DNA of 64,000 nucleotides from Escherichia phage ST2: the sequence record OM982647, one strand, 5' to 3'. The position numbers were made by a program, and so were the translations under genes. Positions within the stretch are counted from its first letter, which is position 1. Each line of letters opens with the position of its first letter. The notes below the pieces were generated by a model. The model was not told the origin of the DNA and made no database searches. It was given only the letters and a program-made list of their open reading frames with translations. Below, piece after piece: positions 1 to 64,000 of this stretch.

Positions 1-710
1 AGAAATCCTTTAACATAATCAAAATCACGTTCAAACACATGGGCACTTACCATGGTATGAGTATAATCACCAACTTCTACACCACATTCGTTAGCGATAT
101 AATGAAGTAATTTTCCTTGGAGATAAAAATCCAGCTGCATAACAACAGCACAGTTCTGGGAACGCATATGACAGTGGGTATAAAGCTTACCATCGCGAAT
201 ATAATAAGTCACTGAGTCAGTACATGGATATTCAAGCGTTTCGTCCGAATCAAGCAAAGCCTGATCAGAACTTTCTAGAATTTGGAACACAACTCTTCGA
301 GAGTTAGGCTTCTCTTTAAGTTCTTTTAGAAGAGCTGGTAATTGGGCCGCAATGCGAGGACCATAGAAAGTGTTGAAGTTCGCCGGCAAAACATCTGATT
401 TTGGTTTAGAAATAAATTTAGCGACATTAGGATATGCCTTAAACGCTTCTTCTGCGTTGGTACCACCAGAAATCATAAACTTCCAGAAGTCTTCGGCATA
501 TTCATAAGAGATGCGGTTAATACGTGGATCGGTCATTTTGAATGATGATGGAGTGTCAACAACTACTGTCATAGACCCAATTTCATTACAACGTCCAATA
601 CGAGAATCAGTTACGAATTCCGGGTTTTCTAAAATTTCACGATTGACTGCTTTAAATGCGGCTTGAAAATCTGCGGCTTTGATATATTTCATTGTGTTAT
701 GTTTTCCCAT
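1..710 (-). CDS. 42: dCMP hydroxymethylase-like enzyme (thymidylate synthase fold), N-terminal part; gene continues past window start
   Basis: Minus-strand ORF open to position 1, ATG at 708-710; TS/dCMP-HMase-like motifs (NSRRVVFQI, YPCTDSV, MRSQN); position matches T4 gene 42. Confidence 0.75.
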   Translation of the reverse strand, partial: MGKHNTMKYIKAADFQAAFKAVNREILENPEFVTDSRIGRCNEIGSMTVVVDTPSSFKMTDPRINRISYEYAEDFWKFMISGGTNAEEAFKAYPNVAKFISKPKSDVLPANFNTFYGPRIAAQLPALLKELKEKPNSRRVVFQILESSDQALLDSDETLEYPCTDSVTYYIRDGKLYTHCHMRSQNCAVVMQLDFYLQGKLLHYIANECGVEVGDYTHTMVSAHVFERDFDYVKGF

Positions 711-751
711 GTTTACCTCAATACAGTTATTATATACTCAATTCATAAAGC

Positions 752-991
752 TTATTTGAATTTCTTAGCGATGTTGATATAACGTAGAGCTTCGGCATCG
801 ATACTTCTAAGAACACTATGAAGAAATGCATCAGCGTAGTATTCCAATTGAACAGGTTCTTTAATCACTTTAGCCGCTTTGGTTTCAAACAGGCCCATCA
901 GGGCCTTTTTAAGAATTTGTTCGTTAGTGTTCAGTTTTATAGTCAAAATCTCTTCGTTAAGTTTATAATTAAAACTTTTTCTAGAAATCAT
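752..991 (-). CDS. hypothetical protein (79 aa)
   Basis: Track ORF in same-strand array; start overlaps stop of upstream gene. Confidence 0.45.
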   Translation of the reverse strand: MISRKSFNYKLNEEILTIKLNTNEQILKKALMGLFETKAAKVIKEPVQLEYYADAFLHSVLRSIDAEALRYINIAKKFK

Positions 992-2157
992 TCCGGGTAC
1001 CTCAAAGCGTCATCAGAGTTAGTTATATCAATAATAGATATGGAGTTTTCTGCTAACCCGTTTTTAGATAATTGACGTTTATAATACCTTTCACAATATG
1101 TACACGTTGACCCACAGATTTCATTAGCACAATCAAAATCTGGATGTCTGAACCACCTTTTTTCTAAAAAGCCATCTAACAAAGAGGTTTCAATATTTAC
1201 TGTATGTGAAAACTCAGTCTCATTTTCAAGAGTGAAAATAGTCTCTAAAGGCTTCCACAGTTCTAACAAATTACCTTCAAACTTTTCAGAAGCGTATGCT
1301 TCAAGAACTTTCAAAATGTAGTCTGTGCTACCTGTACGTCCTGAAACTTTGAATTGAGTGATACCAATATCATTATAAAGTTTCAAATCTTGAGGACGAA
1401 CAAAACGAGTTCTCAACCAGTTAAATGGGTCTGTATCACGAGCTTTAATACAGTGCTGCATTGGATATCCATTTAAGGATTTAGCATCATCAGCTGTAAC
1501 ATCAGTACTATGGAAAATATAGCAAGAGTCACGATAGCTACAATGTGTTGTATACCCTTTACCAGCATTAGAACAGAACTCATTTACAAGAACTTCAAAT
1601 ATTATATTATTCTTATTGCAAAACTCTGCTGCACGCTTCAGGAAAGAAACTGAACGGTTCTTATGAATTCCGCAACAGACCTTTTTGATATTATATTGGT
1701 CATGCAAGTATTTGATTTGAGTTACAGCATCGACATGTAGAATTGTTGAAACTTCAATCTCAATGTCTTTATTGACTTCACGAACAATTTCCATAACAAC
1801 AGGGTTAGCGATAGTAATACGCCATACGCCTATTGACCAAAGATACTGAACATAATCCTGAATAGCTTTCTTCTTCCACTCAACTAGTTCTCTTTTTGAA
1901 CCAGGATTTATCGTGTTGAGTGTATAGTTAAAGCAAATACCTAATTCGTTACAACGTTTAACGTAATCTTCTAACATCTTTTTGTCAACGTCAGGAAGCC
2001 TAAAATCAGGTCTGGCTGCTACAAAAGCCATTTCTCTTGTAGAGCCGTATACTTCGTTTATCAAGCTATTAGGATAAGTGTTATTGAGCTCTACGATTTT
2101 ATCAAGAAGAGCTAAATCAAAATTCGTTCCAATTTTAAAAGTATTCATTTTTTGCAT
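988..2157 (-). CDS. peptidase-U32-family-like protein with Cys cluster
   Basis: 389 aa; TIM-barrel-like N-terminus; motifs EFCSNAGKGYTTHCSY and NGYPMQHCIKAR resemble U32 Cys signature; C-terminal CANEICGSTCTYC cluster. Confidence 0.5.
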   Translation of the reverse strand: MQKMNTFKIGTNFDLALLDKIVELNNTYPNSLINEVYGSTREMAFVAARPDFRLPDVDKKMLEDYVKRCNELGICFNYTLNTINPGSKRELVEWKKKAIQDYVQYLWSIGVWRITIANPVVMEIVREVNKDIEIEVSTILHVDAVTQIKYLHDQYNIKKVCCGIHKNRSVSFLKRAAEFCNKNNIIFEVLVNEFCSNAGKGYTTHCSYRDSCYIFHSTDVTADDAKSLNGYPMQHCIKARDTDPFNWLRTRFVRPQDLKLYNDIGITQFKVSGRTGSTDYILKVLEAYASEKFEGNLLELWKPLETIFTLENETEFSHTVNIETSLLDGFLEKRWFRHPDFDCANEICGSTCTYCERYYKRQLSKNGLAENSISIIDITNSDDALRYPE

Positions 2158-2203
2158 CTCACGTTAATTGATGCGATGGTTTTTGCAGGTCTTACTTAAA
2201 TTA

Positions 2204-2590
2204 TTATAGATTCGGTTTATATGATTTAAATGTTTCGAATTCGCCTTTATTCATAAGAGCTTTGAATTCGTCAGGACGCATAGCTTTGTCGTCGATAATC
2301 CAATCATATACTGGTTTATGTGTTAGCAAATTATGGTACTTCAAGCCAATGTTTGCCAAGTTCTGAATCAGACTTGGGAGAATGTCAATTGCTATACGAC
2401 CAGGACCTACTGACTTCATACCGCGAGCAGTGTAAAGCGTTATGGTATGCCCTGCATCATACAGGGCATTAATGGCAGACACCATTTCGACGTCTGGTTT
2501 GAAGTTCACGTAATCACGATTGTTATTCCACTCTGTTATACAATCATCGACATCAAAATAAAGATTAAGCATGTTTTCTACACGGTGCAT
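2204..2590 (-). CDS. HAD-superfamily phosphatase (putative sugar-phosphate phosphatase)
   Basis: HAD motif I FDVDDCIT, motif II LYTARG; ATG at 2588-2590 overlaps upstream stop (TAATG). Confidence 0.6.
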   Translation of the reverse strand: MHRVENMLNLYFDVDDCITEWNNNRDYVNFKPDVEMVSAINALYDAGHTITLYTARGMKSVGPGRIAIDILPSLIQNLANIGLKYHNLLTHKPVYDWIIDDKAMRPDEFKALMNKGEFETFKSYKPNL

Positions 2591-4275
2591 TAGATTCGTT
2601 CCCATTGATGAGTGATATCGCCACCGATTGGACGATAAGAAACGCCAGTTTCTTTATCAGTTAGTACCCATTTACCAGGATTTTTTGTAATCAGAGTAGC
2701 CGTTACAGGTTCTGCTACGTCATAACTAATAGAGCCGTCCTGAAGTACACGGCCCATGTTACGTAATTGCTTAGTCAGAAGTTCCATACCTTTATAATAT
2801 GCGGCTACCGCTTTAAGTGGATTATTCTTGAAATAACCACCTAATGCAATCCAGATAATTGCCACTGCCAAATGATGATACTCGTTAAACGAACTCATCT
2901 TTCCATATTTGTAAACTAATGGATTGATGTTAATAGTCACATTACAAGTTGTTTCATCAATAGTAAACTGTCCCCAGGTCGGATTAGCGTTGAATTCATC
3001 ATAACCAGAAACAGCATAAAGCACTTTAGCTTCATCATACAATTTTGGCCCGTAAATCTTGGTTTCGCCAAAATATCCACGAGGGTCGATAAACTTGACT
3101 TCACCGTTATCAGTAATCATAGTATTACTGAAGTTCGGGTCACCATGAATAACAGAGTACTGACCCTGAGAACGGTTATGATAACGAATAAGGTGTTCTA
3201 AAGCTTGTTTCAGCATTGGCTTCAGACGCCCAATCTTAGTGTAGTTCACGTGTGTGATTTTACCAAATGAATCAATCAATGGTTGAATGCTTTCACAACG
3301 ATCAATAACTTTCGTATAGAATTCTTTAGTGAAATCACGACGAACAGTTTCAGGACTTACAAAATAAGTGTCTGTGCTGAATTTCAGTGCATCTAAAATT
3401 GCATCAACAATTTGTGGACGAGCAAGACTTGATTTGGATTTAATATATTCAAATGCCGGCTTACCTTTAATGCGTTCCATTTCAAAGTTATTTTCATTAA
3501 CAGAAACTAACTGAGGGACTGAATCTGATTTCACTTTAAGATACCATGAAATCTCATCTTTTTGAAGAGCTCGACCCTGTTCGGTTAATGCGAATTTAGT
3601 TACAGTTTCTTCACCAATTTCAACTGCATTAAAACTACGATTAAGTTCACGAACTTCATGAGCTTTTTCAAGTTTAGGCATATCACCTAAATCAATTAGA
3701 TTCATAAGCTCTGATTTATTGAATGCGCTGCCGTAAAGGAATTCTACGAAATCACGTCCTTTGCAGTATTCATGAATTTCCTCATCGGTAGAACCCATAT
3801 AGAATTCCCAGTCTTTGAACTGATAAATTCCTACAACATTACCACCTGTTGAACCTACGTTAATGATATTTTCACCGTCGAAATTATATCGACATTCGTC
3901 ACCCTTAACATAGATTGCGTTAACATTCCAAGACCATGAACCAAAATCAGGAATAATATCACACCAGTTAACAATTACATTATGGCCGTCTAAATCTTTG
4001 TGTAATTTAGCAAGAGCATAAGCAGATCCATACGCTTCATCAACTGTGCGAATAGTCACATTGAACCCTTCTTGCTCACAATAAGCTCGAACAGTTTCAG
4101 CAAATTTTGAATGAACTACTACAATAATTTCATCTGCGCCAAGGTCAGAATAAATTGTATACAAATTGCTCAGAATAGTGTCTTGTTTATAGTTAACAAG
4201 CACCTTAGGAATATGATGCGTTATTGGATATAAACGAGTTGCCAATCCAGCACCAAGAATAACAGCTTTTTTCAT
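2590..4275 (-). CDS. bifunctional sugar-1-phosphate nucleotidyltransferase / APH-fold anomeric sugar kinase
   Basis: 561 aa; N-terminal MKKAVILGAGLATRL (NTP-transferase G-x-G-x-R); C-terminal HGDPNFSNTMI ... KFIDPRG (kinase catalytic loop and metal-binding motif). Confidence 0.7.
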   Translation of the reverse strand: MKKAVILGAGLATRLYPITHHIPKVLVNYKQDTILSNLYTIYSDLGADEIIVVVHSKFAETVRAYCEQEGFNVTIRTVDEAYGSAYALAKLHKDLDGHNVIVNWCDIIPDFGSWSWNVNAIYVKGDECRYNFDGENIINVGSTGGNVVGIYQFKDWEFYMGSTDEEIHEYCKGRDFVEFLYGSAFNKSELMNLIDLGDMPKLEKAHEVRELNRSFNAVEIGEETVTKFALTEQGRALQKDEISWYLKVKSDSVPQLVSVNENNFEMERIKGKPAFEYIKSKSSLARPQIVDAILDALKFSTDTYFVSPETVRRDFTKEFYTKVIDRCESIQPLIDSFGKITHVNYTKIGRLKPMLKQALEHLIRYHNRSQGQYSVIHGDPNFSNTMITDNGEVKFIDPRGYFGETKIYGPKLYDEAKVLYAVSGYDEFNANPTWGQFTIDETTCNVTININPLVYKYGKMSSFNEYHHLAVAIIWIALGGYFKNNPLKAVAAYYKGMELLTKQLRNMGRVLQDGSISYDVAEPVTATLITKNPGKWVLTDKETGVSYRPIGGDITHQWERI

Positions 4276-4316
4276 GTTGAAGTCCTCATTGGTAAGTAGG
4301 AGTATTGTACACTATT

Positions 4317-4460
4317 CTAGTTAAAGCATTCATACTTTGCTTGTAGTCCAATCATAATCCATCCAATTACAAGTGTTGGAATCATTACTGGAGCCGTTAA
4401 GCTCCAGTAGATAGTCATGACAAACATCAATAGTAAAAGTCCTATTGTTATTGATTTCAT
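4317..4460 (-). CDS. small hydrophobic membrane peptide (47 aa), not in ORF track
   Basis: ATG at 4458-4460 overlaps stop of SIS gene (ATGA); translation MKSITIGLLLLMFVMTIYWSLTAPVMIPTLVIGWIMIGLQAKYECFN; occupies imm position. Confidence 0.35.
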   Translation of the reverse strand: MKSITIGLLLLMFVMTIYWSLTAPVMIPTLVIGWIMIGLQAKYECFN

Positions 4461-5092
4461 TGTTCGCCTCGTAACATGGCACCTAGTGCACCGCCAGGGT
4501 GGAACTTAAGGAAGTCATTAGAGGTAAATCCACGTTCAGACGAAAGGTTGATAGCAAACGTATCGATAAGCGCTAACAACAATGTAGTGGACATAGTCGG
4601 AGCTAAAGAGTTCTCGTCAACTTCTACCGCGATACCGGTACAGAACGTATAATCAAAAAGAGCTTCGTATTCTTGTGGAATGTCAGGGTTACAATGTAAC
4701 AGAATCTGTTTAACCTGAGGACGAATCATACGAAGATGCTTAGCCACGCCTATCATTTCTTCAGTTTTACCAGAACGACTAATATGAATCAACACATCAT
4801 TAGGCGCAATGAATCCTGCATCACCGTGAGAATAATGCCCGGTGTTCAAGTACATACTCGGGATACCGAGTGAAGCAAATGTCTCAGAAGCTTTAGTTGC
4901 AATATTAGCATTCTTACCAACACCTGTAATAATTACTCGGCTTTCATAATTACTAAGTCCCGGGCGTCGAAGAGTTTCTAGAATAGCATTATAACGAGCA
5001 GGGTTTTGACTAATTACTTTGGCCATAGCGGCCAAAGAAGAAGCTTGTTTTATGATTGCGTCAATAGCGATAGTAATAGGAGTAGTTTTCAT
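4457..5092 (-). CDS. SIS-domain sugar-phosphate isomerase (arabinose-5-phosphate isomerase KdsD/GutQ-like, no CBS domains)
   Basis: 211 aa; SIS motifs VIITGVGKNANIA, HISRSGKT, C-terminal RGFTSNDFLKFHPGGALG typical of KdsD. Confidence 0.7.
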   Translation of the reverse strand: MKTTPITIAIDAIIKQASSLAAMAKVISQNPARYNAILETLRRPGLSNYESRVIITGVGKNANIATKASETFASLGIPSMYLNTGHYSHGDAGFIAPNDVLIHISRSGKTEEMIGVAKHLRMIRPQVKQILLHCNPDIPQEYEALFDYTFCTGIAVEVDENSLAPTMSTTLLLALIDTFAINLSSERGFTSNDFLKFHPGGALGAMLRGEQ

Positions 5093-5132
5093 ATTTCTCT
5101 CATTTAATTAGTTTACCGTCCATGACATTATA

Positions 5133-7844
5133 TCAAAAATCGAACATATCGAACAGAGATGCTTTCTTCTCGTAATCGAGTTTCGCTGCTGATGTGAATC
5201 CTTCAAGTGGTTTAATAAATGTCTTCTCAAGGAGAACAGTGTAGTCCATCCAATGAAGTACATCGTCTTTAATTAAATCTGTGATTTCAGTACCAGAAGG
5301 CCATGCGATACATTTATCACCGAATGGGTTTCCTTCGCGTAAAGGCAGAACATATACTTTTTCACCTTCTACAACTTGTGGAGCATCGATATTACCTTTG
5401 ATAGCTCGGTTATATGTCAGAATTCCACGAATATGGAACGGGCATTTGGGACCAGGGAATCCACCAACGTCATATTTAGCAATGTTATTCGCAGAAGATA
5501 CCGACGCGATGCTAATATAATTCAATTGACGGAATTCTTTTTCAAACTCTTTAAAATATTCTTGTAATGATTCTTCACCTTCTTGAAGCATACGACGAAT
5601 ACATTCTTTAAGAGCTTTCTGTACTGCTTTAGGGGTCGAAGATTTCTGAGTCTCTAGACCCATGATTTTGAGTTTAGGCTCAGCGTAACGAGTACCTTCC
5701 ATATCCCACACGTTTAATGCATAACGTTTCTTACCGGTCCAGAATCCACCAATACCTTTAGAACCGAGCGGAGGACCAGCGATAGCTTCTCGGTCCATGA
5801 ACATTAAGTGTTGTTTATTGTTCATGTATTCACACATTTCACGGAAACCTCTATCAATAGCTGGTTCCATACGTTCACGTGCAAACTTATCTAAGAAGTC
5901 TACCCAATGGTTAGTATCACGGAATTTAGATTCGCCAACCTTATCAATAATTTTATCTGCAGATACATAAATGGAGTCTGTATCACCATATAGAACGAAA
6001 GCTTCGCCTTCTGTACCACAAACTTCATTCAGATATTCATTAACTTTACGTTCAATCCACTGTAAAGCCATTTGACCAAATGTTGTGATTGCAGTTGCAT
6101 TACGCAAATCGTAATAACGGAACCAAACGTTTCCAAGTGCACCATAAAGAGAGTTGATGAGCAATTTACGGTTAATCTGTGCAGTCATACCTGCAACTTC
6201 AGTACGTTGAGCTCTAAACAACATTTCATTAAGAGATTTAGCAGACAACTTTTTAATCTTTTCTTTAATCTCGTCAGTGAAGTCGAAACGATAATCAACA
6301 TCTAATGGTTCATCAACAGAAAGATTAGGATTATGCAAGGCCTCTTTAATTATTTCACCATTACGTTGAGCTGCAAGCATGTAACCTTTATGTTCTTTAC
6401 GTTGATTAAAGACCTTAGTGATTTCAGTTGGAACTACACCATCACGGTCTTTATAATACATCATGCCGTTAGGAGAACAACTGTACACATCAGAAGGACG
6501 TTCAGCAACAGCGTTAATATAATCATGCAGCGGAGCTACTTTAAACGTTCCTGCTATTGTTTCCGGGCTAATATTCACTTGGCGAATAATACTTGGATAC
6601 AGAGATGTAAGGTCGAAACTCATTACATATTTGTATCGATTTGGAATAGGTTCCTTAACAAAAGCGCCAGGATAAGGTTGAACCGGGTGAGAACGACCTT
6701 GTGGAATCACCTTGTTCTGCTCTTTAAGGCTATTAAAAATAATAGCATCCCATGTTTTAATTGGACTGAACACAGATTGAATCTGAATTTTAGCATAATA
6801 ACCCATGTCCAAACTCAAGTTGATGAACTGACGCTTAGCATCGATTTGCAATACACGATACACGTCGATAATGTTATAAGAAATATATCGTTGGTGATTG
6901 CTTTCACGAAGCTTAGAAATAGGGCCGTCATATTTCAGTTTACCGACATTCAATTCAAATTCTGAAATGTAATCCAGAGAATACGACGGTTGGTTTGTGA
7001 AAGAGAATTTTTTGTAAAGGTCAATGTAATCAAGAACAGAGATACCGAACAATGTAATGATTTCACGAGAACCATACATGTTTTCGATAACTTTAACACG
7101 AGTTTTACGATGTGGTGACAACCGTTTCGCAGTAGATTCGCCAAAAATATTCTTGATTCTGTTATACACATATGGAATATCAAATGACTCAACGTTCCAT
7201 CCAGTCAAAATGACAGGAGTTTTCTGTTGCCAGAAGTTGAGATATTCCATCAATAATTCTTTTTCATTATCAAACGGCATATAAACGATTTTGTCGATAA
7301 TTTCGGATGGAACTTCATCACCACCTTGTTCTTGAAGCTTAGCCGCAATTTCGATAGACCATTCTTCTACATTACCATATGGAGAATTCAATAGATCAAA
7401 TACGTAGAACCTGTCGTCAATTGAGTCATAATGGGTGATAGCATCAATAGGATGTTTTGCTTGTGACGGCTCAGGGAACCCGTCCGGAGATGTTACTTCG
7501 ATGTCGAAGTTAGCCACACGAATTTTTGTATGGTCGTATTTGATTTCATAGTTATAAGTGTCAGACAAATACGCCAATTTAAAATCGTCCATGCCAAGTG
7601 CTTCAAGTCCGATATCTTCCATGCGTTTAATCCATTGGGAGGCATCACGCATATTAGCGAACAACTTACGAGTACACGGTTTACCGTAGATATCGAAATA
7701 TTTCGTAGCCTGACTTTCTGGACAATGAGCAAACAGTGATGGTTTATATTCTACTTCACGAGTACGTTCACGGCCATTAGAATCGATGTAACGTTCAAAA
7801 ATTGAATCACCAATCTGTTCAACCGTTAAGTAAAATTCTTTCAT
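5133..7844 (-). CDS. 43: DNA polymerase (B family) gp43
   Basis: 903 aa; exonuclease motif ANFDIEV and polymerase motif YGDTDS; T4 gp43 size and position. Confidence 0.97.
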   Translation of the reverse strand: MKEFYLTVEQIGDSIFERYIDSNGRERTREVEYKPSLFAHCPESQATKYFDIYGKPCTRKLFANMRDASQWIKRMEDIGLEALGMDDFKLAYLSDTYNYEIKYDHTKIRVANFDIEVTSPDGFPEPSQAKHPIDAITHYDSIDDRFYVFDLLNSPYGNVEEWSIEIAAKLQEQGGDEVPSEIIDKIVYMPFDNEKELLMEYLNFWQQKTPVILTGWNVESFDIPYVYNRIKNIFGESTAKRLSPHRKTRVKVIENMYGSREIITLFGISVLDYIDLYKKFSFTNQPSYSLDYISEFELNVGKLKYDGPISKLRESNHQRYISYNIIDVYRVLQIDAKRQFINLSLDMGYYAKIQIQSVFSPIKTWDAIIFNSLKEQNKVIPQGRSHPVQPYPGAFVKEPIPNRYKYVMSFDLTSLYPSIIRQVNISPETIAGTFKVAPLHDYINAVAERPSDVYSCSPNGMMYYKDRDGVVPTEITKVFNQRKEHKGYMLAAQRNGEIIKEALHNPNLSVDEPLDVDYRFDFTDEIKEKIKKLSAKSLNEMLFRAQRTEVAGMTAQINRKLLINSLYGALGNVWFRYYDLRNATAITTFGQMALQWIERKVNEYLNEVCGTEGEAFVLYGDTDSIYVSADKIIDKVGESKFRDTNHWVDFLDKFARERMEPAIDRGFREMCEYMNNKQHLMFMDREAIAGPPLGSKGIGGFWTGKKRYALNVWDMEGTRYAEPKLKIMGLETQKSSTPKAVQKALKECIRRMLQEGEESLQEYFKEFEKEFRQLNYISIASVSSANNIAKYDVGGFPGPKCPFHIRGILTYNRAIKGNIDAPQVVEGEKVYVLPLREGNPFGDKCIAWPSGTEITDLIKDDVLHWMDYTVLLEKTFIKPLEGFTSAAKLDYEKKASLFDMFDF

Positions 7845-7891
7845 TTAATTTCCTTTAGACGAGTTATTGTCTTTTGTTTGTTGATGAACTT

Positions 7892-7919
7892 ATTATACTC
7901 CAAATGGGACCGAAGTCCC
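7892..7919 (-). promoter_or_regulatory. stem-loop (GGGACTTCGGTCCC) followed by TATAAT-like -10 upstream of gene 43; regA terminator / gene 43 promoter composite
   Basis: Hairpin 7906-7919 sits 7 nt after regA stop; TATAAT (minus) at 7892-7897, about 48 nt before gene 43 ATG. Confidence 0.4.
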
Positions 7920-7925
7920 ATTGCT

Positions 7926-8294
7926 TTAATTACCAATTGTATATTTTGCTTTCAAAGTCCAGTCATCTTTCTGTTTAAAAGAGATAACTCGGAAGTTATT
8001 AGTCAGGCTAAATAGATCTTCACGAGCAGAGTCTTCAATAACAATCAATCCCCAGTCTTCAAGCAACTGAGCAATCGAATCGCGTCGTTGGTAGTCTTCA
8101 CCATCGATATCAACCTGACGTCCGTCCATACGCAACATTTCTTTAAAGTGGACGATGTAGTATTTACCTTGCTTTTGGAGGATATGACAAGACTGGTAAA
8201 GGACTTTATCCTTATTATTAGCGATCCCCATACGGGTCAAAGTCTCTTTGACTTTCAGAAAATCTTCTGGGTTCTTCAATTTAATTTCGATCAT
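7926..8294 (-). CDS. regA: translational repressor RegA
   Basis: Matches T4 RegA from MIEIKLK (ATG 8292-8294); upstream in-frame Met likely not used. Confidence 0.9.
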   Translation of the reverse strand: MIEIKLKNPEDFLKVKETLTRMGIANNKDKVLYQSCHILQKQGKYYIVHFKEMLRMDGRQVDIDGEDYQRRDSIAQLLEDWGLIVIEDSAREDLFSLTNNFRVISFKQKDDWTLKAKYTIGN

Positions 8295-8296
8295 TT

Positions 8297-8860
8297 TTAC
8301 CATTCCAATGCTAATTTTTTAAATTGTTTTTGTTCTTTCACATTTTTTGTAACTTCTTTGAGAAACTCATCAGTGACCATGGCCTTCAGTTCTTTAAGGA
8401 CTATTGGCAACTTGTTATTTTTTTCAAGGAGCCGCTTATACTCGGTAGCATCATTCATGTTGATTGTGTAACGTTTCATCAACAGTTTGATAACTAGTAA
8501 CTCTGAAGTGTCTTCGACTAGTTTAGCCCATTTAGAGAATCGACGACCACGCGGAATTGCCGCCATCATGTAGTTGAAGTGCGCTTCATCACTTAATTCA
8601 GAACCGACTAAGTTCATCATGTAAACAGCTGGCATACATTCCGGGAACTGGGATAATGAGTTCTCAACCATAAATTTTGAGTAGTCGACCTGAGCAATTA
8701 ACATAGATTTCTTTTCATTAATAGCATTAATGATTTTAAAGAATTCATTCTCAGGTTTTTCTTTAAACATGTCAGCACATTTTTGAATCGCATCAGCGTC
8801 ATTAGACTTCCATGCGATTTGGTGCTCGTTAAGTTGGACTTCATCATCAAATAAGTTCAT
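8297..8860 (-). CDS. 62: clamp loader small subunit gp62
   Basis: 187 aa, T4 gp62-like sequence and position. Confidence 0.93.
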
Positions 8861-8861
8861 A

Positions 8862-9824
8862 TTATTTCCAAGTCAGTTCGCAGGTCAGTTGAAGAAGCAT
8901 ATACATAACATGTAATTCAATATTACTTGCTAATCCATGAAACTTATTATTTTCGCCTGCAATTTCGTAAAGCGAAATAATACTTTTACCGGGTGCAACT
9001 TGGTCATAACATTCTGAAACTAATTTATCGATGAACCATGAATAATCTGCAGCATATTTTGGAGCTAATGCACGAAGCTGTTTGATATCTTTGTTCTTCA
9101 TTGCTTCGATAACATCAGAGACTGTGCCACGGTCATTAGTTACGATAGACAGAATACCTGCATCAAGAACACCTTTAGACGAGTACTGGTCTAATTGTCC
9201 AATTGTACGACGAAAGTCCGGGAAGTTCTTTTTAACCAGAGCTGCAACAACTTTCATATCAGCGATTTCGATATTTTCATTCTTACAGATTTCAACCATA
9301 CGGTGAATCATTTTCTTCATCATCGAGATTTTATCTTCTTCGGTTGGACGACCGAATTCGATAACTCGACAACGACTACGTAACGGTTCGATAATTCCAT
9401 CGATGTTGTTGGCAGTAATAATAATAGAACAGTTACTAGAGAATTCTTCCATAAACGTACGAAGGTGGCGTTGTGATTCGGCGAGGCCACTACGGTCAAA
9501 TTCATCGATAACGATAACTTTCGGCTTGCCTTCCATTGAGACTGAACGAGCGAATGCAGTTAACGGACCGCGTACAAAATCAATCTTACAATCAGAACCG
9601 TTGACGAACATCATTTCGGCATTGATATCATTACATAATGCTTTTGCTACGGTTGTTTTACCTGTGCCAGGAGAAGGAGAGTGCAAAATAATATGAGGAA
9701 GTTTTCCTTTAGATACTAAAGACTTGAATGTTTCATGGTCATACGCAGGCAGAATACATTCGTCAATGGAAGAAGGACGATATTTCTGTTCTAGAATGTG
9801 TTCTTTGGAATTGATAGTAATCAT
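8862..9824 (-). CDS. 44: clamp loader large subunit gp44 (AAA+)
   Basis: 320 aa; Walker [11 protein letters not shown]; T4 order 45-44-62-regA-43. Confidence 0.95.
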
Positions 9825-9899
9825 GTAATTTTCCTCATTATCATTAAACTGGAGGATTTCTCCTCCATAATCGTATTACATTAAACGTAAAGCTTTGAC

Positions 9900-10586
9900 T
9901 TAGAAGTCGTGAGTAGAATCGGCTTCCATCGCAATAACATAACTCACTTGAGAGCTTTCAAACTTGGCTGCAACTTTATCACCAGCTCCCCACAACATTA
10001 CTTTATAGTTACCTGGCTGGATTTTCATATTAGCCATATTGATTACGAAGTTAAAGTTGTTAGAACCATCATAATCGGTAAGAGTCAAAGAATACTTAGG
10101 ACGAGTTAGTCCTGAATCTTCAACTTTATTATAGCCATTGATAACAATTTTACCATCTTTATTTGTAATAGCAATTGTATCAATCTGAAGACCACGTGAA
10201 ACTCGAAGCAATTGTTGAAGGTCTTCAGCTTTAATTTCGGTAATCACAGAAGCCACTGGGAATTGAATTGGCTTATTAGGAAAAACAATGGTGCTCTTGT
10301 CAGCGGCAGGCCAATAAACCGTGGAACGTGTATCTGCAATTTTAATATTGCCATCAGTGTGCATTGAAATTTCAGCATCGTCAGACACTAGACTCAAAAT
10401 GCTTAAGAAGCTATTCAAATCATAAAGTGCTACGTCAAAATCAATTTCATCAGAGATATTTGCTTCCGCATAAGTGGTGCCATTAACTGCACGAGTCATA
10501 ATAAATTTACCTTGACTCAACAGAATGCCGGAGTTAATAGAGGCAAAGTTTTTCAGAATAGCGATAGTATCTTTAGACAGTTTCAT
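9900..10586 (-). CDS. 45: sliding clamp gp45
   Basis: T4 gp45-like from MKLSKDT (ATG 10584-10586); 228 aa. Confidence 0.95.
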   Translation of the reverse strand: MKLSKDTIAILKNFASINSGILLSQGKFIMTRAVNGTTYAEANISDEIDFDVALYDLNSFLSILSLVSDDAEISMHTDGNIKIADTRSTVYWPAADKSTIVFPNKPIQFPVASVITEIKAEDLQQLLRVSRGLQIDTIAITNKDGKIVINGYNKVEDSGLTRPKYSLTLTDYDGSNNFNFVINMANMKIQPGNYKVMLWGAGDKVAAKFESSQVSYVIAMEADSTHDF

Positions 10587-10628
10587 TTTATTTCCTTTCA
10601 AGACAATTCAAAGTTTATAACAAATTTA

Positions 10629-11045
10629 TTATGCAGCAACCATCTGCTTTTTAATAGCTTCAGGCAGTGATTCAATATATTCTGGAATTTTAGAAGCAAC
10701 AATTTCGCCAGCTGCAATTAGTTGTTCGTCGGCATCAACACAGTAAAAATCTTCAAGGCGTTCAGAACCGTCTTTATCAAGAACGATTTTAGCACCTGCT
10801 TCGATAGAATCTTTATAGTGCTTACGCATCAAATGAATCCACATATCAGACACATCGTTATCAATAAAACCATAAATCATAAAACGAGTTTCTTGTGGCA
10901 AAGATTGGAGTTTTTTAGCACTTGCGTCATCACAATGCAGGACCCATGCTTTACGAACACGATTATGGTTATGCGGGTTAGCGTCAGTACGGATAGAAGT
11001 AACTTTCAGATCAGCAGCGGTAAAACCTTTAGCAGTAGTAAACAT
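10629..11045 (-). CDS. rpbA: RNA polymerase binding protein RpbA-like
   Basis: 138 aa ORF at the rpbA position between genes 45 and 46. Confidence 0.6.
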   Translation of the reverse strand: MFTTAKGFTAADLKVTSIRTDANPHNHNRVRKAWVLHCDDASAKKLQSLPQETRFMIYGFIDNDVSDMWIHLMRKHYKDSIEAGAKIVLDKDGSERLEDFYCVDADEQLIAAGEIVASKIPEYIESLPEAIKKQMVAA

Positions 11046-11057
11046 ATTATTTCTCTC

Positions 11058-11258
11058 TTATTCGTAGAAGTCGGTAACTGTCCATGCGGAATTGCGATTA
11101 GACATTATTTTATTATACTCATCTTTAAAAGCAGATTTGAGCATTTGTTCAGTAACAATATGTTCTTCACCTGAAAACGTATTGGTCAAAACATATTTTT
11201 TAATTTCAGGGACAACAAGAAGATGTTGGCCGGTTGAATACTCCATGTTGTTCTCCAT
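11058..11258 (-). CDS. hypothetical protein (45.2-like position)
   Basis: 66 aa track ORF in same-strand array. Confidence 0.5.
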   Translation of the reverse strand: MENNMEYSTGQHLLVVPEIKKYVLTNTFSGEEHIVTEQMLKSAFKDEYNKIMSNRNSAWTVTDFYE

Positions 11259-11300
11259 TTAATTTGATGTGGTCATTATAACCACATCGTGTTAAAGCGT

Positions 11301-12989
11301 TTATGAAACAGTCATCACAGTAAATCGTCCAACTTTACTCATCTGAAGATGTTGTCCATAACGTTGAGGGTCGTGGTCTCGATGAGAGATAATGAACACG
11401 TTAGTATTTTGTAAACTTCCAAGAATGGTATCTATAGCCTTAACAGCTTCAGAATCTACAGCGCCGTCAAAAACCTCATCAAGAATCAGAGTGTTGATTT
11501 TAACACCGGAGACCTTTTCAGCAATATCTCGCCATGTAAACAACAATGCGATATCGATACGTGCCTTTTCACCTTGACTAAATGAAGCATAACTAAAATC
11601 TTCACGACCACGTGATTTTATAGATTCATTGAATTCTTCATCAATAGAAAACACGTAATCAGCTTCCATGATTTTAAGATAATGGTTAATCTGCTTGTTG
11701 AACAGAGGCACGTATTTTTTAATGATAGCACCTTTAATACCAGAATCTTTTAACATATCTGTGATAATACCACGATGGTATTTTTCAAGAACGATATCCG
11801 ATTTTGTTTTAATGATTTTATCAAGTTCTTTTTGAAGCAAAGCTATCTCATCGGCATGGTCGATAAATTCCGCCGAGGCTTGTTCTATTGCAGCTTTAAC
11901 TTTCTTAGCTTTATCAATAGTGGCAATCATTGCTTGTTTCTTGGTACGAATATCAGATGCAAGGTCCTGTTTAGTCTTAACATTAGCTCTATATTCGTCC
12001 ACTAGGACACTCAGATTATCTCTGTGACAGGTAAGTTGCTCGAATGAGTGATTACATTCATGAAGCTTATCGGTAATCTTAGAGACAATAGGATCACCCT
12101 GGTGCAACTGTGATGCACAAGTAGGACATGTACCGCCATCATTATACATCTTAATAACTTTGTTATATGAGTCAATTTTAGATTTAATCAAGAATGCTTC
12201 TTGTCCTATCTTGTTGAATGCCTCAGTAGGGTCTTCATCAAGAACGATATTAAGTAGCCGCTCATTAGCTTCTTCGATTTCCGCTTTTAATGAACGTGCT
12301 TCTTTGGCTAGGTCGTCATACATATTCTGTAGACGCGCTACATTATCACCAGATAATTTCTTTTGACGTTCGATATTCTCGTTATAAATCTTAATTTGTT
12401 GGATAACACCATCTTTCTTAGCATCGAGAACTTGTCCCTGGGAATTAAGTTCTCGAACTTGAGACTTATTGATTTTATCCATTTCAGCGAGTGTGCCGAC
12501 TTCTAAAAGGTCTTCGACAAGTTTTCTACGAGCAGGGGTGCTAAGAGCCATGAAAGGGGTATACCCTGCCGTCCCAAGCACAACGATTTGTTTAAAAGAC
12601 GCGTATGACATTCCGATGCTACGTTCAAATTCTTCTTGGAAGTCACGACTGCTGGCAGATTCATCAAGACGAACACCGTCAACGGAGATTTCGAAAATAT
12701 TGGGCTTTTGGCCACGTTTAATGAAGTATTTTTTATCATCGAATTCCATCCAAAGCTCAACTAAGAGCTCTTTCTTGTTCGTGCTATTAATGATTTGTCC
12801 TTTCTTAACATCACGAAATGGTTTACCGAAAAGTCCGAAAGTAATGGCTTCTAACATCGTAGATTTACCACCGCCATTTTTACCAGTGATTAATGTCTTT
12901 TGAACTTTATCTAATTGGATATCAATAGGATTCCCACCTACCGACATGATGTTTTGATAACGAACACGATTTAATTTAAATGATTTCAT
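11301..12989 (-). CDS. 46: recombination endonuclease subunit gp46 (SbcC/Rad50-like)
   Basis: 562 aa; Walker A GKNGGGKST; coiled-coil middle; signature and Walker B at C-terminus. Confidence 0.95.
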   Translation of the reverse strand: MKSFKLNRVRYQNIMSVGGNPIDIQLDKVQKTLITGKNGGGKSTMLEAITFGLFGKPFRDVKKGQIINSTNKKELLVELWMEFDDKKYFIKRGQKPNIFEISVDGVRLDESASSRDFQEEFERSIGMSYASFKQIVVLGTAGYTPFMALSTPARRKLVEDLLEVGTLAEMDKINKSQVRELNSQGQVLDAKKDGVIQQIKIYNENIERQKKLSGDNVARLQNMYDDLAKEARSLKAEIEEANERLLNIVLDEDPTEAFNKIGQEAFLIKSKIDSYNKVIKMYNDGGTCPTCASQLHQGDPIVSKITDKLHECNHSFEQLTCHRDNLSVLVDEYRANVKTKQDLASDIRTKKQAMIATIDKAKKVKAAIEQASAEFIDHADEIALLQKELDKIIKTKSDIVLEKYHRGIITDMLKDSGIKGAIIKKYVPLFNKQINHYLKIMEADYVFSIDEEFNESIKSRGREDFSYASFSQGEKARIDIALLFTWRDIAEKVSGVKINTLILDEVFDGAVDSEAVKAIDTILGSLQNTNVFIISHRDHDPQRYGQHLQMSKVGRFTVMTVS

Positions 12990-13240
12990 ATGTATTCTCT
13001 TCGAATGAAGTCCTCTACATATTTTAACATGTCATCTCTATCAGCAAAATATTCATCTAGTTCTGCATACATAACAACACCTGGTGCGTACTCACAGGTA
13101 ACATACATTGTTCCAAAGAAACGAGGAGTTGATTCCTCGTAATTCTCGGTCCATTCAACTATACCAATATAACCGTCACCAATACTAAATTCATGACGAT
13201 GGATTTCATAATCAGTCTTCGTCATTATACGCATCCTCAA
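12986..13240 (-). CDS. hypothetical protein (46.1-like)
   Basis: 84 aa ORF coupled to neighbours. Confidence 0.55.
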   Translation of the reverse strand: MRMRIMTKTDYEIHRHEFSIGDGYIGIVEWTENYEESTPRFFGTMYVTCEYAPGVVMYAELDEYFADRDDMLKYVEDFIRREYI

Positions 13241-13469
13241 TACACGCTTCAGCCATTTTAAGAATAGAGCCGGGAGTATCGTTGTCCATTATATTAAAGC
13301 TAAATTCAATAGCCCAGTCGGTGCAGACATGAACTGCTTTAACTTCATTGCCTTCAACGCGTAATGGCTCAATCCAATACTTGATAGTGTTCTCGAATCC
13401 ATCGTCATCTTTAACGTCCATTTCAACTTCAAGCCTGAGTCCAGCATTGTTAAATTCATCTAAAGTCAT
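13212..13469 (-). CDS. hypothetical protein (46.2-like)
   Basis: 85 aa ORF coupled to neighbours. Confidence 0.55.
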   Translation of the reverse strand: MTLDEFNNAGLRLEVEMDVKDDDGFENTIKYWIEPLRVEGNEVKAVHVCTDWAIEFSFNIMDNDTPGSILKMAEACIEDAYNDED

Positions 13470-14485
13470 TGTGTTGCCTCAATATAAAGTTCGTTAGAAT
13501 ATTTGACCAGCGCTTCTCTGTCTTCGTCTGAGATATCTGGAATCGCGTCAATATATTCTTTAATGATATCTTGAAGTGATTTAATCTCGATTTCCTGGTC
13601 GTCATCAGATTCAACACTATTATCAACTTTAGAAACCATACGAAGAGAGTGAACTACTTTTTCAAGTTCAGATTCAAACTTAGTCAACTCTGAATCAATT
13701 TCTGATACTATAACACGTACGGCCAGATTAGTATAATCAGAATAATTGATTTTGCCTTTAAACGGATAAGTGATTCGTCGATGCCATGTTGTTTCATTAG
13801 GAATAAATTCCATACGTTCAACATCAGTGTCAAATACCCAGAATCCGCGCGGGTCGTTCTCATCACCTGCAGTAAGGGTCCATGGTGTCCCAATATATTT
13901 GACGTTAGCAGCTTCAGAGATTGTGTGGAAGTGGCCGGACCAGACTTGTTTATAAGTCTTTAAGAAATCAGGTTCAAGCCCATGAGACTTCATTCCTTTA
14001 TAGAAATAAAAGCCATTCAGTTCCCAGTGCCCAACACAATACGCTGCAGAAGAAGTCTTGATGTGCTCTAAGATTTCACCTGTATTTTCTTCACACATCC
14101 ATGGAACGATATCAATCAGACATCCGTCAAAATCTACAGTAGTTGGATGCTCATAAATAGTAAAGTTTTCAAATTGAGTTAACAATTCAGAAACAGTGTT
14201 AGGTGTTATTGTATTCTTAAACGCCATGTCATGGTTTCCTATCGTGACATGAACGTGAATGCCTGCTTTAGAAATCATATCAACGATTTCACGATTGAAT
14301 TCCATTGTACGATGTGTTATTGCTTTACGGACGTCAAACCAATCACCGTACTGGATCCAAGTTTTAATCCCGTGTTTCTTAGAGTATTCAATTGCTTGAC
14401 GAATACCATCACGTTGAATATCTTGAACCCATGGGTCGTCTTGTTTGACTCCGATATGGAAGTCGCCTAAGTGCAAAATTTTCAT
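13466..14485 (-). CDS. 47: recombination endonuclease subunit gp47 (SbcD/Mre11-like)
   Basis: 339 aa; phosphoesterase motifs LHLGDFH, GNHD. Confidence 0.95.
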   Translation of the reverse strand: MKILHLGDFHIGVKQDDPWVQDIQRDGIRQAIEYSKKHGIKTWIQYGDWFDVRKAITHRTMEFNREIVDMISKAGIHVHVTIGNHDMAFKNTITPNTVSELLTQFENFTIYEHPTTVDFDGCLIDIVPWMCEENTGEILEHIKTSSAAYCVGHWELNGFYFYKGMKSHGLEPDFLKTYKQVWSGHFHTISEAANVKYIGTPWTLTAGDENDPRGFWVFDTDVERMEFIPNETTWHRRITYPFKGKINYSDYTNLAVRVIVSEIDSELTKFESELEKVVHSLRMVSKVDNSVESDDDQEIEIKSLQDIIKEYIDAIPDISDEDREALVKYSNELYIEATQ

Positions 14486-14529
14486 ATTATTTCCTCATTA
14501 GTTAATTCATTCTATCATCCGTTTATAAA

Positions 14530-14555
14530 GCAAAAAAGGAACTCCGAAGAGTTCC
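14530..14555 (-). terminator. rho-independent terminator
   Basis: Minus strand GGAACTCTTCGGAGTTCC followed by T6. Confidence 0.6.
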
Positions 14556-14728
14556 TATCCACATAGTACACCGTACAGAGGCTCATTTGAACTTTTAAAT
14601 CGAATGGGCTTGTATGTAATAGTTCCTTCGGCTTTAGCTTTATCATAAGACTCTTTAAAACGTCTCATTCTTTCTGCTTTGCCTTTACGGATTTTATCGA
14701 AATTTTCAGAGGTCAGGTCGTTCGTCAT
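14555..14728 (-). CDS. small hypothetical protein (57 aa), not in ORF track
   Basis: ATG 14726-14728 after GAGAGG; stop adjacent to terminator hairpin. Confidence 0.35.
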   Translation of the reverse strand: MTNDLTSENFDKIRKGKAERMRRFKESYDKAKAEGTITYKPIRFKSSNEPLYGVLCG

Positions 14729-14767
14729 GCATAATCGCCTCTCAGAAAATACCTAAATCGATTTCTC

Positions 14768-14989
14768 TCATCGTTTCCACCATTTCTTAACTTGAAATGA
14801 ATCGACCCACACGAGTTGTTTTGGGTCTGCCTTTACAATAGGCGGACAAATTTCTGTAATAGAACCGTCGTGATATTCCTTTTCAGAAATTTTAACACAA
14901 AGAGGACCTCCCAATTTAAGGGTGAACCCTGCGTTCAGCTTCAGACGTTTAAACTTTGTTTGAACTAGCGCCATTAATGATGTCCTCAA
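14768..14989 (-). CDS. hypothetical protein
   Basis: 73 aa track ORF, same-strand array. Confidence 0.5.
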   Translation of the reverse strand: MRTSLMALVQTKFKRLKLNAGFTLKLGGPLCVKISEKEYHDGSITEICPPIVKADPKQLVWVDSFQVKKWWKR

Positions 14990-15272
14990 TAGCCTGACGA
15001 GTAGTAACCCACTGGATTTTAATTAACTTGTCATTATATGGTTGTCGTAGAATATCCCGAGATTTCTTAATAGCATATTCGTAAGCTTCGAAGTTGTTTT
15101 GAATTGCTGCTTCTTGAGCATGAGCATAAAGACGGTTTAGTTCAAAACGATTCTTTTTAAGAATCTTTTCGGATTTTTTACGTGCTTCAGCTTCATTTTT
15201 CTTTTGGATTTCTTGTAGCATTTTAGCTACTGCATCTTCTGCTTCTTTATTTTCAATAATCTCGGTAGTCAT
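14949..15272 (-). CDS. hypothetical protein
   Basis: 107 aa track ORF. Confidence 0.5.
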   Translation of the reverse strand: MTTEIIENKEAEDAVAKMLQEIQKKNEAEARKKSEKILKKNRFELNRLYAHAQEAAIQNNFEAYEYAIKKSRDILRQPYNDKLIKIQWVTTRQAIEDIINGASSNKV

Positions 15273-15273
15273 A

Positions 15274-15483
15274 TTATCTCATTAAATTAAAATAAAAACG
15301 TCCATCCTCTTCAATACAGAACTCATACTCAACCGGAGTCCCATTTATCGAAAATGACACGTCATGTGGGTTCAAAGGGTCGATGTCAAAATTAATTTTA
15401 AATTCACGACCCAACAGTTTTACCAAATAAGGGATTGCTTCGTCAAAAGGTTCTTCTAAGTAGTTAGAGATGTCAATTGTCAT
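15274..15483 (-). CDS. hypothetical protein (69 aa)
   Basis: ATG at 15481-15483 overlaps the last codons of gene 55 (different frame). Confidence 0.5.
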
Positions 15484-16030
15484 CCTCATATAAAAAATCC
15501 AAACTAGGCGAATCGCTAACAACTTCCTTCTTTTCAGCCCCAGGAGCTTTATAAGCGGATTCTTCATAATGCGTCATTTTATCGTAGATGTCTTGAATAA
15601 ACGTTTCATCTACCAACGCTACCATATCATCGTCATGACTGTCGTAGACATTATGAACGAAGTAACTATATTTCTTTGCAACTTCCTTACGTTCTTTTTT
15701 GATACGTTGGACAAAAGCATTAAAACAAGCTCGAGTTATGTATGCATGTGGGTTATTGTACTTAGTTTCGTCGAAATTATGAAGTCCCTTAATAGAGGCT
15801 TCAATCCCATCTGCAATCATCTCCTGCTTCCAAGACTGGGTATATCCTGAAAAGTTGAAACGTTTGGACAGGCCTTCGGCGATAAGCATAATTGCTAAAC
15901 CGATGGTATCATTCTGACGAATAATTTTGTTTGGGTCTTTATTATTTAAAAGCTCCTTTTTCCACTCGATTATAGCGGCGAGAAGCTCTTTATTATTCAC
16001 ATAGTTATTTTTAGGTTTTTGTTCAGTCAT
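15473..16030 (-). CDS. 55: late-transcription sigma factor gp55
   Basis: 185 aa; T4 gp55-like sequence and size. Confidence 0.93.
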
Positions 16031-16080
16031 AAGTACCTCTTAGCTCAATTCATAGGTCTATTATATCATAATATTTAGAG
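16031..16080 (-). promoter_or_regulatory. promoter with stem-loop upstream of gene 55
   Basis: Minus strand TAGGTCT ... TATAAT ... AGACCTA inverted repeat around -10 (approximate span). Confidence 0.4.
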
Positions 16081-16102
16081 ACCTATCTTAAAGCACGAGA
16101 TA

Positions 16103-16372
16103 CTATCGGAGCAAACAATAAGCCTGAAACACTTTTTCCATTAAACGTTTGAACTCATGGATATCGATATAAAGCTCAGTAAGACCGGCATTATAAAGAA
16201 AATCTAAAAAGTTCTCATGTGTTTCGTTATAGTCGCCTTCGTTTAATTGAGATACATGAGTTTCCCAAAAACCAACACCTTTAACGAATGGAAAATACGT
16301 GACTTTCATGTATTCGTCAACATAAAATTCGCCCAGCTTTTCTTCAGTTATACTGATTCGAGTTAATTTCAT
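16103..16372 (-). CDS. hypothetical protein
   Basis: 89 aa track ORF. Confidence 0.5.
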   Translation of the reverse strand: MKLTRISITEEKLGEFYVDEYMKVTYFPFVKGVGFWETHVSQLNEGDYNETHENFLDFLYNAGLTELYIDIHEFKRLMEKVFQAYCLLR

Positions 16373-16596
16373 TCTAGTTCCTTTGCTGCTTCAAGAGCAG
16401 CATCCAGCGAATCAAATTGGTCAACGAAATCAATATTCAACGCATCGTCAACCGTAGCATATAACCACCATTGTTTGAATTCATATTCTAGAATAAATCC
16501 AGGACCTTCAATCTGAGGAAGACCTAGGCTATTTGTACTAACTTCGTAACCAGCTAGACGCAGGTCATTAATCAAAGTTTCTGTTAATACGCTCAT
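16369..16596 (-). CDS. hypothetical protein
   Basis: 75 aa track ORF, overlapping start/stop. Confidence 0.5.
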   Translation of the reverse strand: MSVLTETLINDLRLAGYEVSTNSLGLPQIEGPGFILEYEFKQWWLYATVDDALNIDFVDQFDSLDAALEAAKELE

Positions 16597-16925
16597 TTTA
16601 CCGCCTTAACAATTTTCAGGTCAACAAATTTTTTCTTACGTTGATTTTTCATACGACGGATAGTCTTTTCAGAGATTTCATGTTTCTGATAAGCTTTAGA
16701 TTCAACACCAAATGCAGCAACGTCAAATTCAGAAAGAATATATTGTACTAGAATTTCACGAATAGAATTACGTCCAATTTTCTGGTCGTGTTTTTGCATG
16801 ATTTCATAAAGACGGAATTCCCATGCGTCAAGAACTTGAGGAGTAACAATATTGCCGGATTCCAGAAGAGCAACAACTTTATCGAAAGCGAAAGAATTAA
16901 CTACGTTTTTGATTTTAGTAGACAT
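16593..16925 (-). CDS. hypothetical protein (110 aa)
   Basis: Start moved to ATG 16923-16925 (MSTKIK) after GAGGAAA; upstream in-frame codons lie in promoter. Confidence 0.5.
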   Translation of the reverse strand: MSTKIKNVVNSFAFDKVVALLESGNIVTPQVLDAWEFRLYEIMQKHDQKIGRNSIREILVQYILSEFDVAAFGVESKAYQKHEISEKTIRRMKNQRKKKFVDLKIVKAVK

Positions 16926-16962
16926 ATTATTTTCCTCGGTTATTTTATTATCCAACGAGAGA

Positions 16963-16992
16963 ATTATACTCATCTCTCAAGAGTTTGTATAC
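16963..16992 (-). promoter_or_regulatory. early promoter with inverted repeat flanking -10
   Basis: Minus strand GTATAC ... GAGAGA-TGAG-TATAAT-TCTCTC. Confidence 0.5.
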
Positions 16993-17231
16993 TATTTTTT
17001 AAGCATGAAAAGTAAGTAATTTGTATCACGTGGAGTAATATCAACACCCATATCAAAGATGCCTTTATAGATTGGGTATTTGTTTTCGGTTGTATCGAAG
17101 CTGAAACTATTTCCATCACAACTAACAGTAATAGCATCTGTTAAAATGTCATACTCAATCCTAACAATTGAATCCCCAATTTTAATGTCGAGGTGTTTTT
17201 TGAATTTGATAAAATCTAATTCTTGGGCCAT
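16992..17231 (-). CDS. hypothetical protein
   Basis: 79 aa track ORF. Confidence 0.5.
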   Translation of the reverse strand: MAQELDFIKFKKHLDIKIGDSIVRIEYDILTDAITVSCDGNSFSFDTTENKYPIYKGIFDMGVDITPRDTNYLLFMLKK

Positions 17232-17294
17232 GATATTTTCCTCATTTTAAGAGGATAGGAAGACATGTTATTATCTTCCTACCATCGTAAACTA

Positions 17295-17495
17295 TTAACC
17301 GAACTTTTTAGCGCCTTTCCAGCCTTCGTACATAACTGCGCAAGTCAATAGCACAGCATGTTGGCATTCTTTGTATTTGTAAATCCAGAACCAGCGTAAA
17401 AAGTCTTCATCCTCAACACCGTTGAGTTTCATATTGGCAAAGAATTCGGCACGTTCTTCACGAAGTTGCCATGACACAATATTTTCAGGATTCAT
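17295..17495 (-). CDS. hypothetical protein
   Basis: 66 aa track ORF. Confidence 0.45.
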   Translation of the reverse strand: MNPENIVSWQLREERAEFFANMKLNGVEDEDFLRWFWIYKYKECQHAVLLTCAVMYEGWKGAKKFG

Positions 17496-17627
17496 TTAAA
17501 TTTCCCAATTGCCATTTTCATCAATAAATTTAATCCAGTCAGTTACTGACCACTTAGTTGTATCGCCTTTTGGAGTAGCATTTAAAGTGTAGAACCCTTG
17601 CTTAAAAAGCCAGCGTTTGATATTCAT
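17496..17627 (-). CDS. hypothetical protein (43 aa)
   Basis: ATG 17625-17627 after GAGGAAA; longer track ORF overlaps upstream gene. Confidence 0.4.
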   Translation of the reverse strand: MNIKRWLFKQGFYTLNATPKGDTTKWSVTDWIKFIDENGNWEI

Positions 17628-17634
17628 AATTTCC

Positions 17635-17928
17635 TCAACTGTAACGATAACATTCGTTAGCTTTACGTTTGGCTTCAGTATGAGAAGTATTATAATCATA
17701 ATCTTCTTTACTGTAAACATCTTTTTTCAACTTACGAACTTCTTTGCGGAGTTGTCGATTCATTTCATTCTTGACTTCAGAATCAACGCCTTTCATACGT
17801 TTCCATTTATCTGAGCGGAAAATGTTTTCAACCATGTTTTTGTGGCTAACACCGTCAGGAGCTTTACGCTTACCAAAATAGTCGTAATCACGAACTTTCA
17901 AATCTTTACGACGATATGTTTTACCCAT
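17635..17928 (-). CDS. hypothetical basic protein (97 aa)
   Basis: ATG 17926-17928 after GAGG; Lys/Arg-rich. Confidence 0.5.
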   Translation of the reverse strand: MGKTYRRKDLKVRDYDYFGKRKAPDGVSHKNMVENIFRSDKWKRMKGVDSEVKNEMNRQLRKEVRKLKKDVYSKEDYDYNTSHTEAKRKANECYRYS

Positions 17929-17935
17929 AAGTACC

Positions 17936-18184
17936 TCAGAGGTTGATTGATACAACACGTTTGATAAAATTCACTTCACTTACTGAAAGGTCTTTAAGAC
18001 CGATTGATTCTAAACGCTGAGTAAGCGTCAACATCGGGATATAATCCCATTGAGTTTTATTTGCTTGATAAGTACGAACGCCATTAGCAATTTCAACATG
18101 TAAATCGGAAATGGTAACGAATACCGGTCGCTCGTCATTAACTTTAAGGGTTAGAACAACTTTCTTTGAATCTAAACTAATCAT
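17936..18184 (-). CDS. hypothetical protein
   Basis: 82 aa track ORF. Confidence 0.5.
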   Translation of the reverse strand: MISLDSKKVVLTLKVNDERPVFVTISDLHVEIANGVRTYQANKTQWDYIPMLTLTQRLESIGLKDLSVSEVNFIKRVVSINL

Positions 18185-18363
18185 GGCTTAATTTCCTTCG
18201 CAATTGAACAGAAGATACCACGGTCACAAAGCATTTCGCCAATTTCTGGATATTTGATTGAACGGTACCAAACATCCAGGCTTGAAACTCTGGTTATCTG
18301 TATTGCATTACCGTTGACAGAATAGTACTGGCCAACCTTAATTTCTTTATCTTCAATTGTCAT
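18181..18363 (-). CDS. hypothetical protein (60 aa)
   Basis: ATG 18361-18363 after GGA; upstream part of track ORF is probably untranslated. Confidence 0.4.
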   Translation of the reverse strand: MTIEDKEIKVGQYYSVNGNAIQITRVSSLDVWYRSIKYPEIGEMLCDRGIFCSIAKEIKP

Positions 18364-18528
18364 TTTATTTTCCTCTATAGTAGATGGTTTAATCTTAACA
18401 CATCTATTGAGGATGTAAACTGTTTTATGAAAATATTTTCGATTTGAGAGGGGCACAAGGAGATAGTGAAGTGAAGATTCCAATGGATTATATTAGAAAT
18501 GAGATAAAGAAGACCAGGCGGCACCTGG

Positions 18529-18852
18529 TCAATCTTCTATGATATCAGAGTCATATCCTAATGAAATCAAGGACTTTTTAAACTCTGAAATATTCTTTTG
18601 TTTCTTATCATTTAAAAATATGACAGGATAACGAATATTAAGTGAAGTGAATCCTGCACGTTTAGCAAGAGATACGATTAAAGGACGGTCATATTCAATC
18701 TTACCATTATTAGTGAGGACTTTATAAAATGTGTAAGGAGCATTGAGCTCCTTTAAAAGTTTTGTAACAGTATAACATCCTGGACAACGTCCAACTTCTT
18801 CAGGGATGCCATAAATTTCAATCTTGTTCTTTAAGTTCGAGTTTTGTTCCAC
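18529..18852 (-). CDS. nrdH: glutaredoxin-like protein (NrdH-like), start uncertain
   Basis: CPGC active-site motif; no in-frame ATG near upstream stop, possible GTG start at 18850-18852. Confidence 0.5.
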   Translation of the reverse strand: MEQNSNLKNKIEIYGIPEEVGRCPGCYTVTKLLKELNAPYTFYKVLTNNGKIEYDRPLIVSLAKRAGFTSLNIRYPVIFLNDKKQKNISEFKKSLISLGYDSDIIED

Positions 18853-19135
18853 GAGAAATAATTCCTTGGTAAGCCCAATAAGGAGGATTAACAGAATCCT
18901 CGCCAGAGTTTTCTTCAGGAAAATAAACCTGGATAACGAAGCCGGATTCATCAAAGGTAAAATAAACCGTAGGCAGTTCACCTAACAAATCGGCACGAGC
19001 GTTGATTTCTTCGAGGTCTTGTTCACGTCCAGCCCAGAAGCTTGGGTTCAGACTACATTCATAGAAATAATAGTCATTACCGAACATATCAAAACCATTC
19101 CAACTCTCTACTACATACCGCTCAAAACTAATCAT
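18818..19135 (-). CDS. hypothetical protein
   Basis: 105 aa track ORF. Confidence 0.5.
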   Translation of the reverse strand: MISFERYVVESWNGFDMFGNDYYFYECSLNPSFWAGREQDLEEINARADLLGELPTVYFTFDESGFVIQVYFPEENSGEDSVNPPYWAYQGIISRGTKLELKEQD

Positions 19136-19137
19136 AA

Positions 19138-19353
19138 TTAAGCCTTTTTATCAAGAACAGAATTCAGTTTATTAGTAATTTTGTCCAAACGTTCATTGAA
19201 TTCGCTGGAGGATAAACCCTTTTCTGGAGAAATTAAACTAATCACGAAAAATACACCAGTAAAAGGAATAAGAAAAATAGCTCCAACTACCATAAACAAA
19301 AAGAACGTTACAGTTGTAAGAAAATCAGCTAAACCTTTACGAAATTTGTACAT
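19138..19353 (-). CDS. hypothetical membrane protein
   Basis: 71 aa with one hydrophobic helix. Confidence 0.5.
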   Translation of the reverse strand: MYKFRKGLADFLTTVTFFLFMVVGAIFLIPFTGVFFVISLISPEKGLSSSEFNERLDKITNKLNSVLDKKA

Positions 19354-19463
19354 ATTTACCCTTAATTAACTAAGCATTGATAATCATTAAACTATATTGC
19401 GAATAAAATTCTGGACCAAAACGAAAAATCATATCATTTATAGTATCCATAATGTAATTCAAT

Positions 19464-19934
19464 TTAATCATGTTTCCACACCCCATCGGTATTTGACCAA
19501 AGTCGCTGATTATCTGATCCTCGCCATAGCTTTTTAGTCGGAAGATTTTTCTCATACTTCCCATCAATAATAACATCAACATATTTAAGCATTTCTAGTT
19601 GTTTAATATCTTCAAACTTATATCCTGTCCACAACCAAATGCTTTTATTGGGATAAAGATTTTTTACTGTTTGAACAATGCAATGAATAACATCTCGGTT
19701 ATCAGGATAGAGAGGGTCTCCTCCAGTTATAGTTAATCCTTCTATATAATCATTATTCAAACATTCAATCAATTGTTCTAGTGTTTCACCAGTGAATGGA
19801 ATACCATTTCTAGCGTTCCATGTTGATTTATTATAACACCCTTCACATTTATGCAAACAACCTGTAACGAAAAGAACGACCCTGCAACCAGGGCCATTCA
19901 CAAAATCGCAAGGATAAAATCTATCATAATTCAT
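19464..19934 (-). CDS. nrdG: anaerobic ribonucleotide reductase activating protein NrdG (radical SAM)
   Basis: 156 aa; CLHKCEGC motif. Confidence 0.92.
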   Translation of the reverse strand: MNYDRFYPCDFVNGPGCRVVLFVTGCLHKCEGCYNKSTWNARNGIPFTGETLEQLIECLNNDYIEGLTITGGDPLYPDNRDVIHCIVQTVKNLYPNKSIWLWTGYKFEDIKQLEMLKYVDVIIDGKYEKNLPTKKLWRGSDNQRLWSNTDGVWKHD

Positions 19935-21748
19935 TGGTGTTTAACCCTATGCATGATTTCTTTATTTTTACCGAGATTAAATCCGCGTTCGTTCGGATTT
20001 CCAAGATATCCGCATGTTCTTCTTATAGTGTTCATCTTTTTAGGATCAGTTTCTCCACAAACTGAACAAACAAATCCGTTTTCAGTAGGAGTCATTTCAT
20101 GGGTACTTCCACATGTAAAACATTTATCTACTGGCATATTAACACCAAAATAATCTAAATGTTGTGCAGCATAATCCCACACGGCCTCAAGTCCTTTTAA
20201 GTTATTTTTCATATCAGGAAGTTCAACATAAGAAATGTGACCACCTGTCGCAATGAAATGATATGGCGCTTCACGAGAAATCTTTTCAAACGGAGTAATA
20301 TTTTCTTCTACTGAAACATGGAAACTGTTAGTGTACCAACCTTTATCAGTAACATCTTTTACGCTTCCATATTTTTCTGTATCAAGTTTACAGAAGCGAT
20401 AACAAAGGTTTTCAGCAGGAGTCGAATATAAACTAAAAGCAAATCCAGTTCTTTCAGTCCACTGTTTAAGATGAGCATTCATTTTAGTTAAAATTTCTTG
20501 TCCAATATCACGACCAACAAGAATATTCAATTCATGAATACCGATGTATCCTAAAGACACTGAACTTCTGCCGTTTTTAAATAACTCAATTATGTCGTCA
20601 TCAGGTTTAAGACGAACCCCGAATGCACCTTCTTGGTAAAGAATAGGAGCAACAGTTGCTTTAACTCCTTTTAAAGAACTAATTCTACACATCAAAGCTT
20701 CAAAACACAGATCCATTCGTTCATTAAATAGCTCAACAAATTTCTGATCATTGAACTGTGTTCCAATATAAGAATCTAATGCGATACGAGGAAGATTCAG
20801 TGTTACAACACCGAGATTATTACGTCCATCAAGAATTTCATTACCGGTCGAATCTTTCCATACGCTCAAGAAACTACGACAACCCATTGGAGAAACAGGA
20901 ACTGAAGAACCGGTAATAGCTTTATTATTCTTAACCGAAATAATATCAGGATACATTCTTTTGCTTGCGCACTCTAGAGCAAGCTGCTTAATATCATAGT
21001 TCGGATCGTCTTTATAAAGATTAACACCTTCTTCAACAAACATAACAAGTTTAGGAAAAATAGGAGTTATCCCATCACGACCAAGGCCTTTAATACGATT
21101 TTTTAGAATTGCTTTCTGAATCATTCGTTCAGTCCAGTCAGTTCCTGTACCAAATGTAATTGTCACAAAAGGCGTTTGTCCGTTTGAGCTAAAAAGAGTA
21201 TTTACTTCATATTCATAAGCTTGAAATGCATCATAGACATCTTTTTCTGTTTTGGATTGAGCATAATTCAGAATGTCTGGTATTTGCCATTTTTCTGCAT
21301 CTTCGACATGTTTAGCGTATGTGCGTTTAACATAAGGAGAAAGAACTTTATCGACATTCGCAAATGTAGTTCCGCCATACTGGTGAGAAGCAACTTGTGC
21401 AGTAATTTGTGCCATAATTGCAGTAGCAACACCAATCGATTTAGGCGTTTCAATTTGAGCATTGCCTAATTTAAATCCGTTCTCGAGCATCCCCTTTAAA
21501 TCGACTAAACAGCAATTAGTAAACGGAAGAGCAGGAGAATAATCAATATCATGCATGTGAATGATTCCACTTTCATGCGCATGCATAATAAAAGACGGGA
21601 CCATATTTTTGGCAATGTGCTTAGACACAATACCGGCCATAAGGTCCCGTTGAGTTGGAAAAACACGAGAATCTTTATTAGCATTCTCGTTCAAAAGATC
21701 TTTATTAGTTTTATGAATTAATCCTTCAATTTCTTTTTCAATTTTCAT
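19931..21748 (-). CDS. nrdD: anaerobic ribonucleoside-triphosphate reductase NrdD
   Basis: 605 aa; C-terminal glycyl-radical motif RRTCGYLG and Zn ribbon CFTCGS...CSVCG; contiguous, no intron. Confidence 0.95.
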   Translation of the reverse strand: MKIEKEIEGLIHKTNKDLLNENANKDSRVFPTQRDLMAGIVSKHIAKNMVPSFIMHAHESGIIHMHDIDYSPALPFTNCCLVDLKGMLENGFKLGNAQIETPKSIGVATAIMAQITAQVASHQYGGTTFANVDKVLSPYVKRTYAKHVEDAEKWQIPDILNYAQSKTEKDVYDAFQAYEYEVNTLFSSNGQTPFVTITFGTGTDWTERMIQKAILKNRIKGLGRDGITPIFPKLVMFVEEGVNLYKDDPNYDIKQLALECASKRMYPDIISVKNNKAITGSSVPVSPMGCRSFLSVWKDSTGNEILDGRNNLGVVTLNLPRIALDSYIGTQFNDQKFVELFNERMDLCFEALMCRISSLKGVKATVAPILYQEGAFGVRLKPDDDIIELFKNGRSSVSLGYIGIHELNILVGRDIGQEILTKMNAHLKQWTERTGFAFSLYSTPAENLCYRFCKLDTEKYGSVKDVTDKGWYTNSFHVSVEENITPFEKISREAPYHFIATGGHISYVELPDMKNNLKGLEAVWDYAAQHLDYFGVNMPVDKCFTCGSTHEMTPTENGFVCSVCGETDPKKMNTIRRTCGYLGNPNERGFNLGKNKEIMHRVKHQ

Positions 21749-22218
21749 TTTAAACTCTTTCTAAGCTGCTTCTTAAATGAAGCTATTAACTGTGTTTTGG
21801 TGTCAGATTCATTATATTCAAATCCTCTTTGAAGCATCTCAGCCATCATTTCCTCTTTACCTAGTCTTGAGAACTCTTTAGTTTTGTCTGGAACAAAATT
21901 AGGATGGATATTATTATCAGAATAATCTTGTTTCAAATAAGCAAGAAGAGCTTCAAGCCATTCGAGGTAATCAACGTTTTGACCTTTAAGACCAGAACGG
22001 TTGAACTTATGCTTCATTTGACCTTCTGCTGCGTTGCACAGGTTACATAGTAAACCACGAACCTTACCTGCTTTTGGCCCGTTTAATTCGTGGTCGTGGT
22101 CAAGATGGTTACCTTGAACATCAGGGTCTAATTCACGGTGGCAAATAGGACACTTACCGTTCTGTGCATCATAAAATTTTTGTTTTTCTTCTTTATATTT
22201 TGCGCCTGATAATAACAT
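21745..22218 (-). CDS. 49: endonuclease VII (Holliday junction resolvase) gp49
   Basis: 157 aa; Zn-binding Cys cluster and HDHELNGPKAGKVRGLLCNLCN. Confidence 0.93.
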   Translation of the reverse strand: MLLSGAKYKEEKQKFYDAQNGKCPICHRELDPDVQGNHLDHDHELNGPKAGKVRGLLCNLCNAAEGQMKHKFNRSGLKGQNVDYLEWLEALLAYLKQDYSDNNIHPNFVPDKTKEFSRLGKEEMMAEMLQRGFEYNESDTKTQLIASFKKQLRKSLK

Positions 22219-22253
22219 GATAAACCCTTACCTTAAATAGATAAGGGTATTTA

Positions 22254-22667
22254 TTAACTTAAACGTCTTTCTAAATATTCAATGTATTCTGCGGCTGCTT
22301 GCATCAGGTTACCTTCATAGCCGTCGTTATTTTCTTGTCCGGCTAATTTAGCTAATGCATAAGAAATTCGTTCACCTTCGAATTCGCCAAGTCCACCATC
22401 ACAAACTACTTGGTCAATTTCTTCGAGTTCATCTATTGAATGGGATTCCCAGAAGCACCAAAGAGAAGTATCACGGTCATAGATGCAAAGTTTCTCACCT
22501 GTGTTCAACATCACTTCGATAATGCCATGGTCGCCATAACCATCTTCGGTAGTAGTACCAATTACCTTGATGATCGTATCTTTCTTTAATTCAGGAAACT
22601 TGACTTGTAGTTCTTCATCTTCTTTAACAATCTTAAACCATTTACCGCGAGTTTCAGAAATATTCAT
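22254..22667 (-). CDS. hypothetical protein (137 aa)
   Basis: Start at ATG 22665-22667 (MNISETRGKW). Confidence 0.5.
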   Translation of the reverse strand: MNISETRGKWFKIVKEDEELQVKFPELKKDTIIKVIGTTTEDGYGDHGIIEVMLNTGEKLCIYDRDTSLWCFWESHSIDELEEIDQVVCDGGLGEFEGERISYALAKLAGQENNDGYEGNLMQAAAEYIEYLERRLS

Positions 22668-22668
22668 A

Positions 22669-22866
22669 TCAATATTCTCTATAAAAGTTACGATGAGAAC
22701 GTTTAGCTTTGCGAAGCTGATGTTTAGTAGGACGAACTGTAAATGGTTGACCAGAGAAAAAATTCGGATCGGTTTTAATAAGCAAATACCAATCATGCTT
22801 GCCATTTTTTAATAAACGGTACAATAATTTAACTTGCATAATAATCTCTTCCCATTTCCATATCAA
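22669..22866 (-). CDS. hypothetical protein
   Basis: 65 aa basic ORF. Confidence 0.4.
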   Translation of the reverse strand: MIWKWEEIIMQVKLLYRLLKNGKHDWYLLIKTDPNFFSGQPFTVRPTKHQLRKAKRSHRNFYREY

Positions 22867-22967
22867 TTAATTCATTTATTGAAGGTTCATCATAACATGG
22901 TTCTTCGTCGTTGTAAACTGTTTCGACGTCTGGCTCGACAGTCTCCCATCGAGCAGAATACCACGGT

Positions 22968-23324
22968 TTAACCCCGGAGTTTATTGAGCTCTTCATAATC
23001 AATCCAGGATTCTAGCCCTGACGGCAGGTCACATTCAATGTTCCACAGAAGCTCTTCAATGGCTTGCAGGCGATTATATTCTTCAACGGTAATGGTAACC
23101 ATTGGTGCAACCGGTTCTGCCTTTTTAACCATCATATCGTTCATCAGGACGTAAAGGTCATCACGAACGACAGTGTCGTTCCAACCCCATGATTTGGCTT
23201 CGTAAGCTAATGATGAAGGGAGCACATTTAAAACTTCAATAATAGTTGGAGCATCAGGACCAAGTTCATTGGCACAAACTTCGTATACATCTTGGAAATC
23301 TTTAAGATTTAATGAATATGTCAT
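22968..23324 (-). CDS. hypothetical protein
   Basis: 118 aa track ORF. Confidence 0.5.
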   Translation of the reverse strand: MTYSLNLKDFQDVYEVCANELGPDAPTIIEVLNVLPSSLAYEAKSWGWNDTVVRDDLYVLMNDMMVKKAEPVAPMVTITVEEYNRLQAIEELLWNIECDLPSGLESWIDYEELNKLRG

Positions 23325-23584
23325 TTAAAATATTCTCGTAGTTGGTCAAAGCCACCGATCGAAGTTCCATCAGGAGCAAACACCTGAGGCATCGTCAATC
23401 CAACATGTGTTTCACGTCCAAGCTTAGCCAGAAGCTCAGCAATTTTCTCATCATCAAAAACACCTTTTTCTGGCATAACATTAATGAATTCGAATGGCTG
23501 TTTCTTAACAGTCAGCAATCGTTTCGCATTATCACAATAAATGCATTTATGAATAGTAGAGTCATACCCGTACACTTTAAACAT
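23321..23584 (-). CDS. nrdC: glutaredoxin/thioredoxin NrdC
   Basis: 87 aa; CIYC redox motif; T4 NrdC-like. Confidence 0.9.
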   Translation of the reverse strand: MFKVYGYDSTIHKCIYCDNAKRLLTVKKQPFEFINVMPEKGVFDDEKIAELLAKLGRETHVGLTMPQVFAPDGTSIGGFDQLREYFK

Positions 23585-23990
23585 TATTTTTCCTTTCGTC
23601 GATTAAATATGCAACGCCAAATACAAAACATGTAATAAAACCTGTGATACAGATAGAAACCAACAACACTGTACCAAAGAACCAAATCAGGTTATCTTTA
23701 GTAGTTTGTTTGATATCCATCTCACGAATTTCTATAGCTATCGTATCACCTTTATTCAGAAGCGTATAAAATGATGGAGATACACGCCTGTCAAAAACTC
23801 GTCCTTGCTCATCTTTATAGACTGCAATAAATTCTAATTTAGAATATTTTCCTGTAGATTGACCTGAGATTAATTCCACTACCTCCACAGGAATTACTTT
23901 AGTTTCCATGTAAGTATTCTGGCTGTTCCAAATGAATGGAATAACAGCAAAAACTAAAGCTGCGATAAAACAACGAAGGCTATATCTCAT
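23577..23990 (-). CDS. hypothetical membrane protein
   Basis: 137 aa with N- and C-terminal hydrophobic helices. Confidence 0.5.
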   Translation of the reverse strand: MRYSLRCFIAALVFAVIPFIWNSQNTYMETKVIPVEVVELISGQSTGKYSKLEFIAVYKDEQGRVFDRRVSPSFYTLLNKGDTIAIEIREMDIKQTTKDNLIWFFGTVLLVSICITGFITCFVFGVAYLIDERKNNV

Positions 23991-24295
23991 TATAATGTTC
24001 TCTCAAATTTGTGGAAGCATTTACGGCATTTCAATTTCAAGTTATCAGTGGTCCAGTTAACCAGTTGGACTTGGATAGTTCCACATTCCGGGCATGGATG
24101 TTTTGCTGCCGATTTGGCAGCATTTTCACGTCGTTCAACCATTTTCATTATTTCGTTCCATGCCGGAGGAACGAACTCTTCTTCACCGTGGATTTTATCT
24201 CGTTGAACAAATTCAATCTTTGAACTATCGTCAATAAACTTAACCAAGCTGTGATTAGTGCTCATATCAATATCCTCTAAAAGACGTAGTTTCAT
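23990..24295 (-). CDS. zinc-ribbon protein
   Basis: 101 aa; CPEC ... CRKC. Confidence 0.5.
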   Translation of the reverse strand: MKLRLLEDIDMSTNHSLVKFIDDSSKIEFVQRDKIHGEEEFVPPAWNEIMKMVERRENAAKSAAKHPCPECGTIQVQLVNWTTDNLKLKCRKCFHKFERTL

Positions 24296-25245
24296 TATAA
24301 CACCTCAATGGCATTTCGTAAACCATCCGCTTTTGCATTCAGAGCTTTTAATGATTTAGTTTGTTCTGCAATCTGGGCTTCGACTTCTTTCAGACGAGAT
24401 TTGAGATATTCGCGTTCTTCTCTTAAGTTATCAACTTTTTCTGCTTTAGGCTCTTTAATAGGCTTAGGCTTATACTCGTTAGGGTTCTTCAACTTAATTT
24501 GAATGCGAGAACTGTATAACATTGAGCCATTATCTTCGGTTTCATCATACATTTCCACTACATCCATAATTTTTAGCATCATACGAAGTTTATAAGACAG
24601 CGAACGAACGGTTTTGTTGCGCTTATTAATTTCTTCGGCTTTCATAGTACCGAGATTACGTGAGTAGTAATAAGGAACCTGGATATCAATTGACAATGAT
24701 GCGTTACCATTACCAGTTGGTTTGAATACTGCAGTAACCCAATCTTTAACATGAACTTTATTTGTACGGTCATCGCCGCCTGTGAATAATTTACATGAAT
24801 GTTTAAAAAGCATATTCACTTGGTTATTGAATTCACAAGCAAATTTATCAGCAAATTTAGTTTCAGGAATGGTAGAGAACCAATCAGCCAAATGAGTCTT
24901 TTTAACATCATTAACAATAGTGAATTCAACCAAATCGGTTTTAGATGTCACAGATTTAATAAAGCTCGGTTTCATAAAGTTTTTAATGTTATCGCGAGCT
25001 ACAGTAGAAGATAATAAACGAGAACGTTTGAACCATTGAAGCAGCGTCCCTAATGAATGAGAATACGCATTCTGAGTATCTTTACAGATATGATTTTCTT
25101 GACCTGTGTATGTACCAAAATCTCGAAGAATGCCACTTACTACAACTCGGTGTGGAACATCAAATCCTAATGAACCAGAAGCACGTTGGGCATGAACGTT
25201 AGCGATAAGGCCTGCAAAGTATTCAATGTAATGTGAACGTGTCAT
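24295..25245 (-). CDS. hypothetical protein with C-terminal coiled coil
   Basis: 316 aa; heptad-like C-terminus. Confidence 0.55.
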   Translation of the reverse strand: MTRSHYIEYFAGLIANVHAQRASGSLGFDVPHRVVVSGILRDFGTYTGQENHICKDTQNAYSHSLGTLLQWFKRSRLLSSTVARDNIKNFMKPSFIKSVTSKTDLVEFTIVNDVKKTHLADWFSTIPETKFADKFACEFNNQVNMLFKHSCKLFTGGDDRTNKVHVKDWVTAVFKPTGNGNASLSIDIQVPYYYSRNLGTMKAEEINKRNKTVRSLSYKLRMMLKIMDVVEMYDETEDNGSMLYSSRIQIKLKNPNEYKPKPIKEPKAEKVDNLREEREYLKSRLKEVEAQIAEQTKSLKALNAKADGLRNAIEVL

Positions 25246-25273
25246 AATATTTTCCTCTCGTTAAGATAGAAAG

Positions 25274-25303
25274 ATTATACTCCAACCATCCTTGGTTGTA
25301 AAC
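25274..25303 (-). promoter_or_regulatory. early promoter GTTTAC-N18-TATAAT with spacer hairpin
   Basis: Minus strand GTTTACAACCAAGGATGGTTGGAGTATAAT. Confidence 0.55.
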
Positions 25304-25307
25304 TGAT

Positions 25308-26240
25308 TTATGATTTTAATGCATTCATTGCGTTAAAAAGTTTAGAGTACTGCAACTGGAGCTTGGTAACTACTTGTTGAGCATCACGAAGCTTAGCTTG
25401 TGCTTTGTCAAGTTCAACAGACAGTTGGTCCACAGTGGCCTTGATTTGATTATAATAGTAATCTTCGGCAGGAAGAAGACCGTTAGAGATTTCCAGTTTA
25501 GTCGACGGTGTGCCGTTAAACATAACAGGTTGTGCTGAAGCTGCATTAATCTTACCGATAGTCGGGTCGACAATAATTGACGCTTCGAACATTGCATTTT
25601 CCTTTTTAAGATTTTTATAATATTCAGAGTCTTTGTGCCACCATGGCGCAGGAACCTTTTTACCAATAGATACACGGGCCTGGATAGCGATATGGCCCTT
25701 ATTCTTGATAAGGTCGATAATATTAAGCTCACGAGAATAAATCGCTTTAATCTGGTGGATATTATCACCTAAAACTTCCAACGCTTGGTGGAATACACGA
25801 GCAACGTTATCATTCTTAGGTTTATACGTAAGAGTAAACTCATTCTCACTGATAACCATGATTTCTAACTTATCGTAAGTATATTTCAAATGTTTCATGT
25901 TAATTGCTTGAGGACGAATACGAGAAGCAATGGCCATCAGATTGTTAAGGTTATTTCTGAACTGTTTAGCAAAATATTGCCCGGTGCCGCCGATACAAAA
26001 ATTACGAAGTTTCTGTTTGGCTAATAAACGGCTGAACTCACCATTTTTAATGAACTCTTTAACGGGTGTGTTGGTAACGCATTCAAATTGAGTAAACTTA
26101 CGAGAAGTAATCCCATAATATGAACAGATTTCCTCAATCTCTTCAGGAGTCTTTACAGGCATACGGATAGGATTAGGTCCTGGAGTATATGCGTTCGAGG
26201 TAAATTCTTTGATAAGTTCTCTACGTGTAATAGAAGCCAT
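25308..26240 (-). CDS. hypothetical protein with C-terminal coiled coil
   Basis: 310 aa. Confidence 0.55.
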   Translation of the reverse strand: MASITRRELIKEFTSNAYTPGPNPIRMPVKTPEEIEEICSYYGITSRKFTQFECVTNTPVKEFIKNGEFSRLLAKQKLRNFCIGGTGQYFAKQFRNNLNNLMAIASRIRPQAINMKHLKYTYDKLEIMVISENEFTLTYKPKNDNVARVFHQALEVLGDNIHQIKAIYSRELNIIDLIKNKGHIAIQARVSIGKKVPAPWWHKDSEYYKNLKKENAMFEASIIVDPTIGKINAASAQPVMFNGTPSTKLEISNGLLPAEDYYYNQIKATVDQLSVELDKAQAKLRDAQQVVTKLQLQYSKLFNAMNALKS

Positions 26241-26266
26241 TTTATATTCCTCATGTTGAAAAATTT

Positions 26267-26296
26267 ATTATACTCCAACCATCCTTGGTTGTACAT
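26267..26296 (-). promoter_or_regulatory. early promoter, near-duplicate of 25274-25303
   Basis: Minus strand TGTACAACCAAGGATGGTTGGAGTATAAT. Confidence 0.55.
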
Positions 26297-27294
26297 CATT
26301 CCTTAAGAAGTTTTACTACTTGAATAAGATTAGCTCGTTCTGTTTTATTTTTACCGTTTAAGCCTGCTAATCGTGAGATCTCATCGTCAGTCTGTTGAAT
26401 AGTTACATTAAGTTCGTTAATCAAAGCTTCAAAGTATTTGATTTGCTCAGCATGTTTTGATTCAAATTTCTGAACCGGAATAACGTCTTGGTTTAGTTCA
26501 TCAATAAGGTCTTTAAGAGCATCTTCTTGGTTGATATCATATTCAACTTCTTTTATTTCTTCAACGAGCTCGTCTTTATATCTAACGTCTTTTAGTCCTG
26601 GTGCGGGCCCGGAAATCTCTTCTTTAAGAGTACAAACATACCCAATATGGTATCCAATACCCAGGAACGGCTTGATATCAACTTCGTCGATAAATCCACA
26701 ATGTTTAAGACCAGAGCCGATTAGGTCAAAATATCCTTGACGTCGTCCTTCAAACGTTACACGAACTACTAAGACGGTTTTACCTGCAACCTTTTGAAGC
26801 TCACATTTATAAAAGTCAGTTGAACCTGAATAACGTGGATGAGTTTTAAAGTTCATCTGACGATCTAGGCCCATTTGTAAACGTGCTGTTACGGCCATAA
26901 AACGTGTTTGGTTCTCGTTAAGATGAGCAACAATCTGTTTCAAAGGCATTTTACCCTGTTCACGACCGAACAAATCAGTACGTCCTAAATTACGCAAGAT
27001 GTTGTTAGAGTTAATCATCGACAGAACGTTAAGTTTATTCAGCGCGCTGAAGATTCCATCAACCATTGATTTTCCGTAACCTTTACACGCTTTAATAAGC
27101 GCTCGCGGTAGATTAGTATAGATTTCAGACGGCATATGAAAATCAAATTTTCTAACCAGTAATTGATGAACTTGGATAGCAATTTGCTCATAATTAAGTG
27201 CTCTGCGATCGTTATGGTCTTTAAACCACACTTTAATCTGTGAAGCACATAAACCGTTAATTTCATGTTTTACCGCATCAGATGTAATGCTCAT
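26296..27294 (-). CDS. hypothetical protein with C-terminal coiled coil
   Basis: 332 aa. Confidence 0.55.
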   Translation of the reverse strand: MSITSDAVKHEINGLCASQIKVWFKDHNDRRALNYEQIAIQVHQLLVRKFDFHMPSEIYTNLPRALIKACKGYGKSMVDGIFSALNKLNVLSMINSNNILRNLGRTDLFGREQGKMPLKQIVAHLNENQTRFMAVTARLQMGLDRQMNFKTHPRYSGSTDFYKCELQKVAGKTVLVVRVTFEGRRQGYFDLIGSGLKHCGFIDEVDIKPFLGIGYHIGYVCTLKEEISGPAPGLKDVRYKDELVEEIKEVEYDINQEDALKDLIDELNQDVIPVQKFESKHAEQIKYFEALINELNVTIQQTDDEISRLAGLNGKNKTERANLIQVVKLLKE

Positions 27295-27329
27295 AACTAT
27301 TTCCTCAGATTGAATTGGAACTCAAAACC

Positions 27330-27353
27330 ATTATAACCCGTCCTTGGGTAAAG
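27330..27353 (-). promoter_or_regulatory. early promoter CTTTAC-N-TATAAT
   Basis: Minus strand CTTTACCCAAGGACGGGTTATAAT. Confidence 0.45.
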
Positions 27354-27356
27354 CGT

Positions 27357-27884
27357 TTATGCGTGAACCGTCTTTAAACGTTCTTTAAATTTCCGAAGAG
27401 TACTAATACGTTCTGCTTTCTGTTTTGTATAGTTTGCAATACGTTCTGAAGTGAGAGCGTATCGTTCGTTTACTGTTTCTTTCATGAAGTCAGGGATTTC
27501 ACGAGAAGCTTTAATTTCATCAAACTTATCGAGTACCGCCTGGTCTTCAGCGATTAAATTTTCGTACATCTCGATATCTTTCTTGATAAACTCGATATCT
27601 TCCTGGGTTACTTTGGATAAACGAGATGCTTTATCCTTTTTGTACTGCTCGTTAGTTTCACGAGACCAGAATAATGTACGTTTTTTGTTAGTGTTTTTGT
27701 AGACTTCCACAATTCCAACTGAATCGATGATAACAATCCAATTCCAGCGAGATTTGAAAATCTGACCTCCGTCCACGGTAATCTCGTTACCATAAGCAAC
27801 GTCATTAAAGAACTTGCTTTGTGCTTCAGATTTAAATTTACCGTCGTTATAATTTATCAGGTTGAAAATATCTTTAGCGTTCAT
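27357..27884 (-). CDS. hypothetical protein
   Basis: 175 aa. Confidence 0.55.
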   Translation of the reverse strand: MNAKDIFNLINYNDGKFKSEAQSKFFNDVAYGNEITVDGGQIFKSRWNWIVIIDSVGIVEVYKNTNKKRTLFWSRETNEQYKKDKASRLSKVTQEDIEFIKKDIEMYENLIAEDQAVLDKFDEIKASREIPDFMKETVNERYALTSERIANYTKQKAERISTLRKFKERLKTVHA

Positions 27885-27911
27885 GTTTTACCTCCAGTAG
27901 TTGATAGGTCT

Positions 27912-27940
27912 ATAATAACATAACCATAGACCTTGTAAAC
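27912..27940 (-). promoter_or_regulatory. early promoter/stem-loop cassette
   Basis: Minus strand GTTTAC-N17-TATTAT with AGACCTAT inverted repeat. Confidence 0.45.
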
Positions 27941-27942
27941 AA

Positions 27943-28230
27943 CTAAAAGAAACTTTTTTCGGTATTTTTTCCACTGAACCAAACAGACTTCGGGATTTTT
28001 TGTAATTTTTCAGATTTAAGTTTCTCTTCCAGTTCTTTCTTATATACACCCTTGTCATACTGGAGCATCTCTATGGCATTCTTTTGCAAATGATCTAAGG
28101 TAATTAAGGCTTTAGTTTTTCCTTTCAAGGAAGAGTCCTGGCGAACATCCTCGCTATATTGCATCGTAGAACTAACCATACGATGAGCATACAGTTCTAC
28201 TGCGGCTTTAATTTTTTGCATAAAATCCAT
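27943..28230 (-). CDS. hypothetical protein
   Basis: 95 aa. Confidence 0.5.
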   Translation of the reverse strand: MDFMQKIKAAVELYAHRMVSSTMQYSEDVRQDSSLKGKTKALITLDHLQKNAIEMLQYDKGVYKKELEEKLKSEKLQKIPKSVWFSGKNTEKSFF

Positions 28231-28368
28231 AACATATCCTCTTTGATTTGTACATCGTTATTTTTAAATATTTCTATGCCCTCAGTAGGTTCCTGGTGTC
28301 CTTCTTTGAGGTAAGCCATATGATTATTCATCTTTATGGCTTTTGTTACCTCAGAACTTCCTATAAGC

Positions 28369-29370
28369 TTATTTCAGTAAAGTTACTTCAGAGATTTCCT
28401 CCCAACCATCTTTATCAGTTGAAATAAAATCTGCTACATAAAGAGCCGTACGTAATGATACATTGCGAAGACGAGATACGTTAGCCTTCATCCAAGACAA
28501 TGCTTTATACGTTTCTGCATCAGTCAGACCACGTTTCTGCATCATGTCAGTAGATAATATTACATCTTCAACTCGAACCATAATCTCTTCATTAGAGTGT
28601 ACTCCAAGGTCGAGATACACTGAACGAGATACTAAAGCTTGAAGGTGTGGAGCAAGTTTAGAACCGCGTTCTAACTCTTTATCGATATCAACATTTGTAA
28701 TGAAAACGATAGTACCTTCAAACTCAAATTCTTTATCAATACCCTTATCATCGAGATAAGATGACGCAGTGCTCCAGCAAACTTTGCGTTTATCACCGGT
28801 ATCTAATGCTGCTTTAAGAAGGTTCAAGATGTCCATATCTGAGAATACGTCAACGTCGTCGATTAAGAGAACGCTGTCTGCATCACGGTTGAGCCAAAGT
28901 TGTTCGTAAAGACCAATACCAGAGATTTTACCATTAATGCTTTTGTATTTGATGAAACCATTATCATTAGCATTATTAAGTGCTTTATCCAGAGAATACG
29001 TCTTACCAATACCAGCTGCACCTGAAATAATGAGTGAACGAATTTTGCCATCGATAATGCCATTCGTCATCATGTTCATTACTTTAAAGCGTTTGTTGAT
29101 ACGAGTTTTCATATCTTCAGTGCTTTCAACAACTGCAACTGGTGATGTCTCAACTCCTTCCATTACGATGTCTGATTTGAAGACCCATACTCCACGTTCA
29201 GAACCATCAATCATAACGAAAATTTTACCATCACCTAAGTGGGAACATTCAGGATTAAGCTTTGCCGGGAACCAGGTCTTTGTGGCAACATAAGAACCAG
29301 AGATTTCGTTATTACGATAGATACCTTTTTTGATTTGAACGTTGAACATTTTATTCTCCAATTTACTCAT
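28369..29370 (-). CDS. AAA+/P-loop ATPase
   Basis: 333 aa; Walker A GAAGIGKT, Walker B LLIDDVD. Confidence 0.7.
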   Translation of the reverse strand: MSKLENKMFNVQIKKGIYRNNEISGSYVATKTWFPAKLNPECSHLGDGKIFVMIDGSERGVWVFKSDIVMEGVETSPVAVVESTEDMKTRINKRFKVMNMMTNGIIDGKIRSLIISGAAGIGKTYSLDKALNNANDNGFIKYKSINGKISGIGLYEQLWLNRDADSVLLIDDVDVFSDMDILNLLKAALDTGDKRKVCWSTASSYLDDKGIDKEFEFEGTIVFITNVDIDKELERGSKLAPHLQALVSRSVYLDLGVHSNEEIMVRVEDVILSTDMMQKRGLTDAETYKALSWMKANVSRLRNVSLRTALYVADFISTDKDGWEEISEVTLLK

Positions 29371-29379
29371 TTTGTTTCG

Positions 29380-29418
29380 ATAGGTCTATAATAACATGTT
29401 TAAAGCAAAAGTAAACAA
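29380..29418 (-). promoter_or_regulatory. early promoter/stem-loop cassette
   Basis: Minus strand GTTTAC-N17-TATTATAGACCTATC. Confidence 0.45.
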
Positions 29419-29637
29419 TTATTTGCGACGAGATTTTTTGGTAAGAGGTTTAAAGAACACTGCTTTACCGGCTGGGGTTAAGGTGACTCGTAATGCATTA
29501 CCTATTCCTAAGGATGCTTTAACCAAACCTTTAGCTTTCAGTTCACCGAATGCTTGACGTTGGTCTGCATCACGAGTGTTAACCATAAGACCTTTATCAC
29601 CTGCTTCACGAATCATTTCTAACATTTTGGTTTTCAT
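29419..29637 (-). CDS. hypothetical protein (72 aa, possible winged helix)
   Basis: ATG 29635-29637 (MKTKMLEM) after GAGGAGAA. Confidence 0.5.
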   Translation of the reverse strand: MKTKMLEMIREAGDKGLMVNTRDADQRQAFGELKAKGLVKASLGIGNALRVTLTPAGKAVFFKPLTKKSRRK

Positions 29638-29649
29638 TTTGTTCTCCTC

Positions 29650-29692
29650 TTGTTTTGATAGGTCTATAATAACATATCCTAAAAGTATGTAC
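29650..29692 (-). promoter_or_regulatory. early promoter/stem-loop cassette
   Basis: Minus strand TGTACA ... TATTATAGACCTATC. Confidence 0.4.
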
Positions 29693-29700
29693 ACTACTTT

Positions 29701-29738
29701 TTAAAAATATTTTTACCCCCTAAAGGGCCCGAAGGCCC
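29701..29738 (-). terminator. terminator-like hairpin
   Basis: GGGCCTTCGGGCCC followed by T-rich tract just after stop of 29742-30731. Confidence 0.4.
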
Positions 29739-29741
29739 TTA

Positions 29742-30731
29742 TCATTTATAGTATGAATTGTGGTTTTCTAAATAGACTTGCTCAAGGAAATCATCCCAGA
29801 AACTCATATCTACTTTTTGTTGCATACCGTTCTTAGCGGCTTGTTCCGATGCTTGTTCAACTTGGCCAACGATATCTTCTAGGAATTCTTGTACAGTTTT
29901 AAACGTATGTTTACCAAGCTTAACATCGAGAATAAATGGAGCATCCTGAAGTGGGTAAACCAGGTCGCCGGTTTTGTAAATTTCCAATAGTTGAAGTCCA
30001 CCACGACATGCATGACTCAATGCTTTCCAGTCAATACCTTCGTTAGCTTCTGCCTTACGAGCACGTTCGCCATAGTTCTCTTCTAGTTTAACCAGGATGG
30101 CATTGAACTCTTTATTGGTTAATGTGTCTTGGAATTTACGGTCTAACAGATTATAGAATGTTTGCTTACCTGTTTTCTCGTTTTCGGTTTCAACCCATGA
30201 AGCAAATTCACCTATAGGCAGAACATTCTTCATATGTGATAAACGAATTACTGCACCGTTATCAAAGTATTGTCCCCATTCATTAGAACGTTTAAGGGCT
30301 TGACGAAGAACAGCCAGTCGAGAACCCTTGACACCATATTTAGAAGCTTGCTTACGGACATACCCTAAATAAGATTTCATGTTAGTGGTATAGAAACGAG
30401 ACCTGTTATCTTGAATATACTTCCATACATCAGGCAAATCAGATTTAACTACTAGACTTTGTGGAGTGTGAAGCATATCTAATGCGACGGTTTCACCAAC
30501 CGCAGCTAGTTTAAAGAAATATTTGAGACTATATAACTCATGGTCCACGTCGTCTTTTGTGTTCTTCGAAGCAGTGTTGTTAGTGTTCTTGCTCATATGT
30601 TCTTTAACGTTACCAGTCAAGATATCACGAGCATGAGGGACATAAATTTCTTTAAAATCGACGTCAGATTCAGGAGTAGACGTTCCATAAAGGTGGCTAC
30701 CAAAGTAGCCTTTCATAATTGTTTTCATCAT
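29742..30731 (-). CDS. nucleotidyltransferase-fold protein
   Basis: 329 aa; GSHLYGTSTPESDVD (GS-x9-13-DxD pattern). Confidence 0.55.
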   Translation of the reverse strand: MMKTIMKGYFGSHLYGTSTPESDVDFKEIYVPHARDILTGNVKEHMSKNTNNTASKNTKDDVDHELYSLKYFFKLAAVGETVALDMLHTPQSLVVKSDLPDVWKYIQDNRSRFYTTNMKSYLGYVRKQASKYGVKGSRLAVLRQALKRSNEWGQYFDNGAVIRLSHMKNVLPIGEFASWVETENEKTGKQTFYNLLDRKFQDTLTNKEFNAILVKLEENYGERARKAEANEGIDWKALSHACRGGLQLLEIYKTGDLVYPLQDAPFILDVKLGKHTFKTVQEFLEDIVGQVEQASEQAAKNGMQQKVDMSFWDDFLEQVYLENHNSYYK

Positions 30732-31201
30732 TTAGCCTTATATTCAAGAGTAGGACAGACTTTTTCTTTACGGGCTTTAAGGTATTCACCTATTAATGAT
30801 TTCTTACGTTCAATAGGCTCAAGTCCATTTTTAATTCGTTCTTGGTTTTGTGCAATGAGCTCAACTTCTTTATAATACTTCCGCTCTCTGTATAAGTCGA
30901 TTAGCCACGGTATGCCTAATACTAAAACTATAGAAATACCAACACATAATGCAATGAATAAAACACCTACACCAATTGAGGCCGGAACTAATGTCCATAA
31001 ACTACTAAAGACAAAGAATTTAGTTAAAATTTCCTGGCCAACGATTGTGGCCGCTGCTAAAATCGCAAATCCAATAATCGAAACAAACAATACCGGGAGA
31101 AACGTTTTCCAAAAATAAGCACACAACGTTTTCGGACGATTCCATGTACTATTAAACGCGGCATAAATTTTAAAGTGCCAAGAGTTTTCATTGATAATCA
31201 T
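30728..31201 (-). CDS. hypothetical membrane protein
   Basis: 157 aa with three hydrophobic segments. Confidence 0.55.
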   Translation of the reverse strand: MIINENSWHFKIYAAFNSTWNRPKTLCAYFWKTFLPVLFVSIIGFAILAAATIVGQEILTKFFVFSSLWTLVPASIGVGVLFIALCVGISIVLVLGIPWLIDLYRERKYYKEVELIAQNQERIKNGLEPIERKKSLIGEYLKARKEKVCPTLEYKAK

Positions 31202-31210
31202 AATAATTCC

Positions 31211-31741
31211 TTATTTCAAAGTTGGGATAATAGAATCGAGATAAGCTTTAAGGGCAACTGCTTCATCTTTGTCTAATGTAATGATATGTTGACGAAGGTC
31301 ATCAATTTGGCGAATAACTACGACATCACCGTCTTCATAAGAAGGATTAACTCCTAGGACTGTTGTATAGTCAGGGCGGTCCTGATTTGTAATAAAAGCA
31401 TTACGGCATTTAGCCCATTGAAGTTTGGCCTTTTTGGCCGTTTCAGATTCCACGAATTCTTTCACCTTAGTGACGAATGTTTTCCAATTATTAATAGAAA
31501 AACATTCGTCTTCAGTTTCGATATTAACCCCACTATAAAGTCCATGATAAAAACGAACTTGAAGGTCTTCGTTAATGTTAATTACAGATGCATGGCCTGG
31601 TGGATTGAGTTTCAAAATTTTGTCCAGTTCCATAGGAAGAATAGTAACTGCATCATCTTCTTGTGTCAGAACGTAAGCATAACCACGTTTTTCGATACAT
31701 AAATCACCAAACAACTCAGTCATTTCAATTACAGTTTTCAT
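31211..31741 (-). CDS. hypothetical protein (176 aa)
   Basis: Start at ATG 31739-31741 (MKTVIEM); track start is a TTG. Confidence 0.5.
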   Translation of the reverse strand: MKTVIEMTELFGDLCIEKRGYAYVLTQEDDAVTILPMELDKILKLNPPGHASVININEDLQVRFYHGLYSGVNIETEDECFSINNWKTFVTKVKEFVESETAKKAKLQWAKCRNAFITNQDRPDYTTVLGVNPSYEDGDVVVIRQIDDLRQHIITLDKDEAVALKAYLDSIIPTLK

Positions 31742-31742
31742 A

Positions 31743-31922
31743 TTATTCACCAATTAAAGTTTCAACAAAATTCACCAAAGCATTCTGGCAAGCGTCAACC
31801 TGATTTTCATAAAAGTCTCCGTTATCATTTACCGCATTATAAGCTACATCATTCAAATCTGAATCGGCTTCACGTAAGTCACGGATAAGGTCCATCAATT
31901 TATTAGCTTGTTCACGGGTCAT
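31743..31922 (-). CDS. small hypothetical protein (59 aa), not in ORF track
   Basis: ATG overlaps stop of upstream micro-ORF; stop abuts next ATG. Confidence 0.3.
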   Translation of the reverse strand: MTREQANKLMDLIRDLREADSDLNDVAYNAVNDNGDFYENQVDACQNALVNFVETLIGE

Positions 31923-32029
31923 TTTACCATACTCGTTTCAATAAGATTCACTATGCCGTTTACCATGTTATAAGTAAACATCGGATAATTATATTGTACT
32001 ACAACATAAGCGATAAGCAAAAGTTTCAT
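31919..32029 (-). CDS. small hydrophobic peptide (36 aa), not in ORF track
   Basis: MKLLLIAYVVVQYNYPMF...; downstream of promoter 32040-32085. Confidence 0.25.
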   Translation of the reverse strand: MKLLLIAYVVVQYNYPMFTYNMVNGIVNLIETSMVK

Positions 32030-32039
32030 TTTGGACTCC

Positions 32040-32085
32040 GTTCGTTTTGATAGGACCACTATAACATAGTCCTACCAAGACGTAA
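32040..32085 (-). promoter_or_regulatory. early promoter/stem-loop cassette
   Basis: Minus strand GTTTAC-N18-TATAGT inside TAGGACTA/TGGTCCTA inverted repeat. Confidence 0.5.
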
Positions 32086-32086
32086 A

Positions 32087-32320
32087 CTACCGATTGTGTT
32101 TTAAATGTTGATAAAGCTCTTCAACTTGTTTAGGGTCCAAAACAATTAAGTCATTTTCTTGGCGAAGATAAATCCATCCCTTATCCCCAGGACCATTTTT
32201 ACAAAACATCACCACCATATCATCATCTTCAGCGCTTTCAGGTAAAAGTTCAAGTACACCGTCTTCAGATTTTCCAGTATAATCGTAAAGCATAATATCC
32301 TCACATAATCTCGTTAACAT
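32087..32320 (-). CDS. hypothetical protein
   Basis: 77 aa. Confidence 0.5.
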   Translation of the reverse strand: MLTRLCEDIMLYDYTGKSEDGVLELLPESAEDDDMVVMFCKNGPGDKGWIYLRQENDLIVLDPKQVEELYQHLKHNR

Positions 32321-32480
32321 ACATTTGCAATTCGGTGTGGGCGTCAGCCATCTTTTTCATAGCTCTGTTAATGTCGATGTCTCCATCTTCACAACCATGA
32401 GCATTTTCCCAATCAGATACCGCATTAGCGTACTCTTCAATCAAAAACATTAACTTAGAAATTTTTTCTTTACGTGTCAT
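32301..32480 (-). CDS. hypothetical protein (59 aa)
   Basis: ATG 32478-32480 after GGAG. Confidence 0.45.
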   Translation of the reverse strand: MTRKEKISKLMFLIEEYANAVSDWENAHGCEDGDIDINRAMKKMADAHTELQMYVNEIM

Positions 32481-32496
32481 AGCGTTCTCCTCTAGT

Positions 32497-32535
32497 AAGT
32501 AAGGTCTACTATAACACAACCTGAGGAGAAGTAAA
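32497..32535 (-). promoter_or_regulatory. early promoter GTTTAC-N17-TATAGT
   Basis: Minus strand AGTTTACTTCTCCTCAGGTTGTGTTATAGT. Confidence 0.45.
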
Positions 32536-32545
32536 CTGATAGATG

Positions 32546-32575
32546 CCAAAAAGCCCCAACCTTTCGGAAGGGGCT
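32546..32575 (-). terminator. rho-independent terminator (copy 1 of 3 identical hairpins)
   Basis: Minus strand AGCCCCTTCCGAAAGGTTGGGGCT plus T5. Confidence 0.7.
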
Positions 32576-32581
32576 AGTAAA

Positions 32582-32884
32582 TTAGATAGATGTAGGCTCT
32601 AATTTTATTTTCATGAACTCGGCAAATTGTCTGGCAGTTTTTATGCCTTGTTCATGACATTCAAATGCATCATCACAGGGGCTATTTTTGTAATGCTTTG
32701 CCATATACTTATAGAATTTTTCAGAATTCTCGACATTTTGAATTTCAAACAAAGTATATACGTTTTTAATCCCTGATTCCATAAAGTTATCAAAATATGG
32801 GTCAACATATGCAGTACCAACGATAGGAGTTGTTGCTGCAAAAAACCCCAGCATCGCCACAATGGCTATCGCTCTTAAGGCCAT
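32582..32884 (-). CDS. rI: lysis inhibition regulator RI-like (secreted antiholin)
   Basis: 100 aa; N-terminal signal/SAR-like segment; FDNFMESGIKNVYTLFE resembles T4 RI; adjacent to tk. Confidence 0.7.
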   Translation of the reverse strand: MALRAIAIVAMLGFFAATTPIVGTAYVDPYFDNFMESGIKNVYTLFEIQNVENSEKFYKYMAKHYKNSPCDDAFECHEQGIKTARQFAEFMKIKLEPTSI

Positions 32885-32896
32885 ATAGGCCTCCTG

Positions 32897-33109
32897 TTAA
32901 TTTTGGCCAGTATTTATTTTTCGCCTTTGGACGGCCTTAACATCTGCGAGGTATTTTTCCAGCTTGCGCTTGCGTGTATAATCAGCTTTAGAACCAGTTT
33001 GTCGGATATCCTCGTTTAAATGAGAAATAGAATGTCCTAATTCTCTTCGGATTTCATCCAATTGGGTTACAGTAAGATTACGAAGTTGTCTTTCGTTTAA
33101 TTGCTGCAT
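32897..33109 (-). CDS. hypothetical protein
   Basis: 70 aa. Confidence 0.5.
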
Positions 33110-33136
33110 ATATACCTCTTGGTTAGATATTAGTAT

Positions 33137-33718
33137 TTATAACAACCCTGTCAAATCATTCCAATGCTTCCGGCATAATGACACATATCTATCGGTGTCA
33201 CCAATTTCAATTTGACTGCCGTCTGTAATTGGAAGTCCGTCTTCCGTGACTCTAGCTACCATTGTGGCCTTTTTACCGCAATGACAGACACCTTTAAGTT
33301 CAACAAGCTTATCGGCGATAGCCATTAATGCTTGAGAACCTTCAAATAGATTACCTTTAAAATCTGTTCGTAGTCCATATGCCATTACCGGCACATTGTA
33401 TACGTCAACAATACGACTAAGTTGATACACCTTTTCAGTAGTTAAGAACTGAGCTTCGTCAACAAATACACAGTGAATATCCTTTTGTGCTGCAGCCCAT
33501 TTATAAAATTCAAAGATATCCATGTCTTTTGTAATTATATTGGCATCCTGACGAATACCAATGCGAGAGACTATTTCACCTTTTGAATCACGAGTATCAA
33601 TAGCCGGTTTAAGAACTAATACACCCATGCCACGTTCTTTATAGTTGTGTGCGGCAGTAAGTAATGAAGCAGACTTACCAGCGTTCATAGCGGCATATGT
33701 AAAAATTAAACTAGCCAT
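33137..33718 (-). CDS. tk: thymidine kinase
   Basis: 193 aa; P-loop AAMNAGKS; C-terminal Zn-binding Cys pair. Confidence 0.93.
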   Translation of the reverse strand: MASLIFTYAAMNAGKSASLLTAAHNYKERGMGVLVLKPAIDTRDSKGEIVSRIGIRQDANIITKDMDIFEFYKWAAAQKDIHCVFVDEAQFLTTEKVYQLSRIVDVYNVPVMAYGLRTDFKGNLFEGSQALMAIADKLVELKGVCHCGKKATMVARVTEDGLPITDGSQIEIGDTDRYVSLCRKHWNDLTGLL

Positions 33719-33727
33719 AAGAGTCCC

Positions 33728-33910
33728 TTATAGTGAATTCACGTAGTCAATGAGTTCTTGTTCTTTCCTGTCAAATGATTCCATCAATGCTTGATATTCT
33801 TCATCTGTTAAAGGAGCATATTCATCGTACGCATTGGTGGCTGCTTGCTCATCTAATAGGTCATGGATAAGTTCGAACAGTTTAGTTTTCTCTTCTTTGG
33901 ACAATTTCAT
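33728..33910 (-). CDS. hypothetical protein
   Basis: 60 aa acidic ORF. Confidence 0.45.
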   Translation of the reverse strand: MKLSKEEKTKLFELIHDLLDEQAATNAYDEYAPLTDEEYQALMESFDRKEQELIDYVNSL

Positions 33911-34134
33911 TTAGGTTCACCTTCTTTAACGAAATCTGGGTAAGGGTAAAATCCTGAGTAAAACCCTTCACCTTTATGATTGCTACAACCTTTGTTCGAA
34001 CAGTAACACCAATAATCAAAATCACAAGCCATTTCGTCATTGCATAAAGCAAAAACTACAGGCCATTCGCATTTTTCGCATTTAGCACCTGTAAGAATTT
34101 TTGTTTGACTCATAGCCATGTCACCTTTAAGCAA
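33907..34134 (-). CDS. Cys-rich zinc-finger-like protein
   Basis: 75 aa; CEKCEW ... CNDEMAC ... CYCSNKGC. Confidence 0.5.
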   Translation of the reverse strand: MLKGDMAMSQTKILTGAKCEKCEWPVVFALCNDEMACDFDYWCYCSNKGCSNHKGEGFYSGFYPYPDFVKEGEPK

Positions 34135-34337
34135 TATTCTTCTACATGTTGTTTACGGCCTTTCTTATCAATAAAGGTATATTCAACGAATGTTCCGATG
34201 TAGTCTTTATCTACATCATGTGGACTATTAATTGGACATTTTGTACGGCAAATGCGTTCCCATTGACGAATAATTACTGCCTTATTCTTTGGGTCATACG
34301 GATGTGGATAATGTATATTCATAACAATGGTTCCCAA
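34110..34337 (-). CDS. hypothetical protein
   Basis: 75 aa. Confidence 0.45.
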   Translation of the reverse strand: MGTIVMNIHYPHPYDPKNKAVIIRQWERICRTKCPINSPHDVDKDYIGTFVEYTFIDKKGRKQHVEEYCLKVTWL

Positions 34338-34816
34338 TCAACAATCACAATTTCTAGTTTAGTGGAATATGTATCTAAAATCTCTTCGATGACATCCCAG
34401 TTTCCACCACCGATACCTGCACCAATTCTTGGCATATAAATTACAGGCTTTGTTATCTTATTCTTTCCGAATTTATTTAATTCTATTATACAATTCATTA
34501 AAGCAGAGTACTCAAAATTAGGTCCAGGCTCAAACTGTGTATAAAGATTAAAACAATAAGCTTTATGGGTCTTAAAATATTTTTCATAAACCGAATAAGA
34601 CCCGAGTTTAGATTCATCTCCGAATTCGGTTTGAAGTTTATCGGCTTCCAGAATTTTTGGATAAGCCTTTGCTAATTGTCCTGCTACACCAGCGCCCATT
34701 GTATGAAAACAATTACACCCATGAGCAATATTATTACCTTTAGAAAACAGGGCGACAATATCGCCCTTGATATAGTTTTTAATCACTTGCTGCAAGTCCT
34801 CTAGTATAAGAGTCAA
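34319..34816 (-). CDS. macro-domain protein (ADP-ribose binding/processing)
   Basis: 165 aa; NIAHGCNCFHTMGAGVAGQLA and later GAGIGGG glycine-rich loops. Confidence 0.65.
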   Translation of the reverse strand: MTLILEDLQQVIKNYIKGDIVALFSKGNNIAHGCNCFHTMGAGVAGQLAKAYPKILEADKLQTEFGDESKLGSYSVYEKYFKTHKAYCFNLYTQFEPGPNFEYSALMNCIIELNKFGKNKITKPVIYMPRIGAGIGGGNWDVIEEILDTYSTKLEIVIVDWEPLL

Positions 34817-35126
34817 CTAGACGGTCCACCATAGAATTGCATGCCGCCTTATCTTTAGGTTCCGCCACCGAGCATTCTAATATTTGCCATTTTTTATGAT
34901 ATCGTTTAATTAAGGTAGACGCCTTGAACCTACTAGACGCCCCATCTTTTTCTCCGTCTTTATACGCATATAACAATTTTTGTGAAAAATCTACTTTACA
35001 CTCTTGACTTTTACCACAATAATCGGACGCCGTTCTGTTTGTATACTCCGTTACATCAGTATATGTAGTATTAGCAAGAGCGTTAAATGAAACCAAGCCA
35101 ACTATTAAAGCCAACATTTTGGTCAT
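34779..35126 (-). CDS. secreted hypothetical protein
   Basis: 115 aa; N-terminal signal peptide; paired cysteines. Confidence 0.5.
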   Translation of the reverse strand: MTKMLALIVGLVSFNALANTTYTDVTEYTNRTASDYCGKSQECKVDFSQKLLYAYKDGEKDGASSRFKASTLIKRYHKKWQILECSVAEPKDKAACNSMVDRLVDSYTRGLAASD

Positions 35127-35665
35127 TCTTTTATTTCCAGTAGTTTATTTGATTTAAGGTAATTAGCCTTTTCTAGGACTTCAGAAGCATATTTACTTCC
35201 AGCACTTGTCTTCCATCCCGCATTATATGAGGATATAGCTTTTCTTATATCCCCATTATGTATATTTAACCAATAAGAAAATTCGATATAAGCCCATCTG
35301 GCTGAATTAGACCGCTTAGATAGCATTTTCTTAATTTGGGCATCAGTCATATTATAACCAAGCTGGTTAATTCTTGCCCTCATTGTTGGTAGATAATTTT
35401 GGAACATTCCATACGCATGGTGACCTTTCTTATCTTTAAGATTAATACCGGCAGATGATTCCTGCCATAGTATTGCGGCCATTATGTATCCAAGTCCTTT
35501 CTTATGCATATTTTCATGCGTTTTAAATTTTCCGTCCTTAGAAAACTGTTCCCCAAACTGATAAGCATAATTCAAGTTATCGAGTTGGACATTACTAAAA
35601 GTATGCTCGGAGCTATGTGCTGATAATGAAAGAGCAAATAGACCAGCGAGTAGTGCTTTTCTCAT
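35123..35665 (-). CDS. secreted lytic-transglycosylase-like (SLT domain) protein
   Basis: 180 aa; signal peptide; ILWQESS ... YGMFQ motif. Confidence 0.6.
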   Translation of the reverse strand: MRKALLAGLFALSLSAHSSEHTFSNVQLDNLNYAYQFGEQFSKDGKFKTHENMHKKGLGYIMAAILWQESSAGINLKDKKGHHAYGMFQNYLPTMRARINQLGYNMTDAQIKKMLSKRSNSARWAYIEFSYWLNIHNGDIRKAISSYNAGWKTSAGSKYASEVLEKANYLKSNKLLEIKE

Positions 35666-35673
35666 GTTTACCT

Positions 35674-36132
35674 CTAGATTTTAATCACTGCTTTAGAAGC
35701 TTTTCCTGGTAGTCGTTTATTGTTAATAATAGCCATTCTGCATTGAAGAGTCTTCATTTTGAATGCTGGATTTTCGCGACAAACTGTAAGTCCTAACCAA
35801 AGATTTCCATCAGTTATTTCTAAACGGCCTGGGCGATATTCGACACCTTCGACAAAATCTTCATCAACATCTGGACGTGCCGGCATTGATAAAAATTCTG
35901 TAACTTCTTTAACATGATTTTTTACTTTACGAAATAATTCAAAAACGTAATTCTCATCTATTTCTCTTTGGATGGCACGATCTAAGAGATGTTGAGAATA
36001 CTTGATATGAAAGCCTGGTAGTCCAAGAGACTTTGCAGCATCTTTTATACCGGCATTGATTTGACGAAACTCCGTTTCAAAGATTCGACGGAGTTTATTG
36101 CGGCGGATAAAAACGTCTGAATTGATAGTCAT
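35674..36132 (-). CDS. regB: endoribonuclease RegB-like
   Basis: 152 aa; size and position relative to denV/e as for T4 regB. Confidence 0.6.
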   Translation of the reverse strand: MTINSDVFIRRNKLRRIFETEFRQINAGIKDAAKSLGLPGFHIKYSQHLLDRAIQREIDENYVFELFRKVKNHVKEVTEFLSMPARPDVDEDFVEGVEYRPGRLEITDGNLWLGLTVCRENPAFKMKTLQCRMAIINNKRLPGKASKAVIKI

Positions 36133-36147
36133 TTTGATTTCTCCTCT

Positions 36148-36190
36148 AGTTGACAGGTCTATAGTAACACAACTAGAGGAGAAGTAAACT
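36148..36190 (-). promoter_or_regulatory. early promoter/stem-loop cassette
   Basis: Minus strand GTTTAC ... TATAGACCTGTC. Confidence 0.4.
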
Positions 36191-36193
36191 ACT

Positions 36194-36409
36194 TTATTGA
36201 TAAAATGGAGTTAAAGCCCAAGATTCTTTAGATACCATATTGGCGAAATGCCTCATCTCTTCGATTTGGCGACGACGCTGGTCAGCATAGTCTTCTTCGC
36301 CTTCTTCCTTACAATCTTCAAGGTCTTCTTCAAGATACTTTAAGTATTCACTACAAATTTTGTTGACCTTTTCTTGGAAGTCCAATAACCCGGTAATAGT
36401 AGAAGCCAT
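36194..36409 (-). CDS. hypothetical protein
   Basis: 71 aa acidic ORF. Confidence 0.5.
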   Translation of the reverse strand: MASTITGLLDFQEKVNKICSEYLKYLEEDLEDCKEEGEEDYADQRRRQIEEMRHFANMVSKESWALTPFYQ

Positions 36410-36654
36410 TAGTATTTTTCCTCAGGCTGAAATACCGCGCGACAAGCCCACATACTAGCTTCCTTTAGACGCTCTTTAGCGCAGTTAAGTTGGGACAAAG
36501 CCGTCAGAGCTTCAGGAGTATTTGCTGATAATGCTTCTTCTGCCAGGGCGTCCAGAATAAGTCCTAAACGAACTTCGGCATCTTTAATAGCGTTCACTTT
36601 ACCGATTTTATCATCGGTATGTGGCTTGTAGCCTTTGATGTCTTCAATCGACAT
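36409..36654 (-). CDS. hypothetical protein (81 aa)
   Basis: ATG 36652-36654 overlaps upstream stop. Confidence 0.45.
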   Translation of the reverse strand: MSIEDIKGYKPHTDDKIGKVNAIKDAEVRLGLILDALAEEALSANTPEALTALSQLNCAKERLKEASMWACRAVFQPEEKY

Positions 36655-36868
36655 AAGGAATTTCCTCATCGGTGGCAAGGTCATATTCGACCAATTGGAT
36701 AGGCTCATTAATACCATATCCACGTACAGTGATATCGGTTGTCGGATATTTTCCAGTAATATCACCCGTTCTAAATGCTTCAATGAATGATTGCTCGCCT
36801 GAGCAACTAAACCAGGCGGCAAAACATTTTAAAACATCTTCAGACCCTTCTATAACCAATTTAGCCAT
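36644..36868 (-). CDS. hypothetical protein
   Basis: 74 aa. Confidence 0.5.
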   Translation of the reverse strand: MAKLVIEGSEDVLKCFAAWFSCSGEQSFIEAFRTGDITGKYPTTDITVRGYGINEPIQLVEYDLATDEEIPYVD

Positions 36869-37230
36869 TATAGACTCTCAGTAAAGGTACGAGCGATAAC
36901 GTCGCGCTGTTGTTCCGGAGTCAGAGAGTTAAAGCGAACTGCATATCCGGATACACGGATGGTCAGCTGCGGATATTTTTCCGGATGCTTAACTGCATCT
37001 TCCAGAGTTTCACGACGCAGAACGTTAACGTTCAGGTGTTGACCACCTTCAATTTTAACTTTAGGTTGATGTTCAATTTCAATTTCACGAGCATGCAAAC
37101 CGTAGAAAATTTCTGGGTCTACAATAGCGTCTTCTTTAAAAGTCTTAGAGACAATAATCCGGGCTTGAGTACCGTCTTCAAAATAAATAGTGCCTTTATG
37201 TGCACCTTCAAGAATTTGATATGCTTTCAT
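36868..37230 (-). CDS. hypothetical protein
   Basis: 120 aa. Confidence 0.55.
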
Positions 37231-37236
37231 ATAACC

Positions 37237-37545
37237 TCAATTAGAAAATAAATTTATCCAAGATTTTTCTTTAATCAAAAATGGGTCGGAATTAAACGCC
37301 ATTAAACTTTGAGTGATTAATCCCTTAAATGGCCCATCAATAAATTCCATTTTGAAATGCGGAATACTAGTCATCATCCGTGCATTAGGAGCAGTACAAA
37401 GAACCTGCTGCCCGGCGAACGGACCTTTAGTCAAACGATATCGTTTAGGTTTAAAATGGTAAATCTCGTAATTTTCTACAAGAGCCCTTTTATTGCATAC
37501 TGGGCTGTTATAACAATACTCAAAAACTTCAATAGTGGTCATCAT
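37237..37545 (-). CDS. hypothetical protein
   Basis: 102 aa. Confidence 0.5.
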   Translation of the reverse strand: MMTTIEVFEYCYNSPVCNKRALVENYEIYHFKPKRYRLTKGPFAGQQVLCTAPNARMMTSIPHFKMEFIDGPFKGLITQSLMAFNSDPFLIKEKSWINLFSN

Positions 37546-38081
37546 TGCATTCCAATCACAAAAAATTGAGGACGAGCATTACCGCCGATGCAATATTTGC
37601 TTTTGCAGCAGTGCTGTACTGTTTTAATGTGGACATTGTAAATCTTATCCATATCAGGAGCTTTAATAGGTTCGTCAATTATATACAGAATACGAGAAAG
37701 CGTTAATCCACGGAATTTAGAACCTTCATTGCCAATAAAACTACGAACAGAATCAGTAAATAAACGGAATCGAATATCATCGCTAGAATAACGAGAAAAT
37801 TCTTTTTTAATGTCGCCAGCAGAAATTTTAGCATAAGCTGAAGTATTAGAAAGAACAATAACTGTTCCGCCATCATATAACCAATTAGCAGCAAAGTTAG
37901 TCACAGCAATTGATTTACCTGATTGTCTGCCACCGTCTAAACGAAGTGTACAGTACTGCTTGAGTACGTCTTCAAATGGTGGGACATAACCATTCTTACA
38001 AATTTCTTCTACTCTAGCATCAGAATGGTGTGTAAAAGCATTCATCAGGGATAGATAAGGACCGGTTAAAAATGTTCTCAT
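37542..38081 (-). CDS. P-loop NTPase
   Basis: 179 aa; Walker A GGRQSGKS, Walker B ILYIIDEP. Confidence 0.55.
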   Translation of the reverse strand: MRTFLTGPYLSLMNAFTHHSDARVEEICKNGYVPPFEDVLKQYCTLRLDGGRQSGKSIAVTNFAANWLYDGGTVIVLSNTSAYAKISAGDIKKEFSRYSSDDIRFRLFTDSVRSFIGNEGSKFRGLTLSRILYIIDEPIKAPDMDKIYNVHIKTVQHCCKSKYCIGGNARPQFFVIGMQ

Positions 38082-38255
38082 TTAGTTTCTCTTTTAGGTT
38101 GGGGCCATTCCGTGGCACATGTTAGGTCCTTCGACTCGCTATGTAAACCCATTACCGCACTTGGGCTCGACCTTATTACAGGTTGGAAAAGGTACATCAC
38201 TCAGAGGACTCGACGTTCATAAGGAGAGGTTGCGTTTCCCTTTATTAGGCAAGAA

Positions 38256-38585
38256 TTATACTCTAGGCTTTTGAGCTTGTTTGGTATTGGATTCCCATGC
38301 GGCTTTGGTAATTTTGTTAGCGGCATAACCAAAGGCATTAGATAGAACACCTTTAGAGTTGAATACATCCAATCCAATAAGTACACCGGCTGTGTTAAAT
38401 TTAGGAGCAAAGTACGCATTAGTTTTAGAAAGAGCTTTTTTCAATTCAGGGTCTTGAACCAAGCTATCAAAAACGCCTTTACTATTTACTTTATATGTTA
38501 CTTTGGGATTTTTACCTTCTTCGATAGCAGCTTTCTGTTCCGCAGATAATGTAACTTCAGTGATAAACTCTTGATATGTTTTCAT
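38256..38585 (-). CDS. internal (capsid-packaged) protein candidate with CTS leader
   Basis: N-terminus MKTYQEFITE (capsid targeting sequence ending in Glu). Confidence 0.65.
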   Translation of the reverse strand: MKTYQEFITEVTLSAEQKAAIEEGKNPKVTYKVNSKGVFDSLVQDPELKKALSKTNAYFAPKFNTAGVLIGLDVFNSKGVLSNAFGYAANKITKAAWESNTKQAQKPRV

Positions 38586-38610
38586 TTTGTTCCTATTGTT
38601 TTAATTTATG

Positions 38611-38925
38611 TTATTCTTTAGGGAAGTTTTTAGAGTATGCATCATAAAGTTTATTACCAATACGGCGGAAGACTTTAGCTGCAAAACGGTTTTCAGGGTT
38701 TTTAATCATGATTTGCATCATGTAAGTTCCTGCATCCGAAAGAGCTTCTTCGTAGTACCCATTAATTTCTTTAAGAGTCCTACGTTTACCACCAGGACCA
38801 TCAACAGTAATTTTCCATTTACCTGTAGAAGTGCGGCTCGGTGGCTCAACTTGTTCAATCCAAATATAACCACCTTCAACGCGTTGGTTGGCGGATTCTG
38901 CAATAAATTCTTTATACGTTTTCAT
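38611..38925 (-). CDS. internal protein candidate with CTS leader
   Basis: N-terminus MKTYKEFIAE. Confidence 0.65.
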   Translation of the reverse strand: MKTYKEFIAESANQRVEGGYIWIEQVEPPSRTSTGKWKITVDGPGGKRRTLKEINGYYEEALSDAGTYMMQIMIKNPENRFAAKVFRRIGNKLYDAYSKNFPKE

Positions 38926-38939
38926 TTTTTGTTTCCTTG

Positions 38940-38987
38940 TTTGTTTTGATAGAGTAATTATACCATATTAATACTTAAGCGTAAACA
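38940..38987 (-). promoter_or_regulatory. early promoter GTTTAC-N18-TATAAT
   Basis: Minus strand GTTTACGCTTAAGTATTAATATGGTATAAT. Confidence 0.5.
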
Positions 38988-38989
38988 AT

Positions 38990-39250
38990 TTAAGCTTTAC
39001 CGCCAGAAATAATTCCGAAGTTGTTAAAATCGTATCCAATATCGTCAACATCTACTTTAGGACTTACTACAACATAAGCAATTTCACTACGTTTTGCATA
39101 GGTGTTGATTTCTTTACCATCGCCACCTAAGAAAGAATACCCATTACGTTTTAATGAGCCAAAGTCTTCCGCATCACCAATGAAAGCTTTAACTTTAAAT
39201 TTAGGACCTTTGGCGTCTGCTTCAATGATAAATTCTTGATACATTTTCAT
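38990..39250 (-). CDS. internal protein candidate with CTS leader
   Basis: N-terminus MKMYQEFIIE. Confidence 0.6.
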   Translation of the reverse strand: MKMYQEFIIEADAKGPKFKVKAFIGDAEDFGSLKRNGYSFLGGDGKEINTYAKRSEIAYVVVSPKVDVDDIGYDFNNFGIISGGKA

Positions 39251-39256
39251 TTTTCC

Positions 39257-39670
39257 TTAGTAAATTGATTTACCATAGTATTTGTACCAAGTCGGACGTT
39301 GAGCAATTTTTTCATCTAAGCGTGCTTGACTTATCGCAATGGACGCTTCGGACGGGACATAATTATTACGAAATTCGGCAGGGATGTCAGAAATATCCTG
39401 GACAGTCGTGTCCTTGATTTTGAAACCACGTTTCAAGCATTCGGCGATTAGCTCGATTTGACGTAAACGTAAAAATTCGAGTTTGTCATAAAAGAACGTT
39501 ACGTGACCTGTGCCTAAGATAAATGTTGGAGAGATTTTAAAATCCTTTACACGTTTACCGTTTTGAACATGTTTACGGACTGCACCAAATACGCGTGGTA
39601 ATTCACGATACTCAGCCATAAGATGTTGGTCGGTCAGTTCAGAAACAAGTGTTAAATTGATACGGGTCAT
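39257..39670 (-). CDS. denV: pyrimidine dimer DNA glycosylase (endonuclease V) DenV
   Basis: T4 DenV-like from [12 protein letters not shown] (ATG 39668-39670). Confidence 0.9.
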
Positions 39671-39682
39671 AATTTCCTCCAA

Positions 39683-39727
39683 GTAGTTGATGAATGTATA
39701 GTATCAAAGTCCTTGGAGGAAGTAAAC
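39683..39727 (-). promoter_or_regulatory. early promoter GTTTAC-N18-TACTAT
   Basis: Minus strand GTTTACTTCCTCCAAGGACTTTGATACTAT. Confidence 0.45.
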
Positions 39728-39728
39728 A

Positions 39729-40010
39729 CTATTTTTCTGAAGCGCCTGAAATATATTTTTCAAGACGTTGTTTCATCAGCGAGCCGTTCTTAGCGATTTC
39801 TTCCGGTTTATCGCACATACGCAACAAGGCTTCAAGCTTAACGATATCACTGGTACGTTCAAATTTGCGAGTATCTATCTTACTGGCAAGTTCAGAAATA
39901 CGTGCTAATAGACTTTCGGCTTCAACCAAAGCTGCACCTAGCTTAGTTGCAAACGTGTCAGTAGCTTCATTAAGAATAGATTCTGATAAAAATTCACTAT
40001 ATGTTTTCAT
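39729..40010 (-). CDS. internal protein candidate with CTS leader
   Basis: ATG 40008-40010 overlaps lysozyme stop; N-terminus [10 protein letters not shown]. Confidence 0.6.
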
Positions 40011-40495
40011 ATATACGCTTTCCAAGTTCCTGTTTTAAATGTTGAGATTACGCGTTTCGCGCGATTAGGTGTCTGGCGATACCATTTAGATTTGGCTAGA
40101 TTTACTGCCGCTTCATCCCAACGTTTCTGTTGAAGCATACGAAGAGAATTAGTAAAACCAGCGACGCCTGCTACACCCATTTGGAAGACCATATTGACCA
40201 ATGCACATCGACGAACCGCGTCTAAAGAATCATACACCGGTTTAAGTTTAGCATTACCCAAGATTCCGCGAACGGCTTTATCAACGTCTTCATTAAATAG
40301 CTTTTCGGCCTCATCAAGGGTAATTGTACCGTTGCATTTACGTCCGACCATTCTGTCAAGTTCAGCTTTAGCTACGGCTAAAGAAGGGTTCTTTGTTACT
40401 AAATGGCCTATGCCAATCGTCCAAAAGCCTTCAGTGTCTTTGTATAAAGTCAGCCTAAGACCTTCGTCATTACGAAGCATTTCAAATATATTCAT
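40007..40495 (-). CDS. e: lysozyme (endolysin) e
   Basis: T4 lysozyme-like from [15 protein letters not shown] (ATG 40493-40495). Confidence 0.95.
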
Positions 40496-40529
40496 AATAC
40501 CTCCCACGTTTATAGGAGGTATTTATTAC

Positions 40530-40988
40530 TTATAGGAGGGTAGTGAGCACCTTATATAATGATTTGCCCATTACATATTCCCATTGAGAAGGTTTAATTA
40601 AAGCGAATGCATCAAATTCAGGAATCTGTCGTCCGTCTGGGAATGTATGATAGGAATTACAAACACTGTTTCTGAATTGCTCGTGCTCTACAGGGATGGT
40701 ATATTGGAACAGATGAATATTCTTACTGTCTGAGTAATGATGTTCACCTAGGTCTTTCAGGAAGGCAGGGTCATATTGTGTAAACCCAGTTTCTTCTTCG
40801 CATTCACGAATAGCGGCTTCAATAGGAGATTCGCCAGGTTCGACACGGCCTTTAGGAATATCCCACCGATGAGCTAATGCACCTTTAGGACGAGAACCAG
40901 TTACACGGCCCATGAATAACTCTTTATCTTTTGTCATGAAGATAATACCGGCTGATAGTTCTTTCACTTTATTTTTCTTACTCATCAT
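40530..40988 (-). CDS. nudE: Nudix hydrolase NudE
   Basis: 152 aa; Nudix box GRVEPGESPIEAAIRECEEETG. Confidence 0.85.
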   Translation of the reverse strand: MMSKKNKVKELSAGIIFMTKDKELFMGRVTGSRPKGALAHRWDIPKGRVEPGESPIEAAIRECEEETGFTQYDPAFLKDLGEHHYSDSKNIHLFQYTIPVEHEQFRNSVCNSYHTFPDGRQIPEFDAFALIKPSQWEYVMGKSLYKVLTTLL

Positions 40989-41229
40989 CTCGGTCCCATG
41001 ATTTGGCCATCAATTCGGACATAAATTCTTCAATGCGCGTTTCTTTAGACGGACTTTCACTATTAGAGACCGCAAGTTTGTAATCTGCAATAGGACGGAA
41101 CAAATCAAGGTCCATATTAAGATCGTCTTTGATTTTTTCTTCTGACACATCTTTATCGTATGTGTACAGATAACTATCACATGATTCTGATTTAATGTAA
41201 ATTGCTATACTCATCTCAAATTCCTGCAT
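40978..41229 (-). CDS. hypothetical protein
   Basis: 83 aa acidic ORF. Confidence 0.5.
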   Translation of the reverse strand: MQEFEMSIAIYIKSESCDSYLYTYDKDVSEEKIKDDLNMDLDLFRPIADYKLAVSNSESPSKETRIEEFMSELMAKSWDRDDE

Positions 41230-41702
41230 TCGGTAATAAAACGTTCAACTTCATTATTCTTGGCTTTTATCTTGTCTTTATGTTCTTGTAAACTACTTTT
41301 AATAAGATTAATAATGATGGCAGCGGTACCACCGCCAATGATGCCACCAACAACACTTATGATACTAGATGCTAATAAGATAGCAATAATATCAACAAAA
41401 CCGAAAGAACTCACCTTAGTACTAAAAAACCACACTGACGGTACAAATATAATCCATCCTGTTATCCATTGGCACTTATTGAAAAACTTTTCAAGCTCAG
41501 CTTGAGTTGTTCGTATTACTTCATCGATAGGTTGATATCCGTTAATGTATCTGTTCACAATAATACCTGCTGGCTGGTCGATTTTAAATTCTTGGCAAAT
41601 ATGTTTCACTAAGTAGGATGGACATCCTGTCCAATCTACTGAATAGTATGAAATACCTTCATTGCCATCGTCTATATTAGACCAATATGTTTTGTTAATC
41701 AT
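41211..41702 (-). CDS. hypothetical membrane protein
   Basis: 163 aa; two hydrophobic helices with Gly-rich segment. Confidence 0.5.
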   Translation of the reverse strand: MINKTYWSNIDDGNEGISYYSVDWTGCPSYLVKHICQEFKIDQPAGIIVNRYINGYQPIDEVIRTTQAELEKFFNKCQWITGWIIFVPSVWFFSTKVSSFGFVDIIAILLASSIISVVGGIIGGGTAAIIINLIKSSLQEHKDKIKAKNNEVERFITECRNLR

Positions 41703-42388
41703 TACCAGCCTTCCATAGGGAATTCCAGATAAACTTGGGCGTTGACACGAATTTCATTGGTAATCTTTTTAACTCGGTCTGTATTACGAGATACACGTCC
41801 GAACCAACGCCATCCATTACTAATTGCACGAGAACCAGTGTGCCATGTTTGCCAATCAAACTGAAGAAGAGTACGATCTGGAGCTTCCCATTTCTCTAGT
41901 TCGCCTTTTTCGATTTTTTCGAGGACTTCTTTGTGCCACTGACGATAGATAAGTTCGCCATCAGGAATCTGACTGAACTCTGCAGTTCCTGTTGCAAAAT
42001 GAGTAGGACACACATCAGCGTTAACAAGACCAAGAATATGTTCAGAATGGTAACGAGGGTTGTCATAGTCAGGTTGTCCTGCAGTAATAAAGTGTTGACC
42101 AACTGGAATATCAGGGCGTGGTACGTCATCATGGTGATAGCCTGGGATTGCAGGATACCAACCAGGCATCAGCATGTGGACTCGTGAATCAAATACAACC
42201 TGGTCGGTGTTCCAATCATCAGGCAAGTTCATAATGAAAGAGCGAGTAATAGGACCGCCGTTATTATAAGCAAATTCTAAACTACAGTTGAAGAACATAG
42301 GCTCGTTCTTGATTTTATCATTAGAAATGCTACCGGCAAAACCACCTACTGCACGAGCTTGACTATTAAACACTTTAGAACTATTCAT
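41702..42388 (-). CDS. hypothetical protein (His-rich motifs)
   Basis: 228 aa; GYHHDD and HSEH motifs, fold not assigned. Confidence 0.5.
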   Translation of the reverse strand: MNSSKVFNSQARAVGGFAGSISNDKIKNEPMFFNCSLEFAYNNGGPITRSFIMNLPDDWNTDQVVFDSRVHMLMPGWYPAIPGYHHDDVPRPDIPVGQHFITAGQPDYDNPRYHSEHILGLVNADVCPTHFATGTAEFSQIPDGELIYRQWHKEVLEKIEKGELEKWEAPDRTLLQFDWQTWHTGSRAISNGWRWFGRVSRNTDRVKKITNEIRVNAQVYLEFPMEGW

Positions 42389-42389
42389 A

Positions 42390-42695
42390 TTATTTTCCTC
42401 GACATTCTTTAATGAAATTTTCTAGATTGGTAGATTCAATAGCTTTTTTACGAGCTTCTGCGTGTTCTTCTTCAGACAATTTACGTTTATAATTGACCCA
42501 GACATTATGGTCTAAACCAGTTGTGGCATATAATATCAAAGCTCCGACGAATAATAAAAACGGCGATAAAAATATACAACCAGGAACACCATCCATACTG
42601 TAAGCCTTTTGTAATACTGCAACAGAAAGAGTTGCGTAAAAAAGTGATGCAAATATTGTAAAAAGACCAATTCGGTTGGTTTCGCCTAATTTCAT
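42390..42695 (-). CDS. hypothetical membrane protein
   Basis: 101 aa; two hydrophobic helices. Confidence 0.5.
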   Translation of the reverse strand: MKLGETNRIGLFTIFASLFYATLSVAVLQKAYSMDGVPGCIFLSPFLLFVGALILYATTGLDHNVWVNYKRKLSEEEHAEARKKAIESTNLENFIKECRGK

Positions 42696-42702
42696 AATAT
42701 TC

Positions 42703-42752
42703 TCCTCATGTTTTAATAGGACTACTATAACATAGCCCTATAATTGTGTAAA
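42703..42752 (-). promoter_or_regulatory. early promoter/stem-loop cassette (near-identical copy A)
   Basis: Minus strand GTTTAC-N18-TATAGT inside ATAGGGCTA/TAGTCCTAT inverted repeat. Confidence 0.5.
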
Positions 42753-42766
42753 CAGTTTTTGTGAAG

Positions 42767-43723
42767 TTATTTGAAAGGTTTTACTATATGGAAATTTTGT
42801 TTGAAACGTTTTACGTAATCGTCGTGTCCTAAGCTTTGGTACATACTTACAACTTTGCTGTAGTTTTCCCAGGCGTATTCACGGAACCAACCGGAGGTGA
42901 TGCTTGTGCAGACTTTTTCTAATGCCATCATGAAACTGGCTTCAGGGTTAATTTCAAAGTTATTAGGAATCTGAGAACGTTCTAACGCTAGTACACATGA
43001 TTCTTCGTATACACCGGCCAATTTGACCATTTCCGGTAATGATTCGAACTTCTCGCGTGAGGTCATGACTTCAGAACCATCTTTCATATAAAATGTATAC
43101 GCTGGGCGGTCTGTTAGTGCAATGGCTTCATGAATAGTATCATGGTCATATGTATAGATGTCATCTTTAAAGAACGCACTTTTAGAAGTGTCAAGAACCG
43201 GGTGAGCATAGTTCAAAGTTTCTTTCTGGCGTTTCAGCATAATTTCAGTAAGTTCATCGTTCAGTGTAACACCTTTACCACGAAGATACTGAATATGGTT
43301 CGTAGTCTTTAAAAAGAATGGATTATTTTTCTTGAAACGATGAGACATCTTAATTGCAAGGCACATCTCAGGAGTTGCCCAGTAAAACCCGTTCAAACGG
43401 TCTTTAGACAAATTTTTCTCGGCGTATTTTAAAAGGTCATAAGAAGACGTGAAATCTTCAGGAGTGAGTTCACCGACTAATTCACGGACATTAGTGATTG
43501 CCGGAACAATATATGCTTCAAAATGAGTTTCGCGCCCATTATGGAAGCATTTGAAAACTTGGACATCAGGGTTATCTTGGTGAACATATACACCCATCAT
43601 TTGATTTTTGAATGCATTCCAAGAACCTTGGTCCGCAATAAAGTCCCAATCGCTATTTTTGATAGCGCTAGAATCAATAAGACCATGATAGTGAAGTGCA
43701 CGAGAACCAATAACTAACATCAT
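42767..43723 (-). CDS. hypothetical protein, possible nucleotidyltransferase fold
   Basis: 318 aa; IGSRALHYHG...SDWDF resembles GS-x-DxD pattern. Confidence 0.45.
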   Translation of the reverse strand: MMLVIGSRALHYHGLIDSSAIKNSDWDFIADQGSWNAFKNQMMGVYVHQDNPDVQVFKCFHNGRETHFEAYIVPAITNVRELVGELTPEDFTSSYDLLKYAEKNLSKDRLNGFYWATPEMCLAIKMSHRFKKNNPFFLKTTNHIQYLRGKGVTLNDELTEIMLKRQKETLNYAHPVLDTSKSAFFKDDIYTYDHDTIHEAIALTDRPAYTFYMKDGSEVMTSREKFESLPEMVKLAGVYEESCVLALERSQIPNNFEINPEASFMMALEKVCTSITSGWFREYAWENYSKVVSMYQSLGHDDYVKRFKQNFHIVKPFK

Positions 43724-43751
43724 AATATTTTCCTCGGATTAATTCATCAAC

Positions 43752-44003
43752 TTAAATTTCACGACATGCGATATTATATTCATCCCATAGGTCATCATGT
43801 GAAGCCTCTACCAATGGAACGATTGTACCGTTTATGTCTTCATTATAAGGGCAAATTGTACAGTGCGCATCTTCGAATCGGATGCCTTTGTGTTCAGATT
43901 TTTTATAACGCATATCGAATATCTTTGCAAACTTTTCACGAGTAATAGTTTTAGCAACTACTTCGGTTCCAATACTTTCGTAATAAATCATTGTGGTCTC
44001 CAT
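43752..44003 (-). CDS. hypothetical protein
   Basis: 83 aa with Cys/His residues. Confidence 0.5.
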   Translation of the reverse strand: METTMIYYESIGTEVVAKTITREKFAKIFDMRYKKSEHKGIRFEDAHCTICPYNEDINGTIVPLVEASHDDLWDEYNIACREI

Positions 44004-44010
44004 TTAATTT

Positions 44011-44052
44011 GATAGGACTACTATAACATAGCCCTATCTTGTTGTAAACTGT
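44011..44052 (-). promoter_or_regulatory. early promoter/stem-loop cassette (near-identical copy B)
   Basis: Same about 40-bp element as 42703-42752 and 51769-51812. Confidence 0.5.
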
Positions 44053-44053
44053 T

Positions 44054-44251
44054 TTAGCAAGAATAACTAGATGATACCCAGCCTTGAACAGTAATGCTAT
44101 TATTAGATAATGAGATTGCGTTCTGGAGATTCAGACCTGCGTTATCTTCAATCCATAATGTAACTTCTTCGCGTTCTTCTGTTGCAATTTGGAACAGGTT
44201 TTCTAGAGCAGCTACTGCGGTACGTACAGCACAATCTAATTCACGAGACAT
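44054..44251 (-). CDS. small protein, paralog family with C-terminal GWVSSS..C motif
   Basis: 65 aa ending QGWVSSSYSC. Confidence 0.5.
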   Translation of the reverse strand: MSRELDCAVRTAVAALENLFQIATEEREEVTLWIEDNAGLNLQNAISLSNNSITVQGWVSSSYSC

Positions 44252-44260
44252 ATGGTTTCC

Positions 44261-44533
44261 TTAGCAAGTGTGAGAAGATGCAACCCAACCGCCATCTTCA
44301 AGGCTCAGGTTGTAGTCGTATTGGTAAACGTCAGCCCATTCAGCATAGCCGTTTTTTGTACAACGTTCAAGATCGGCTTTAAGATGTCCGGGCGAATGAT
44401 AGGTTCCACCCATACCATAAGCTGGATACAAGTCGAATGTTGTGTTTTGTTTATCAGCAATTTCTTTGGCAGCATCAATAGCTTCATAGATTTTTGCTAC
44501 GGCTTCAGCCAGTTCGGTTTGTTCTTTAGACAT
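44261..44533 (-). CDS. small protein, paralog family with C-terminal GWVASS..C motif
   Basis: 90 aa ending DGGWVASSHTC. Confidence 0.55.
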   Translation of the reverse strand: MSKEQTELAEAVAKIYEAIDAAKEIADKQNTTFDLYPAYGMGGTYHSPGHLKADLERCTKNGYAEWADVYQYDYNLSLEDGGWVASSHTC

Positions 44534-44542
44534 AATGATTCC

Positions 44543-44848
44543 TTAGCACAATGCAGAAGACGAAACCCAAGCACCTTCAGTAATAATGTAACCATTACCT
44601 TCACGCTTAACATCGCCGCCATTATTTTCAATTTCATCTTTCATCCACTGGGATACGATTTCACCCTTAGGATAATAAGTACGTCCGCTACCATAATCAC
44701 CTACAGAAAATGATACGGCATATTGGTCTGCGATCTTTGTTGCTTCTTCTTCGATACGTTCAGCTTGATTCAGAAGTTTATAAATTGCATCTGAAGCGGA
44801 TTTGGCATCATTAAACTCTGGTACTTTAATTTCAATAATCTTACTCAT
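44543..44848 (-). CDS. small protein, paralog family with C-terminal AWVSSS..C motif
   Basis: 101 aa ending EGAWVSSSALC. Confidence 0.55.
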   Translation of the reverse strand: MSKIIEIKVPEFNDAKSASDAIYKLLNQAERIEEEATKIADQYAVSFSVGDYGSGRTYYPKGEIVSQWMKDEIENNGGDVKREGNGYIITEGAWVSSSALC

Positions 44849-45204
44849 TTTCTACATTCCTTAATAAAGTTTTCGATTGTTTCATTTTCACGTCTAGCTA
44901 AGAGTTCATTATAACTAATCATTTGAGAAGCGTAAACCTTTTTATTTTTCTTATTATGGTTTATAAAATCGTAGTAAAAATAGACTACAGTACAAAAGGA
45001 TGCGATGGATGCAAAGGCTTGGGTATACCGTAAGTCCTGCCATTGGTCTGTGAATCCACCGGTATTCCCTATAAATCCTAACACAACGCCGTCAATAAGA
45101 AATCCAACTAATCCAAAGGCAAATCCCATGCCAATACTCATAATAAAAATTAGAATGTTCTCACCAAGAGACGGCCATACAGTTAAGAGTTGAGGCTTTT
45201 GCAT
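44845..45204 (-). CDS. hypothetical membrane protein
   Basis: 119 aa; multiple hydrophobic helices. Confidence 0.5.
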   Translation of the reverse strand: MQKPQLLTVWPSLGENILIFIMSIGMGFAFGLVGFLIDGVVLGFIGNTGGFTDQWQDLRYTQAFASIASFCTVVYFYYDFINHNKKNKKVYASQMISYNELLARRENETIENFIKECRK

Positions 45205-45608
45205 CTTATTTCCTTAACGAATTCCATAGCTTCTTCATATTCATATTTTTTAACAGCTTCATCATACTGAGCTTGGGCTTTTGCGCACTGAACTTTCCAT
45301 TCTCTTAATCGAGCTCTATAATGACGTCCTTGGTACCAATATCCCACCCAGTTAATAGGCATTAATAAAAATGGCACAATAAACGACCCGGCTATAATAA
45401 GTAAAAACACTGCATCAGACGATATAACTTCACTAGAATCTAAAATAGCTCCTATAATCATAAAGATTAAAAATGCTAAAGCTAAAATAGGGCCAAATAG
45501 TACTTCGTTTGGGATTAATTTACGTTTGTATTCGTATGCCCAGGGCTTAATTGGCATGTACAGGGTTGGCTTTGACATATTCTCTACATTCCATAATAAA
45601 TTGCTCAA
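45183..45608 (-). CDS. hypothetical membrane protein
   Basis: 141 aa; two hydrophobic helices. Confidence 0.5.
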   Translation of the reverse strand: MSNLLWNVENMSKPTLYMPIKPWAYEYKRKLIPNEVLFGPILALAFLIFMIIGAILDSSEVISSDAVFLLIIAGSFIVPFLLMPINWVGYWYQGRHYRARLREWKVQCAKAQAQYDEAVKKYEYEEAMEFVKEIRCKSLNS

Positions 45609-46170
45609 GGATTAAATTGTTAGTGAAATTAGGACTAACAACCATAGTTTCATAAAGCGCATCAATAGCACTTAAAGCATCAACTCTTTTAAGCAAAGGC
45701 TTGCCTTCATACATAGTTTCAGAATCGACGATTAACGTAAAGTAATATTTTTTATTATCGACTAGAACTTCTGTGTCGATATAAAACATATTAGACCTCA
45801 GAAGCTTATCTCTAAAACCATAATAATCTTCTGAACGTTCGCTGATATATTCCCATTCAGTGTTTAAACAACAAACAGACCACGTAGGAGCAACGAAATC
45901 AGTGAATCTAATATCATGGTCTGCAACTAGTTTAGCAATAGCTCCGATATCATGAATCATAATACCTGGGGCTAATAAAGATTTTCTGCTATGGCTAGCC
46001 GTTTTCTCAGTAGTCTCATAAGAAGACGACCAGTACCATTTACGTCCAGTTGCAACATATCGTAATGAATCAACTAAAGACGTAGGTGGATTTACCTTAT
46101 CTCGGAACTCTTCGAACATTGAGTCAATATCATTATTTTGGTTTCGCATGTTAACTCCTTTATTATCCAA
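45547..46170 (-). CDS. hypothetical protein
   Basis: 207 aa; exact start uncertain. Confidence 0.5.
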   Translation of the reverse strand: MDNKGVNMRNQNNDIDSMFEEFRDKVNPPTSLVDSLRYVATGRKWYWSSSYETTEKTASHSRKSLLAPGIMIHDIGAIAKLVADHDIRFTDFVAPTWSVCCLNTEWEYISERSEDYYGFRDKLLRSNMFYIDTEVLVDNKKYYFTLIVDSETMYEGKPLLKRVDALSAIDALYETMVVSPNFTNNLILEQFIMECREYVKANPVHAN

Positions 46171-46198
46171 AAGGAGGACCGGAGTCCTCCGTATTATT

Positions 46199-46792
46199 TT
46201 ATTTCAAAGAGTTAATATATTCTTGTACATCAGCAGAAGTGGTTTCGACACCGGCTGGAGTGCCATTGAACGTTTCAACACGAGTCAGAGTGTCTTCGAT
46301 ATCAACCTTAGTCAGTGCAGCGATTTCAATTACATCATCGGCCGTAGAGATACCAAGGGCATTGGCTGCTCGAGTTTCACGAATGTATTCGAGTTTGATT
46401 GCCAGGTTCTGACGAGCATCGTCAAGTTCAACCACCTTACGAGCAATTTCAATTCGCATAGCGGCGTACCCGTCAGCTTTTGTATTAAGTTGTTCGGCAG
46501 TTCGACGATACAGAAGACCAAGCTTAGCATGCATGGTAACATCTTGTCCTTCGGCCAAGAGCTTACGAATTTCACGTTCCTTAGAAGCGGCTTGCTTGTT
46601 CTTTTCATTAACAAGTTCGCGAATACGTTTTTCTTCATTAATAGATTTAACAGAAGCCGTTTTTAGTTCTTTGATTTGGGTAATCAACTTATCTGCAGCT
46701 GCGTTATACTGTTCTTCGACAGTCAGATTTTTAGCCATAGCAGTACCCAGTTTAGTGCGGATGAATTCAACAAGTTTCTTCAGTGTGTTCAT
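46199..46792 (-). CDS. coiled-coil protein (PspA/IM30-like?)
   Basis: ATG 46790-46792 (MNTLKKL) after AAAGG; long helical heptads. Confidence 0.5.
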
Positions 46793-46833
46793 ATTATTAC
46801 CTTTCAATTGGTGGTTTATTATCCAACGAGAGC

Positions 46834-46862
46834 ATTATACTCTGCTCTCAAGAGTTTGTAAA
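46834..46862 (-). promoter_or_regulatory. early promoter with inverted repeat flanking -10
   Basis: Minus strand TTTACA ... GAGAGC-AGAG-TATAAT-GCTCTC; paralog of 16963-16992. Confidence 0.5.
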
Positions 46863-47090
46863 TTATTTTTTAATCAAATTGACATAAAACTTGGCGTCTT
46901 CCGGGTGCATGCCTTCGCAGTATTCTTCAACCATGAACTTCTTAATAGCTTCATAAGGACCACTCAGATTAAGCTCAGTTGTCCAGAACTTGGAATCTTG
47001 GACTGAATCGATACGAACTTCAGGGTGTCGGTTGCGAATAACTTCTTCGGTGTATTCGTAATCAACGACATCAATACTAACTGTAGCCAT
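46863..47090 (-). CDS. hypothetical protein
   Basis: 75 aa. Confidence 0.5.
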   Translation of the reverse strand: MATVSIDVVDYEYTEEVIRNRHPEVRIDSVQDSKFWTTELNLSGPYEAIKKFMVEEYCEGMHPEDAKFYVNLIKK

Positions 47091-47137
47091 TTTGTTTCTC
47101 CTCTTGATTTGATGTGATTACTATATCATAAACTTAC

Positions 47138-47302
47138 TTAGATGTAAATTATTTCAACGTCACCTTTAGCTGCTTTATAACCTTCAGCCCAAGATACAAC
47201 AGAGTTTTTATCCGAGGATTCAAATTCAGGCATTGGACTTTCACCAATATTCACACAGTATGTTTCTTCATTTTCGTCGAACCAAATAATTAAAGTAGTC
47301 AT
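47138..47302 (-). CDS. small hypothetical protein (54 aa), not in ORF track
   Basis: ATG 47300-47302 after GAGGAG, downstream of promoter 47320-47365. Confidence 0.4.
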   Translation of the reverse strand: MTTLIIWFDENEETYCVNIGESPMPEFESSDKNSVVSWAEGYKAAKGDVEIIYI

Positions 47303-47319
47303 TTTGTTTACTCCTCTGT

Positions 47320-47365
47320 AGTTGATAAGTCTATAGTATCACCGTCCTTGGCGTTTGTACATCAT
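47320..47365 (-). promoter_or_regulatory. early promoter/stem-loop cassette
   Basis: Minus strand TGTACAAACGCCAAGGACGGTGATACTATAGAC. Confidence 0.4.
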
Positions 47366-47369
47366 TATT

Positions 47370-47702
47370 TTATTTTTTCCAACTTAACAACTTGTAGTGT
47401 CCTTCACTCGTACGAGGTTTATCCCAAGAAATACTAATATATGATTCGCTGTCAATAGAAGTCGCCGGGTTTTTCTCTACCGTAAGACCTTCACTTTCCA
47501 GCCATTCAATAGTATTTGCGCATAAATCAGAAGAACACCTAATCGGAAACCGGCAAGATTTTTCACCTTTAGCTGCAGTGTTATACATCTTTTCTAAAAT
47601 ACGCTTTTGCACGTTTTTAAAAATAGTTTCAGCAGATTCTTCAGATTTTTTATTCAGTTCAGTATAAAGACTCATAACATTCTTCTCATTAATAGGGCTC
47701 AT
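47370..47702 (-). CDS. hypothetical protein
   Basis: 110 aa. Confidence 0.5.
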   Translation of the reverse strand: MSPINEKNVMSLYTELNKKSEESAETIFKNVQKRILEKMYNTAAKGEKSCRFPIRCSSDLCANTIEWLESEGLTVEKNPATSIDSESYISISWDKPRTSEGHYKLLSWKK

Positions 47703-47732
47703 AATATCTTAATCATGAGCCCATGTACACAT

Positions 47733-48008
47733 TTATTTCATATTATTGAAATAATCTTCCGCATCAAAATCGTTATCATGGTAAACTTTGGTAGACGATT
47801 TGGCGTAGCCTTCGGCCGAGAACATATTAATCACAACTTTAATTGTATACCACTGTCCGTCTTCATTACCCATTACTGCGTAAGTTTCAAACATCGGATG
47901 GTCAGGTCCAATAACTTTAATATCATTCACCGTACGTCCGAAATCTTCTGGAACACATTTCATAAAGAAGTTGAACAGTTCACCGTAATTATCCATTTCA
48001 TTCTCCAA
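47733..48008 (-). CDS. hypothetical protein
   Basis: 91 aa. Confidence 0.5.
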   Translation of the reverse strand: MENEMDNYGELFNFFMKCVPEDFGRTVNDIKVIGPDHPMFETYAVMGNEDGQWYTIKVVINMFSAEGYAKSSTKVYHDNDFDAEDYFNNMK

Positions 48009-48029
48009 GTTTTTTCTGTATCGGTAGTT

Positions 48030-48075
48030 GATAGTTGTATAGTACCACGGAAGAACAGGGATGTAAACAGTTTTG
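48030..48075 (-). promoter_or_regulatory. early promoter GTTTAC-N18-TACTAT
   Basis: Minus strand GTTTACATCCCTGTTCTTCCGTGGTACTAT. Confidence 0.45.
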
Positions 48076-48136
48076 TGAAAAAATTTTTAAAAAGTTCTGG
48101 GGAATTCTAGGGCAGGGAGAGGAAAGGCCTAGATAC

Positions 48137-48163
48137 CAAAAAGCCCTATCATTTAGATAGGGC
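48137..48163 (-). terminator. rho-independent terminator
   Basis: Minus strand GCCCTATCTAAATGATAGGGC plus T5, after stop of 48171-48734. Confidence 0.65.
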
Positions 48164-48170
48164 TTTAAAA

Positions 48171-48734
48171 TTATTTACCTAGTTTAGTTATTATAGCTTC
48201 GGCAGCAGCTTTTAGCTTAGATGCAGTGTTAATACGATTTTTAATTTCAGTATACGCATCGCCAAGAACATCAAGGCTATCAGAATAAACACTTACACTA
48301 TTGCGTTCGCTATTTGAAATAGAACCTTTAGTTTTACGATCAAAATCAGTGTACACGTCTTGAAGATCACGGGCTGCCTTCTTTGCATCATCCAATGCAT
48401 CAAGAGCTTTATTCAAAGCATTGACATATTTTTTAGTGTCAAACATATTCTTAGAAATTTTAACAGGTGCACGTTCAGGAGTAGCTAAGGCGGATTTAGG
48501 AACCTGCGTGCCAGATGCCAGTTTCTTAGAAATTTTGAAAAACGCTTTATTGAAACTATTTTCTTGACTCATCGTAAAAGAACTAGTATCGATGTTATAC
48601 ATTTCAATAGCTTTAGCTTTCCACTTAAGAAAATCGCCACGGTCTTTTGGATCCAAGTGGAAGAATACTTTAGTAAGATCTGCTTCAGATGGTAATTTTG
48701 CTGCTTCGGTTAAAAATTCGGCATAGGTTTTCAT
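48171..48734 (-). CDS. internal protein candidate with CTS leader (187 aa)
   Basis: N-terminus MKTYAEFLTE. Confidence 0.65.
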   Translation of the reverse strand: MKTYAEFLTEAAKLPSEADLTKVFFHLDPKDRGDFLKWKAKAIEMYNIDTSSFTMSQENSFNKAFFKISKKLASGTQVPKSALATPERAPVKISKNMFDTKKYVNALNKALDALDDAKKAARDLQDVYTDFDRKTKGSISNSERNSVSVYSDSLDVLGDAYTEIKNRINTASKLKAAAEAIITKLGK

Positions 48735-48824
48735 TTAAAATCCTTGAAATAATTTATCGGTTTGTTATTAATTATTTATTACTTTGGTATTATCAGTAAC
48801 AGCATTCTCCGAGTGAGTCAAACT

Positions 48825-48851
48825 AAAAAGCCCCAACCTTTCGGAAGGGGC
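48825..48851 (-). terminator. rho-independent terminator (copy 2 of 3)
   Basis: Same GCCCCTTCCGAAAGGTTGGGGC hairpin plus T-run. Confidence 0.7.
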
Positions 48852-48857
48852 ATTCTA

Positions 48858-49322
48858 TTATTTAATTTGTTTAGCAGACCAGATACGGTCTTTAATAAGT
48901 TTTTGGATATCTTCAACATACTCAAGGCTATGAGCGTGAGGATTATCTTTGAAGCTATGTGCTCGTGCCAGTTTCTGGCCTTCTGTTTTGATTACTAAAA
49001 GCTCTTTAAGAATTGCTTCATACTTAGAAATAATTCCTTTGGCGATATTTTTTTCTTGAGCGGCTTTAGGGTCCGCTTTTGGCACAGGTGCTTTACCTGT
49101 AGCTTTCTGGAACAATTCACCTGATGCAGCTAGGCTTTTAAAAACTCGGCTAACAGTATTAGCATTAGTAAAACCTTCGGCTTTAAAATCTCTAATAAAA
49201 CGGAAACGTTCTTCATCAGAGGCGTCTTTGTAAGAATATTTACCTGCTTGAATTGCTGCAATCGCAGCGGCTTTTACATCTGAACTAGATTGTTCAGTCA
49301 AAAATTCAGCGTATGATTTCAT
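48858..49322 (-). CDS. internal protein candidate with CTS leader (154 aa)
   Basis: N-terminus MKSYAEFLTE. Confidence 0.65.
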   Translation of the reverse strand: MKSYAEFLTEQSSSDVKAAAIAAIQAGKYSYKDASDEERFRFIRDFKAEGFTNANTVSRVFKSLAASGELFQKATGKAPVPKADPKAAQEKNIAKGIISKYEAILKELLVIKTEGQKLARAHSFKDNPHAHSLEYVEDIQKLIKDRIWSAKQIK

Positions 49323-49367
49323 GTTGCTTTTCCTAAGTTAATTAACTTATCTATTTATTATTATGCC

Positions 49368-49397
49368 AAAAAAAAGCCCCAACCTTTCGGAAGGGGC
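49368..49397 (-). terminator. rho-independent terminator (copy 3 of 3), ends tRNA/small-RNA transcript
   Basis: Hairpin plus T8 on minus strand. Confidence 0.7.
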
Positions 49398-49700
49398 TAT
49401 GCCTTGCGGCAACCTTGTCGGGGTTCCACCTGCTAAGGCAAGTGTTTGTACGAAACGCCGGGATTCGAACCCGGTTATTAAGTAGTTGACGCTACTCAAT
49501 ATTTTTAAAAGGCCATATCTCGACCATATCCGAACGTTCCGTCAAAAACGCTACTCGGCTTACGGCAAAGATATTTCCTCGAATCGATAATTCGGTGCGC
49601 CGTTTCTGCTGTGATGTAAGGGGATATTAACAAATCGTAAAGATTTATTAAGACCAGTCCTTACGCAGGGAACATCAGTCCGACGACTTACCGGTAGCGA
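49398..49700 (-). ncRNA. candidate small stable RNA(s) downstream of tRNA cluster (T4 rnaC/rnaD-like position)
   Basis: About 300 nt non-coding; tRNA-like T-arm CCGGGTTCGAATCCCGG on minus strand near 49458-49474; ends at terminator. Confidence 0.35.
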
Positions 49701-49709
49701 CCCGGCTTC

Positions 49710-50054
49710 TTATTTTGACATATCATCAATTTGCTCTCGACGCCGACGCCATAGATTAATCACTTCATTAACACATTCGGCGTTTGGTATATGACGGCAA
49801 TAATATAATGATTCGCGTTTCTGGAACCGATGTTGCAATGGGATTTCGTTTAAAAGGTCTTTACGGTCAAAGTATTCAAAACTAGTTAACCCAGAACGAT
49901 TTTTAATGAACTTCCAATGTCCAAATTCATTTTGAACATAGATGTAATCGGCATGCTGATACAACGAATTAATCAATCGGTCTGAAATAACTGTATCATG
50001 TTCGTTAAAATAAAACGTTAAATCATGAACTACTAAGTAAACATTACCTTTCAT
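49710..50054 (-). CDS. hypothetical protein
   Basis: 114 aa between tRNA cluster and small-RNA region. Confidence 0.5.
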   Translation of the reverse strand: MKGNVYLVVHDLTFYFNEHDTVISDRLINSLYQHADYIYVQNEFGHWKFIKNRSGLTSFEYFDRKDLLNEIPLQHRFQKRESLYYCRHIPNAECVNEVINLWRRRREQIDDMSK

Positions 50055-50073
50055 ATTTTCCTCACTTATTAAA

Positions 50074-50149
50074 TGGTCGAGACAGTAGGGATCGAACCTA
50101 CGACCTAGGACTTAGAAGGTCCTTGCTCTTCCTTCTGAGCTATGCCTCG
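50074..50149 (-). tRNA. tRNA-Arg (anticodon UCU)
   Basis: Manual cloverleaf: acceptor CGAGGCA/TGTCTCG, D-arm GCTC..GAGC, anticodon loop CTTCTAA, T-arm GTAGGTTCGATCCCTAC, encoded CCA. Confidence 0.8.
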
Positions 50150-50153
50150 TATT

Positions 50154-50228
50154 TGGCGGACGTGCATGGATTCGAACCATGGGCCAATTGATTAACAGTC
50201 AACTGCTCTACCACTGAGCTACACATCC
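50154..50228 (-). tRNA. tRNA-Asn (anticodon GUU)
   Basis: Acceptor GGATGTG/CACGTCC, anticodon loop CTGTTAA, T-arm CCATGGTTCGAATCCATG, encoded CCA. Confidence 0.8.
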
Positions 50229-50232
50229 AAAT

Positions 50233-50307
50233 TGGTGGCCCTGGCTGGTTTCGATCCAGCTACCTATCAGTTATGAGCTGACAGCTCTCCCATTGAGCTA
50301 CAGGGCC
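50233..50307 (-). tRNA. tRNA with CAU anticodon (Met or Ile)
   Basis: Acceptor GGCCCTG/CAGGGCC, anticodon loop CTCATAA, T-arm GCTGGATCGAAACCAGC, encoded CCA. Confidence 0.75.
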
Positions 50308-50386
50308 TAAATAACTTTCTATTACCAAAGGCACTTTAGAGTGCCTTTGGTAATAGAGGGTATGAATTAATAATAACACATAATTC

Positions 50387-50902
50387 TTAAAGCAAATCAA
50401 TCATTTTAACAGTTGGCAAAACGATTTCTTCTTCAATATAAGCAAATTCAACACATTCAACTACACGCAAGAAATCATAATCATAATATTCAGAAGCATG
50501 GCCAAGAATACCAGTGAGACCTTCTGATACTAAATATCCGTTCTCACAGAAAAGGTCGAATACACGCGATTCGTCTTCTTCAGATTTATTACCAAGGTCG
50601 ACTTCAATATCAAAGACCTTTTTAATGAATTCTGGATAAAGCTGGTCTGAGAACAGTCCTTCAACCAAGTATTCATAGATTAAAAGCGAGCAATCACTGA
50701 ATAGTGTATTACCACAGTAACGTTCAGCTTTAGTGCTAGAATGACGACTCTTAAATTTCTTCAAAAGATATTTAAACTGTTGGAGCTCATGCTCTTCCAC
50801 TTCAAACAATGTTTTGGTTTTATAGTTGTCACCATCATTTTCGTAGGTAGTGACGTCAATTACGTAGCCCTTAGGAATTGTACTGCCTAAACAAATATTC
50901 AT
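50387..50902 (-). CDS. hypothetical protein
   Basis: 171 aa acidic ORF. Confidence 0.5.
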   Translation of the reverse strand: MNICLGSTIPKGYVIDVTTYENDGDNYKTKTLFEVEEHELQQFKYLLKKFKSRHSSTKAERYCGNTLFSDCSLLIYEYLVEGLFSDQLYPEFIKKVFDIEVDLGNKSEEDESRVFDLFCENGYLVSEGLTGILGHASEYYDYDFLRVVECVEFAYIEEEIVLPTVKMIDLL

Positions 50903-50906
50903 TTAC

Positions 50907-51197
50907 TCACCGTACCATATTAATGTAATTATATTCAATGCAACGTAATTTCAAAGGATTCTTGAAAATATCATATTCAAGAGGGCCTTTTTCTGTTTCA
51001 ATAAAGAAATCAAAGTTAACTGTGTTAAATTTATCATCTTCACAGAGTAATTTAACTTGCGAAGATGAACGGTCGATATAAACCTTTTCAACCTCAAAGT
51101 TAGTCAGAATACCATAGTCATTAACTAGTGCTTTAGCTGCACGTTGATCGCTTTCATATCCATTCTCGACAGATTTTACTTTAGCATAAAGAATCAT
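50907..51197 (-). CDS. hypothetical protein
   Basis: 96 aa. Confidence 0.5.
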   Translation of the reverse strand: MILYAKVKSVENGYESDQRAAKALVNDYGILTNFEVEKVYIDRSSSQVKLLCEDDKFNTVNFDFFIETEKGPLEYDIFKNPLKLRCIEYNYINMVR

Positions 51198-51556
51198 GAG
51201 TGTTCCACCACTTCAAAGGTATGAGCATCAACAATATGATACCAGTCAAAATTTTCTTCTGCGTTTTTATAAATTTCGCGAAGAGCCTCAACAGTTTTTC
51301 CTGTAGCAACAAGGTCGTCAATACCACCAAGAGGATAACAGTCATAACCAGCAAACAGAAGGAAATTAATAGTTTCTGTAGGTTCTGGATGCAGAACTCC
51401 GTTATCGTCTACCACTTCAAAGAAAGTGTAAGAAGGAGTACAAGTTTTAATCCAGGCCCATGCTTGAGCCGCTGAATCAAATGGTCTGCGTATCAAACGA
51501 CAATCAGGGTCTTTAGAAGGATTTGCTTCAAAATCTGCATATACATGATATTTCAT
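51194..51556 (-). CDS. hypothetical protein
   Basis: 120 aa. Confidence 0.5.
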   Translation of the reverse strand: MKYHVYADFEANPSKDPDCRLIRRPFDSAAQAWAWIKTCTPSYTFFEVVDDNGVLHPEPTETINFLLFAGYDCYPLGGIDDLVATGKTVEALREIYKNAEENFDWYHIVDAHTFEVVEHS

Positions 51557-51763
51557 TTACTCACCTTTTGCAATTTTATCCATAACAATAGCGATTAAAC
51601 CGATTAGAAATGCTACTACCAATGAGATAGAGTTTTCAGTTGTTGTCAGTAGTCCACAAATGAATCCTACAAACATCGAAAAACTAAAAGCCATTGAAGC
51701 AATTACTACAGCAACATTACGAATCAGTTCAGCGCGTTTCATTTTATTTCTCCATTTACTCAT
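51557..51763 (-). CDS. hypothetical membrane protein
   Basis: 68 aa; two hydrophobic helices. Confidence 0.5.
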   Translation of the reverse strand: MSKWRNKMKRAELIRNVAVVIASMAFSFSMFVGFICGLLTTTENSISLVVAFLIGLIAIVMDKIAKGE

Positions 51764-51768
51764 TTGTT

Positions 51769-51812
51769 TTGATAGGACTACTATAACATAGTCCTATCGT
51801 GTTGTAAACTAC
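51769..51812 (-). promoter_or_regulatory. early promoter/stem-loop cassette (near-identical copy C)
   Basis: Minus strand GTTTACAACACGATAGGACTATGTTATAGTAGTCCTATC. Confidence 0.5.
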
Positions 51813-52100
51813 TTACAGAAGAGTTTTTGCAATAATTTTAAGCTGAGCTACAGAAATATGCTTAGCTTTAAACAGTGCGGTCTCTTCAGCCGGAGAGATA
51901 ACAATAGTAGCGCCGTCTTTCTTAGCAGACCATCCGTCCCCTAAGTAAACAGTACCTTTTACTTCTTCACCGTCAACCAGACTAATCATTGGTTTACCCT
52001 CACGTCCTTTATTTGTTTTAATAACTTCAGAAGTAAGGGATGCTTCGGTCAGAGTAGAAATGTTAGCAACAGGTGATATAAATTCTTTATAGGTTTTCAT
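51813..52100 (-). CDS. internal protein candidate at the IPI locus with CTS-like leader
   Basis: N-terminus MKTYKEFISP...; adjacent to 57B as T4 ipI. Confidence 0.6.
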   Translation of the reverse strand: MKTYKEFISPVANISTLTEASLTSEVIKTNKGREGKPMISLVDGEEVKGTVYLGDGWSAKKDGATIVISPAEETALFKAKHISVAQLKIIAKTLL

Positions 52101-52121
52101 TTTATTTCCTTGAGGCTGTTT

Positions 52122-52165
52122 ATTTGATAGGATGATAGTATCACACCATCATCCTTATGTAAACC
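52122..52165 (-). promoter_or_regulatory. early promoter GTTTAC-N18-TACTAT with AGGATGAT/ATCATCCT inverted repeat
   Basis: Minus strand GTTTACATAAGGATGATGGTGTGATACTATCATCCT. Confidence 0.45.
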
Positions 52166-52177
52166 GTTTTGTGAAAA

Positions 52178-52863
<686 letters not shown>

Positions 52864-52867
52864 TTTA

Positions 52868-53602
52868 TTACCTTAAGATTTTTTCAATTTTAGAATAAAG
52901 CTCTTCTAAAGAGCCGTCGTTTGTAATAACTAAATCGCCTTCTTCAATAGGCAACCCAGCTTCTGTAATATGTTTATCAGTGGATTCCGTACCAGAGCGA
53001 ACCACATGAATAACTGTAGCACCCATCGCTCTAGCGGTTTCCATTTCATGGACTTGGCGTGTATCGGTCACAACGTAGTAATCGAAATCACTTCCAATAT
53101 AATCCATATAGTTTAATGCAAAAAGCTTAACCCAATACATACGGTCAAATAAATTAACGACAACATCCGTACCGAGGGCTTGCATAAGACGGCGGATCGA
53201 CCACGTGTCGTTGATATTATTTATAGCTTCACGCAGGGCTTCGTACGGTTTAATATCTAGATATGAGTATCCACCTTCTAGTGATAATAATACGTTAACA
53301 CCATTAATCGGCAGGTATTGTCGTTGTAAATAAATCAGCGTTTCTTCCATTAATTCAATAACATCCAATTTATTGAGATTTAATGGTGTTTCACGGTCGT
53401 ATCCAATGCCTTCAAAGTATTCATATTTCAACTCGGTGAATACATCCGGGTTTTCGGCATGTTTACGCTCCCAAGCTATTGCTAGAGCGTCTTTAATTGG
53501 ATATGCTAATTGATATTTTATGGATTTAAAGTTTGAATTGATGTAATCAGCAGTAGTGTCTTTACCACTACGTTTGATGCCGCTTAAAAAGATTAGCTCC
53601 AT
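52868..53602 (-). CDS. 1: deoxynucleoside monophosphate kinase gp1
   Basis: 244 aa; P-loop GIKRSGKDT. Confidence 0.9.
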   Translation of the reverse strand: MELIFLSGIKRSGKDTTADYINSNFKSIKYQLAYPIKDALAIAWERKHAENPDVFTELKYEYFEGIGYDRETPLNLNKLDVIELMEETLIYLQRQYLPINGVNVLLSLEGGYSYLDIKPYEALREAINNINDTWSIRRLMQALGTDVVVNLFDRMYWVKLFALNYMDYIGSDFDYYVVTDTRQVHEMETARAMGATVIHVVRSGTESTDKHITEAGLPIEEGDLVITNDGSLEELYSKIEKILR

Positions 53603-53656
53603 AGGTTTTTCCTCATATAATTTATGAACGATTATAACATATGGAGCTAGAAGCGA

Positions 53657-54247
53657 TTAGCGCAAGGAAGGGTGTCTAGAAATGGATTTAGATTCGGCAG
53701 CTTGACGTGGTTGTTGAGATACAATGACTTCACCGTCTTTTTCTATCGTCATATACGCGTAATGAATAGTTGCTACGCAAGTAACGGCAGGGTCAGAGTC
53801 TTCAGTGTAACTAAATTCAATTTCGCTCAAATCAGAAATCCATGGTTTATAGAAATTTGCCGTCAAAACTACTTCGGTCTTATTGTTGTTTAAAATGTGC
53901 AAAGTAACAAACTCAGGACCATCAGAGTGGGCCGTATTATGTCCGGTTATATAGTTATTAGTGCTGAGCATCCATTTATACATGTTCATCCAGGACGTCA
54001 TGTCTTCATCAACTATAAATCGTACAACAAAAGGGTCATATTCAAATGTGGTGCCTGCACGCATTGCACGTCCTAACCCCATTGTGCCTGTCACAGTTTC
54101 AACAACAGGAATTCTCACACCTGGCAATGGTGCCGTTTGGGCATTGAGCACAAAACCTGAAGTTCGTGTACTATCCGGGATATCCACAACAAAGTTTGTT
54201 ATATTTGTTTGGTTAAAAATCTGTCTCGTTGGACGAGTCATAAGCAC
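53657..54247 (-). CDS. 3: tail completion/sheath stabilizer gp3
   Basis: Position between genes 1 and 2 as in T4; exact start uncertain. Confidence 0.75.
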   Translation of the reverse strand: MLMTRPTRQIFNQTNITNFVVDIPDSTRTSGFVLNAQTAPLPGVRIPVVETVTGTMGLGRAMRAGTTFEYDPFVVRFIVDEDMTSWMNMYKWMLSTNNYITGHNTAHSDGPEFVTLHILNNNKTEVVLTANFYKPWISDLSEIEFSYTEDSDPAVTCVATIHYAYMTIEKDGEVIVSQQPRQAAESKSISRHPSLR

Positions 54248-54343
54248 CTCAAAAACGCTTTAATAAAAATGCAGTATAATGGTTTTAGGTCTCTTCCATT
54301 AATCCGGTTCAACAGAATATCAGACGAACGGAAGAGAATAGAA

Positions 54344-55165
54344 TTAAGATTTCCAAACAGTATTCGCAGAGAAACGTTTTCCTTTTGACATAAATTGCTG
54401 AGTAGGTAACATGATTATGTTAGCCCAGTCTTTAGGAGCTATTTCTGTTATTGTTCCTCTAATGTGGCCTGGCAGGTATGCTTTAATCATTTTGTCAGCA
54501 CCTTGAAATCCTTTCACCTTGCTCCAGTCTATCTTCAACTTTGTGTTATTAGTAATAGTAGTTGTGCTAGCATATTGCTTCAGCAATTCTTCAAGAAACT
54601 GTTGACGTGCTTTAGGTGGGATATAGTGCAAGTTTAGCCCATACATCAAATTATGTTTACCTAATCCTAAATAAATAATCAAAGGATATCTGTCCCAATA
54701 TGGCAGAGTATCTTTATGTTTAGCATCATACACGTAAGTATAAATTTTGCCTGGCGTAGGCTTGACTACTTTATGACCTTTTACACTTTTCTTAATTGTT
54801 TCAACAAACCACTTAGATGATTTGTTGTTTACTGCTGCGCCTTCATTTCTAATCTTTTCTCGTACTGAACTGCGAAACGAGTTTATCATCAGAAGTTGAC
54901 GTTCTTGCTTATTGAGTTTATTTTTAGGTTTAGATTCAAGCGTTTCAATTTTCTGTGCAGTCTTAATAGATGATGCATATCTAGACATTGCAGATGTAAA
55001 CGATGAGTATTTTATTCCTTTTGATTCTGCAAATGCTTTTGCAGTGATTCCTTTCTCTTTAGCTTTCTTGTATTCTAATCCTATCTCAATCCATTTTCTT
55101 TCATTCATAGACTGAGCAATCTTAGGGGCTTGTACGCCTTCAGATATAATTTGGAATATGCTCAT
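54344..55165 (-). CDS. 2: DNA end protector protein gp2
   Basis: 273 aa; T4 gp2 size and position. Confidence 0.85.
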
Positions 55166-55167
55166 AA

Positions 55168-55617
55168 TTACCCCTTGTATCCGAGTTTCCTAAGTCCGTC
55201 TTCGGTTAGAACTCGAAATTTTATATTTCTCTTTTCAGCAACAGCTGAGGCAGCTTTCCATTTGTCACAGTTCACAGACCAGGTATATATTTCATTCATA
55301 TAACGTTTCTTTGCTGCAGTCGTAAGATTTGCAGGCTTAATAGGCGGCTGAGTTTCTTTCTTTGGTTTTATTTCTACAAAGAACTCTTGACCTGATGCAT
55401 CTTTCATCCATATATCCATAAAGTATCTACGTTTTTTACCTTCTGCGTTACAGAAATATGGAATTACTGCTGTTTCGCTGCCCCATGCAATAATTTCTGG
55501 ATTTTTATCTAACCATTCGAAAAAGAATTTTTCCCAGTTTGAACGATACGTTATTTTGGTATGGTCTCCACGGTATTTTTTTAAATTTTTTGGGACCCAT
55601 TTACCAGAGTAGGCCAT
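55168..55617 (-). CDS. 4: head completion protein gp4
   Basis: Start at ATG 55615-55617 (MAYSGKWVP), 149 aa; upstream in-frame ORF extends into late-promoter region. Confidence 0.85.
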
Positions 55618-55628
55618 GTTGTCCTCCT

Positions 55629-55636
55629 TATAAATA
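55629..55636 (+). promoter_or_regulatory. late promoter TATAAATA for gene 53
   Basis: Exact TATAAATA about 43 nt upstream of gene 53 start. Confidence 0.7.
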
Positions 55637-55643
55637 GTATTAT

Positions 55644-55651
55644 TATTTATA
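55644..55651 (-). promoter_or_regulatory. late promoter TATAAATA (minus strand) for gene 4
   Basis: Plus-strand TATTTATA; divergent with gene 53 promoter. Confidence 0.65.
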
Positions 55652-55678
55652 CCAATTTCATATTGGAAGGAGACTATC

Positions 55679-56254
55679 TTGTTATTTACATTCTTCGACC
55701 CAATAGGATATAGTGCTAAAACCATTAATAAGAATGCACCTACTATTCCTATGACAGACATATTTCGTAACTATAAAGAGTACTTTAAGCGTGTTGCTGC
55801 CAATTATAGATTACGTTCTTATTATATTAAAGGCTCTCCGCGTCCTGAAGAACTAGCAAACATAATTTATGGAAACCCTCAATTATACTGGGTCCTTTTG
55901 ATGTGTAATGATAACTATGATCCGTATTATGGTTGGATTACATCTCAGGAAGCAGCGTATCAAGCTTCTATTCAGAAATATGCAAATGCCGGCGGAGACC
56001 AAATTCTTTATCATATTAACGAAAAACGCGAGAAATTTTATAACTTAGTTTCATATCCAGATGAGCCATTAGTATGGTATGATAAAGGCGATAAAGCTCG
56101 TAAGTATCCACAATATAAAGGACCTTTAGCTGCAGTAGATACTTATGAAGCGGCAGTATTAGATAATGAAAAACTTCGTAAAATAAAAATTGTTGCAAAA
56201 GAAGATATAAACTCGTTTATCACAGATTTGATTCGTGAGATGGAGATTGCATAA
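55679..56254 (+). CDS. 53: baseplate wedge protein gp53
   Basis: 191 aa; apparent TTG start after AAGGAG; T4 gp53-like. Confidence 0.85.
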   Translation: MLFTFFDPIGYSAKTINKNAPTIPMTDIFRNYKEYFKRVAANYRLRSYYIKGSPRPEELANIIYGNPQLYWVLLMCNDNYDPYYGWITSQEAAYQASIQKYANAGGDQILYHINEKREKFYNLVSYPDEPLVWYDKGDKARKYPQYKGPLAAVDTYEAAVLDNEKLRKIKIVAKEDINSFITDLIREMEIA

Positions 56255-57987
56255 TGGAAATGATTAGCAGTAGCCTTAATTGGTTCGTGGGTGTTGTCGA
56301 GGACAGAATGGACCCATTAAAACAAGGGCGAGTTCGAGTGCGAGTAGTTGGTCTTCATCCGGCACAGAGAGCACAAGGTGATGTACAAGGTATTCCTACA
56401 GAAAAACTTCCATGGATGACTGTTATTCAACCTATTACGTCTGCATCAATGTCTGGTATTGGCGGATCTGTTACAGGCCCTGTCGAAGGAACTCGAGTAT
56501 ATGGTCATTTCTTAGACAAATGGAAAACAAACGGTATTGTACTTGGTACATATGGTGGAATTGTACGTGAAAAGCCTAATAGACTCGAAGGTTTTTCAGA
56601 CCCTACAGGTCAATATCCGCGACGTTTAGGTAATGATACGAACGTATTAAACCAAGGCGGTGAAGCTGGTTATTATTCAAACTCTAACGTAATTCAAGAT
56701 AACAACTTAGATTATGGTATAAACCCAGACGATACAGATTTAGCAAATATTCCAGAAGATGACGACCCTAATTTTACAATAACAGAAATGTTACGTCGTG
56801 ACGAAGGTCTTCGTGATAAAGTGTATTGGGACCATCTCGGATATCCTACAGTAGGTATTGGACACCTTATCGTAATGGAAAAGACTCGAGATATGTCTCG
56901 AATTAATAAATTGTTATCTGATCAAGTAGGGCGTGAAGTAACAGGAAATCCGGGAACTATTACATTAGAAGAAGCAACAGCGTTATTTGAGAAAGACCTT
57001 GCTAAGATGCAGAAAGACATCCGTTCTAATTCTAAAGTAGGTCCTGTTTATGCTAAAATGAACAGATCTCGCCAAATGGCATTAGAAAACATGTGCTTCC
57101 AAATGGGCGTTGGTGGTGTAGCAAAATTCAATACTATGCTTAAAGCAATGGCCGAAGGTGATTGGAAAACTGCATACAAATCTGGGCGCGATTCATTATG
57201 GTTCCAACAGACTAAAGGACGCGCTTCACGTGTAACAACAATTATTTTAACCGGTAACATGGAATCATATGGTGTTCCTGTTAAAACACCGCCTTCACCA
57301 GGAGTTGGTGCTGATTTAGTTACTAGAAATACCGATCCAGAAGACCCGGCAGGTCCTCCTGTTCCGTTAGATTCACGTATCCTTTTTAAAGAACCGGAAT
57401 CAAGTTATCGTGGTGAATACCCGTATGTTCATGCTATGGAAACAGAAAGCGGTCATATCCAAGAGTTTGACGACACTCCAGGTAACGAACGTTATCGCTT
57501 AGTTCATCCAACAGGGTCATATGAGGAAGTTTCTCCGTCAGGGCGCCGTACTCGTAAAACTGTAGAAGACCTTTTTGACATCACTAATGGTGATGGGAAC
57601 TTCTTGATTTCTGGCGATAAGCTTGTTAACGTTGGTGCTAATGAAATATATTATAACATGGCAGACCGCCTCCATCAAATAGACGGCAATGACACAATCT
57701 TTATTCGCGGTAACCAATCTAAAACTGTTGAAGGCGATGGAACTCTTTACGTTAAGGGTAATATCAAAATAGTTGTTGACGGAAATGCAGATATTCTTGT
57801 TAAAGGTGATGCCAAAACTCAGGTCGAAGGGAATCATGATTACACCGTCAACGGAAACGTTAAATGGACTGTTAATGGTAATGTTGATATGACTGTTGCT
57901 GGCAATTGGTCGGAGACAATGACTACAATGAGCTCAATAGCTTCAGGACAATATACTGTTGACGGATCTCGTATTGATATCGGGTAA
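56254..57987 (+). CDS. 5: baseplate hub / tail-associated lysozyme gp5
   Basis: 577 aa; lysozyme domain DEGLRDKVYWDHLGYPTVGIGHL and C-terminal beta-helix repeats. Confidence 0.95.
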   Translation: MEMISSSLNWFVGVVEDRMDPLKQGRVRVRVVGLHPAQRAQGDVQGIPTEKLPWMTVIQPITSASMSGIGGSVTGPVEGTRVYGHFLDKWKTNGIVLGTYGGIVREKPNRLEGFSDPTGQYPRRLGNDTNVLNQGGEAGYYSNSNVIQDNNLDYGINPDDTDLANIPEDDDPNFTITEMLRRDEGLRDKVYWDHLGYPTVGIGHLIVMEKTRDMSRINKLLSDQVGREVTGNPGTITLEEATALFEKDLAKMQKDIRSNSKVGPVYAKMNRSRQMALENMCFQMGVGGVAKFNTMLKAMAEGDWKTAYKSGRDSLWFQQTKGRASRVTTIILTGNMESYGVPVKTPPSPGVGADLVTRNTDPEDPAGPPVPLDSRILFKEPESSYRGEYPYVHAMETESGHIQEFDDTPGNERYRLVHPTGSYEEVSPSGRRTRKTVEDLFDITNGDGNFLISGDKLVNVGANEIYYNMADRLHQIDGNDTIFIRGNQSKTVEGDGTLYVKGNIKIVVDGNADILVKGDAKTQVEGNHDYTVNGNVKWTVNGNVDMTVAGNWSETMTTMSSIASGQYTVDGSRIDIG

Positions 57988-57990
57988 TAT

Positions 57991-58506
57991 ATGGCACAAA
58001 TACTTCCTTTAAATACCGACTTAGGAGAAGACATGGAAGGGGCGTCTATTGACGTCCTTTTTACTCCACAGTTAGAAACAACCGAAACTTTAGTGTCAAT
58101 AAATATAACAGATTATGAACCGACACAAGGCATTACGGTAGATGGTAATCGTTTATATGGAACATATGAAAGTGTGTTTAGCTTTTCTTCGGATGCATTG
58201 AAATACCGATTAAATGATGATTTTGAAACCGCATCTTCATGGGACGATTTACCAAAAGATGAGTCCACACAGTTATATTTGTGGAGAGCTCCTCAGAATC
58301 TTCGTAAAGTGTTTAGTTATACGGTTGAAATGATTTATAACTACCAAGAAGAAAATTCATCAGGCGGTTCTAGAAGTGACTCTGGCACAGAACCTCCACC
58401 GGCTCCAGTACAAAAAACTCTTACTAAGGTTTATACAAAAACTATAGTAGGAAATTGGAGCAAATGGGCTCAACAATTACGAAACTATGTTTATGTGAGG
58501 CCGTGA
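57991..58506 (+). CDS. 5.1: gp5.1-like protein
   Basis: 171 aa ORF after gene 5. Confidence 0.7.
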
Positions 58507-58508
58507 AA

Positions 58509-58802
58509 ATGTCTGGCTTAAGTTACGACAAGTGCGTTACAGCAGGTCATGAAGCATGGCCTCCTACTGTAATAAATGCTTCCCAATCTAAAGTATTCAC
58601 CGGCGGTATTCCTGTTCTTGTGGCAGGAGACCAAATAACACCTCATACAGAAATTAAAAAACCATACGAGACTCATGGAGGTGTTACTGAACCTCGTACA
58701 TCTAAAGTATACGTCACCGGTAAAAAGGCTGTTCAAATGGCTGACCCAATTTCATGCGGGGATACTGTTTCTCAGGCCTCGTCAAAAGTCTTTATAAAAT
58801 AG
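58509..58802 (+). CDS. 5.4: PAAR-like baseplate spike tip gp5.4
   Basis: ATG 58509-58511 (MSGLSYDKC); about 97 aa. Confidence 0.75.
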
Positions 58803-58810
58803 GAATTAAA

Positions 58811-60781
58811 ATGGCAAACACTCCTGTAAATTATCAATTAACCCGAACAGCGAATGCTATTCCCGAGATTTTTATCGGGGGCACATTTGCCGAAATCAAA
58901 CAGAACATTATTGAATGGCTCAATGGACAGAATGAATTTCTTGATTATGATTTTGAAGGTTCACGCTTAAACGTATTGTGCGACCTTTTAGCATATAACA
59001 CTCTTTATATCCAACAGTTCAGTAATAGTGCAGTGTATGAAAGCTTTATGCGTACTGCTAACTTGCGCAGTTCCGTTGTACAAGCGGCGCAGGATAATGG
59101 ATATCTGCCTGCATCTAAATCAGCAGCACAAACAGAAATTATGCTCACATGTACGGATGCATTAAATAGAAACTATATCACTATTCCACGTGGTACTCGT
59201 TTCCTGGCGTATGCTAAAGGTACTTCTGTAAATCCATATAACTTTGTTTCCACCGAAGACGTCATTGTAGTTAAAGACAAAAATAATCAATATTTCCCAC
59301 GTCTTAGGTTAGCTCAGGGACGTATTGTTCGTACTGAATTAACATTTGATAAATTAAAACCTATCATTATTCGTGATAAGAACATTGACCGTAATTTGGT
59401 TAAATTGTATGTTGACGGAGCAGAATGGATTAACTGGACTCGCAAATCGATGGTTCATGCTGGTTCTACTTCAACCATTTATTATATGCGAGAAACTGTT
59501 GACGGGAACACTGAATTTTATTTTGGTGAAGGTGAAATCTCTATTAACACATCAGAAGGTGCTTTAACATCCAACTACATTGGTGGCCTTAAACCTGTCC
59601 AGGGTTCTAAAATCGTAATTGAGTATATTTCTACTAATGGCGCAGATGCTAATGGTGCTGTAGGATTCTCTTATGCTGATACATTAGCTAATATCACAGT
59701 TATTGGAATTAATGAAAACCCAAGTAATAACCCTGACTTCGTTGGTGCGGATGGCGGTGGCGACCCTGAAGATATTGAACGTATCCGTGAATTAGGTACA
59801 ATTAAACGCGAAACTCAACAACGATGTGTGACTGCGACTGATTACGACACATTCGTCTCTGAACGATTTGGTTCTATTATTCAAGCGGTTCAGACATTTA
59901 CGGATTCATCTAAGCCTGGGTACGCATTTATTGCTGCTAAACCTAAGTCTGGGTTATATTTGACTTCAGTCCAACGAGACGATATTAAAAATTATCTTAA
60001 TGAGTATAACTTAGGGACGATAACTCCTGTTGTTATTTCTCCTGATTATTTGTTTATTAAAATGAATATTCGCGTTACGTATGCATTGAACAAATTACAG
60101 GAATCTGAACAATGGTTAGAAGGCCAAATTATTAATAAAATCGACCGTTATTATATTGAAGACGTGGAAATTTTTAACTCGTCATTCGCAAAATCTAAAA
60201 TGTTAACGTATGTCGATGACGCAGATATTTCTATCATTGGTTCGTCTGCGACTATTCAAATGGTTCGCGAGGTACAGAACTTCTACAAAACACCTGAAAC
60301 AGGTATTAAATACAATAACCAGATTAAAGATAGAACATTAGAATCTAACGTGTTTTCATTTGATAGTTTACGCGTTGACCCTGAAACGGAAGCTACTATT
60401 AAATATGACGTTCGCATTGTAGGTTCAGATAGAAATGACCGTGGCATTGGACAAGTTATTATTGGCCCGTTTGCAGATGGCGACGTTATAGAAAACGCTT
60501 ATATTCAACCATATACTGGTGACGATTTTAATAAACTTCATGTTACGGACGGAAGAAACAAATATTACTCTATAGGTGAAGTAAATTATCCGGCTGATTC
60601 AATTTATTGGAATATAGCTAAAATTGATTTAACTTCTGATAGGTTTGAAGTTCAAACTATTGAACTCTATTCAGACCCAGCTGATGATGTTATCTTTACT
60701 AAAGACGGGTCGTTAATTGTATTTGAAAATGACTTACGTCCGCAATATTTAACCATAGATTTGGAGCCTATTTCACAATGA
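58811..60781 (+). CDS. 6: baseplate wedge protein gp6
   Basis: Start at ATG 58811 (MANTPVNYQ) after AGGA; about 656 aa. Confidence 0.93.
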   Translation: MANTPVNYQLTRTANAIPEIFIGGTFAEIKQNIIEWLNGQNEFLDYDFEGSRLNVLCDLLAYNTLYIQQFSNSAVYESFMRTANLRSSVVQAAQDNGYLPASKSAAQTEIMLTCTDALNRNYITIPRGTRFLAYAKGTSVNPYNFVSTEDVIVVKDKNNQYFPRLRLAQGRIVRTELTFDKLKPIIIRDKNIDRNLVKLYVDGAEWINWTRKSMVHAGSTSTIYYMRETVDGNTEFYFGEGEISINTSEGALTSNYIGGLKPVQGSKIVIEYISTNGADANGAVGFSYADTLANITVIGINENPSNNPDFVGADGGGDPEDIERIRELGTIKRETQQRCVTATDYDTFVSERFGSIIQAVQTFTDSSKPGYAFIAAKPKSGLYLTSVQRDDIKNYLNEYNLGTITPVVISPDYLFIKMNIRVTYALNKLQESEQWLEGQIINKIDRYYIEDVEIFNSSFAKSKMLTYVDDADISIIGSSATIQMVREVQNFYKTPETGIKYNNQIKDRTLESNVFSFDSLRVDPETEATIKYDVRIVGSDRNDRGIGQVIIGPFADGDVIENAYIQPYTGDDFNKLHVTDGRNKYYSIGEVNYPADSIYWNIAKIDLTSDRFEVQTIELYSDPADDVIFTKDGSLIVFENDLRPQYLTIDLEPISQ

Positions 60782-63700
60782 CAGTAAAAGCGCCAGCAGT
60801 CACGAGTCTCAGATTATCTAAATTGTCCGCAAACCAAGTTCAAATTCGCTGGGATGAGGTTGGCGCTAATTTCTACTATTTTGTGGAAATAGCTGAGACC
60901 AAAACAGCTAATGGGGAAGCAATTCCCCGTAATAGCTATAGATGGACTAATTTAGGATATACCGCTGATAACAATTTCTTTGAGTCTGGTTTAAATTCAT
61001 TAACAACATATATGATGCGTGTGGCTACAGCAGCGGAGGGATTTGAGCAGTCTGATTGGAGATACACCGAAGAGTTTGAAACATTTGAAATAAACGCTTA
61101 CACATTCCAACATATGATTGAAATGCAATTAGCTAACGAGTTTATTTCTGAAAAATTTACAAAAAATAATACAAACTACGTTGATTTTAATAATGACACG
61201 ATCATGGCAGCACTGATGAGCGAGTCGTTCCAATTTAGTCCTGCATACACCGATGTGTCATCGATTAGAAATTTTATAATTGGTGAAAATCAGTATCATG
61301 AAATCCAGGGGCATATCCAGGACGTATGTAAAGATATAAATCGAGTATATCTAATGGAATCTGAAGGAATTCTTTACCTTTTTGAAAGATTCCAACCTAT
61401 TGTAAAAGTGTCTAATGATAAAGGCCAAACATGGAAAGCGGTTAAATTGCTTAATGACCGTGTAGGATATCCACTTTCACGAACTGTATATTACCAATCA
61501 GAATATACGACGTATTTGCTCGGCTATGATAAGATTTTTTACGGGCGTAAATCATCCGATATTCGTTGGTCTGCTGATGATGTTCGTTTCAGTTCACAAG
61601 ATGTAACATTTGCTAAAATCGGGGACCGATTAAATTTAGGTTTTGATGTAGAGATTTTCGGTACATACGCGTCATTACCAGGAAACGTATCACGTATTGC
61701 AGAAGCTATTACTTGTAATGACGACTATGTTTATATTGCGGCCAGAGATAAAGTTCGCTTCGTTAAAACCAGTAACGCTCCTATTGATTCAGATCCATTA
61801 TCTCCGACCTATTCCGAACGGTTGTTTGAACCTGAGACGTTTACAATAACAGGCAACCCTAAAGCAGTTTGTTATAAAATGGATTCTGTTGGTGGAAGAA
61901 TATTCGCTCTTATTATTGGTGAAGTCGAAAATGTTAATGACGACCCAAGAACAAAGCCTATTTTGGATTCCGTTGATAAAGGTGTATACGTTTTAGACCA
62001 TGACGCTGGAACATTTAAAAGGATATTTGGTAATACCGAAGAAGAACGCCGTCGTATAGAACCGGCTTTCACTAATATGTCTACTGATGGTGTTGAGCTT
62101 TATATCTCTTCTAGTAATTTTAAATTTTTAGAATCTGATATTGTTGACGACCCAGAAACGCAATCTAAGTATGGACTTTTAAGAGCAGTTAAGTATGAAT
62201 ATCCTAGAGAATGGCTCGCAGATAAACATTACCATATGATGATTTTCGCATCAAACGAAGAAAGTAATTGGGAAACTTTTTCACCAACTCCTATGCAGTA
62301 TTATGCAGAACCTTTCTTTAGTTATTCTAGAAAATCAGGCACACGTTCTTGGATTAATAACTCTGATAGAGCGGTAGTGATTTATTCTGATTTGCTTTAC
62401 ACAAAGGTAGTGGAAAGCCACCCTAGCACTTCACCTGATCGTAAAGTTCATGAATACTGGAATGATGGCGATTGTAAGATTGTTATGCCGAATATAGAAT
62501 TCACTGGATTTAAAAAATACGCATCTGGTATGTTGTTTTATAAATCATCAGGTGAAATAATTTCATATTACGATTTTAGTTATCGTGTTAGAGATAACGT
62601 TTCTATAATTTGGAAGCCCACTAACGTATTCTTGACCGCCTCATTACAAAACCAAGAAAAAGAAACTTCTTGGGTTCCTGTTGAAGAGACAGGTCTAGCT
62701 GACCCGGATTTACGCCCATTACTCACTACAATGATGCCAGAGTCTTATCTGTTGGATAATACAAACTTTGAAGCATTTTGTGAAGCGTATATTCAATATC
62801 TTTCTGATGGATACGGGACTCATTATAATAACTTATTGAATTTGATTAAAAATAAATACCCACGAGAAGAACACGCATGGGAATATCTTTGGTCCGAAAT
62901 TTATAAACGGAACATTTATTTGAATGCTGAGAAACGTGATTTAGTTTCTAGGTTCTTTGAGTCCAGAAGTTATGATTTTTATTCTACTAAAGGAACTGAA
63001 GCGTCGTATAAGTTTTTGTTTAAAGTTCTTTATAACGAAGACGTTGAAGTGGAAATTGAGTCATCTGCCGGAACAGAGTACGATATCATAATTCAATCTG
63101 ATTCTATAAGTGAAGATTTGGTTGGACAAACTATATACACCGCTACAGGTAGATGTAATGTTACATATTTAGAAAGAAGCTATTCTAAAGGTAGATTACA
63201 ATGGACTGTGACTATTCATAACCTTTTAGGTAGGCTTTTAGTCGGCCAAGAAGTAAAAGCCGAAAGACTAGCAGATTTTGAAGGTGAAATAGTTCGCGGT
63301 ATTAAAGGTAAAGAACTTGCCCAAAACACTATCGATTATTTTAATCGTGGTAGAGCTTATTACGTCATGAAAATAAAGTCAAATCTTCCGTCCTCTCGTT
63401 GGAAATCTGACGTACTACGTTTTGTACATCCGGTAGGATTTGGATTTATTGCAATAACCTTATTAACAATGTTTATTAATACAGGATTAACGCTTAAACA
63501 TGTTGAAACTATTATTAATAAATATAAAAATTATAAGTGGGATTCCGGACTGCCTACGGAATATGCAGACCGCGTCGCTCGTTTAGACCCTCAAGGTAAT
63601 GTAGAATTCAATCCTGTTACAGGTGAAGTAATTTATGATGCTGGACCTTATGCCGGTATCGAATACCCTTTACCTGCAAATTATAACGAAGAAAATGATA

Positions 63701-63876
63701 ACTCTATTTTCCAAGGACAATTACCGTCCGAACGACGCAAGCCAATGAGCCCATTATTTGATGCATCAGGTACAACGTTCTCTAGATTTAGAGAGCTTGT
63801 TAATGAAAGATTGTTAGATAACGTGGGAAATCCTAGAGACCCGATTAATCCACCACAGGTTAAATTAGATGAATGA
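60778..63876 (+). CDS. 7: baseplate wedge protein gp7
   Basis: 1032 aa, same size as T4 gp7; start overlaps gp6 stop. Confidence 0.93.
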   Translation: MTVKAPAVTSLRLSKLSANQVQIRWDEVGANFYYFVEIAETKTANGEAIPRNSYRWTNLGYTADNNFFESGLNSLTTYMMRVATAAEGFEQSDWRYTEEFETFEINAYTFQHMIEMQLANEFISEKFTKNNTNYVDFNNDTIMAALMSESFQFSPAYTDVSSIRNFIIGENQYHEIQGHIQDVCKDINRVYLMESEGILYLFERFQPIVKVSNDKGQTWKAVKLLNDRVGYPLSRTVYYQSEYTTYLLGYDKIFYGRKSSDIRWSADDVRFSSQDVTFAKIGDRLNLGFDVEIFGTYASLPGNVSRIAEAITCNDDYVYIAARDKVRFVKTSNAPIDSDPLSPTYSERLFEPETFTITGNPKAVCYKMDSVGGRIFALIIGEVENVNDDPRTKPILDSVDKGVYVLDHDAGTFKRIFGNTEEERRRIEPAFTNMSTDGVELYISSSNFKFLESDIVDDPETQSKYGLLRAVKYEYPREWLADKHYHMMIFASNEESNWETFSPTPMQYYAEPFFSYSRKSGTRSWINNSDRAVVIYSDLLYTKVVESHPSTSPDRKVHEYWNDGDCKIVMPNIEFTGFKKYASGMLFYKSSGEIISYYDFSYRVRDNVSIIWKPTNVFLTASLQNQEKETSWVPVEETGLADPDLRPLLTTMMPESYLLDNTNFEAFCEAYIQYLSDGYGTHYNNLLNLIKNKYPREEHAWEYLWSEIYKRNIYLNAEKRDLVSRFFESRSYDFYSTKGTEASYKFLFKVLYNEDVEVEIESSAGTEYDIIIQSDSISEDLVGQTIYTATGRCNVTYLERSYSKGRLQWTVTIHNLLGRLLVGQEVKAERLADFEGEIVRGIKGKELAQNTIDYFNRGRAYYVMKIKSNLPSSRWKSDVLRFVHPVGFGFIAITLLTMFINTGLTLKHVETIINKYKNYKWDSGLPTEYADRVARLDPQGNVEFNPVTGEVIYDAGPYAGIEYPLPANYNEENDNSIFQGQLPSERRKPMSPLFDASGTTFSRFRELVNERLLDNVGNPRDPINPPQVKLDE

Positions 63877-64000
63877 TTCAAGTGTTGTCTATCGTGCGAT
63901 AGTTACTTCAAAATTTAGAACTGAAAAAATGTTGAATTTCTACAATTCAATAGGTGATGGTGATAATAAAAACACCATCTTTATAACGTTTGGTCGGTCT
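63869..64000 (+). CDS. 8: baseplate wedge protein gp8, N-terminal fragment (runs past window end)
   Basis: ATG 63869 overlaps gp7 stop (ATGAATGA); MNDSSVVYRAIVTSKFRTEKM. Confidence 0.8.
   Translation, partial: MNDSSVVYRAIVTSKFRTEKMLNFYNSIGDGDNKNTIFITFGRS

Follow-up and report, generated by a model that had tools for sequence, protein, structure and literature searches.

The region between positions 752 and 5,092 of the window, by which we mean the whole 64,000-nucleotide stretch of Escherichia phage ST2 DNA that was analysed (record OM982647), is the already-known UDP-arabinose gene cluster of RB69-like phages, used for decorating DNA cytosines. The window genome is that of a Mosigvirus (RB69/PhAPEC2-like). 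Over 4.7 kb, the DNA of the region is 97.5% identical to RB69 and 98.9% identical to PhAPEC2 with the genes in the same order, and the proteins are 98.7-99.5% identical to characterised orthologues. By orthology, the region is predicted to provide the sugar donor in the Mosigvirus system of DNA hypermodification, in which cytosine would be converted to mono- and di-arabinosyl-5-hydroxycytosine. The cassette has reportedly been characterised by Mahler 2025, He 2026 and Lee 2026. It was proposed in Thomas 2018 (PMC6024577), the gene set having been tied to arabinosylation since then, and it was annotated in BASEL 2021, where it bears the label 'UDP-arabinose biosynthesis' in the BASEL phage Bas47. 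Enzyme activities and arabinosyl-5-hydroxycytosine in virion DNA have been shown for RB69, HY126, Bas46/47 and NP (reports including PMC13326640 and PMC13390438). Published work describes the steps for orthologues sharing 97-99% identity with the window proteins, to which they are assigned by orthology; the published sugar-pathway identification very probably applies to this region.

Genetic organization of the region

The six genes that the initial annotation had described were all found as co-oriented ORFs on the minus strand, with gp43 as the upstream boundary and a ThyA-family gene on the other side:

5133-7844, minus: gp43 DNA polymerase (903-aa ORF; annotated as DNA polymerase in Bas47 and RB69)
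4457-5092, minus: predicted SIS arabinose-5-phosphate isomerase, 211 aa
4317-4460, minus: 47-aa membrane peptide
2590-4275, minus: predicted NTP-transferase/kinase fusion, 561 aa
2204-2605, minus: predicted HAD phosphatase, 133 aa
988-2157, minus: U32-family protein, 389 aa
752-991, minus: 79-aa ORF
3-710, minus: ThyA-family gene, its 3' end cut by the window start

The corresponding T4 interval holds imm.1 and imm, in agreement with the earlier placement of the cassette in the T4 imm slot, and no homologue of T4 beta-gt, imm or imm.1 and no gp42-type gene was found across the whole 64-kb window. Compared with gp55, gp52:53 and gp51 of RB69 and with AfhE/AfhF of HY126, the genes are orthologous and lie in the same order and slot; there is no substantive difference from the RB69/HY126 pathway, the window being another Mosigvirus isolate to which PhAPEC2 is closest. 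The cluster is conserved, with at least 80% of the region covered in 152 phage records. Translational coupling, which had been claimed throughout the cassette, fits the overlaps between the SIS gene and the 47-aa peptide (4 nt), the fusion and the HAD gene (16 nt), and the U32 gene and the 79-aa ORF (4 nt), but not the remaining three junctions, which are spacers of 40-46 nt.

Genes for the sugar donor

The domains first assigned to the four larger proteins, namely SIS without CBS domains, an NTP-transferase/kinase fusion, HAD and a U32-like protein, were recovered with Pfam and NCBIfam. The SIS protein matched Pfam SIS (E=4.8e-10) and, over the SIS part alone and without CBS domains, the NCBIfam families KpsF/GutQ (5e-32) and KdsD (2e-30); its PDB matches were 3etn (the best, 6.8e-25), 5uqi and 2xhz, and PHROG 5670, 'arabinose 5-phosphate isomerase', was matched at 1.6e-116. 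It is thus predicted to be a single-domain arabinose-5-phosphate isomerase orthologous to RB69 gp55, and this role is assigned in PMC13326640. The motif RGFTSNDFLKFHPGGALG at its C-terminus is present in the translation, as is FDVDDCIT, the DxDxT motif of the HAD protein. The fusion, which shares 99.5% identity with the corrected RB69 ORF53_52c, matched Pfam NTP_transferase at residues 3-99 (E=8.5e-10) and, weakly, Fructosamin_kin, EcKL and RIO1 at residues 308-409; LicC (1jyk) was its PDB match and HddC a weak NCBIfam match. These features point to a bifunctional orthologue of RB69 gp52:53 and HY126 AfhE, a nucleotidyltransferase in its N-terminal part and a kinase in its C-terminal part. Near-identity to the solved structure 9iqw (E=3.5e-86), a relationship to 1xpj and a match to the NCBIfam EcbF-BcbF capsule phosphatase (6.9e-13) lead us to expect that the HAD protein is a phosphatase, orthologous to RB69 gp51 and HY126 AfhF.

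Acting as their orthologues do, the SIS isomerase would divert ribulose-5-P into arabinose-5-P, the fusion would use its C-terminal kinase domain to phosphorylate this at C1, giving arabinose-1,5-bisphosphate, the HAD phosphatase would take off the 5-phosphate to leave arabinose-1-P, and the N-terminal nucleotidyltransferase domain would join this to UTP, yielding UDP-D-arabinofuranose. In the account of He et al. 2026 that PMC13326640 gives, AfhE phosphorylates arabinose-5-P to the bisphosphate, the HAD enzyme AfhF then removes the 5-phosphate, and the two enzymes account for UDP-Araf synthesis; the route reported there runs from ribulose-5-P through arabinose-5-P, arabinose-1,5-bisphosphate and arabinose-1-P to UDP-Araf, free arabinose not being an intermediate. 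Table 1 of PMC13326640 keeps the other order, with the entries 'dephosphorylates Araf5p to Ara' and 'phosphorylates Ara to Araf1p'. The initial annotation had drawn a four-step route, whose first step from ribulose-5-P to arabinose-5-P and whose NDP-arabinose end stand, its free-arabinose step giving way to the bisphosphate on that same account. Published orthologues also agree with its proposal that a donor made from ribulose-5-P via an arabinose-5-phosphate isomerase serves to glycosylate a modified cytosine. From their predicted activities, only three cassette genes, SIS, fusion and HAD, would be needed for donor synthesis.

The bacterial nucleotide-heptose pathway employs GmhA (a SIS isomerase), HldE/HddA (the anomeric kinase), GmhB (a HAD bisphosphate phosphatase) and HldE/HddC (the nucleotidyltransferase). 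The phage route resembles this pathway in its logic without belonging to it. Both start with an isomerase and go on to a kinase that phosphorylates C1 of a sugar already bearing a distal phosphate, to HAD removal of that distal phosphate and to nucleotidyl transfer, both have a bifunctional kinase/transferase, and RB69 gp51 gave a Foldseek match to a GmhB-type phosphatase (PMC13326640). Unlike the heptose, which goes to LPS, the phage sugar is a pentose and is used on DNA; the phage kinase resembles aminoglycoside/choline kinases and is of neither the PfkB nor the GHMP type, and in the phage fusion the transferase domain precedes the kinase domain.

The acceptor base

The flanking gene had been taken for gene 42, a name that was not borne out. 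Its product is 98.7% identical to RB69 gp48, a verified 5-hydroxy-dCMP (5hodCMP) synthase, ~97% identical to PDB entries 9iqc, 9ir2 and 9iqu, and 24.8% identical to T4 gp42; it has Asn at EcThyA-169 (the D169N signature) and Asp at 177, the alignment around 169 reading MRSQN in the window, QRSCD in ThyA and MRSND in T4 gp42. The gene is predicted to encode a flavin- and O2-dependent 5hodCMP synthase orthologous to RB69 gp48, and in function it does not appear to be an orthologue of T4 gp42. Activity of the ThyA-type synthase, with O2 as the oxygen source, is reported in PMC13326640, where ten ThyA homologues, RB69 gp48 among them, made 5hodC in E. coli without U32. Because the homologue carries the diagnostic Asn at EcThyA-169 and a direct C5-O-arabinose ether on 5-hydroxycytosine (5hoC) has been published from NMR and MS (PMC13326640; independently PMC13390438), the acceptor is 5hoC with a direct ether linkage, and not hydroxymethylcytosine (hmC), an assignment that has been called erroneous. 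The ThyA homologue would accordingly use flavin and O2 to make 5-hydroxy-dCMP, and glycosyltransferases encoded outside the window would attach the sugar. No DNA arabinosyltransferase of the gp46:47 or gp3 type was found within the 64-kb window; synteny with Bas47 and RB69 places the cognate enzymes just past the window start, as the initial annotation had anticipated in looking beyond 'gene 42', and suggests that their absence reflects the window boundary and not the gene content of the phage.

It is very unlikely that all six genes form one route via free arabinose feeding hmC made by a T4-type gene 42, as was thought at the outset. The domain content fits such a reading, arabinosyl-hmC was reported in Thomas 2018 (PMC6024577) and the free-arabinose steps appear in Table 1 of PMC13326640; however, the ether linkage, the 5hodCMP-synthase signature of the ThyA homologue with its distance from T4 gp42, and the order in which AfhE acts on arabinose-5-P and AfhF on the bisphosphate in the account of PMC13326640 all speak against it, as do the presence of the 47-aa peptide in T4 and the lack of the U32 gene and the 79-aa ORF in phages with the full sugar route.

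The T4 glucosyl-hmC system (gp42 dCMP hydroxymethylase, alpha- and beta-glucosyltransferases, host UDP-glucose) occupies the same gene 43-uvsX neighbourhood and has the same purpose, and in both systems a ThyA-superfamily enzyme acts on dCMP. They differ in the base, which is hmC made via folate in T4 and 5hoC made via flavin and O2 here, and in the sugar donor, which is made by the host in T4 and by the phage here. A T4-type glucosyl-hmC system was itself considered for the window and rejected, with Asn and not Asp at 169 and no beta-gt homologue within the window.

The U32-family protein

The U32 protein, the orthologue of RB69 gp50, matched Pfam Peptidase_U32 (E=7.4e-11; 42.2 bits against a cut-off of 22.4), and its AF2 model (pLDDT 92.5) is a TIM barrel with the U32 structure 5d88 as top Foldseek match (TMt 0.74), sugar-acting enzymes also being matched at low TM-score. 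The phage clade to which it belongs comprises at least 484 clusters at 50% identity, and its best profile match is RlhA (hhalign 79%). Residues C206, C212 and C236 align with the UbiU Fe-S ligands C169, C176 and C193. The fourth Cys of the canonical CX6CX15CX3/4C is absent, the spacing here being CX10CX5CX23C; C195, C206 and C236 are invariant in the clade, position 212 being Cys or His, and C195 is a candidate replacement for the missing ligand. Further towards the C-terminus, ~118 of 125 divergent members retain an additional CX4CX3CX2C site.

Characterised U32 proteins are O2-independent, prephenate-dependent hydroxylases, and RlhA makes 5-hydroxycytidine (PMC5727448, PMC6599085, PMC10990095, PMC6747719). 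With RlhA (ho5C2501, 23S rRNA), TrhP (ho5U34, tRNA) and UbiU-UbiV (ubiquinone) the phage protein shares the U32 domain and TIM barrel, the three aligned Fe-S cysteines, an invariant K..GR motif and a possible prephenate link through the chorismate mutase that neighbours it in some phages, and with RlhA and TrhP also the pyrimidine C5 target, here a proposal. It differs from them in being ~18-19% identical and of a distinct clade, in the replaced fourth Cys and the extra C-terminal site, and in its presumed substrate, a deoxynucleotide or DNA. Our literature search found no published function for RB69 gp50, which PMC13326640 guesses to be a 'sugar or heterocycle reductase'; Mahler 2025 and He 2026 may address it.

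Among the proteins of the cluster U32 is conserved best: all 221 phages that carry it have it at 82% identity or more, also where the sugar enzyme drops to 42-54%. A chorismate mutase adjoins it in 54 phage genome records, and in LC53 U32 is translationally coupled to the gene for a genuine CM_2 chorismate mutase; there is none in the 64-kb window, and Mosigvirus lacks one. On seven distant phage contigs, no ThyA-like gene was seen within 7-8 kb (the visible flank on either side; 0/7), U32 directly follows a gp46:47-like enzyme, the first DNA glycosyltransferase, in five, and BLAST confirmed a kinase resembling gp45 in two. These distant clusters have no SIS, kinase or HAD genes, and one is built around galactofuranose (GLF) and TAGT enzymes. 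In every lineage sampled the conserved context of U32 consists of nucleotide and DNA-modification genes. For Acinetobacter phages, no U32 was found in the genus summary, among the 60 matches listed or at the DLP1 locus; Acinetobacter is a strict aerobe, and DLP3, a relative of DLP1, makes tri-arabinosyl-5hoC, presumably without U32. In JS98-type phages of E. coli, the D169N hydroxylase is present together with the sugar genes and U32 is missing; U32 is therefore not required in every gut phage. This aerobe/anaerobe pattern may represent only a few evolutionary events.

By analogy with these relatives, we suggest, with somewhat less than even confidence, that U32 is an O2-independent, prephenate-dependent cytosine C5-hydroxylase. 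Together with the coupled 79-aa ORF, or with the chorismate mutase of other genera, it would hydroxylate cytosine C5 without O2, taking the oxygen from prephenate, and would supply 5hoC where the ThyA-type enzyme, which depends on O2, fails, for instance in the anoxic gut. Such paired aerobic and anaerobic enzymes are TrhO/TrhP, UbiI-H-F/UbiU-V and the NrdAB/NrdDG of T4. Organisms meeting both conditions keep an O2-dependent and an O2-independent enzyme for one reaction (PMC6599085), and the ThyA-type and U32 enzymes could be a pair of this kind in the phage. That U32 founds a large, so far unpublished phage clade hydroxylating cytosine C5 (in dCMP or DNA) without O2, its oxygen donor being prephenate, is a wider claim that we regard as doubtful.

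A reductase, epimerase or mutase acting on a sugar or heterocycle, for example one that tunes the ring form or configuration of arabinose, would suit the TIM barrel and its low-scoring likeness to sugar-acting enzymes, but seems improbable to us given that DLP3 makes tri-arabinosyl-5hoC, presumably without U32, that the clusters of the distant homologues have no SIS, kinase or HAD genes, one being centred on GLF/TAGT, and that the neighbouring chorismate mutase has no part in pentose chemistry. The label 'sugar or heterocycle reductase' for gp50 (PMC13326640) and the 'epimerase' listed in the cluster by PMC13390438 favour this role, whereas AfhE and AfhF reportedly suffice for UDP-Araf in the account in PMC13326640. 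U32 could instead assist the ThyA-type hydroxylase without being a catalyst itself, in electron transfer or in maturation (re-reducing its flavin, for instance), as its two conserved, putatively four-ligand Cys sites, typical of electron-transfer Fe-S proteins, and its position beside the flavin-dependent synthase would allow; still, the ten ThyA homologues active in E. coli without it, the distant contigs with no ThyA-like gene in the visible flanks and the unexplained chorismate mutase leave little room for this. The GenBank and PHROG label 'peptidase' would make it a collagenase-like enzyme unconnected with DNA modification, which we find scarcely credible since the label is historical, characterised U32 members being Fe-S hydroxylases, and since its conserved neighbours are of the kinds given above in all lineages sampled.

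In weighing the hydroxylase assignment we counted in its favour the U32 fold, the RlhA match, the aligned Cys residues, the chorismate mutase neighbour, the high conservation, the distant glycosyltransferase neighbour without ThyA, the absence from Acinetobacter phages and the O2 origin of the oxygen in the ThyA-type reaction; the missing fourth Cys, the JS98-type phages without U32 and Mosigvirus without a chorismate mutase were counted against it. If U32 is such a hydroxylase, RB69-like phages would hold two routes to 5hoC, a flavin/O2 ThyA-type and an Fe-S/prephenate U32-type one. In that case the U32 route would be the only one in many uncultivated phages whose polymerase is of the DnaE type, and a gp46:47-like DNA glycosyltransferase would act after it. 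U32 hydroxylases would also have their first substrate at the level of nucleotides or DNA, in a soluble system where their chemistry could be reconstituted.

The small ORFs

The initial annotation's view of the six genes as a single pathway failed at both small ORFs and at U32. The 47-aa peptide, a hydrophobic membrane protein of PHROG 3610 (unknown function), has homologues in JS98 and LC53 and in T4, where an unannotated 49-aa ORF between 42 and imm is identical at 24 of 46 positions; it thus appears to be a membrane peptide found generally in T-even phages and not tied to the cassette. U32 and the 79-aa ORF were not found in the Acinetobacter and JS98-type phages examined, which have the rest of the pathway, and together they look to be a separate sub-module, apart from the sugar-donor genes.

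An AroQ chorismate mutase was considered for the 79-aa ORF and rejected: there was no Pfam match at E<=10, comparison with the LC53 chorismate mutase gave BLASTP E=16 and hhalign 0.3%, and a separate chorismate mutase co-exists with the ORF in Yersinia phages and Serratia 92A1. The 79-aa ORF, orthologue of RB69 gp49 (PHROG 8601, unknown function), is possibly an accessory of U32. Its AF2 model (pLDDT 68) has two helices, a predicted helical hairpin, and the ORF is truncated in HY126 and other Mosigvirus genomes.

Gene content and relatives of the locus

The window belongs to the genome of a Mosigvirus, an RB69-like T-even phage. The six ORFs of the initial annotation are all present on the minus strand with the coordinates first assigned to them, and the motifs quoted for them were found in the translations. 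From the polymerase side, the locus reads:

5133-7844, gp43 DNA polymerase, one flank of the cassette
4457-5092, minus strand, SIS isomerase
4317-4460, minus strand, 47-aa hydrophobic peptide
2590-4275, minus strand, NTP-transferase/kinase fusion (561 aa)
2204-2605, minus strand, HAD phosphatase
988-2157, minus strand, U32 protein (389 aa; orthologue of RB69 gp50)
752-991, minus strand, 79-aa ORF (orthologue of RB69 gp49)
3-710, thymidylate-synthase-family gene, other flank of the cassette, continuing past the window start

A 4.7-kb query over the cassette matched 199 phage records, PhAPEC2 being the best (98.9% identity), and RB69 was 97.5% identical. The genes had been described as translationally coupled, which holds for the three overlapping pairs (SIS/47-aa peptide, 4 nt; fusion/HAD, 16 nt; U32/79-aa ORF, 4 nt) but not for the other three junctions, which are spacers of 40-46 nt. 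The T4 interval between genes 43 and 42 carries imm.1 and imm; no homologue of imm, imm.1 or the beta-glucosyltransferase was found within the 64-kb window. A promoter and terminator scan returned 26 promoter-like sites where 27.9 were expected, that is, no excess over chance. One sigma-70-like match (TTTAAA, 16 nt, TATAAT; 2230-2203, minus strand) runs up to the stop codon of the HAD gene, leaving 46 nt to the start of U32, and could provide a separate transcription start for U32 and the 79-aa ORF, such matches not being enriched relative to shuffled sequence. In Serratia phage LC53, the HAD phosphatase gene is separated from U32 by an inserted homing endonuclease gene that contains NUMOD3 (5352-5990).

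The 47-aa peptide had been counted as part of the cassette. In T4 (NC_000866), an unannotated 49-aa hydrophobic ORF lies between gene 42 and imm (5228-5377, minus strand), overlaps the imm stop by 4 nt and is identical to the window peptide at 24 of 46 positions; homologues also occur in JS98 and LC53. Given this T4 homologue, we rejected the peptide as a cassette component, for instance a transporter or anchor; it is a generic T-even membrane peptide.

The cassette and the published arabinose pathway

The central idea of the initial annotation, an arabinose donor cassette for glycosylation of DNA cytosine, was right and matches the published pathway of RB69 and HY126. RB69 DNA was reported to contain arabinose by Thomas et al. 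(2018; PMC6024577), who also showed ORF053c and ORF052c to be a single 561-aa gene and proposed UDP-arabinose synthesis for this gene together with ORF055c, within a "module of eight genes between DNA polymerase and UvsX". The annotation of BASEL phage Bas47 (Mosigvirus phapec2) is in line with a UDP-arabinose cassette. According to Lee et al. (2026; PMC13326640), the arabinose of RB69 DNA is ether-linked directly to C5 via 5-hydroxycytosine (5hoC), which the ThyA homologue gp48 produces as 5hodCMP with flavin and O2, the oxygen being derived from O2; the hydroxymethylcytosine (hmC) assignment was independently called erroneous (PMC13390438). The route given in PMC13326640, which cites He et al. 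(2026) on HY126, has the SIS isomerase gp55 convert Ru5P to Ara5P, the kinase domain at the C-terminus of gp52:53 (AfhE) convert Ara5P to Ara-1,5-P2, the HAD phosphatase gp51 (AfhF) convert this to Ara1P, and the N-terminal domain of AfhE form UDP-Araf from Ara1P.

The window data agree with this picture. The SIS protein matches KdsD/GutQ in their SIS part only, and its best solved relatives are isomerases lacking CBS domains, such as 3etn. In the fusion protein, which is 99.5% identical to its RB69 counterpart, the NTP-transferase spans residues 3-99 and kinase-like matches fall at 308-409, while the HAD protein is nearly identical to PDB 9iqw (E=3.5e-86). The flanking gene, formerly read as gene 42, encodes a product with 98.7% identity to RB69 gp48 and 24.8% to T4 gp42, about 97% identical to PDB 9iqc, 9ir2 and 9iqu; at the position of E. 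coli ThyA residue 169, the published diagnostic residue, it has Asn, and T4 gp42 retains Asp. The acceptor is thus 5hoC, in place of the hmC initially proposed, and free arabinose has to be dropped as an intermediate, since the published route passes through Ara-1,5-P2.

The cassette shows how RB69-like phages make a sugar donor missing from the host and so escape restriction and CRISPR. It is real and was largely read correctly, but it had already been published, and apart from the corrected chemistry nothing about it is new here. The gain of the follow-up lies in that correction and in a testable lead on U32; for every other substantial gene in the cluster we found a published function.

U32 forms a sub-module apart from the sugar pathway

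Acinetobacter phage DLP1 and the JS98-type E. coli phages encode the kinase fusion, HAD phosphatase, ThyA homologue, glycosyltransferase (GT) and Tmk-like kinase and have no U32; the SIS isomerase is present in DLP1 and missing in JS98. Because these phages carry the pathway genes without it, U32 is not needed for the sugar pathway, and the six genes, one of them with a homologue in T4, do not make up one pathway as first supposed. U32 and the 79-aa ORF are a sub-module of their own. In Dhakavirus JS98 (5062-10175), imm is kept alongside this gene set, the ThyA homologue being of the D169N type, and an unannotated 166-aa ORF (5440-5940) occupies the slot expected for the isomerase.

No function for U32 (RB69 gp50) or for the 79-aa ORF was found in our literature search, outside which lay He et al. 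(2026) and Mahler et al. (2025). The only label given to gp50 is "sugar or heterocycle reductase", the term U32 never being used (PMC13326640); the Thanatos paper modelled the orthologue TH1_065 and gave no assignment, and on where the hydroxyl comes from its authors state that they have no hypothesis. In the HY126 GenBank record the orthologue is hypothetical and the isomerase alone receives a functional name.

The protein carries a Peptidase_U32 domain. A PDB sequence search with it gave no match; a fold search with its AF2 model (pLDDT 92.5) gave the U32 structure 5d88 at the top. Those U32 proteins that have been characterised are Fe-S hydroxylases that depend on prephenate and need no O2, among them UbiU/V, TrhP (ho5U in tRNA) and RlhA (5-hydroxycytidine in 23S rRNA) (PMC6747719, PMC6599085, PMC5727448, PMC10990095), although direct activity in vitro has never been shown for any of them (PMC10990095). 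A profile of the phage clade (64 sequences) matched RlhA best, at 79% probability over 203 columns, followed by TrhP (13%) and UbiU (6%). In the alignment, residues C206, C212 and C236 correspond to C169, C176 and C193, which bind the cluster in UbiU, and of 125 divergent full-length members of the clade, 124-125 keep C195, C206 and C236. At position 212, Cys (75/125) alternates with His (49/125), a switch that may mark two sub-clades with differing cluster properties. The C-terminal CX4CX3CX2C is retained in about 118/125, which would give the protein two four-ligand sites, but the canonical fourth Cys is absent and agreement with the cluster motif of the family is uncertain. Across all 221 phages carrying it, U32 is at least 82% identical, and this is still so when the sugar enzyme falls to 54%, as in Thanatos, or to 42%, as in Proteus Pm5461.

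Genomic context of U32

A link to prephenate comes from LC53, where the slot of the 79-aa ORF, between U32 and the ThyA-type hydroxylase gene, is filled by a bona fide type II chorismate mutase (CM; 7158-7502; Pfam CM_2, E=1.7e-11) in translational coupling with U32. In 54 records of T4-like phages from about 12 enterobacterial genera and Shewanella, CM homologues adjoin both U32 and the gene for the ThyA homologue. U32 homologues of 48-56% identity also occur in seven sampled metagenomic phage-like contigs with DnaE-type polymerases. Five of the seven have, as the overlapping gene directly upstream of U32 and next to the polymerase, a full-length homologue of the first, gp46:47-type GT of RB69 (tblastn E 4e-17 to 4e-8):

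L015, 4459-8086
L016
L017
L018
L007, 7028-9101

In L015 (E=2e-7) and L007 (3e-4), BLAST confirmed a gp45-like (Tmk-like) kinase gene ahead of the GT. Within 7-8 kb of U32, none of the seven contigs has ThyA-like, SIS, kinase-fusion, HAD or CM genes. In these DnaE-type contigs, U32 holds the place of the ThyA-type hydroxylase of RB69.

Proposed function of U32

We predict, tentatively and at somewhat less than an even chance, that U32 hydroxylates cytosine at C5 in a prephenate-dependent reaction that needs no O2. It would back up the O2-dependent ThyA-type enzyme and, in other phages, replace it, in parallel with the O2-dependent/independent pairs TrhO/TrhP and UbiIHF/UbiUV. That the proposal is both true and unpublished we regard as rather unlikely.

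The published hydroxylase requires O2, yet RB69-like phages infect gut Enterobacterales; presumably they also destroy dCTP, as T4 does. The hosts of all U32-bearing phages are facultative anaerobes (Enterobacterales, Shewanella), and no U32 was seen among 57 Acinetobacter phages carrying the sugar enzyme, a pattern that agrees with the proposed hydroxylase but may stem from few independent events. A strict rule placing U32 in every phage of a facultative anaerobe is contradicted by the JS98-type phages, whose presence in the gut without U32 also weighs against the proposal, as do the non-canonical Cys motif and the lack of a CM gene in Mosigvirus, for which the window was searched.

Anaerobic replication of RB69-like phages was not addressed in the literature covered, and a prephenate-dependent U32 hydroxylase, if confirmed, would account for it. 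O2-independent hydroxylation, described for RNA and quinones, would then extend to the precursors of DNA, dCMP would offer the U32 hydroxylase field a small soluble target, and hundreds of uncultivated phages would be likely carriers of glycosylated 5-hydroxypyrimidine DNA.

The 79-aa ORF and other U32 clusters

The 79-aa ORF was considered as a diverged CM and rejected: it had no Pfam match, comparison with the LC53 CM gave E=16 by BLASTP and 0.3% by hhalign, AF2 modelled it with low confidence as a hairpin of two helices, and Yersinia phages as well as Serratia 92A1 have both genes. Its rate of evolution is higher than that of U32. In HY126 (6161-6283) and many other Mosigvirus genomes it is cut to 40-58 aa or split by frameshifts, and the U32 overlapping the truncated ORF stays about 99% identical. 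At most, it is predicted to be a dispensable accessory of U32.

In L015 and L016, radical SAM/SPASM genes come before the GT. In L007 (5777-14179; Logan SRR33454321 contig), U32 lies with a TAGT-type GT, Gly_transf_sug, dUTPase/DCD and UDP-galactopyranose mutase, a combination that points to DNA modified with galactofuranosyl-hydroxypyrimidine in this uncultivated phage. In the large DnaE-type phage contigs L004 (466 kb; 7447-9939) and L005 (60 kb; 7504-9826), U32 comes after a gene of the dCMP deaminase family and is coupled to one for a protein of about 250 aa that carries no annotation, with Tmk and UDG nearby; in these contigs U32 could act on a uracil nucleotide instead of a cytosine nucleotide.

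Follow-up and report, generated by a model that had tools for sequence, protein, structure and literature searches.

The window, by which we mean the whole 64,000-nucleotide stretch of Escherichia phage ST2 DNA (record OM982647) that was analysed, is placed by megablast among the RB69-like T-even phages of the genus Mosigvirus, and its megablast match to phage PhAPEC2 is 99.1% identical across 4.3 kb. Every gene of the region lies on the minus strand within a T4-type replication module, with the gp43 polymerase at 5133–7844 followed by regA, gp62, gp44, gp45, and gp46; the genes considered here, and the domains of the largest of them, are collected in Table 1. This largest gene, which GenBank records mostly label as 'hypothetical protein' or, wrongly, as 'GlmU', has a ribosome-binding site (GAGGA) 8 nucleotides upstream of its ATG. 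Between positions 600 and 5400 there is no excess of promoter-like sites (14, against 17.5 in shuffled sequence), and no excess of terminator-like sites was counted (3, against 2.5).

Table 1. Genes of the region and domains of the 561-residue protein, in window coordinates
Feature	Coordinates	Strand	Remarks
Bifunctional nucleotidyltransferase/kinase CDS, 561 aa	2590..4275	-	single uninterrupted ORF
N-terminal sugar-1-phosphate nucleotidyltransferase domain, ~aa 1-205	3661..4275	-	GAGLATRL signature at 4231-4254
APH/choline-kinase-fold kinase domain, ~aa 210-507	2755..3648	-	catalytic loop HGDPNFSN 3124-3147; Mg-binding FIDPRG 3076-3093
C-terminal tail, aa 508-561, small, strand-rich	2593..2754	-	model secondary structure, pLDDT 81-90
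HAD-family phosphatase, 128 aa, AfhF ortholog	2204..2590	-	127/128 identical to PDB 9iqw and HY126 XAN60478.1
SIS-domain D-arabinose-5-phosphate isomerase, 211 aa	4457..5092	-	NCBIfam KpsF/GutQ E 5e-32, KdsD E 2e-30
Hydrophobic small ORF, 47 aa, between isomerase and bifunctional CDS	4317..4460	-	overlaps isomerase stop codon (ATGA)
Peptidase_U32-family protein, 389 aa, RB69 ORF050c	988..2157	-	Pfam Peptidase_U32 E 7e-11; weak UbiU match
79-aa ORF, RB69 ORF049c	752..991	-	PHROG 8601; overlaps U32 gene stop by 4 nt
Thymidylate-synthase-like 5-hydroxy-dCMP synthase	1..710	-	runs off left edge of window, without last 2 codons

The arabinose-5-phosphate isomerase, the HAD phosphatase, and the thymidylate-synthase-like (TS-like) synthase are all clustered with the bifunctional gene in the window. 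The isomerase matches PDB 3etn (E = 7e-25) and is identical at 209 of 211 positions to XAN60481.1 of Escherichia phage HY126, and the phosphatase matches the NCBIfam model TIGR01689 for capsule biosynthesis phosphatases (E = 7e-13). The TAA stop codon of the bifunctional gene and the ATG of the phosphatase gene have one base in common (TAATG), an overlap that the annotations of HY126 and Erwinia phage Virsaitis27 also show, and the phosphatase gene is translationally coupled to the gene that precedes it. Both of these phages also have an annotated counterpart of the 47-residue ORF, of the same size and in the same slot. The TS-like synthase is identical to PDB entries 9iqc, 9ir2, and 9iqu at 231 of 236 positions, and RB69 gp48 has been demonstrated to make 5hodC (PMC13326640). 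The first arabinosyltransferase lies just beyond the window edge; in PhAPEC2, whose genome is 99% identical, it adjoins the synthase.

A sequence-only reading had proposed that the 561-residue protein joins a sugar-1-phosphate nucleotidyltransferase to a kinase of the APH/choline-kinase (ChoK) fold, and this is confirmed: it is a true fusion of NDP-sugar pyrophosphorylase and APH/ChoK-fold kinase domains. The strings quoted in that reading are all present, with MKKAVILGAGLATRL as residues 1–15, HGDPNFSNTMI as residues 377–387 (window 3115–3147), and FIDPRG as residues 395–400 (window 3076–3093). The N-terminal domain matches Pfam NTP_transferase with 39.1 bits against a curated cut-off of 21.2, and has the nucleotidyltransferase fold with its GxG(T)RL signature and conserved lysine; its best match with a profile of the 40-sequence family is HddC (E = 2e-14), and MurU is among its best structural matches. 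For the kinase half, the Pfam kinase-like matches of the single window sequence are all sub-threshold, and PDB searches with either the single sequence or a whole-length profile return matches to the N-terminal domain only; nor did PDB sequence search find a close chain for the protein as a whole. The kinase fold was settled through a Pfam scan of the family members, 17 of 40 of which match APH (best E = 6e-10) and 10 of 40 fructosamine kinase, together with structure comparison of an AlphaFold model that was built from the family alignment and is confident (pLDDT 93.5, pTM 0.91). The HxDxxxxN loop and the downstream Mg-binding aspartate are present and intact in the same polypeptide, and in homologs down to 28% identity the invariant residues are G10, R14, K24, D106, D195, D198, and K201 in the nucleotidyltransferase domain and K227, E241, D379, N384, and D397 in the kinase domain. 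The C-terminal tail is absent in homologs that span only about 89% of the query.

The same two folds, in the same order, are found in LicCA of Treponema denticola, in which LicC and LicA are fused with the nucleotidyltransferase N-terminal and the ChoK-fold kinase C-terminal, and LicC is the top PDB match of the window protein in the single-sequence search (E = 2e-5). An enzyme of this type would make CDP-choline or another CDP-amino-alcohol and have no role with sugars, a reading that we consider extremely improbable and have rejected. The likeness is at the level of the fold only (11–21% identity); none of the 40 family members matches Pfam Choline_kinase (PF01633) at E ≤ 0.01, as against the 17 that match APH; and HddC, the best family-profile match of the nucleotidyltransferase domain, is a sugar enzyme. 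Whereas the substrate of LicC and LicA is choline, the window gene stands in a sugar-phosphate context, flanked by a sugar-phosphate isomerase and a phosphatase that are fused to it in distant homologs. A choline transporter and a phosphocholine transferase, which would make a lic-type context, were not found among the neighbours, which are the SIS isomerase, the HAD phosphatase, the U32 protein, the TS-like synthase, and DNA polymerase. Moreover, UDP-arabinose is the reported product (PMC13326640) of the HY126 enzyme, with which the window protein shares 97% identity, and the earlier proposal that the fusion activates a sugar, and is not a phosphocholine enzyme, is thus upheld.

We regard the window protein as an ortholog of the characterised HY126 enzyme because of the PDB matches, the origin of the 9iqc sequence, synteny, and 97% identity. 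A tblastn search finds the 9iqc sequence with 100% identity in phage HY126 (PP658200.1), in which the gene order is common to the window (arabinose-5-phosphate isomerase, 47-residue ORF, nucleotidyltransferase-kinase, HAD phosphatase, U32, small ORF, TS-like synthase, and the next gene) and XAN60479.1 is the sole nucleotidyltransferase-kinase fusion in the cluster; that this protein is AfhE we infer from its architecture and synteny. The proteins are 561 (window) and 562 (HY126) residues long and agree at 544 of 562 positions, differing by 18 substitutions and a one-residue gap, with every motif residue the same. Only two changes, I138T and L193I, fall in the N-terminal domain (approximately residues 1–205), and 11 of the 18 fall at residues 241–265 of the kinase N-lobe. 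No functional difference is implied by these substitutions; given their number and this clustering, sameness of kinetics is only assumed.

HY126 AfhE and RB69 gp52:53, which are equated in PMC13326640, have the two-domain architecture of the window protein and the same neighbours (isomerase, 47-residue ORF, HAD phosphatase, U32, and TS-like synthase). RB69 ORF053c and ORF052c together are 99.5% identical to the window protein, and the PhAPEC2 annotation likewise equates the ORF with RB69 ORF052c plus ORF053c. The RB69 counterpart is broken in two by a known sequencing error: when Thomas et al. (2018) resequenced the region, a one-base error turned out to divide what is a single gene of 561 residues, and expression of ORF53_52c yielded one band near 64 kDa (PMC6024577). 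The same authors proposed that ORF53_52c and the SIS protein ORF055c act in UDP-arabinose synthesis (PMC6024577), and the fusion, which the sequence-only reading had called unusual, has been on record since 2018. AfhE and AfhF of HY126 were characterised by He et al. (2026, Nat Chem Biol), whose results are reported in PMC13326640 (NAR 2026): according to that account, AfhE phosphorylates D-arabinose-5-phosphate (Araf5P) to Araf-1,5-P2 and is also a UDP-D-arabinose pyrophosphorylase, and AfhF, a HAD phosphatase dependent on Mg, dephosphorylates Araf-1,5-P2 to Araf-1-P.

The DNA modification of these phages is arabosylated 5-hydroxycytosine, not hydroxymethylcytosine (PMC13326640), and arabinose is present in RB69-type DNA (PMC6024577; PMC13390438). 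It is very probable that the window protein is the AfhE ortholog of Mosigvirus and that, with its two activities, it serves the UDP-D-arabinofuranose route for arabinosylating the 5-hydroxycytosine of DNA. The route would begin with conversion of host ribulose-5-phosphate to D-arabinose-5-phosphate by the phage SIS isomerase, after which the C-terminal APH-fold kinase domain would phosphorylate C1 with ATP to give arabinofuranose-1,5-bisphosphate. The HAD phosphatase is then predicted to remove the 5-phosphate, leaving arabinofuranose-1-phosphate, which the N-terminal nucleotidyltransferase domain would join with UTP to form UDP-arabinofuranose; finally, phage glycosyltransferases would move the arabinose onto 5-hydroxycytosine, with 5-hydroxy-dCMP presumably supplied by the TS-like enzyme. 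Our own analysis contributes the folds, the intact catalytic residues, the assignment of the HY126 protein as an ortholog, and the conservation of the gene cassette, and the substrates, the order of the kinase, phosphatase, and nucleotidyltransferase steps, and the use of UTP are taken from the published reports.

Arabinose, which had been named earlier among the candidate sugars, was a good guess, as HY126 AfhE is reported to act on D-arabinose-5-phosphate (PMC13326640). Two further suggestions are not supported: a salvage of free sugar runs counter to the report that the AfhE kinase acts on D-arabinose-5-phosphate made de novo from ribulose-5-phosphate, and conversion of a free sugar to its NDP derivative by one polypeptide runs counter to the reported need for a separate HAD phosphatase (AfhF, the 2204–2590 gene here) between the two steps (PMC13326640). 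The coupling of the phosphatase gene to the fusion gene, its place beside a jumbo-phage homolog, and its fusion to the enzyme in other distant homologs argue, short of proof, for a phosphatase step between those of the kinase and the nucleotidyltransferase. Phosphorylation of C1 with the 5-phosphate still on would keep the sugar in its furanose form.

AmgK, NahK, and other characterised sugar kinases of this sort, with the APH fold, act on free sugars, and the same could be envisaged here if the HAD enzyme came first and released free D-arabinose from arabinose-5-phosphate (or if arabinose were taken up), with the APH-fold anomeric kinase and then the nucleotidyltransferase following. The two fused domains would in that case catalyse consecutive steps, the simplest account of their fusion, and Table 1 of PMC13326640 is worded in this way, stating of the RB69 C-terminal domain that it 'Phosphorylates Ara to Araf1p' and of gp51 that it 'dephosphorylates Araf5p to Ara'. 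The text of the same paper, however, which was updated after He et al., has AfhE acting on Araf5P and AfhF on the bisphosphate, and notes the resemblance of the HAD protein to GmhB-type bisphosphate phosphatases. Sugar chemistry also speaks against this order, in that free D-arabinose is mostly pyranose but the DNA sugar is reported to be furanose, a form that the 5-phosphate would lock, and the presence of the phage's own arabinose-5-phosphate isomerase points to a de novo supply. We think it unlikely that the HAD phosphatase acts first; free arabinose may serve as a minor or secondary substrate of the kinase.

The choice of carrier is a separate matter, as the same route could in this phage end in another nucleotide sugar such as CDP-, dTDP-, or GDP-arabinose. 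Among the enzymes structurally close to the N-terminal domain, the nucleotide used is UTP, dTTP, CTP, or GTP, and for RB69 the wording of PMC13326640 is 'NDP-arabinose ... potentially UDP-arabinose'; but HY126 AfhE is described in the same paper as a UDP-D-arabinose pyrophosphorylase, and the N-terminal domain departs from the HY126 protein only at the two positions given above. A carrier other than UDP therefore seems very improbable.

The UDP-arabinofuranose route has a logic like that of the nucleotide-heptose pathway of GmhA, HldE (or HddA plus HddC), and GmhB, and HddC, the best profile match of the nucleotidyltransferase domain, belongs to GDP-heptose synthesis. In the heptose pathway there are also an SIS isomerase, a kinase that phosphorylates C1 with the distal phosphate on, a HAD phosphatase, and a nucleotidyltransferase. 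HldE itself joins a kinase to a nucleotidyltransferase, and an external phosphatase acts between its two steps. The kinase of HldE is ribokinase-like and that of HddA is of the GHMP fold, whereas that of the window protein is APH/ChoK-like; the phage route handles a pentose and supplies DNA, not LPS. We rejected an HldE-type enzyme (a PfkB kinase with a cytidylyltransferase-like domain) as an identity for the window protein, which has the APH/ChoK fold and a nucleotidyltransferase of the RmlA/HddC type, and the two pathways are analogous, not homologous. AmgK with MurU, which act in MurNAc recycling, and NahK likewise combine a sugar C1-kinase of the APH fold with a minimal sugar-1-phosphate uridylyltransferase; enzymes of these types serve in salvage, take free sugars as substrates, and mostly occur as separate polypeptides. 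For AfhE, by contrast, the reported substrate is a sugar 5-phosphate, with a phosphatase step in between (PMC13326640).

The fusion is found by tblastn in 373 of 50,697 phage records, and the hosts of the T4-like phages that carry it include Escherichia, Acinetobacter, Klebsiella, Vibrio, and Serratia, among others. It is rare across phages overall, but within its group it is not unusual. Among 320 homologs, some of approximately 890–955 residues have HAD, SIS (in most), NTP_transferase, and a kinase-like region in one chain, which indicates a functional link among the three separate phage genes. Some of these four-domain fusions are in a giant-virus-like context, and one is from a eukaryote transcriptome. 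A jumbo-phage homolog (35–37% identity), on a 350-kb contig, stands in a cassette whose order is preserved, with genes for an SIS protein and a glycosyltransferase before it and those for an overlapping HAD protein and a thymidylate synthase homolog after it.

The TAATG overlap, the adjacency in the jumbo phage, and the single-chain homologs suggest that the fusion and the HAD phosphatase could form one physical unit, channeling Araf-1,5-P2 from kinase to phosphatase to nucleotidyltransferase; and the four-domain fusions of giant-virus-like and eukaryote origin suggest that such a module, leading from ribulose-5-phosphate to NDP-arabinofuranose, might be used well beyond the T4-like phages. 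We put this forward tentatively, as a possibility that we do not favor at present. If the module is widespread, it could serve glycans or DNA modifications that still await description.

The gene is already known, and its near-identical HY126 counterpart has been biochemically characterised. Because the gene, the fusion architecture, the pathway, and the activity of the 97%-identical ortholog were published between 2018 and 2026, there is no new biology in the identification, the value of which lies in a correct annotation to replace the prevailing database labels. The enzyme would provide the activated sugar for arabinosyl-5-hydroxycytosine, by which RB69-like phages evade restriction and CRISPR yet become targets of type IV restriction enzymes, and this evasion and targeting give it a bearing on phage-host arms races and on the design of phage therapy.

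The U32 gene may be more interesting than the fusion itself. Its product is part of the cluster, with a putative role, and is labelled only as a 'sugar or heterocycle reductase' in PMC13326640. As described in the reports on this family, the U32 protein RlhA forms 5-hydroxycytidine in 23S rRNA in a prephenate-dependent manner, TrhP forms 5-hydroxyuridine in tRNA, and these two and UbiU/V are all O2-independent hydroxylases (PMC5727448; PMC6599085; PMC6747719). We note that O2-independent hydroxylation of pyrimidines at C5 is thus known in the U32 family and that the DNA of this phage carries 5-hydroxycytosine; the phage 5-hydroxy-dCMP synthase uses O2 (PMC13326640). The combination of U32, prephenate, phage, and hydroxycytosine was not found in the literature searched, and He et al. 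(2026) and Mahler et al. (2025, Cell Host Microbe), which lay outside that search, may cover the idea. In Virsaitis27 the U32 gene overlaps a gene whose product is a genuine chorismate mutase (CM_2, E = 1.7e-11) and which in turn overlaps that for the TS-like synthase, and chorismate mutase is the enzyme that makes prephenate. The 79-residue ORF in the same slot of the window has no Pfam match and no BLASTP similarity to the Virsaitis27 protein, and we rejected its assignment as a chorismate mutase. The U32 gene is present in 221 phage records, all with at least 80% identity, the hosts being Enterobacterales and Shewanella; the ten most frequent host genera do not include Acinetobacter, and the nucleotidyltransferase-kinase is present in 57 records of Acinetobacter phages.

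The gene next to the 5-hydroxy-dCMP synthase encodes a Peptidase_U32 protein, and we propose that its product may be an O2-independent, prephenate-dependent pyrimidine C5 hydroxylase; if this reading is true, it would open an anaerobic path to 5-hydroxycytosine. Members of the U32 family, as described in PMC5727448, PMC6599085 and PMC6747719, include RlhA, which forms ho5C in rRNA, TrhP, which forms ho5U in tRNA, and UbiU/V. The phage U32 gene is found in 221 records, whose hosts are facultative anaerobes; Acinetobacter is absent from its ten commonest host genera, and the nucleotidyltransferase-kinase fusion is present in 57 Acinetobacter phage records.

In Erwinia phage Virsaitis27 the U32 gene and the gene for the TS-like synthase both overlap a gene that truly encodes a chorismate mutase (CM_2, E 1.7e-11). 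This mutase gene sits in the slot that is occupied in the window by a 79-aa ORF, which has a 4-nt overlap with the U32 gene at the latter's stop. We considered this ORF as a chorismate mutase and rejected it, as there is no detectable similarity to the Virsaitis27 enzyme and no Pfam match; in HY126 merely a 40-codon ORF is annotated at this place.

Features of the cluster and of related loci
Feature	Location	Strand	Description
79-aa ORF	window 752-991	minus	RB69 ORF049c, PHROG 8601
Peptidase_U32 gene	window 988-2157	minus	near 5-hydroxy-dCMP synthase
HAD phosphatase, mechanical ORF	window 2204-2605	minus	upstream ATG at 2605, 133 aa
Patch of clustered differences	window 3481-3555		fusion residues 241-265, kinase N-lobe
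47-aa ORF	window 4317-4460	minus	strongly hydrophobic (MKSITIGLLLLMFVMTIYWSLTAPVMIPTLVIGWIMIGLQAKYECFN), between isomerase and fusion
Virsaitis27 U32 region	L008:4992-7197		Erwinia phage Virsaitis27
926-aa homolog	L002:8001-10781		GCA_013558355.1, contig JACCDH010973257.1; HAD, SIS, NTP_transferase and kinase-like region in a single chain

The start of the HAD phosphatase is placed at the second ATG (2590, 128 aa) in the PDB 9iqw construct, in RefSeq and in the HY126 annotation, and this ATG overlaps the stop codon of the fusion gene. The phosphatase is wrongly named 'phosphoheptose isomerase' in PHROGs and several GenBank records, and the fusion is named 'GlmU' in several records. Comparison of the fusion with its HY126 ortholog places 11 of the 18 differences, as well as the sole gap, within one 25-residue patch (EISWYLKVKSDSVPQLVSVNEN-NFEM versus EVNWYKKVKSDSVPRIVSYHPGGHFIM); this suggests that a short stretch was exchanged by recombination or that the patch is a surface loop prone to vary.

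The 926-aa homolog is surrounded by giant-virus hallmark genes (Rpb2 RNA polymerase, RNA_pol_N, and MutS with an HNH domain). In the transcriptome of the slime mould Ceratiomyxa fruticulosa (EukProt; P0090), a protein of 955 aa combines HAD and SIS domains with the kinase-like region; no Pfam nucleotidyltransferase match was found in it at E <= 0.001. The entire Ru5P-to-NDP-arabinose module may occur in giant viruses or eukaryotes.

The 47-aa ORF overlaps the isomerase stop codon (ATGA), and an equal-sized ORF is annotated at its slot in both HY126 and Virsaitis27; the PhAPEC2 annotation is shorter, at 36 codons. A small membrane protein, as this product putatively is, would be surprising within a cytosolic sugar-nucleotide cluster.

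Follow-up and report, generated by a model that had tools for sequence, protein, structure and literature searches.

Absence of alpha-glucosyltransferase between genes 47 and 55 of Escherichia phage ST2 and its probable relation to arabinosyl-5-hydroxycytosine chemistry

In phage T4, the stretch from gene 55 to gene 47 includes the alpha-glucosyltransferase gene (a-gt) and reads 55, a-gt.5, a-gt.4, a-gt.3, a-gt.2, mobB, a-gt, 47.1 and 47. This raises the question of what occupies the same place in Escherichia phage ST2, and what the contents of the interval may say about the modified base in its DNA. The window considered here is a 64,000-nucleotide stretch of ST2 (record OM982647); the remaining ~105 kb of the genome were inferred from relatives. 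On nucleotide identity, the phage is assigned to Mosigvirus, the RB69-like T-even coliphages, since the window matches genomes of this genus at 99% over positions 13500–16500 and at 97% over positions 1–25000. Phages a20, APCEc01 and HY126 are about 99% identical to it over the first segment, and Bas47, which has a complete genome of 168,968 bp, is 97% identical across the second. A 3-kb query was covered to at least 80% by 146 phage records. The gene order 47, a-gt.2 to a-gt.5, 55 is common to mar005P1, 308Ecol101PP, HY126 and Bas47. RB69 and the other Mosigvirus phages compared (HY126, Bas46, Bas47 and NP) share with ST2 the gene order from the gene-42-like gene to gene 55 at 97–99% nucleotide identity, a set of cassette proteins that are 95–100% identical, an enzyme bearing a D169N substitution, and the absence of a-gt, b-gt and ba-gt. 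They differ from ST2 by a few percent of sequence and in nothing of substance.

The interval and its two boundary genes contain the following features:

13466..14485, minus strand: gene 47, encoding an SbcD-like subunit of the recombination nuclease and bounding the interval on its lower side (339 aa; 76% identity to T4 gp47, full length; annotated as gp47 in relatives)
14509..14532, minus strand: MotA-box-like middle-promoter site upstream of gene 47 (TGCTTTA, 11-nt spacer, -10 element TAGAAT)
14531..14556, minus strand: intrinsic-terminator-like hairpin (14537–14556) followed by U6, beginning at the a-gt.2 stop codon (8-bp stem, UUCG loop)
14555..14728, minus strand: a-gt.2 homolog (57 aa; Pfam DUF5486, E = 4.5e-28; 75% to T4 a-gt.2; dN/dS 0.24; 100% to HY126)
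14768..14974, minus strand: a-gt.3 homolog (68 aa; PHROG 1648, E = 1.6e-34; 71% to T4 a-gt.3; dN/dS 0.10)
14949..15272, minus strand: a-gt.4 homolog (107 aa; Pfam DUF2654, E = 1e-27; 58% to T4 a-gt.4; dN/dS 0.21)
15274..15489, minus strand: a-gt.5 homolog (71 aa; Pfam DUF5491, E = 5.8e-13; 47% to T4 a-gt.5; bounds as annotated in mar005P1)
15473..16030, minus strand: gene 55, encoding the late sigma factor and bounding the interval on its upper side (91% to T4 gp55 within the tblastn match, 89% globally)

The first-pass annotation of this DNA had described an interval of four small ORFs (57–107 aa) and a terminator, without the a-gt that T4 carries there. This description is borne out on each count, as the interval consists of conserved homologs of a-gt.2 to a-gt.5, a UUCG hairpin with its U6 tail, and 34 bp of unmatched DNA. 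A blastn comparison with the T4 locus (L004) produced two colinear blocks, the first pairing window positions 13445–14487 with 13408–14450 of L004, and the second pairing 14522–16095 with 16703–18223. Homology and colinearity extend to the flanking genes, to the four a-gt.N genes and to the hairpin that follows a-gt.2. T4 has 2252 bp between the two blocks, coding for the homing endonuclease mobB (HNH type), the alpha-glucosyltransferase (GT-B type) and 47.1, a protein of 46 aa, whereas the window has the 34 bp.

Relative to T4, the small ORFs have dN/dS values of 0.10–0.24 where dS is unsaturated and are therefore real genes. Three of them match Pfam families, while PHROG 1648 is the sole family match of the a-gt.3 homolog. 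The start of the a-gt.5 homolog overlaps the final 17 nt of gene 55. Despite their a-gt.N names, which carry no implied glucosylation function, the four ORFs have no tie to glucosylation and are kept with or without a-gt. An Rfam scan of the whole window identified three tRNAs only, none of them inside the interval.

The hairpin at 14537–14556 on the minus strand has a predicted folding energy of -13.9 kcal/mol (z = -3.33). On the transcribed strand it contains GC pairs and runs directly into a U tract, and it lies 3' of a stop codon, all as expected of a Rho-independent terminator. The pattern alone is weak, given that a consensus scan of 2.8 kb returned two sites against 1.6 expected. Homology to the hairpin that follows a-gt.2 in T4 supports 14531–14556 as a candidate Rho-independent terminator. 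Adjacent to it, the site at 14509–14532 resembles the published MotA-box consensus and may function as a middle promoter. The pattern TGCTTTA-N11-13-TANNNT occurs eight times in the window, where 1.1 occurrences would be expected, and the putative site aligns with T4 counterparts located after a-gt.2 and after a-gt.

How the short interval arose may be considered in terms of two histories: an ancestral state without a-gt, into which Tequatrovirus later inserted the gene, or the secondary loss by deletion of an a-gt present in the ancestor, in step with the switch to arabinose. The deletion is a serious contender that falls somewhat short of an even chance. Klebsiella phage Roth78, which is related to JD18 and Mineola and which we take to be a Jiaodavirus, has the same framework of gene 55, four small ORFs and gene 47. 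It differs in carrying its own a-gt directly upstream of gene 47, without mobB. The Roth78 a-gt is 65.8% identical to that of T4, a value close to those of the flanking genes 46, 47 and 55 (65–76%), which fits vertical descent from before the split of T4 and Mosigvirus. In addition, the mobB and a-gt block of T4 sits between two copies of a hairpin and MotA-box module, and the single module in the window looks as though recombination between the copies had fused the left half of one with the right half of the other. Insertion of a cassette, however, predicts the same module structure equally well. The absence of a-gt is also widespread, extending to the 47–55 intervals of Winklervirus, Krischvirus, Acinetobacter T4-like phages and cyanophages. 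The polarity of gain or loss was judged from pairwise identities only, and these could not settle the direction.

Since so many T4-like genera are without a-gt at this locus, its absence alone is weak evidence and not diagnostic of the type of DNA modification. The glucosylating phages CC31 and Moon, for example, have b-gt plus ba-gt and no a-gt (PMC6024577). The nature of the base has to be read from other parts of the window, above all from its first 5 kb, which encode the following:

1..710, minus strand: gene-42 position, thymidylate-synthase (TS) homolog of the 5-hydroxy-dCMP synthase type (last two codons beyond the window start)
752..991, minus strand: 79-aa ORF, RB69 ORF049c-like (PHROG 8601)
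988..2157, minus strand: U32-family protein, RB69 gp50-like (Pfam Peptidase_U32, 42 bits against a cutoff of 22.4; weak UbiU match)
2204..2605, minus strand: HAD-type sugar phosphatase, AfhF / RB69 gp51-like (NCBIfam capsule-biosynthesis phosphatase, E = 7e-13; PHROG 1238; 95.5% to HY126; role according to PMC13326640)
2590..4275, minus strand: fusion of a sugar-1-phosphate nucleotidyltransferase (N-terminal part) with a kinase (C-terminal part), AfhE / RB69 gp52:53-like (Pfam NTP_transferase, weak kinase-family matches, NCBIfam nucleotidyltransferases; 96.8% to HY126)
4457..5092, minus strand: arabinose-5-phosphate isomerase, RB69 gp55-like (Pfam SIS; NCBIfam KpsF/GutQ, E = 5e-32, and KdsD, E = 2e-30; PHROG 5670; 99.1% to HY126)

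Very probably, ST2 combines the Mosigvirus short form of the 47–55 interval with an arabinosyl-5-hydroxycytosine chemistry, and hence has no a-gt. The short form would run from a-gt.5 to a-gt.2, followed by the hairpin terminator, a MotA-type middle promoter and gene 47, without the block of mobB, a-gt and 47.1. Because the phage would make neither hmC nor glucosyl-hmC, it would have no need for a-gt. In the proposed pathway, dCMP is first converted to 5-hydroxy-dCMP by the flavin- and O2-dependent TS homolog (1–710), and this product is then phosphorylated by the phage dNMP kinase (52868–53602) on its way to DNA. The cassette at 2204–5092 diverts ribulose-5-P to arabinose-5-P and on to UDP-arabinofuranose. 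These three steps are shown by the sequence of the window together with published biochemistry on proteins that are 95–99% identical. In a fourth step, one or two arabinoses would be attached to the 5-hydroxyl by a pair of GT-B arabinosyltransferases.

The gene-42 homolog provides the clearest departure from T4, in which 5hmC is made by the dCMP hydroxymethylase gp42 and then glucosylated. It has 25% identity to T4 gp42. In contrast, a phmmer comparison with PDB entry 9iqc gave E = 1.8e-159, and global identity is 97.1% to the HY126 protein and 98.3% to that of Bas47; at positions where 9iqc differs from the window, its sequence is that of HY126. Aligned to ThyA, the homolog shows D169 replaced by N, N177 by D and L143 by E. 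Two Asp residues, at ThyA positions 169 and 177, and closeness to T4 gp42 characterize T-even dCMP hydroxymethylases; here N177D is present and position 169 is Asn, while T4 gp42 retains Asp at the latter. The catalytic Cys, N177D, an acidic residue at position 143 (L143D/E) and the diagnostic D169N, which together mark 5-hydroxy-dCMP synthases, are all found in the ST2 protein. D169N is described as the signature of these enzymes (PMC13326640), and the same source reports that the crystallized HY126 enzyme uses flavin and O2 for cytosine hydroxylation. The base in ST2 DNA is thus predicted to be 5-hydroxycytosine with arabinose, not hmC, and window positions 1–710 should be annotated as a 5-hydroxy-dCMP synthase rather than a dCMP hydroxymethylase. 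The non-glucose hmC chemistry proposed at first pass consequently survives in one half: the sugar appears not to be glucose, given the arabinose-type cassette at 752–5092, and the hmC half is contradicted by the D169N substitution and the low identity to gp42.

An alternative with respect to the base is that hmC is made as in T4 and decorated with a sugar other than glucose, giving arabinosyl-hmC. This has a basis in the literature, as ara-hmC was reported in RB69 by Thomas et al. 2018 (PMC6024577), and many GenBank records, including that of Bas47, name the gene-42 homolog a "dCMP hydroxymethylase" and the transferase an "hmC-arabinosyltransferase". It is nevertheless very unlikely. Apart from the D169N signature, the distance to gp42 and the match to the hydroxylating HY126 enzyme, RB69 gp48 was found to form 5hodC in vivo with incorporation of 18O2, and NMR and MS placed an ether link directly at C5 of the modified base (PMC13326640). 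The RB69 ara-5hmdC assignment is now called "erroneously identified" (PMC13390438). RB69 and DLP3 have been reported to contain mono- or poly-arabinosyl-5-hydroxycytosine made via the TS homolog (PMC13326640), and the DNA of Mosigvirus NP to contain 5-ara-dC and 5-ara-ara-dC (PMC13390438). In all, arabinosyl-5-hydroxy-dC has been shown for RB69, NP, HY126, Bas46 and Bas47, with LC-MS and NMR as the published methods, and Mosigvirus DNA is reported to carry 5-hydroxy-dC in both mono- and di-arabinosyl form (PMC13326640, PMC13390438).

The supply of the sugar is consistent with an arabinosyl-5-hydroxycytosine base. The set for UDP-arabinofuranose (arabinose-5-phosphate isomerase, kinase/nucleotidyltransferase and HAD phosphatase) is present in the window, with proteins 95.5–99.1% identical to those of HY126. 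PMC13326640, citing He et al. 2026, reports HY126 AfhE and AfhF as the makers of UDP-arabinofuranose. The family matches support the reading of 752–5092 as a sugar-nucleotide cassette that points away from glucose. Its 79-aa ORF is the most variable member (92% to Bas47 versus 98–99.5% for its neighbors), with homologs in Mosigvirus-like contigs only (76–97% identity, some truncated). A diverged chorismate mutase, by comparison with the corresponding slot of Kanagawavirus KLB31, was considered for this ORF and rejected: there was no BLASTP similarity to one and no CM_2 match even at E ≤ 10, and its homologs are confined to Mosigvirus.

The arabinosyltransferases themselves (RB69 gp46:47-like and gp3-like) have no tblastn match within the window. 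Because the genes lie outside it, the transfer step is inferred from relatives. Both genes occupy the positions predicted by synteny in Bas47 and HY126; the Bas47 copies are a 299-aa gene adjoining the TS homolog and, next to rIIA, a 366-aa "putative hmC-arabinosyltransferase". In ST2 they would accordingly be expected at the position of T4 b-gt next to the gene-42 homolog, and between rIIA and the topoisomerase gene. The 366-aa gp3-like protein of Bas47 matches PDB entry 9iqz with E = 1.8e-250. A PDB sequence search with the 299-aa arabinosyltransferase-1 homolog or with the U32-like protein gave no match.

A search for the glucosyltransferases a-gt, b-gt and ba-gt, which the first-pass annotation had named as a check on its claim, was run on the window and the complete Bas47 genome and returned no homolog. 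For T4 a-gt (400 aa, GT-B), tblastn found nothing credible in the 64 kb. A match at 45883–46062 (E = 0.016, 27% over 69 aa) was rejected as chance, since it falls in a 207-aa ORF of PHROG 2607 without glycosyltransferase signal; the same piece recurs in Bas47 as the best a-gt match genome-wide (E = 0.066). T4 b-gt had no match at E < 1 in either sequence, and RB14 ba-gt had a best E of 0.85 in Bas47 and reached no value below 1 in the window. Among 15 window ORFs of at least 200 aa and four shorter ones, no glycosyltransferase family was identified with Pfam. This last result counts little and a cryptic glycosyltransferase is possible, because Pfam misses both known Mosigvirus arabinosyltransferases. 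Homologs of a-gt were found in 657 phage records; the matches listed comprise T4-like coliphages and relatives (at least 90%) and Klebsiella or Raoultella phages (about 66%), with no RB69-like phage among them. In RB69, all three glucosyltransferases are missing by BLASTP and HMM, and arabinose is present (PMC6024577). A structure-based survey of RB69 proteins found two glycosyltransferase-like proteins only, both assigned as arabinosyltransferases (PMC13326640). That a glucosyltransferase is encoded elsewhere in the genome and the DNA is glucosylated is extremely improbable: ~105 kb lie beyond the window and GT-B enzymes are hard to detect, but no such homolog was found in Bas47 or RB69, both RB69 candidates are accounted for, and the D169N of the gene-42 homolog means that there would be no 5hmC precursor to glucosylate.

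RB69-like phages without a-gt, b-gt and ba-gt and with an arabinose chemistry were already published in 2018, and the absence of a-gt from the ST2 interval is the normal state of the genus and adds nothing new. The base was revised to 5-hydroxycytosine in publications of 2025–2026. The type of modification bears on the prediction of sensitivity to type IV restriction (GmrSD/BrxU), DNA glycosylases and CRISPR, as well as on how the DNA of such phages is sequenced and cloned. The U32-family gene is the sole item here with potential for discovery.

It is conceivable, if rather unlikely, that the U32 protein acts as an O2-independent, prephenate-dependent cytosine C5-hydroxylase. If so, 5-hydroxycytosine could be made in anaerobic growth (e.g., in the gut), conditions under which the published flavin- and O2-dependent 5hodCMP synthase is unable to act. 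Chorismate mutase is the enzyme that makes prephenate, and in 48 non-Mosigvirus records a genuine chorismate mutase gene lies beside the synthase homolog and, where annotated, adjoins the U32 gene. The characterized bacterial U32 enzymes (UbiU/V, TrhP and RlhA) are all hydroxylases of this kind, and two act on pyrimidine C5 (PMC6747719, PMC6599085, PMC10990095). The phage U32 gene was found in 221 phage records, which by organism name are overwhelmingly phages of Enterobacterales together with a Shewanella phage. Neither Acinetobacter nor Rhizobium appears among the ten most frequent names; the synthase, by contrast, is present in 57 Acinetobacter and 20 Rhizobium phage records. Against the hydroxylase reading, Dhakavirus JS98 has no U32 gene, and the corresponding Mosigvirus slot contains no recognizable chorismate mutase. 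The U32 Fe-S motif consists of four cysteines, CX6CX15CX3/4C (PMC6747719). In an alignment with UbiU, UbiV, RlhA and TrhP, the first (C195) and third (C212) are in register, and the second and fourth are replaced by Tyr202 and His216, leaving the motif half canonical. Additional cysteines are present near the motif (Cys206 and Cys236) and in a C-terminal CX4CX3CX2C arrangement.

Winklervirus (Serratia phages CHI14 and LC53) provides a comparison for this part of the genome. Like ST2, these phages have no a-gt between genes 55 and 47, and they encode both a TS homolog and a U32 gene, in an arrangement that LC53 shares with CHI14. Arabinosylated 5hodC has been reported for LC53 (PMC13326640). 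A difference is their chorismate mutase gene, which separates the U32 gene from the TS homolog at the place taken in Mosigvirus by the unrelated 79-aa ORF. More generally, the hydroxycytosine cluster of sister genera pairs the U32 gene with one for chorismate mutase.

The 712 phage records that match a 3-kb query from the window (13500–16500) include 146 that span at least 80% of it. The top matches are 99.0–99.3% identical and come from Escherichia phages a20, NRG-P0074, APCEc01, mar005P1, moha and HY126; where a genus is stated, it is Mosigvirus (RB69 group, Tevenvirinae). The first 25 kb of the window, in which every gene lies on the minus strand, is 97% identical to F31, AlbertHofmann (BASEL Bas47), APCEc01 and AV110. 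The locus is a member of the known, experimentally characterised Mosigvirus arabinosyl-5-hydroxycytosine pathway, with protein identities of 95–100%. The absence of the α-glucosyltransferase gene (a-gt) from this Mosigvirus locus is already known, and a 47–55 interval without a-gt is common to at least 146 database genomes.

The first-pass annotation placed four small ORFs of 57–107 aa, and no a-gt, between genes 47 and 55. Both observations hold, the ORFs being homologs of T4 a-gt.2 to a-gt.5.

13466–14485 (−), gene 47, 76% identical to T4 gp47
14509–14532 (−), MotA-box-like site (TGCTTTA, 11 nt, TAGAAT) directly after the hairpin U tract
14537–14556 (−), terminator-like hairpin starting at the a-gt.2 stop codon (8-bp stem, UUCG loop, six U's)
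14555–14728 (−), a-gt.2 homolog, 57 aa, 75% identity
14768–14974 (−), a-gt.3 homolog, 68 aa, 71% identity
14949–15272 (−), a-gt.4 homolog, 107 aa, 58% identity
15274–15489 (−), a-gt.5 homolog, 71 aa, 47% identity
15473–16030 (−), gene 55, identical to T4 gp55 at 91% over the tblastn match and 89% globally

All four small ORFs match PHROGs of unknown function, three match Pfam families (DUF5486, DUF2654, DUF5491), and the records of relatives annotate them equivalently. Values of dN/dS against T4 of 0.10–0.24 (pairs with unsaturated dS) mark them as genes under purifying selection. In T4, a-gt is indeed present in this interval, in the order 55, a-gt.5, a-gt.4, a-gt.3, a-gt.2, mobB, a-gt, 47.1, 47. 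A blastn comparison with the T4 stretch gave two colinear blocks, between which 34 bp of the window lie opposite 2252 bp of T4; the missing piece is therefore exactly mobB, a-gt and 47.1.

The hairpin, previously described as a strong terminator, has a predicted fold of −13.9 kcal/mol (z = −3.3). The site that follows it, which we take to be a T4-type MotA-box middle promoter going by the consensus familiar from the T4 literature, precedes a Shine-Dalgarno sequence and the gene 47 start codon. The pattern TGCTTTA-N11–13-TANNNT occurs 8 times in the window versus 1.1 expected. Further sites include 4304–4328 (−), 34480–34505 (−) and 50370–50394 (−), and one lies just upstream of the nucleotidyltransferase/kinase gene of the arabinose cassette, a hint that the cassette may be expressed as middle genes. 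T4 has a homologous hairpin and MotA-box module twice, after a-gt.2 and after a-gt, bracketing the mobB/a-gt block (14560–14640 and 16672–16756 of the T4 comparison locus, L004). The lone module of the window (14509–14556, −) is like the first T4 copy up to GCTTTATAAA and like the second beyond it, which gives it a hybrid appearance. This arrangement suggests that the block may have been gained or lost via recombination between the repeated regulatory modules, and either direction fits.

Comparison with other phages does not favor one direction. Klebsiella phage Roth78, unlike the window, has an a-gt at exactly the empty place. With 65.8% identity to T4 a-gt, it is about as diverged as the neighboring core genes (65–76%), so that loss of a-gt by Mosigvirus and never having had it both stand. 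Intervals without a-gt, like that of the window, are found in Serratia Winklervirus CHI14, Krischvirus Aragogtheria and Acinetobacter phage Konradin, and gene 47 directly adjoins gene 55 in several cyanophages. Phages such as CC31 and Moon, which have no a-gt, glucosylate with b-gt and ba-gt (PMC6024577, Table 1). A missing a-gt is a correlate of the chemistry, neither its cause nor diagnostic of it.

The homolog search proposed in the first-pass annotation was carried out by tblastn with T4 a-gt, T4 b-gt and RB14 (T2-type) ba-gt. No credible homolog was found in the 64-kb window or in the complete Bas47 genome (168,968 bp, joined from five pieces). The sole weak a-gt match (E = 0.016) fell in a 207-aa ORF assigned to an unrelated PHROG and was discarded. 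The phage collection has 657 records with an a-gt homolog. Approximately 500 are at least 90% identical and, among the matches listed, belong to T4-like phages of E. coli and its relatives; approximately 143 are near 66% and, among the matches listed, belong to Klebsiella and Raoultella phages. No RB69-like phage is among the matches listed. A run of five ORFs of 310–333 aa at 24295–30731 (−), mostly of unknown function, has matches that include DUF7235, an AAA/HTH-like protein and an RlaP-type nucleotidyltransferase, while two of the ORFs match PHROGs and nothing else; none of the five resembles a glycosyltransferase.

In Bas47, two genes fill the T4 b-gt position (uvsX to the gene 42 homolog), one of them thymidylate-kinase-like and the other of 299 aa, and a 366-aa "putative hmC-arabinosyltransferase" that matches PDB 9iqz (E = 1.8e-250, deposited as a GT4-like glycosyltransferase) adjoins rIIA. 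The counterparts of the 299-aa and 366-aa genes are outside the 64-kb window. Within it are the following genes, those of the cassette (752–5092) being 95.5–99.1% identical to their HY126 counterparts at the protein level and the middle three assigned from domain evidence along with the isomerase.

1–710 (−), gene 42 homolog of thymidylate-synthase type; the window starts two codons inside its 3' end
752–991 (−), 79-aa ORF, cassette
988–2157 (−), U32-family protein, cassette
2204–2605 (−), HAD phosphatase, cassette
2590–4275 (−), fused nucleotidyltransferase/kinase, cassette
4457–5092 (−), KdsD/KpsF-type arabinose-5-phosphate isomerase, cassette
52868–53602, dNMP kinase

The gene 42 homolog has just 25% identity to T4 dCMP hydroxymethylase and matches PDB 9iqc/9ir2 (E = 1.8e-159), whose sequence is that of the HY126 protein at all positions differing from the window. 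Aligned with E. coli ThyA and T4 gp42, it retains the catalytic cysteine and carries L143E and the cytosine-specificity change N177D. Position 169 is Asn, versus Asp in ThyA and T4 gp42, and D169N marks enzymes that make 5-hydroxy-dCMP, not 5-hydroxymethyl-dCMP; the RB69 enzyme, gp48, binds flavin and incorporates 18O from O2 (Lee et al. 2026, PMC13326640). By the account of He et al. (2026) given in PMC13326640, HY126 AfhE and AfhF convert arabinose-5-P through arabinose-1,5-bisphosphate and arabinose-1-P to UDP-arabinofuranose. All three glucosyltransferase genes (a-gt, b-gt, ba-gt) are missing from RB69, which contains arabinose (PMC6024577); its DNA has mono- and di-arabinosylated 5-hydroxycytosine, ether-linked at C5 (PMC13326640). 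Both 5-ara-dC and 5-ara-ara-dC occur in the DNA of Mosigvirus NP, and the previous assignment, ara-hmC, has been termed erroneous (PMC13390438). Of the proposed non-glucose hmC chemistry, the non-glucose part is borne out by the arabinose cassette and the RB69 chemistry; the hmC part is contradicted by D169N and by 5-hydroxycytosine in Mosigvirus.

The U32-family protein (RB69 gp50) is labeled only "sugar or heterocycle reductase" in PMC13326640 and is discussed neither there nor in the Thanatos paper. The characterised bacterial U32 proteins UbiU/UbiV, TrhP and RlhA are Fe-S, prephenate-dependent, O2-independent hydroxylases, with TrhP and RlhA acting at C5 of uridine and cytidine in RNA (PMC6747719, PMC6599085, PMC10990095). 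The U32 observation in phages concerns 988–2157 (−) of the window and L016:4611–6022. By tblastn, the phage U32 gene occurs in 221 records, by organism name overwhelmingly Enterobacterales phages together with a Shewanella phage. The 5-hydroxy-dCMP synthase homolog occurs in 373, of which 57 are from Acinetobacter phages and 20 from Rhizobium phages; neither name is among the ten commonest for U32, which leaves each with three U32-bearing records at most. In Kanagawavirus KLB31, the U32 gene and the synthase are separated by a 79-aa gene for a genuine chorismate mutase of the AroQ type (Pfam CM_2, 38.5 bits), an enzyme whose product is prephenate. Its homologs adjoin the synthase homolog in 48 non-Mosigvirus records of several genera, and in those with informative annotation the U32 gene is a neighbor as well. 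Dhakavirus JS98 has neither gene. In the window, the slot is occupied by the unrelated ORF at 752–991 (−), which has no detectable similarity to chorismate mutase and has homologs only in Mosigvirus. These diverge unusually fast (76–97% identity, some shortened to 47–58 aa) next to genes at approximately 99%. Two of the four canonical cysteines of E. coli U32 proteins are in register in the phage protein (C195, C212); the other two positions hold Tyr and His, and additional cysteines lie close by. The U32 module may provide an anaerobic route to 5-hydroxycytosine, though this is less likely than not.

Outdated or wrong annotations persist in GenBank. In many Mosigvirus records the D169N enzyme still appears as "dCMP hydroxymethylase" or "thymidylate synthase" and the transferase as "hmC-arabinosyltransferase"; in the HY126 record, consecutive unrelated ORFs of the nrdC region carry the label "thioredoxin". 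At 50074–50307 (−) the window has three tRNA genes side by side, for Arg-TCT, Asn-GTT and a Met/Ile type with anticodon CAT, versus only two, Arg and Ile, annotated in the close relative Bas47.
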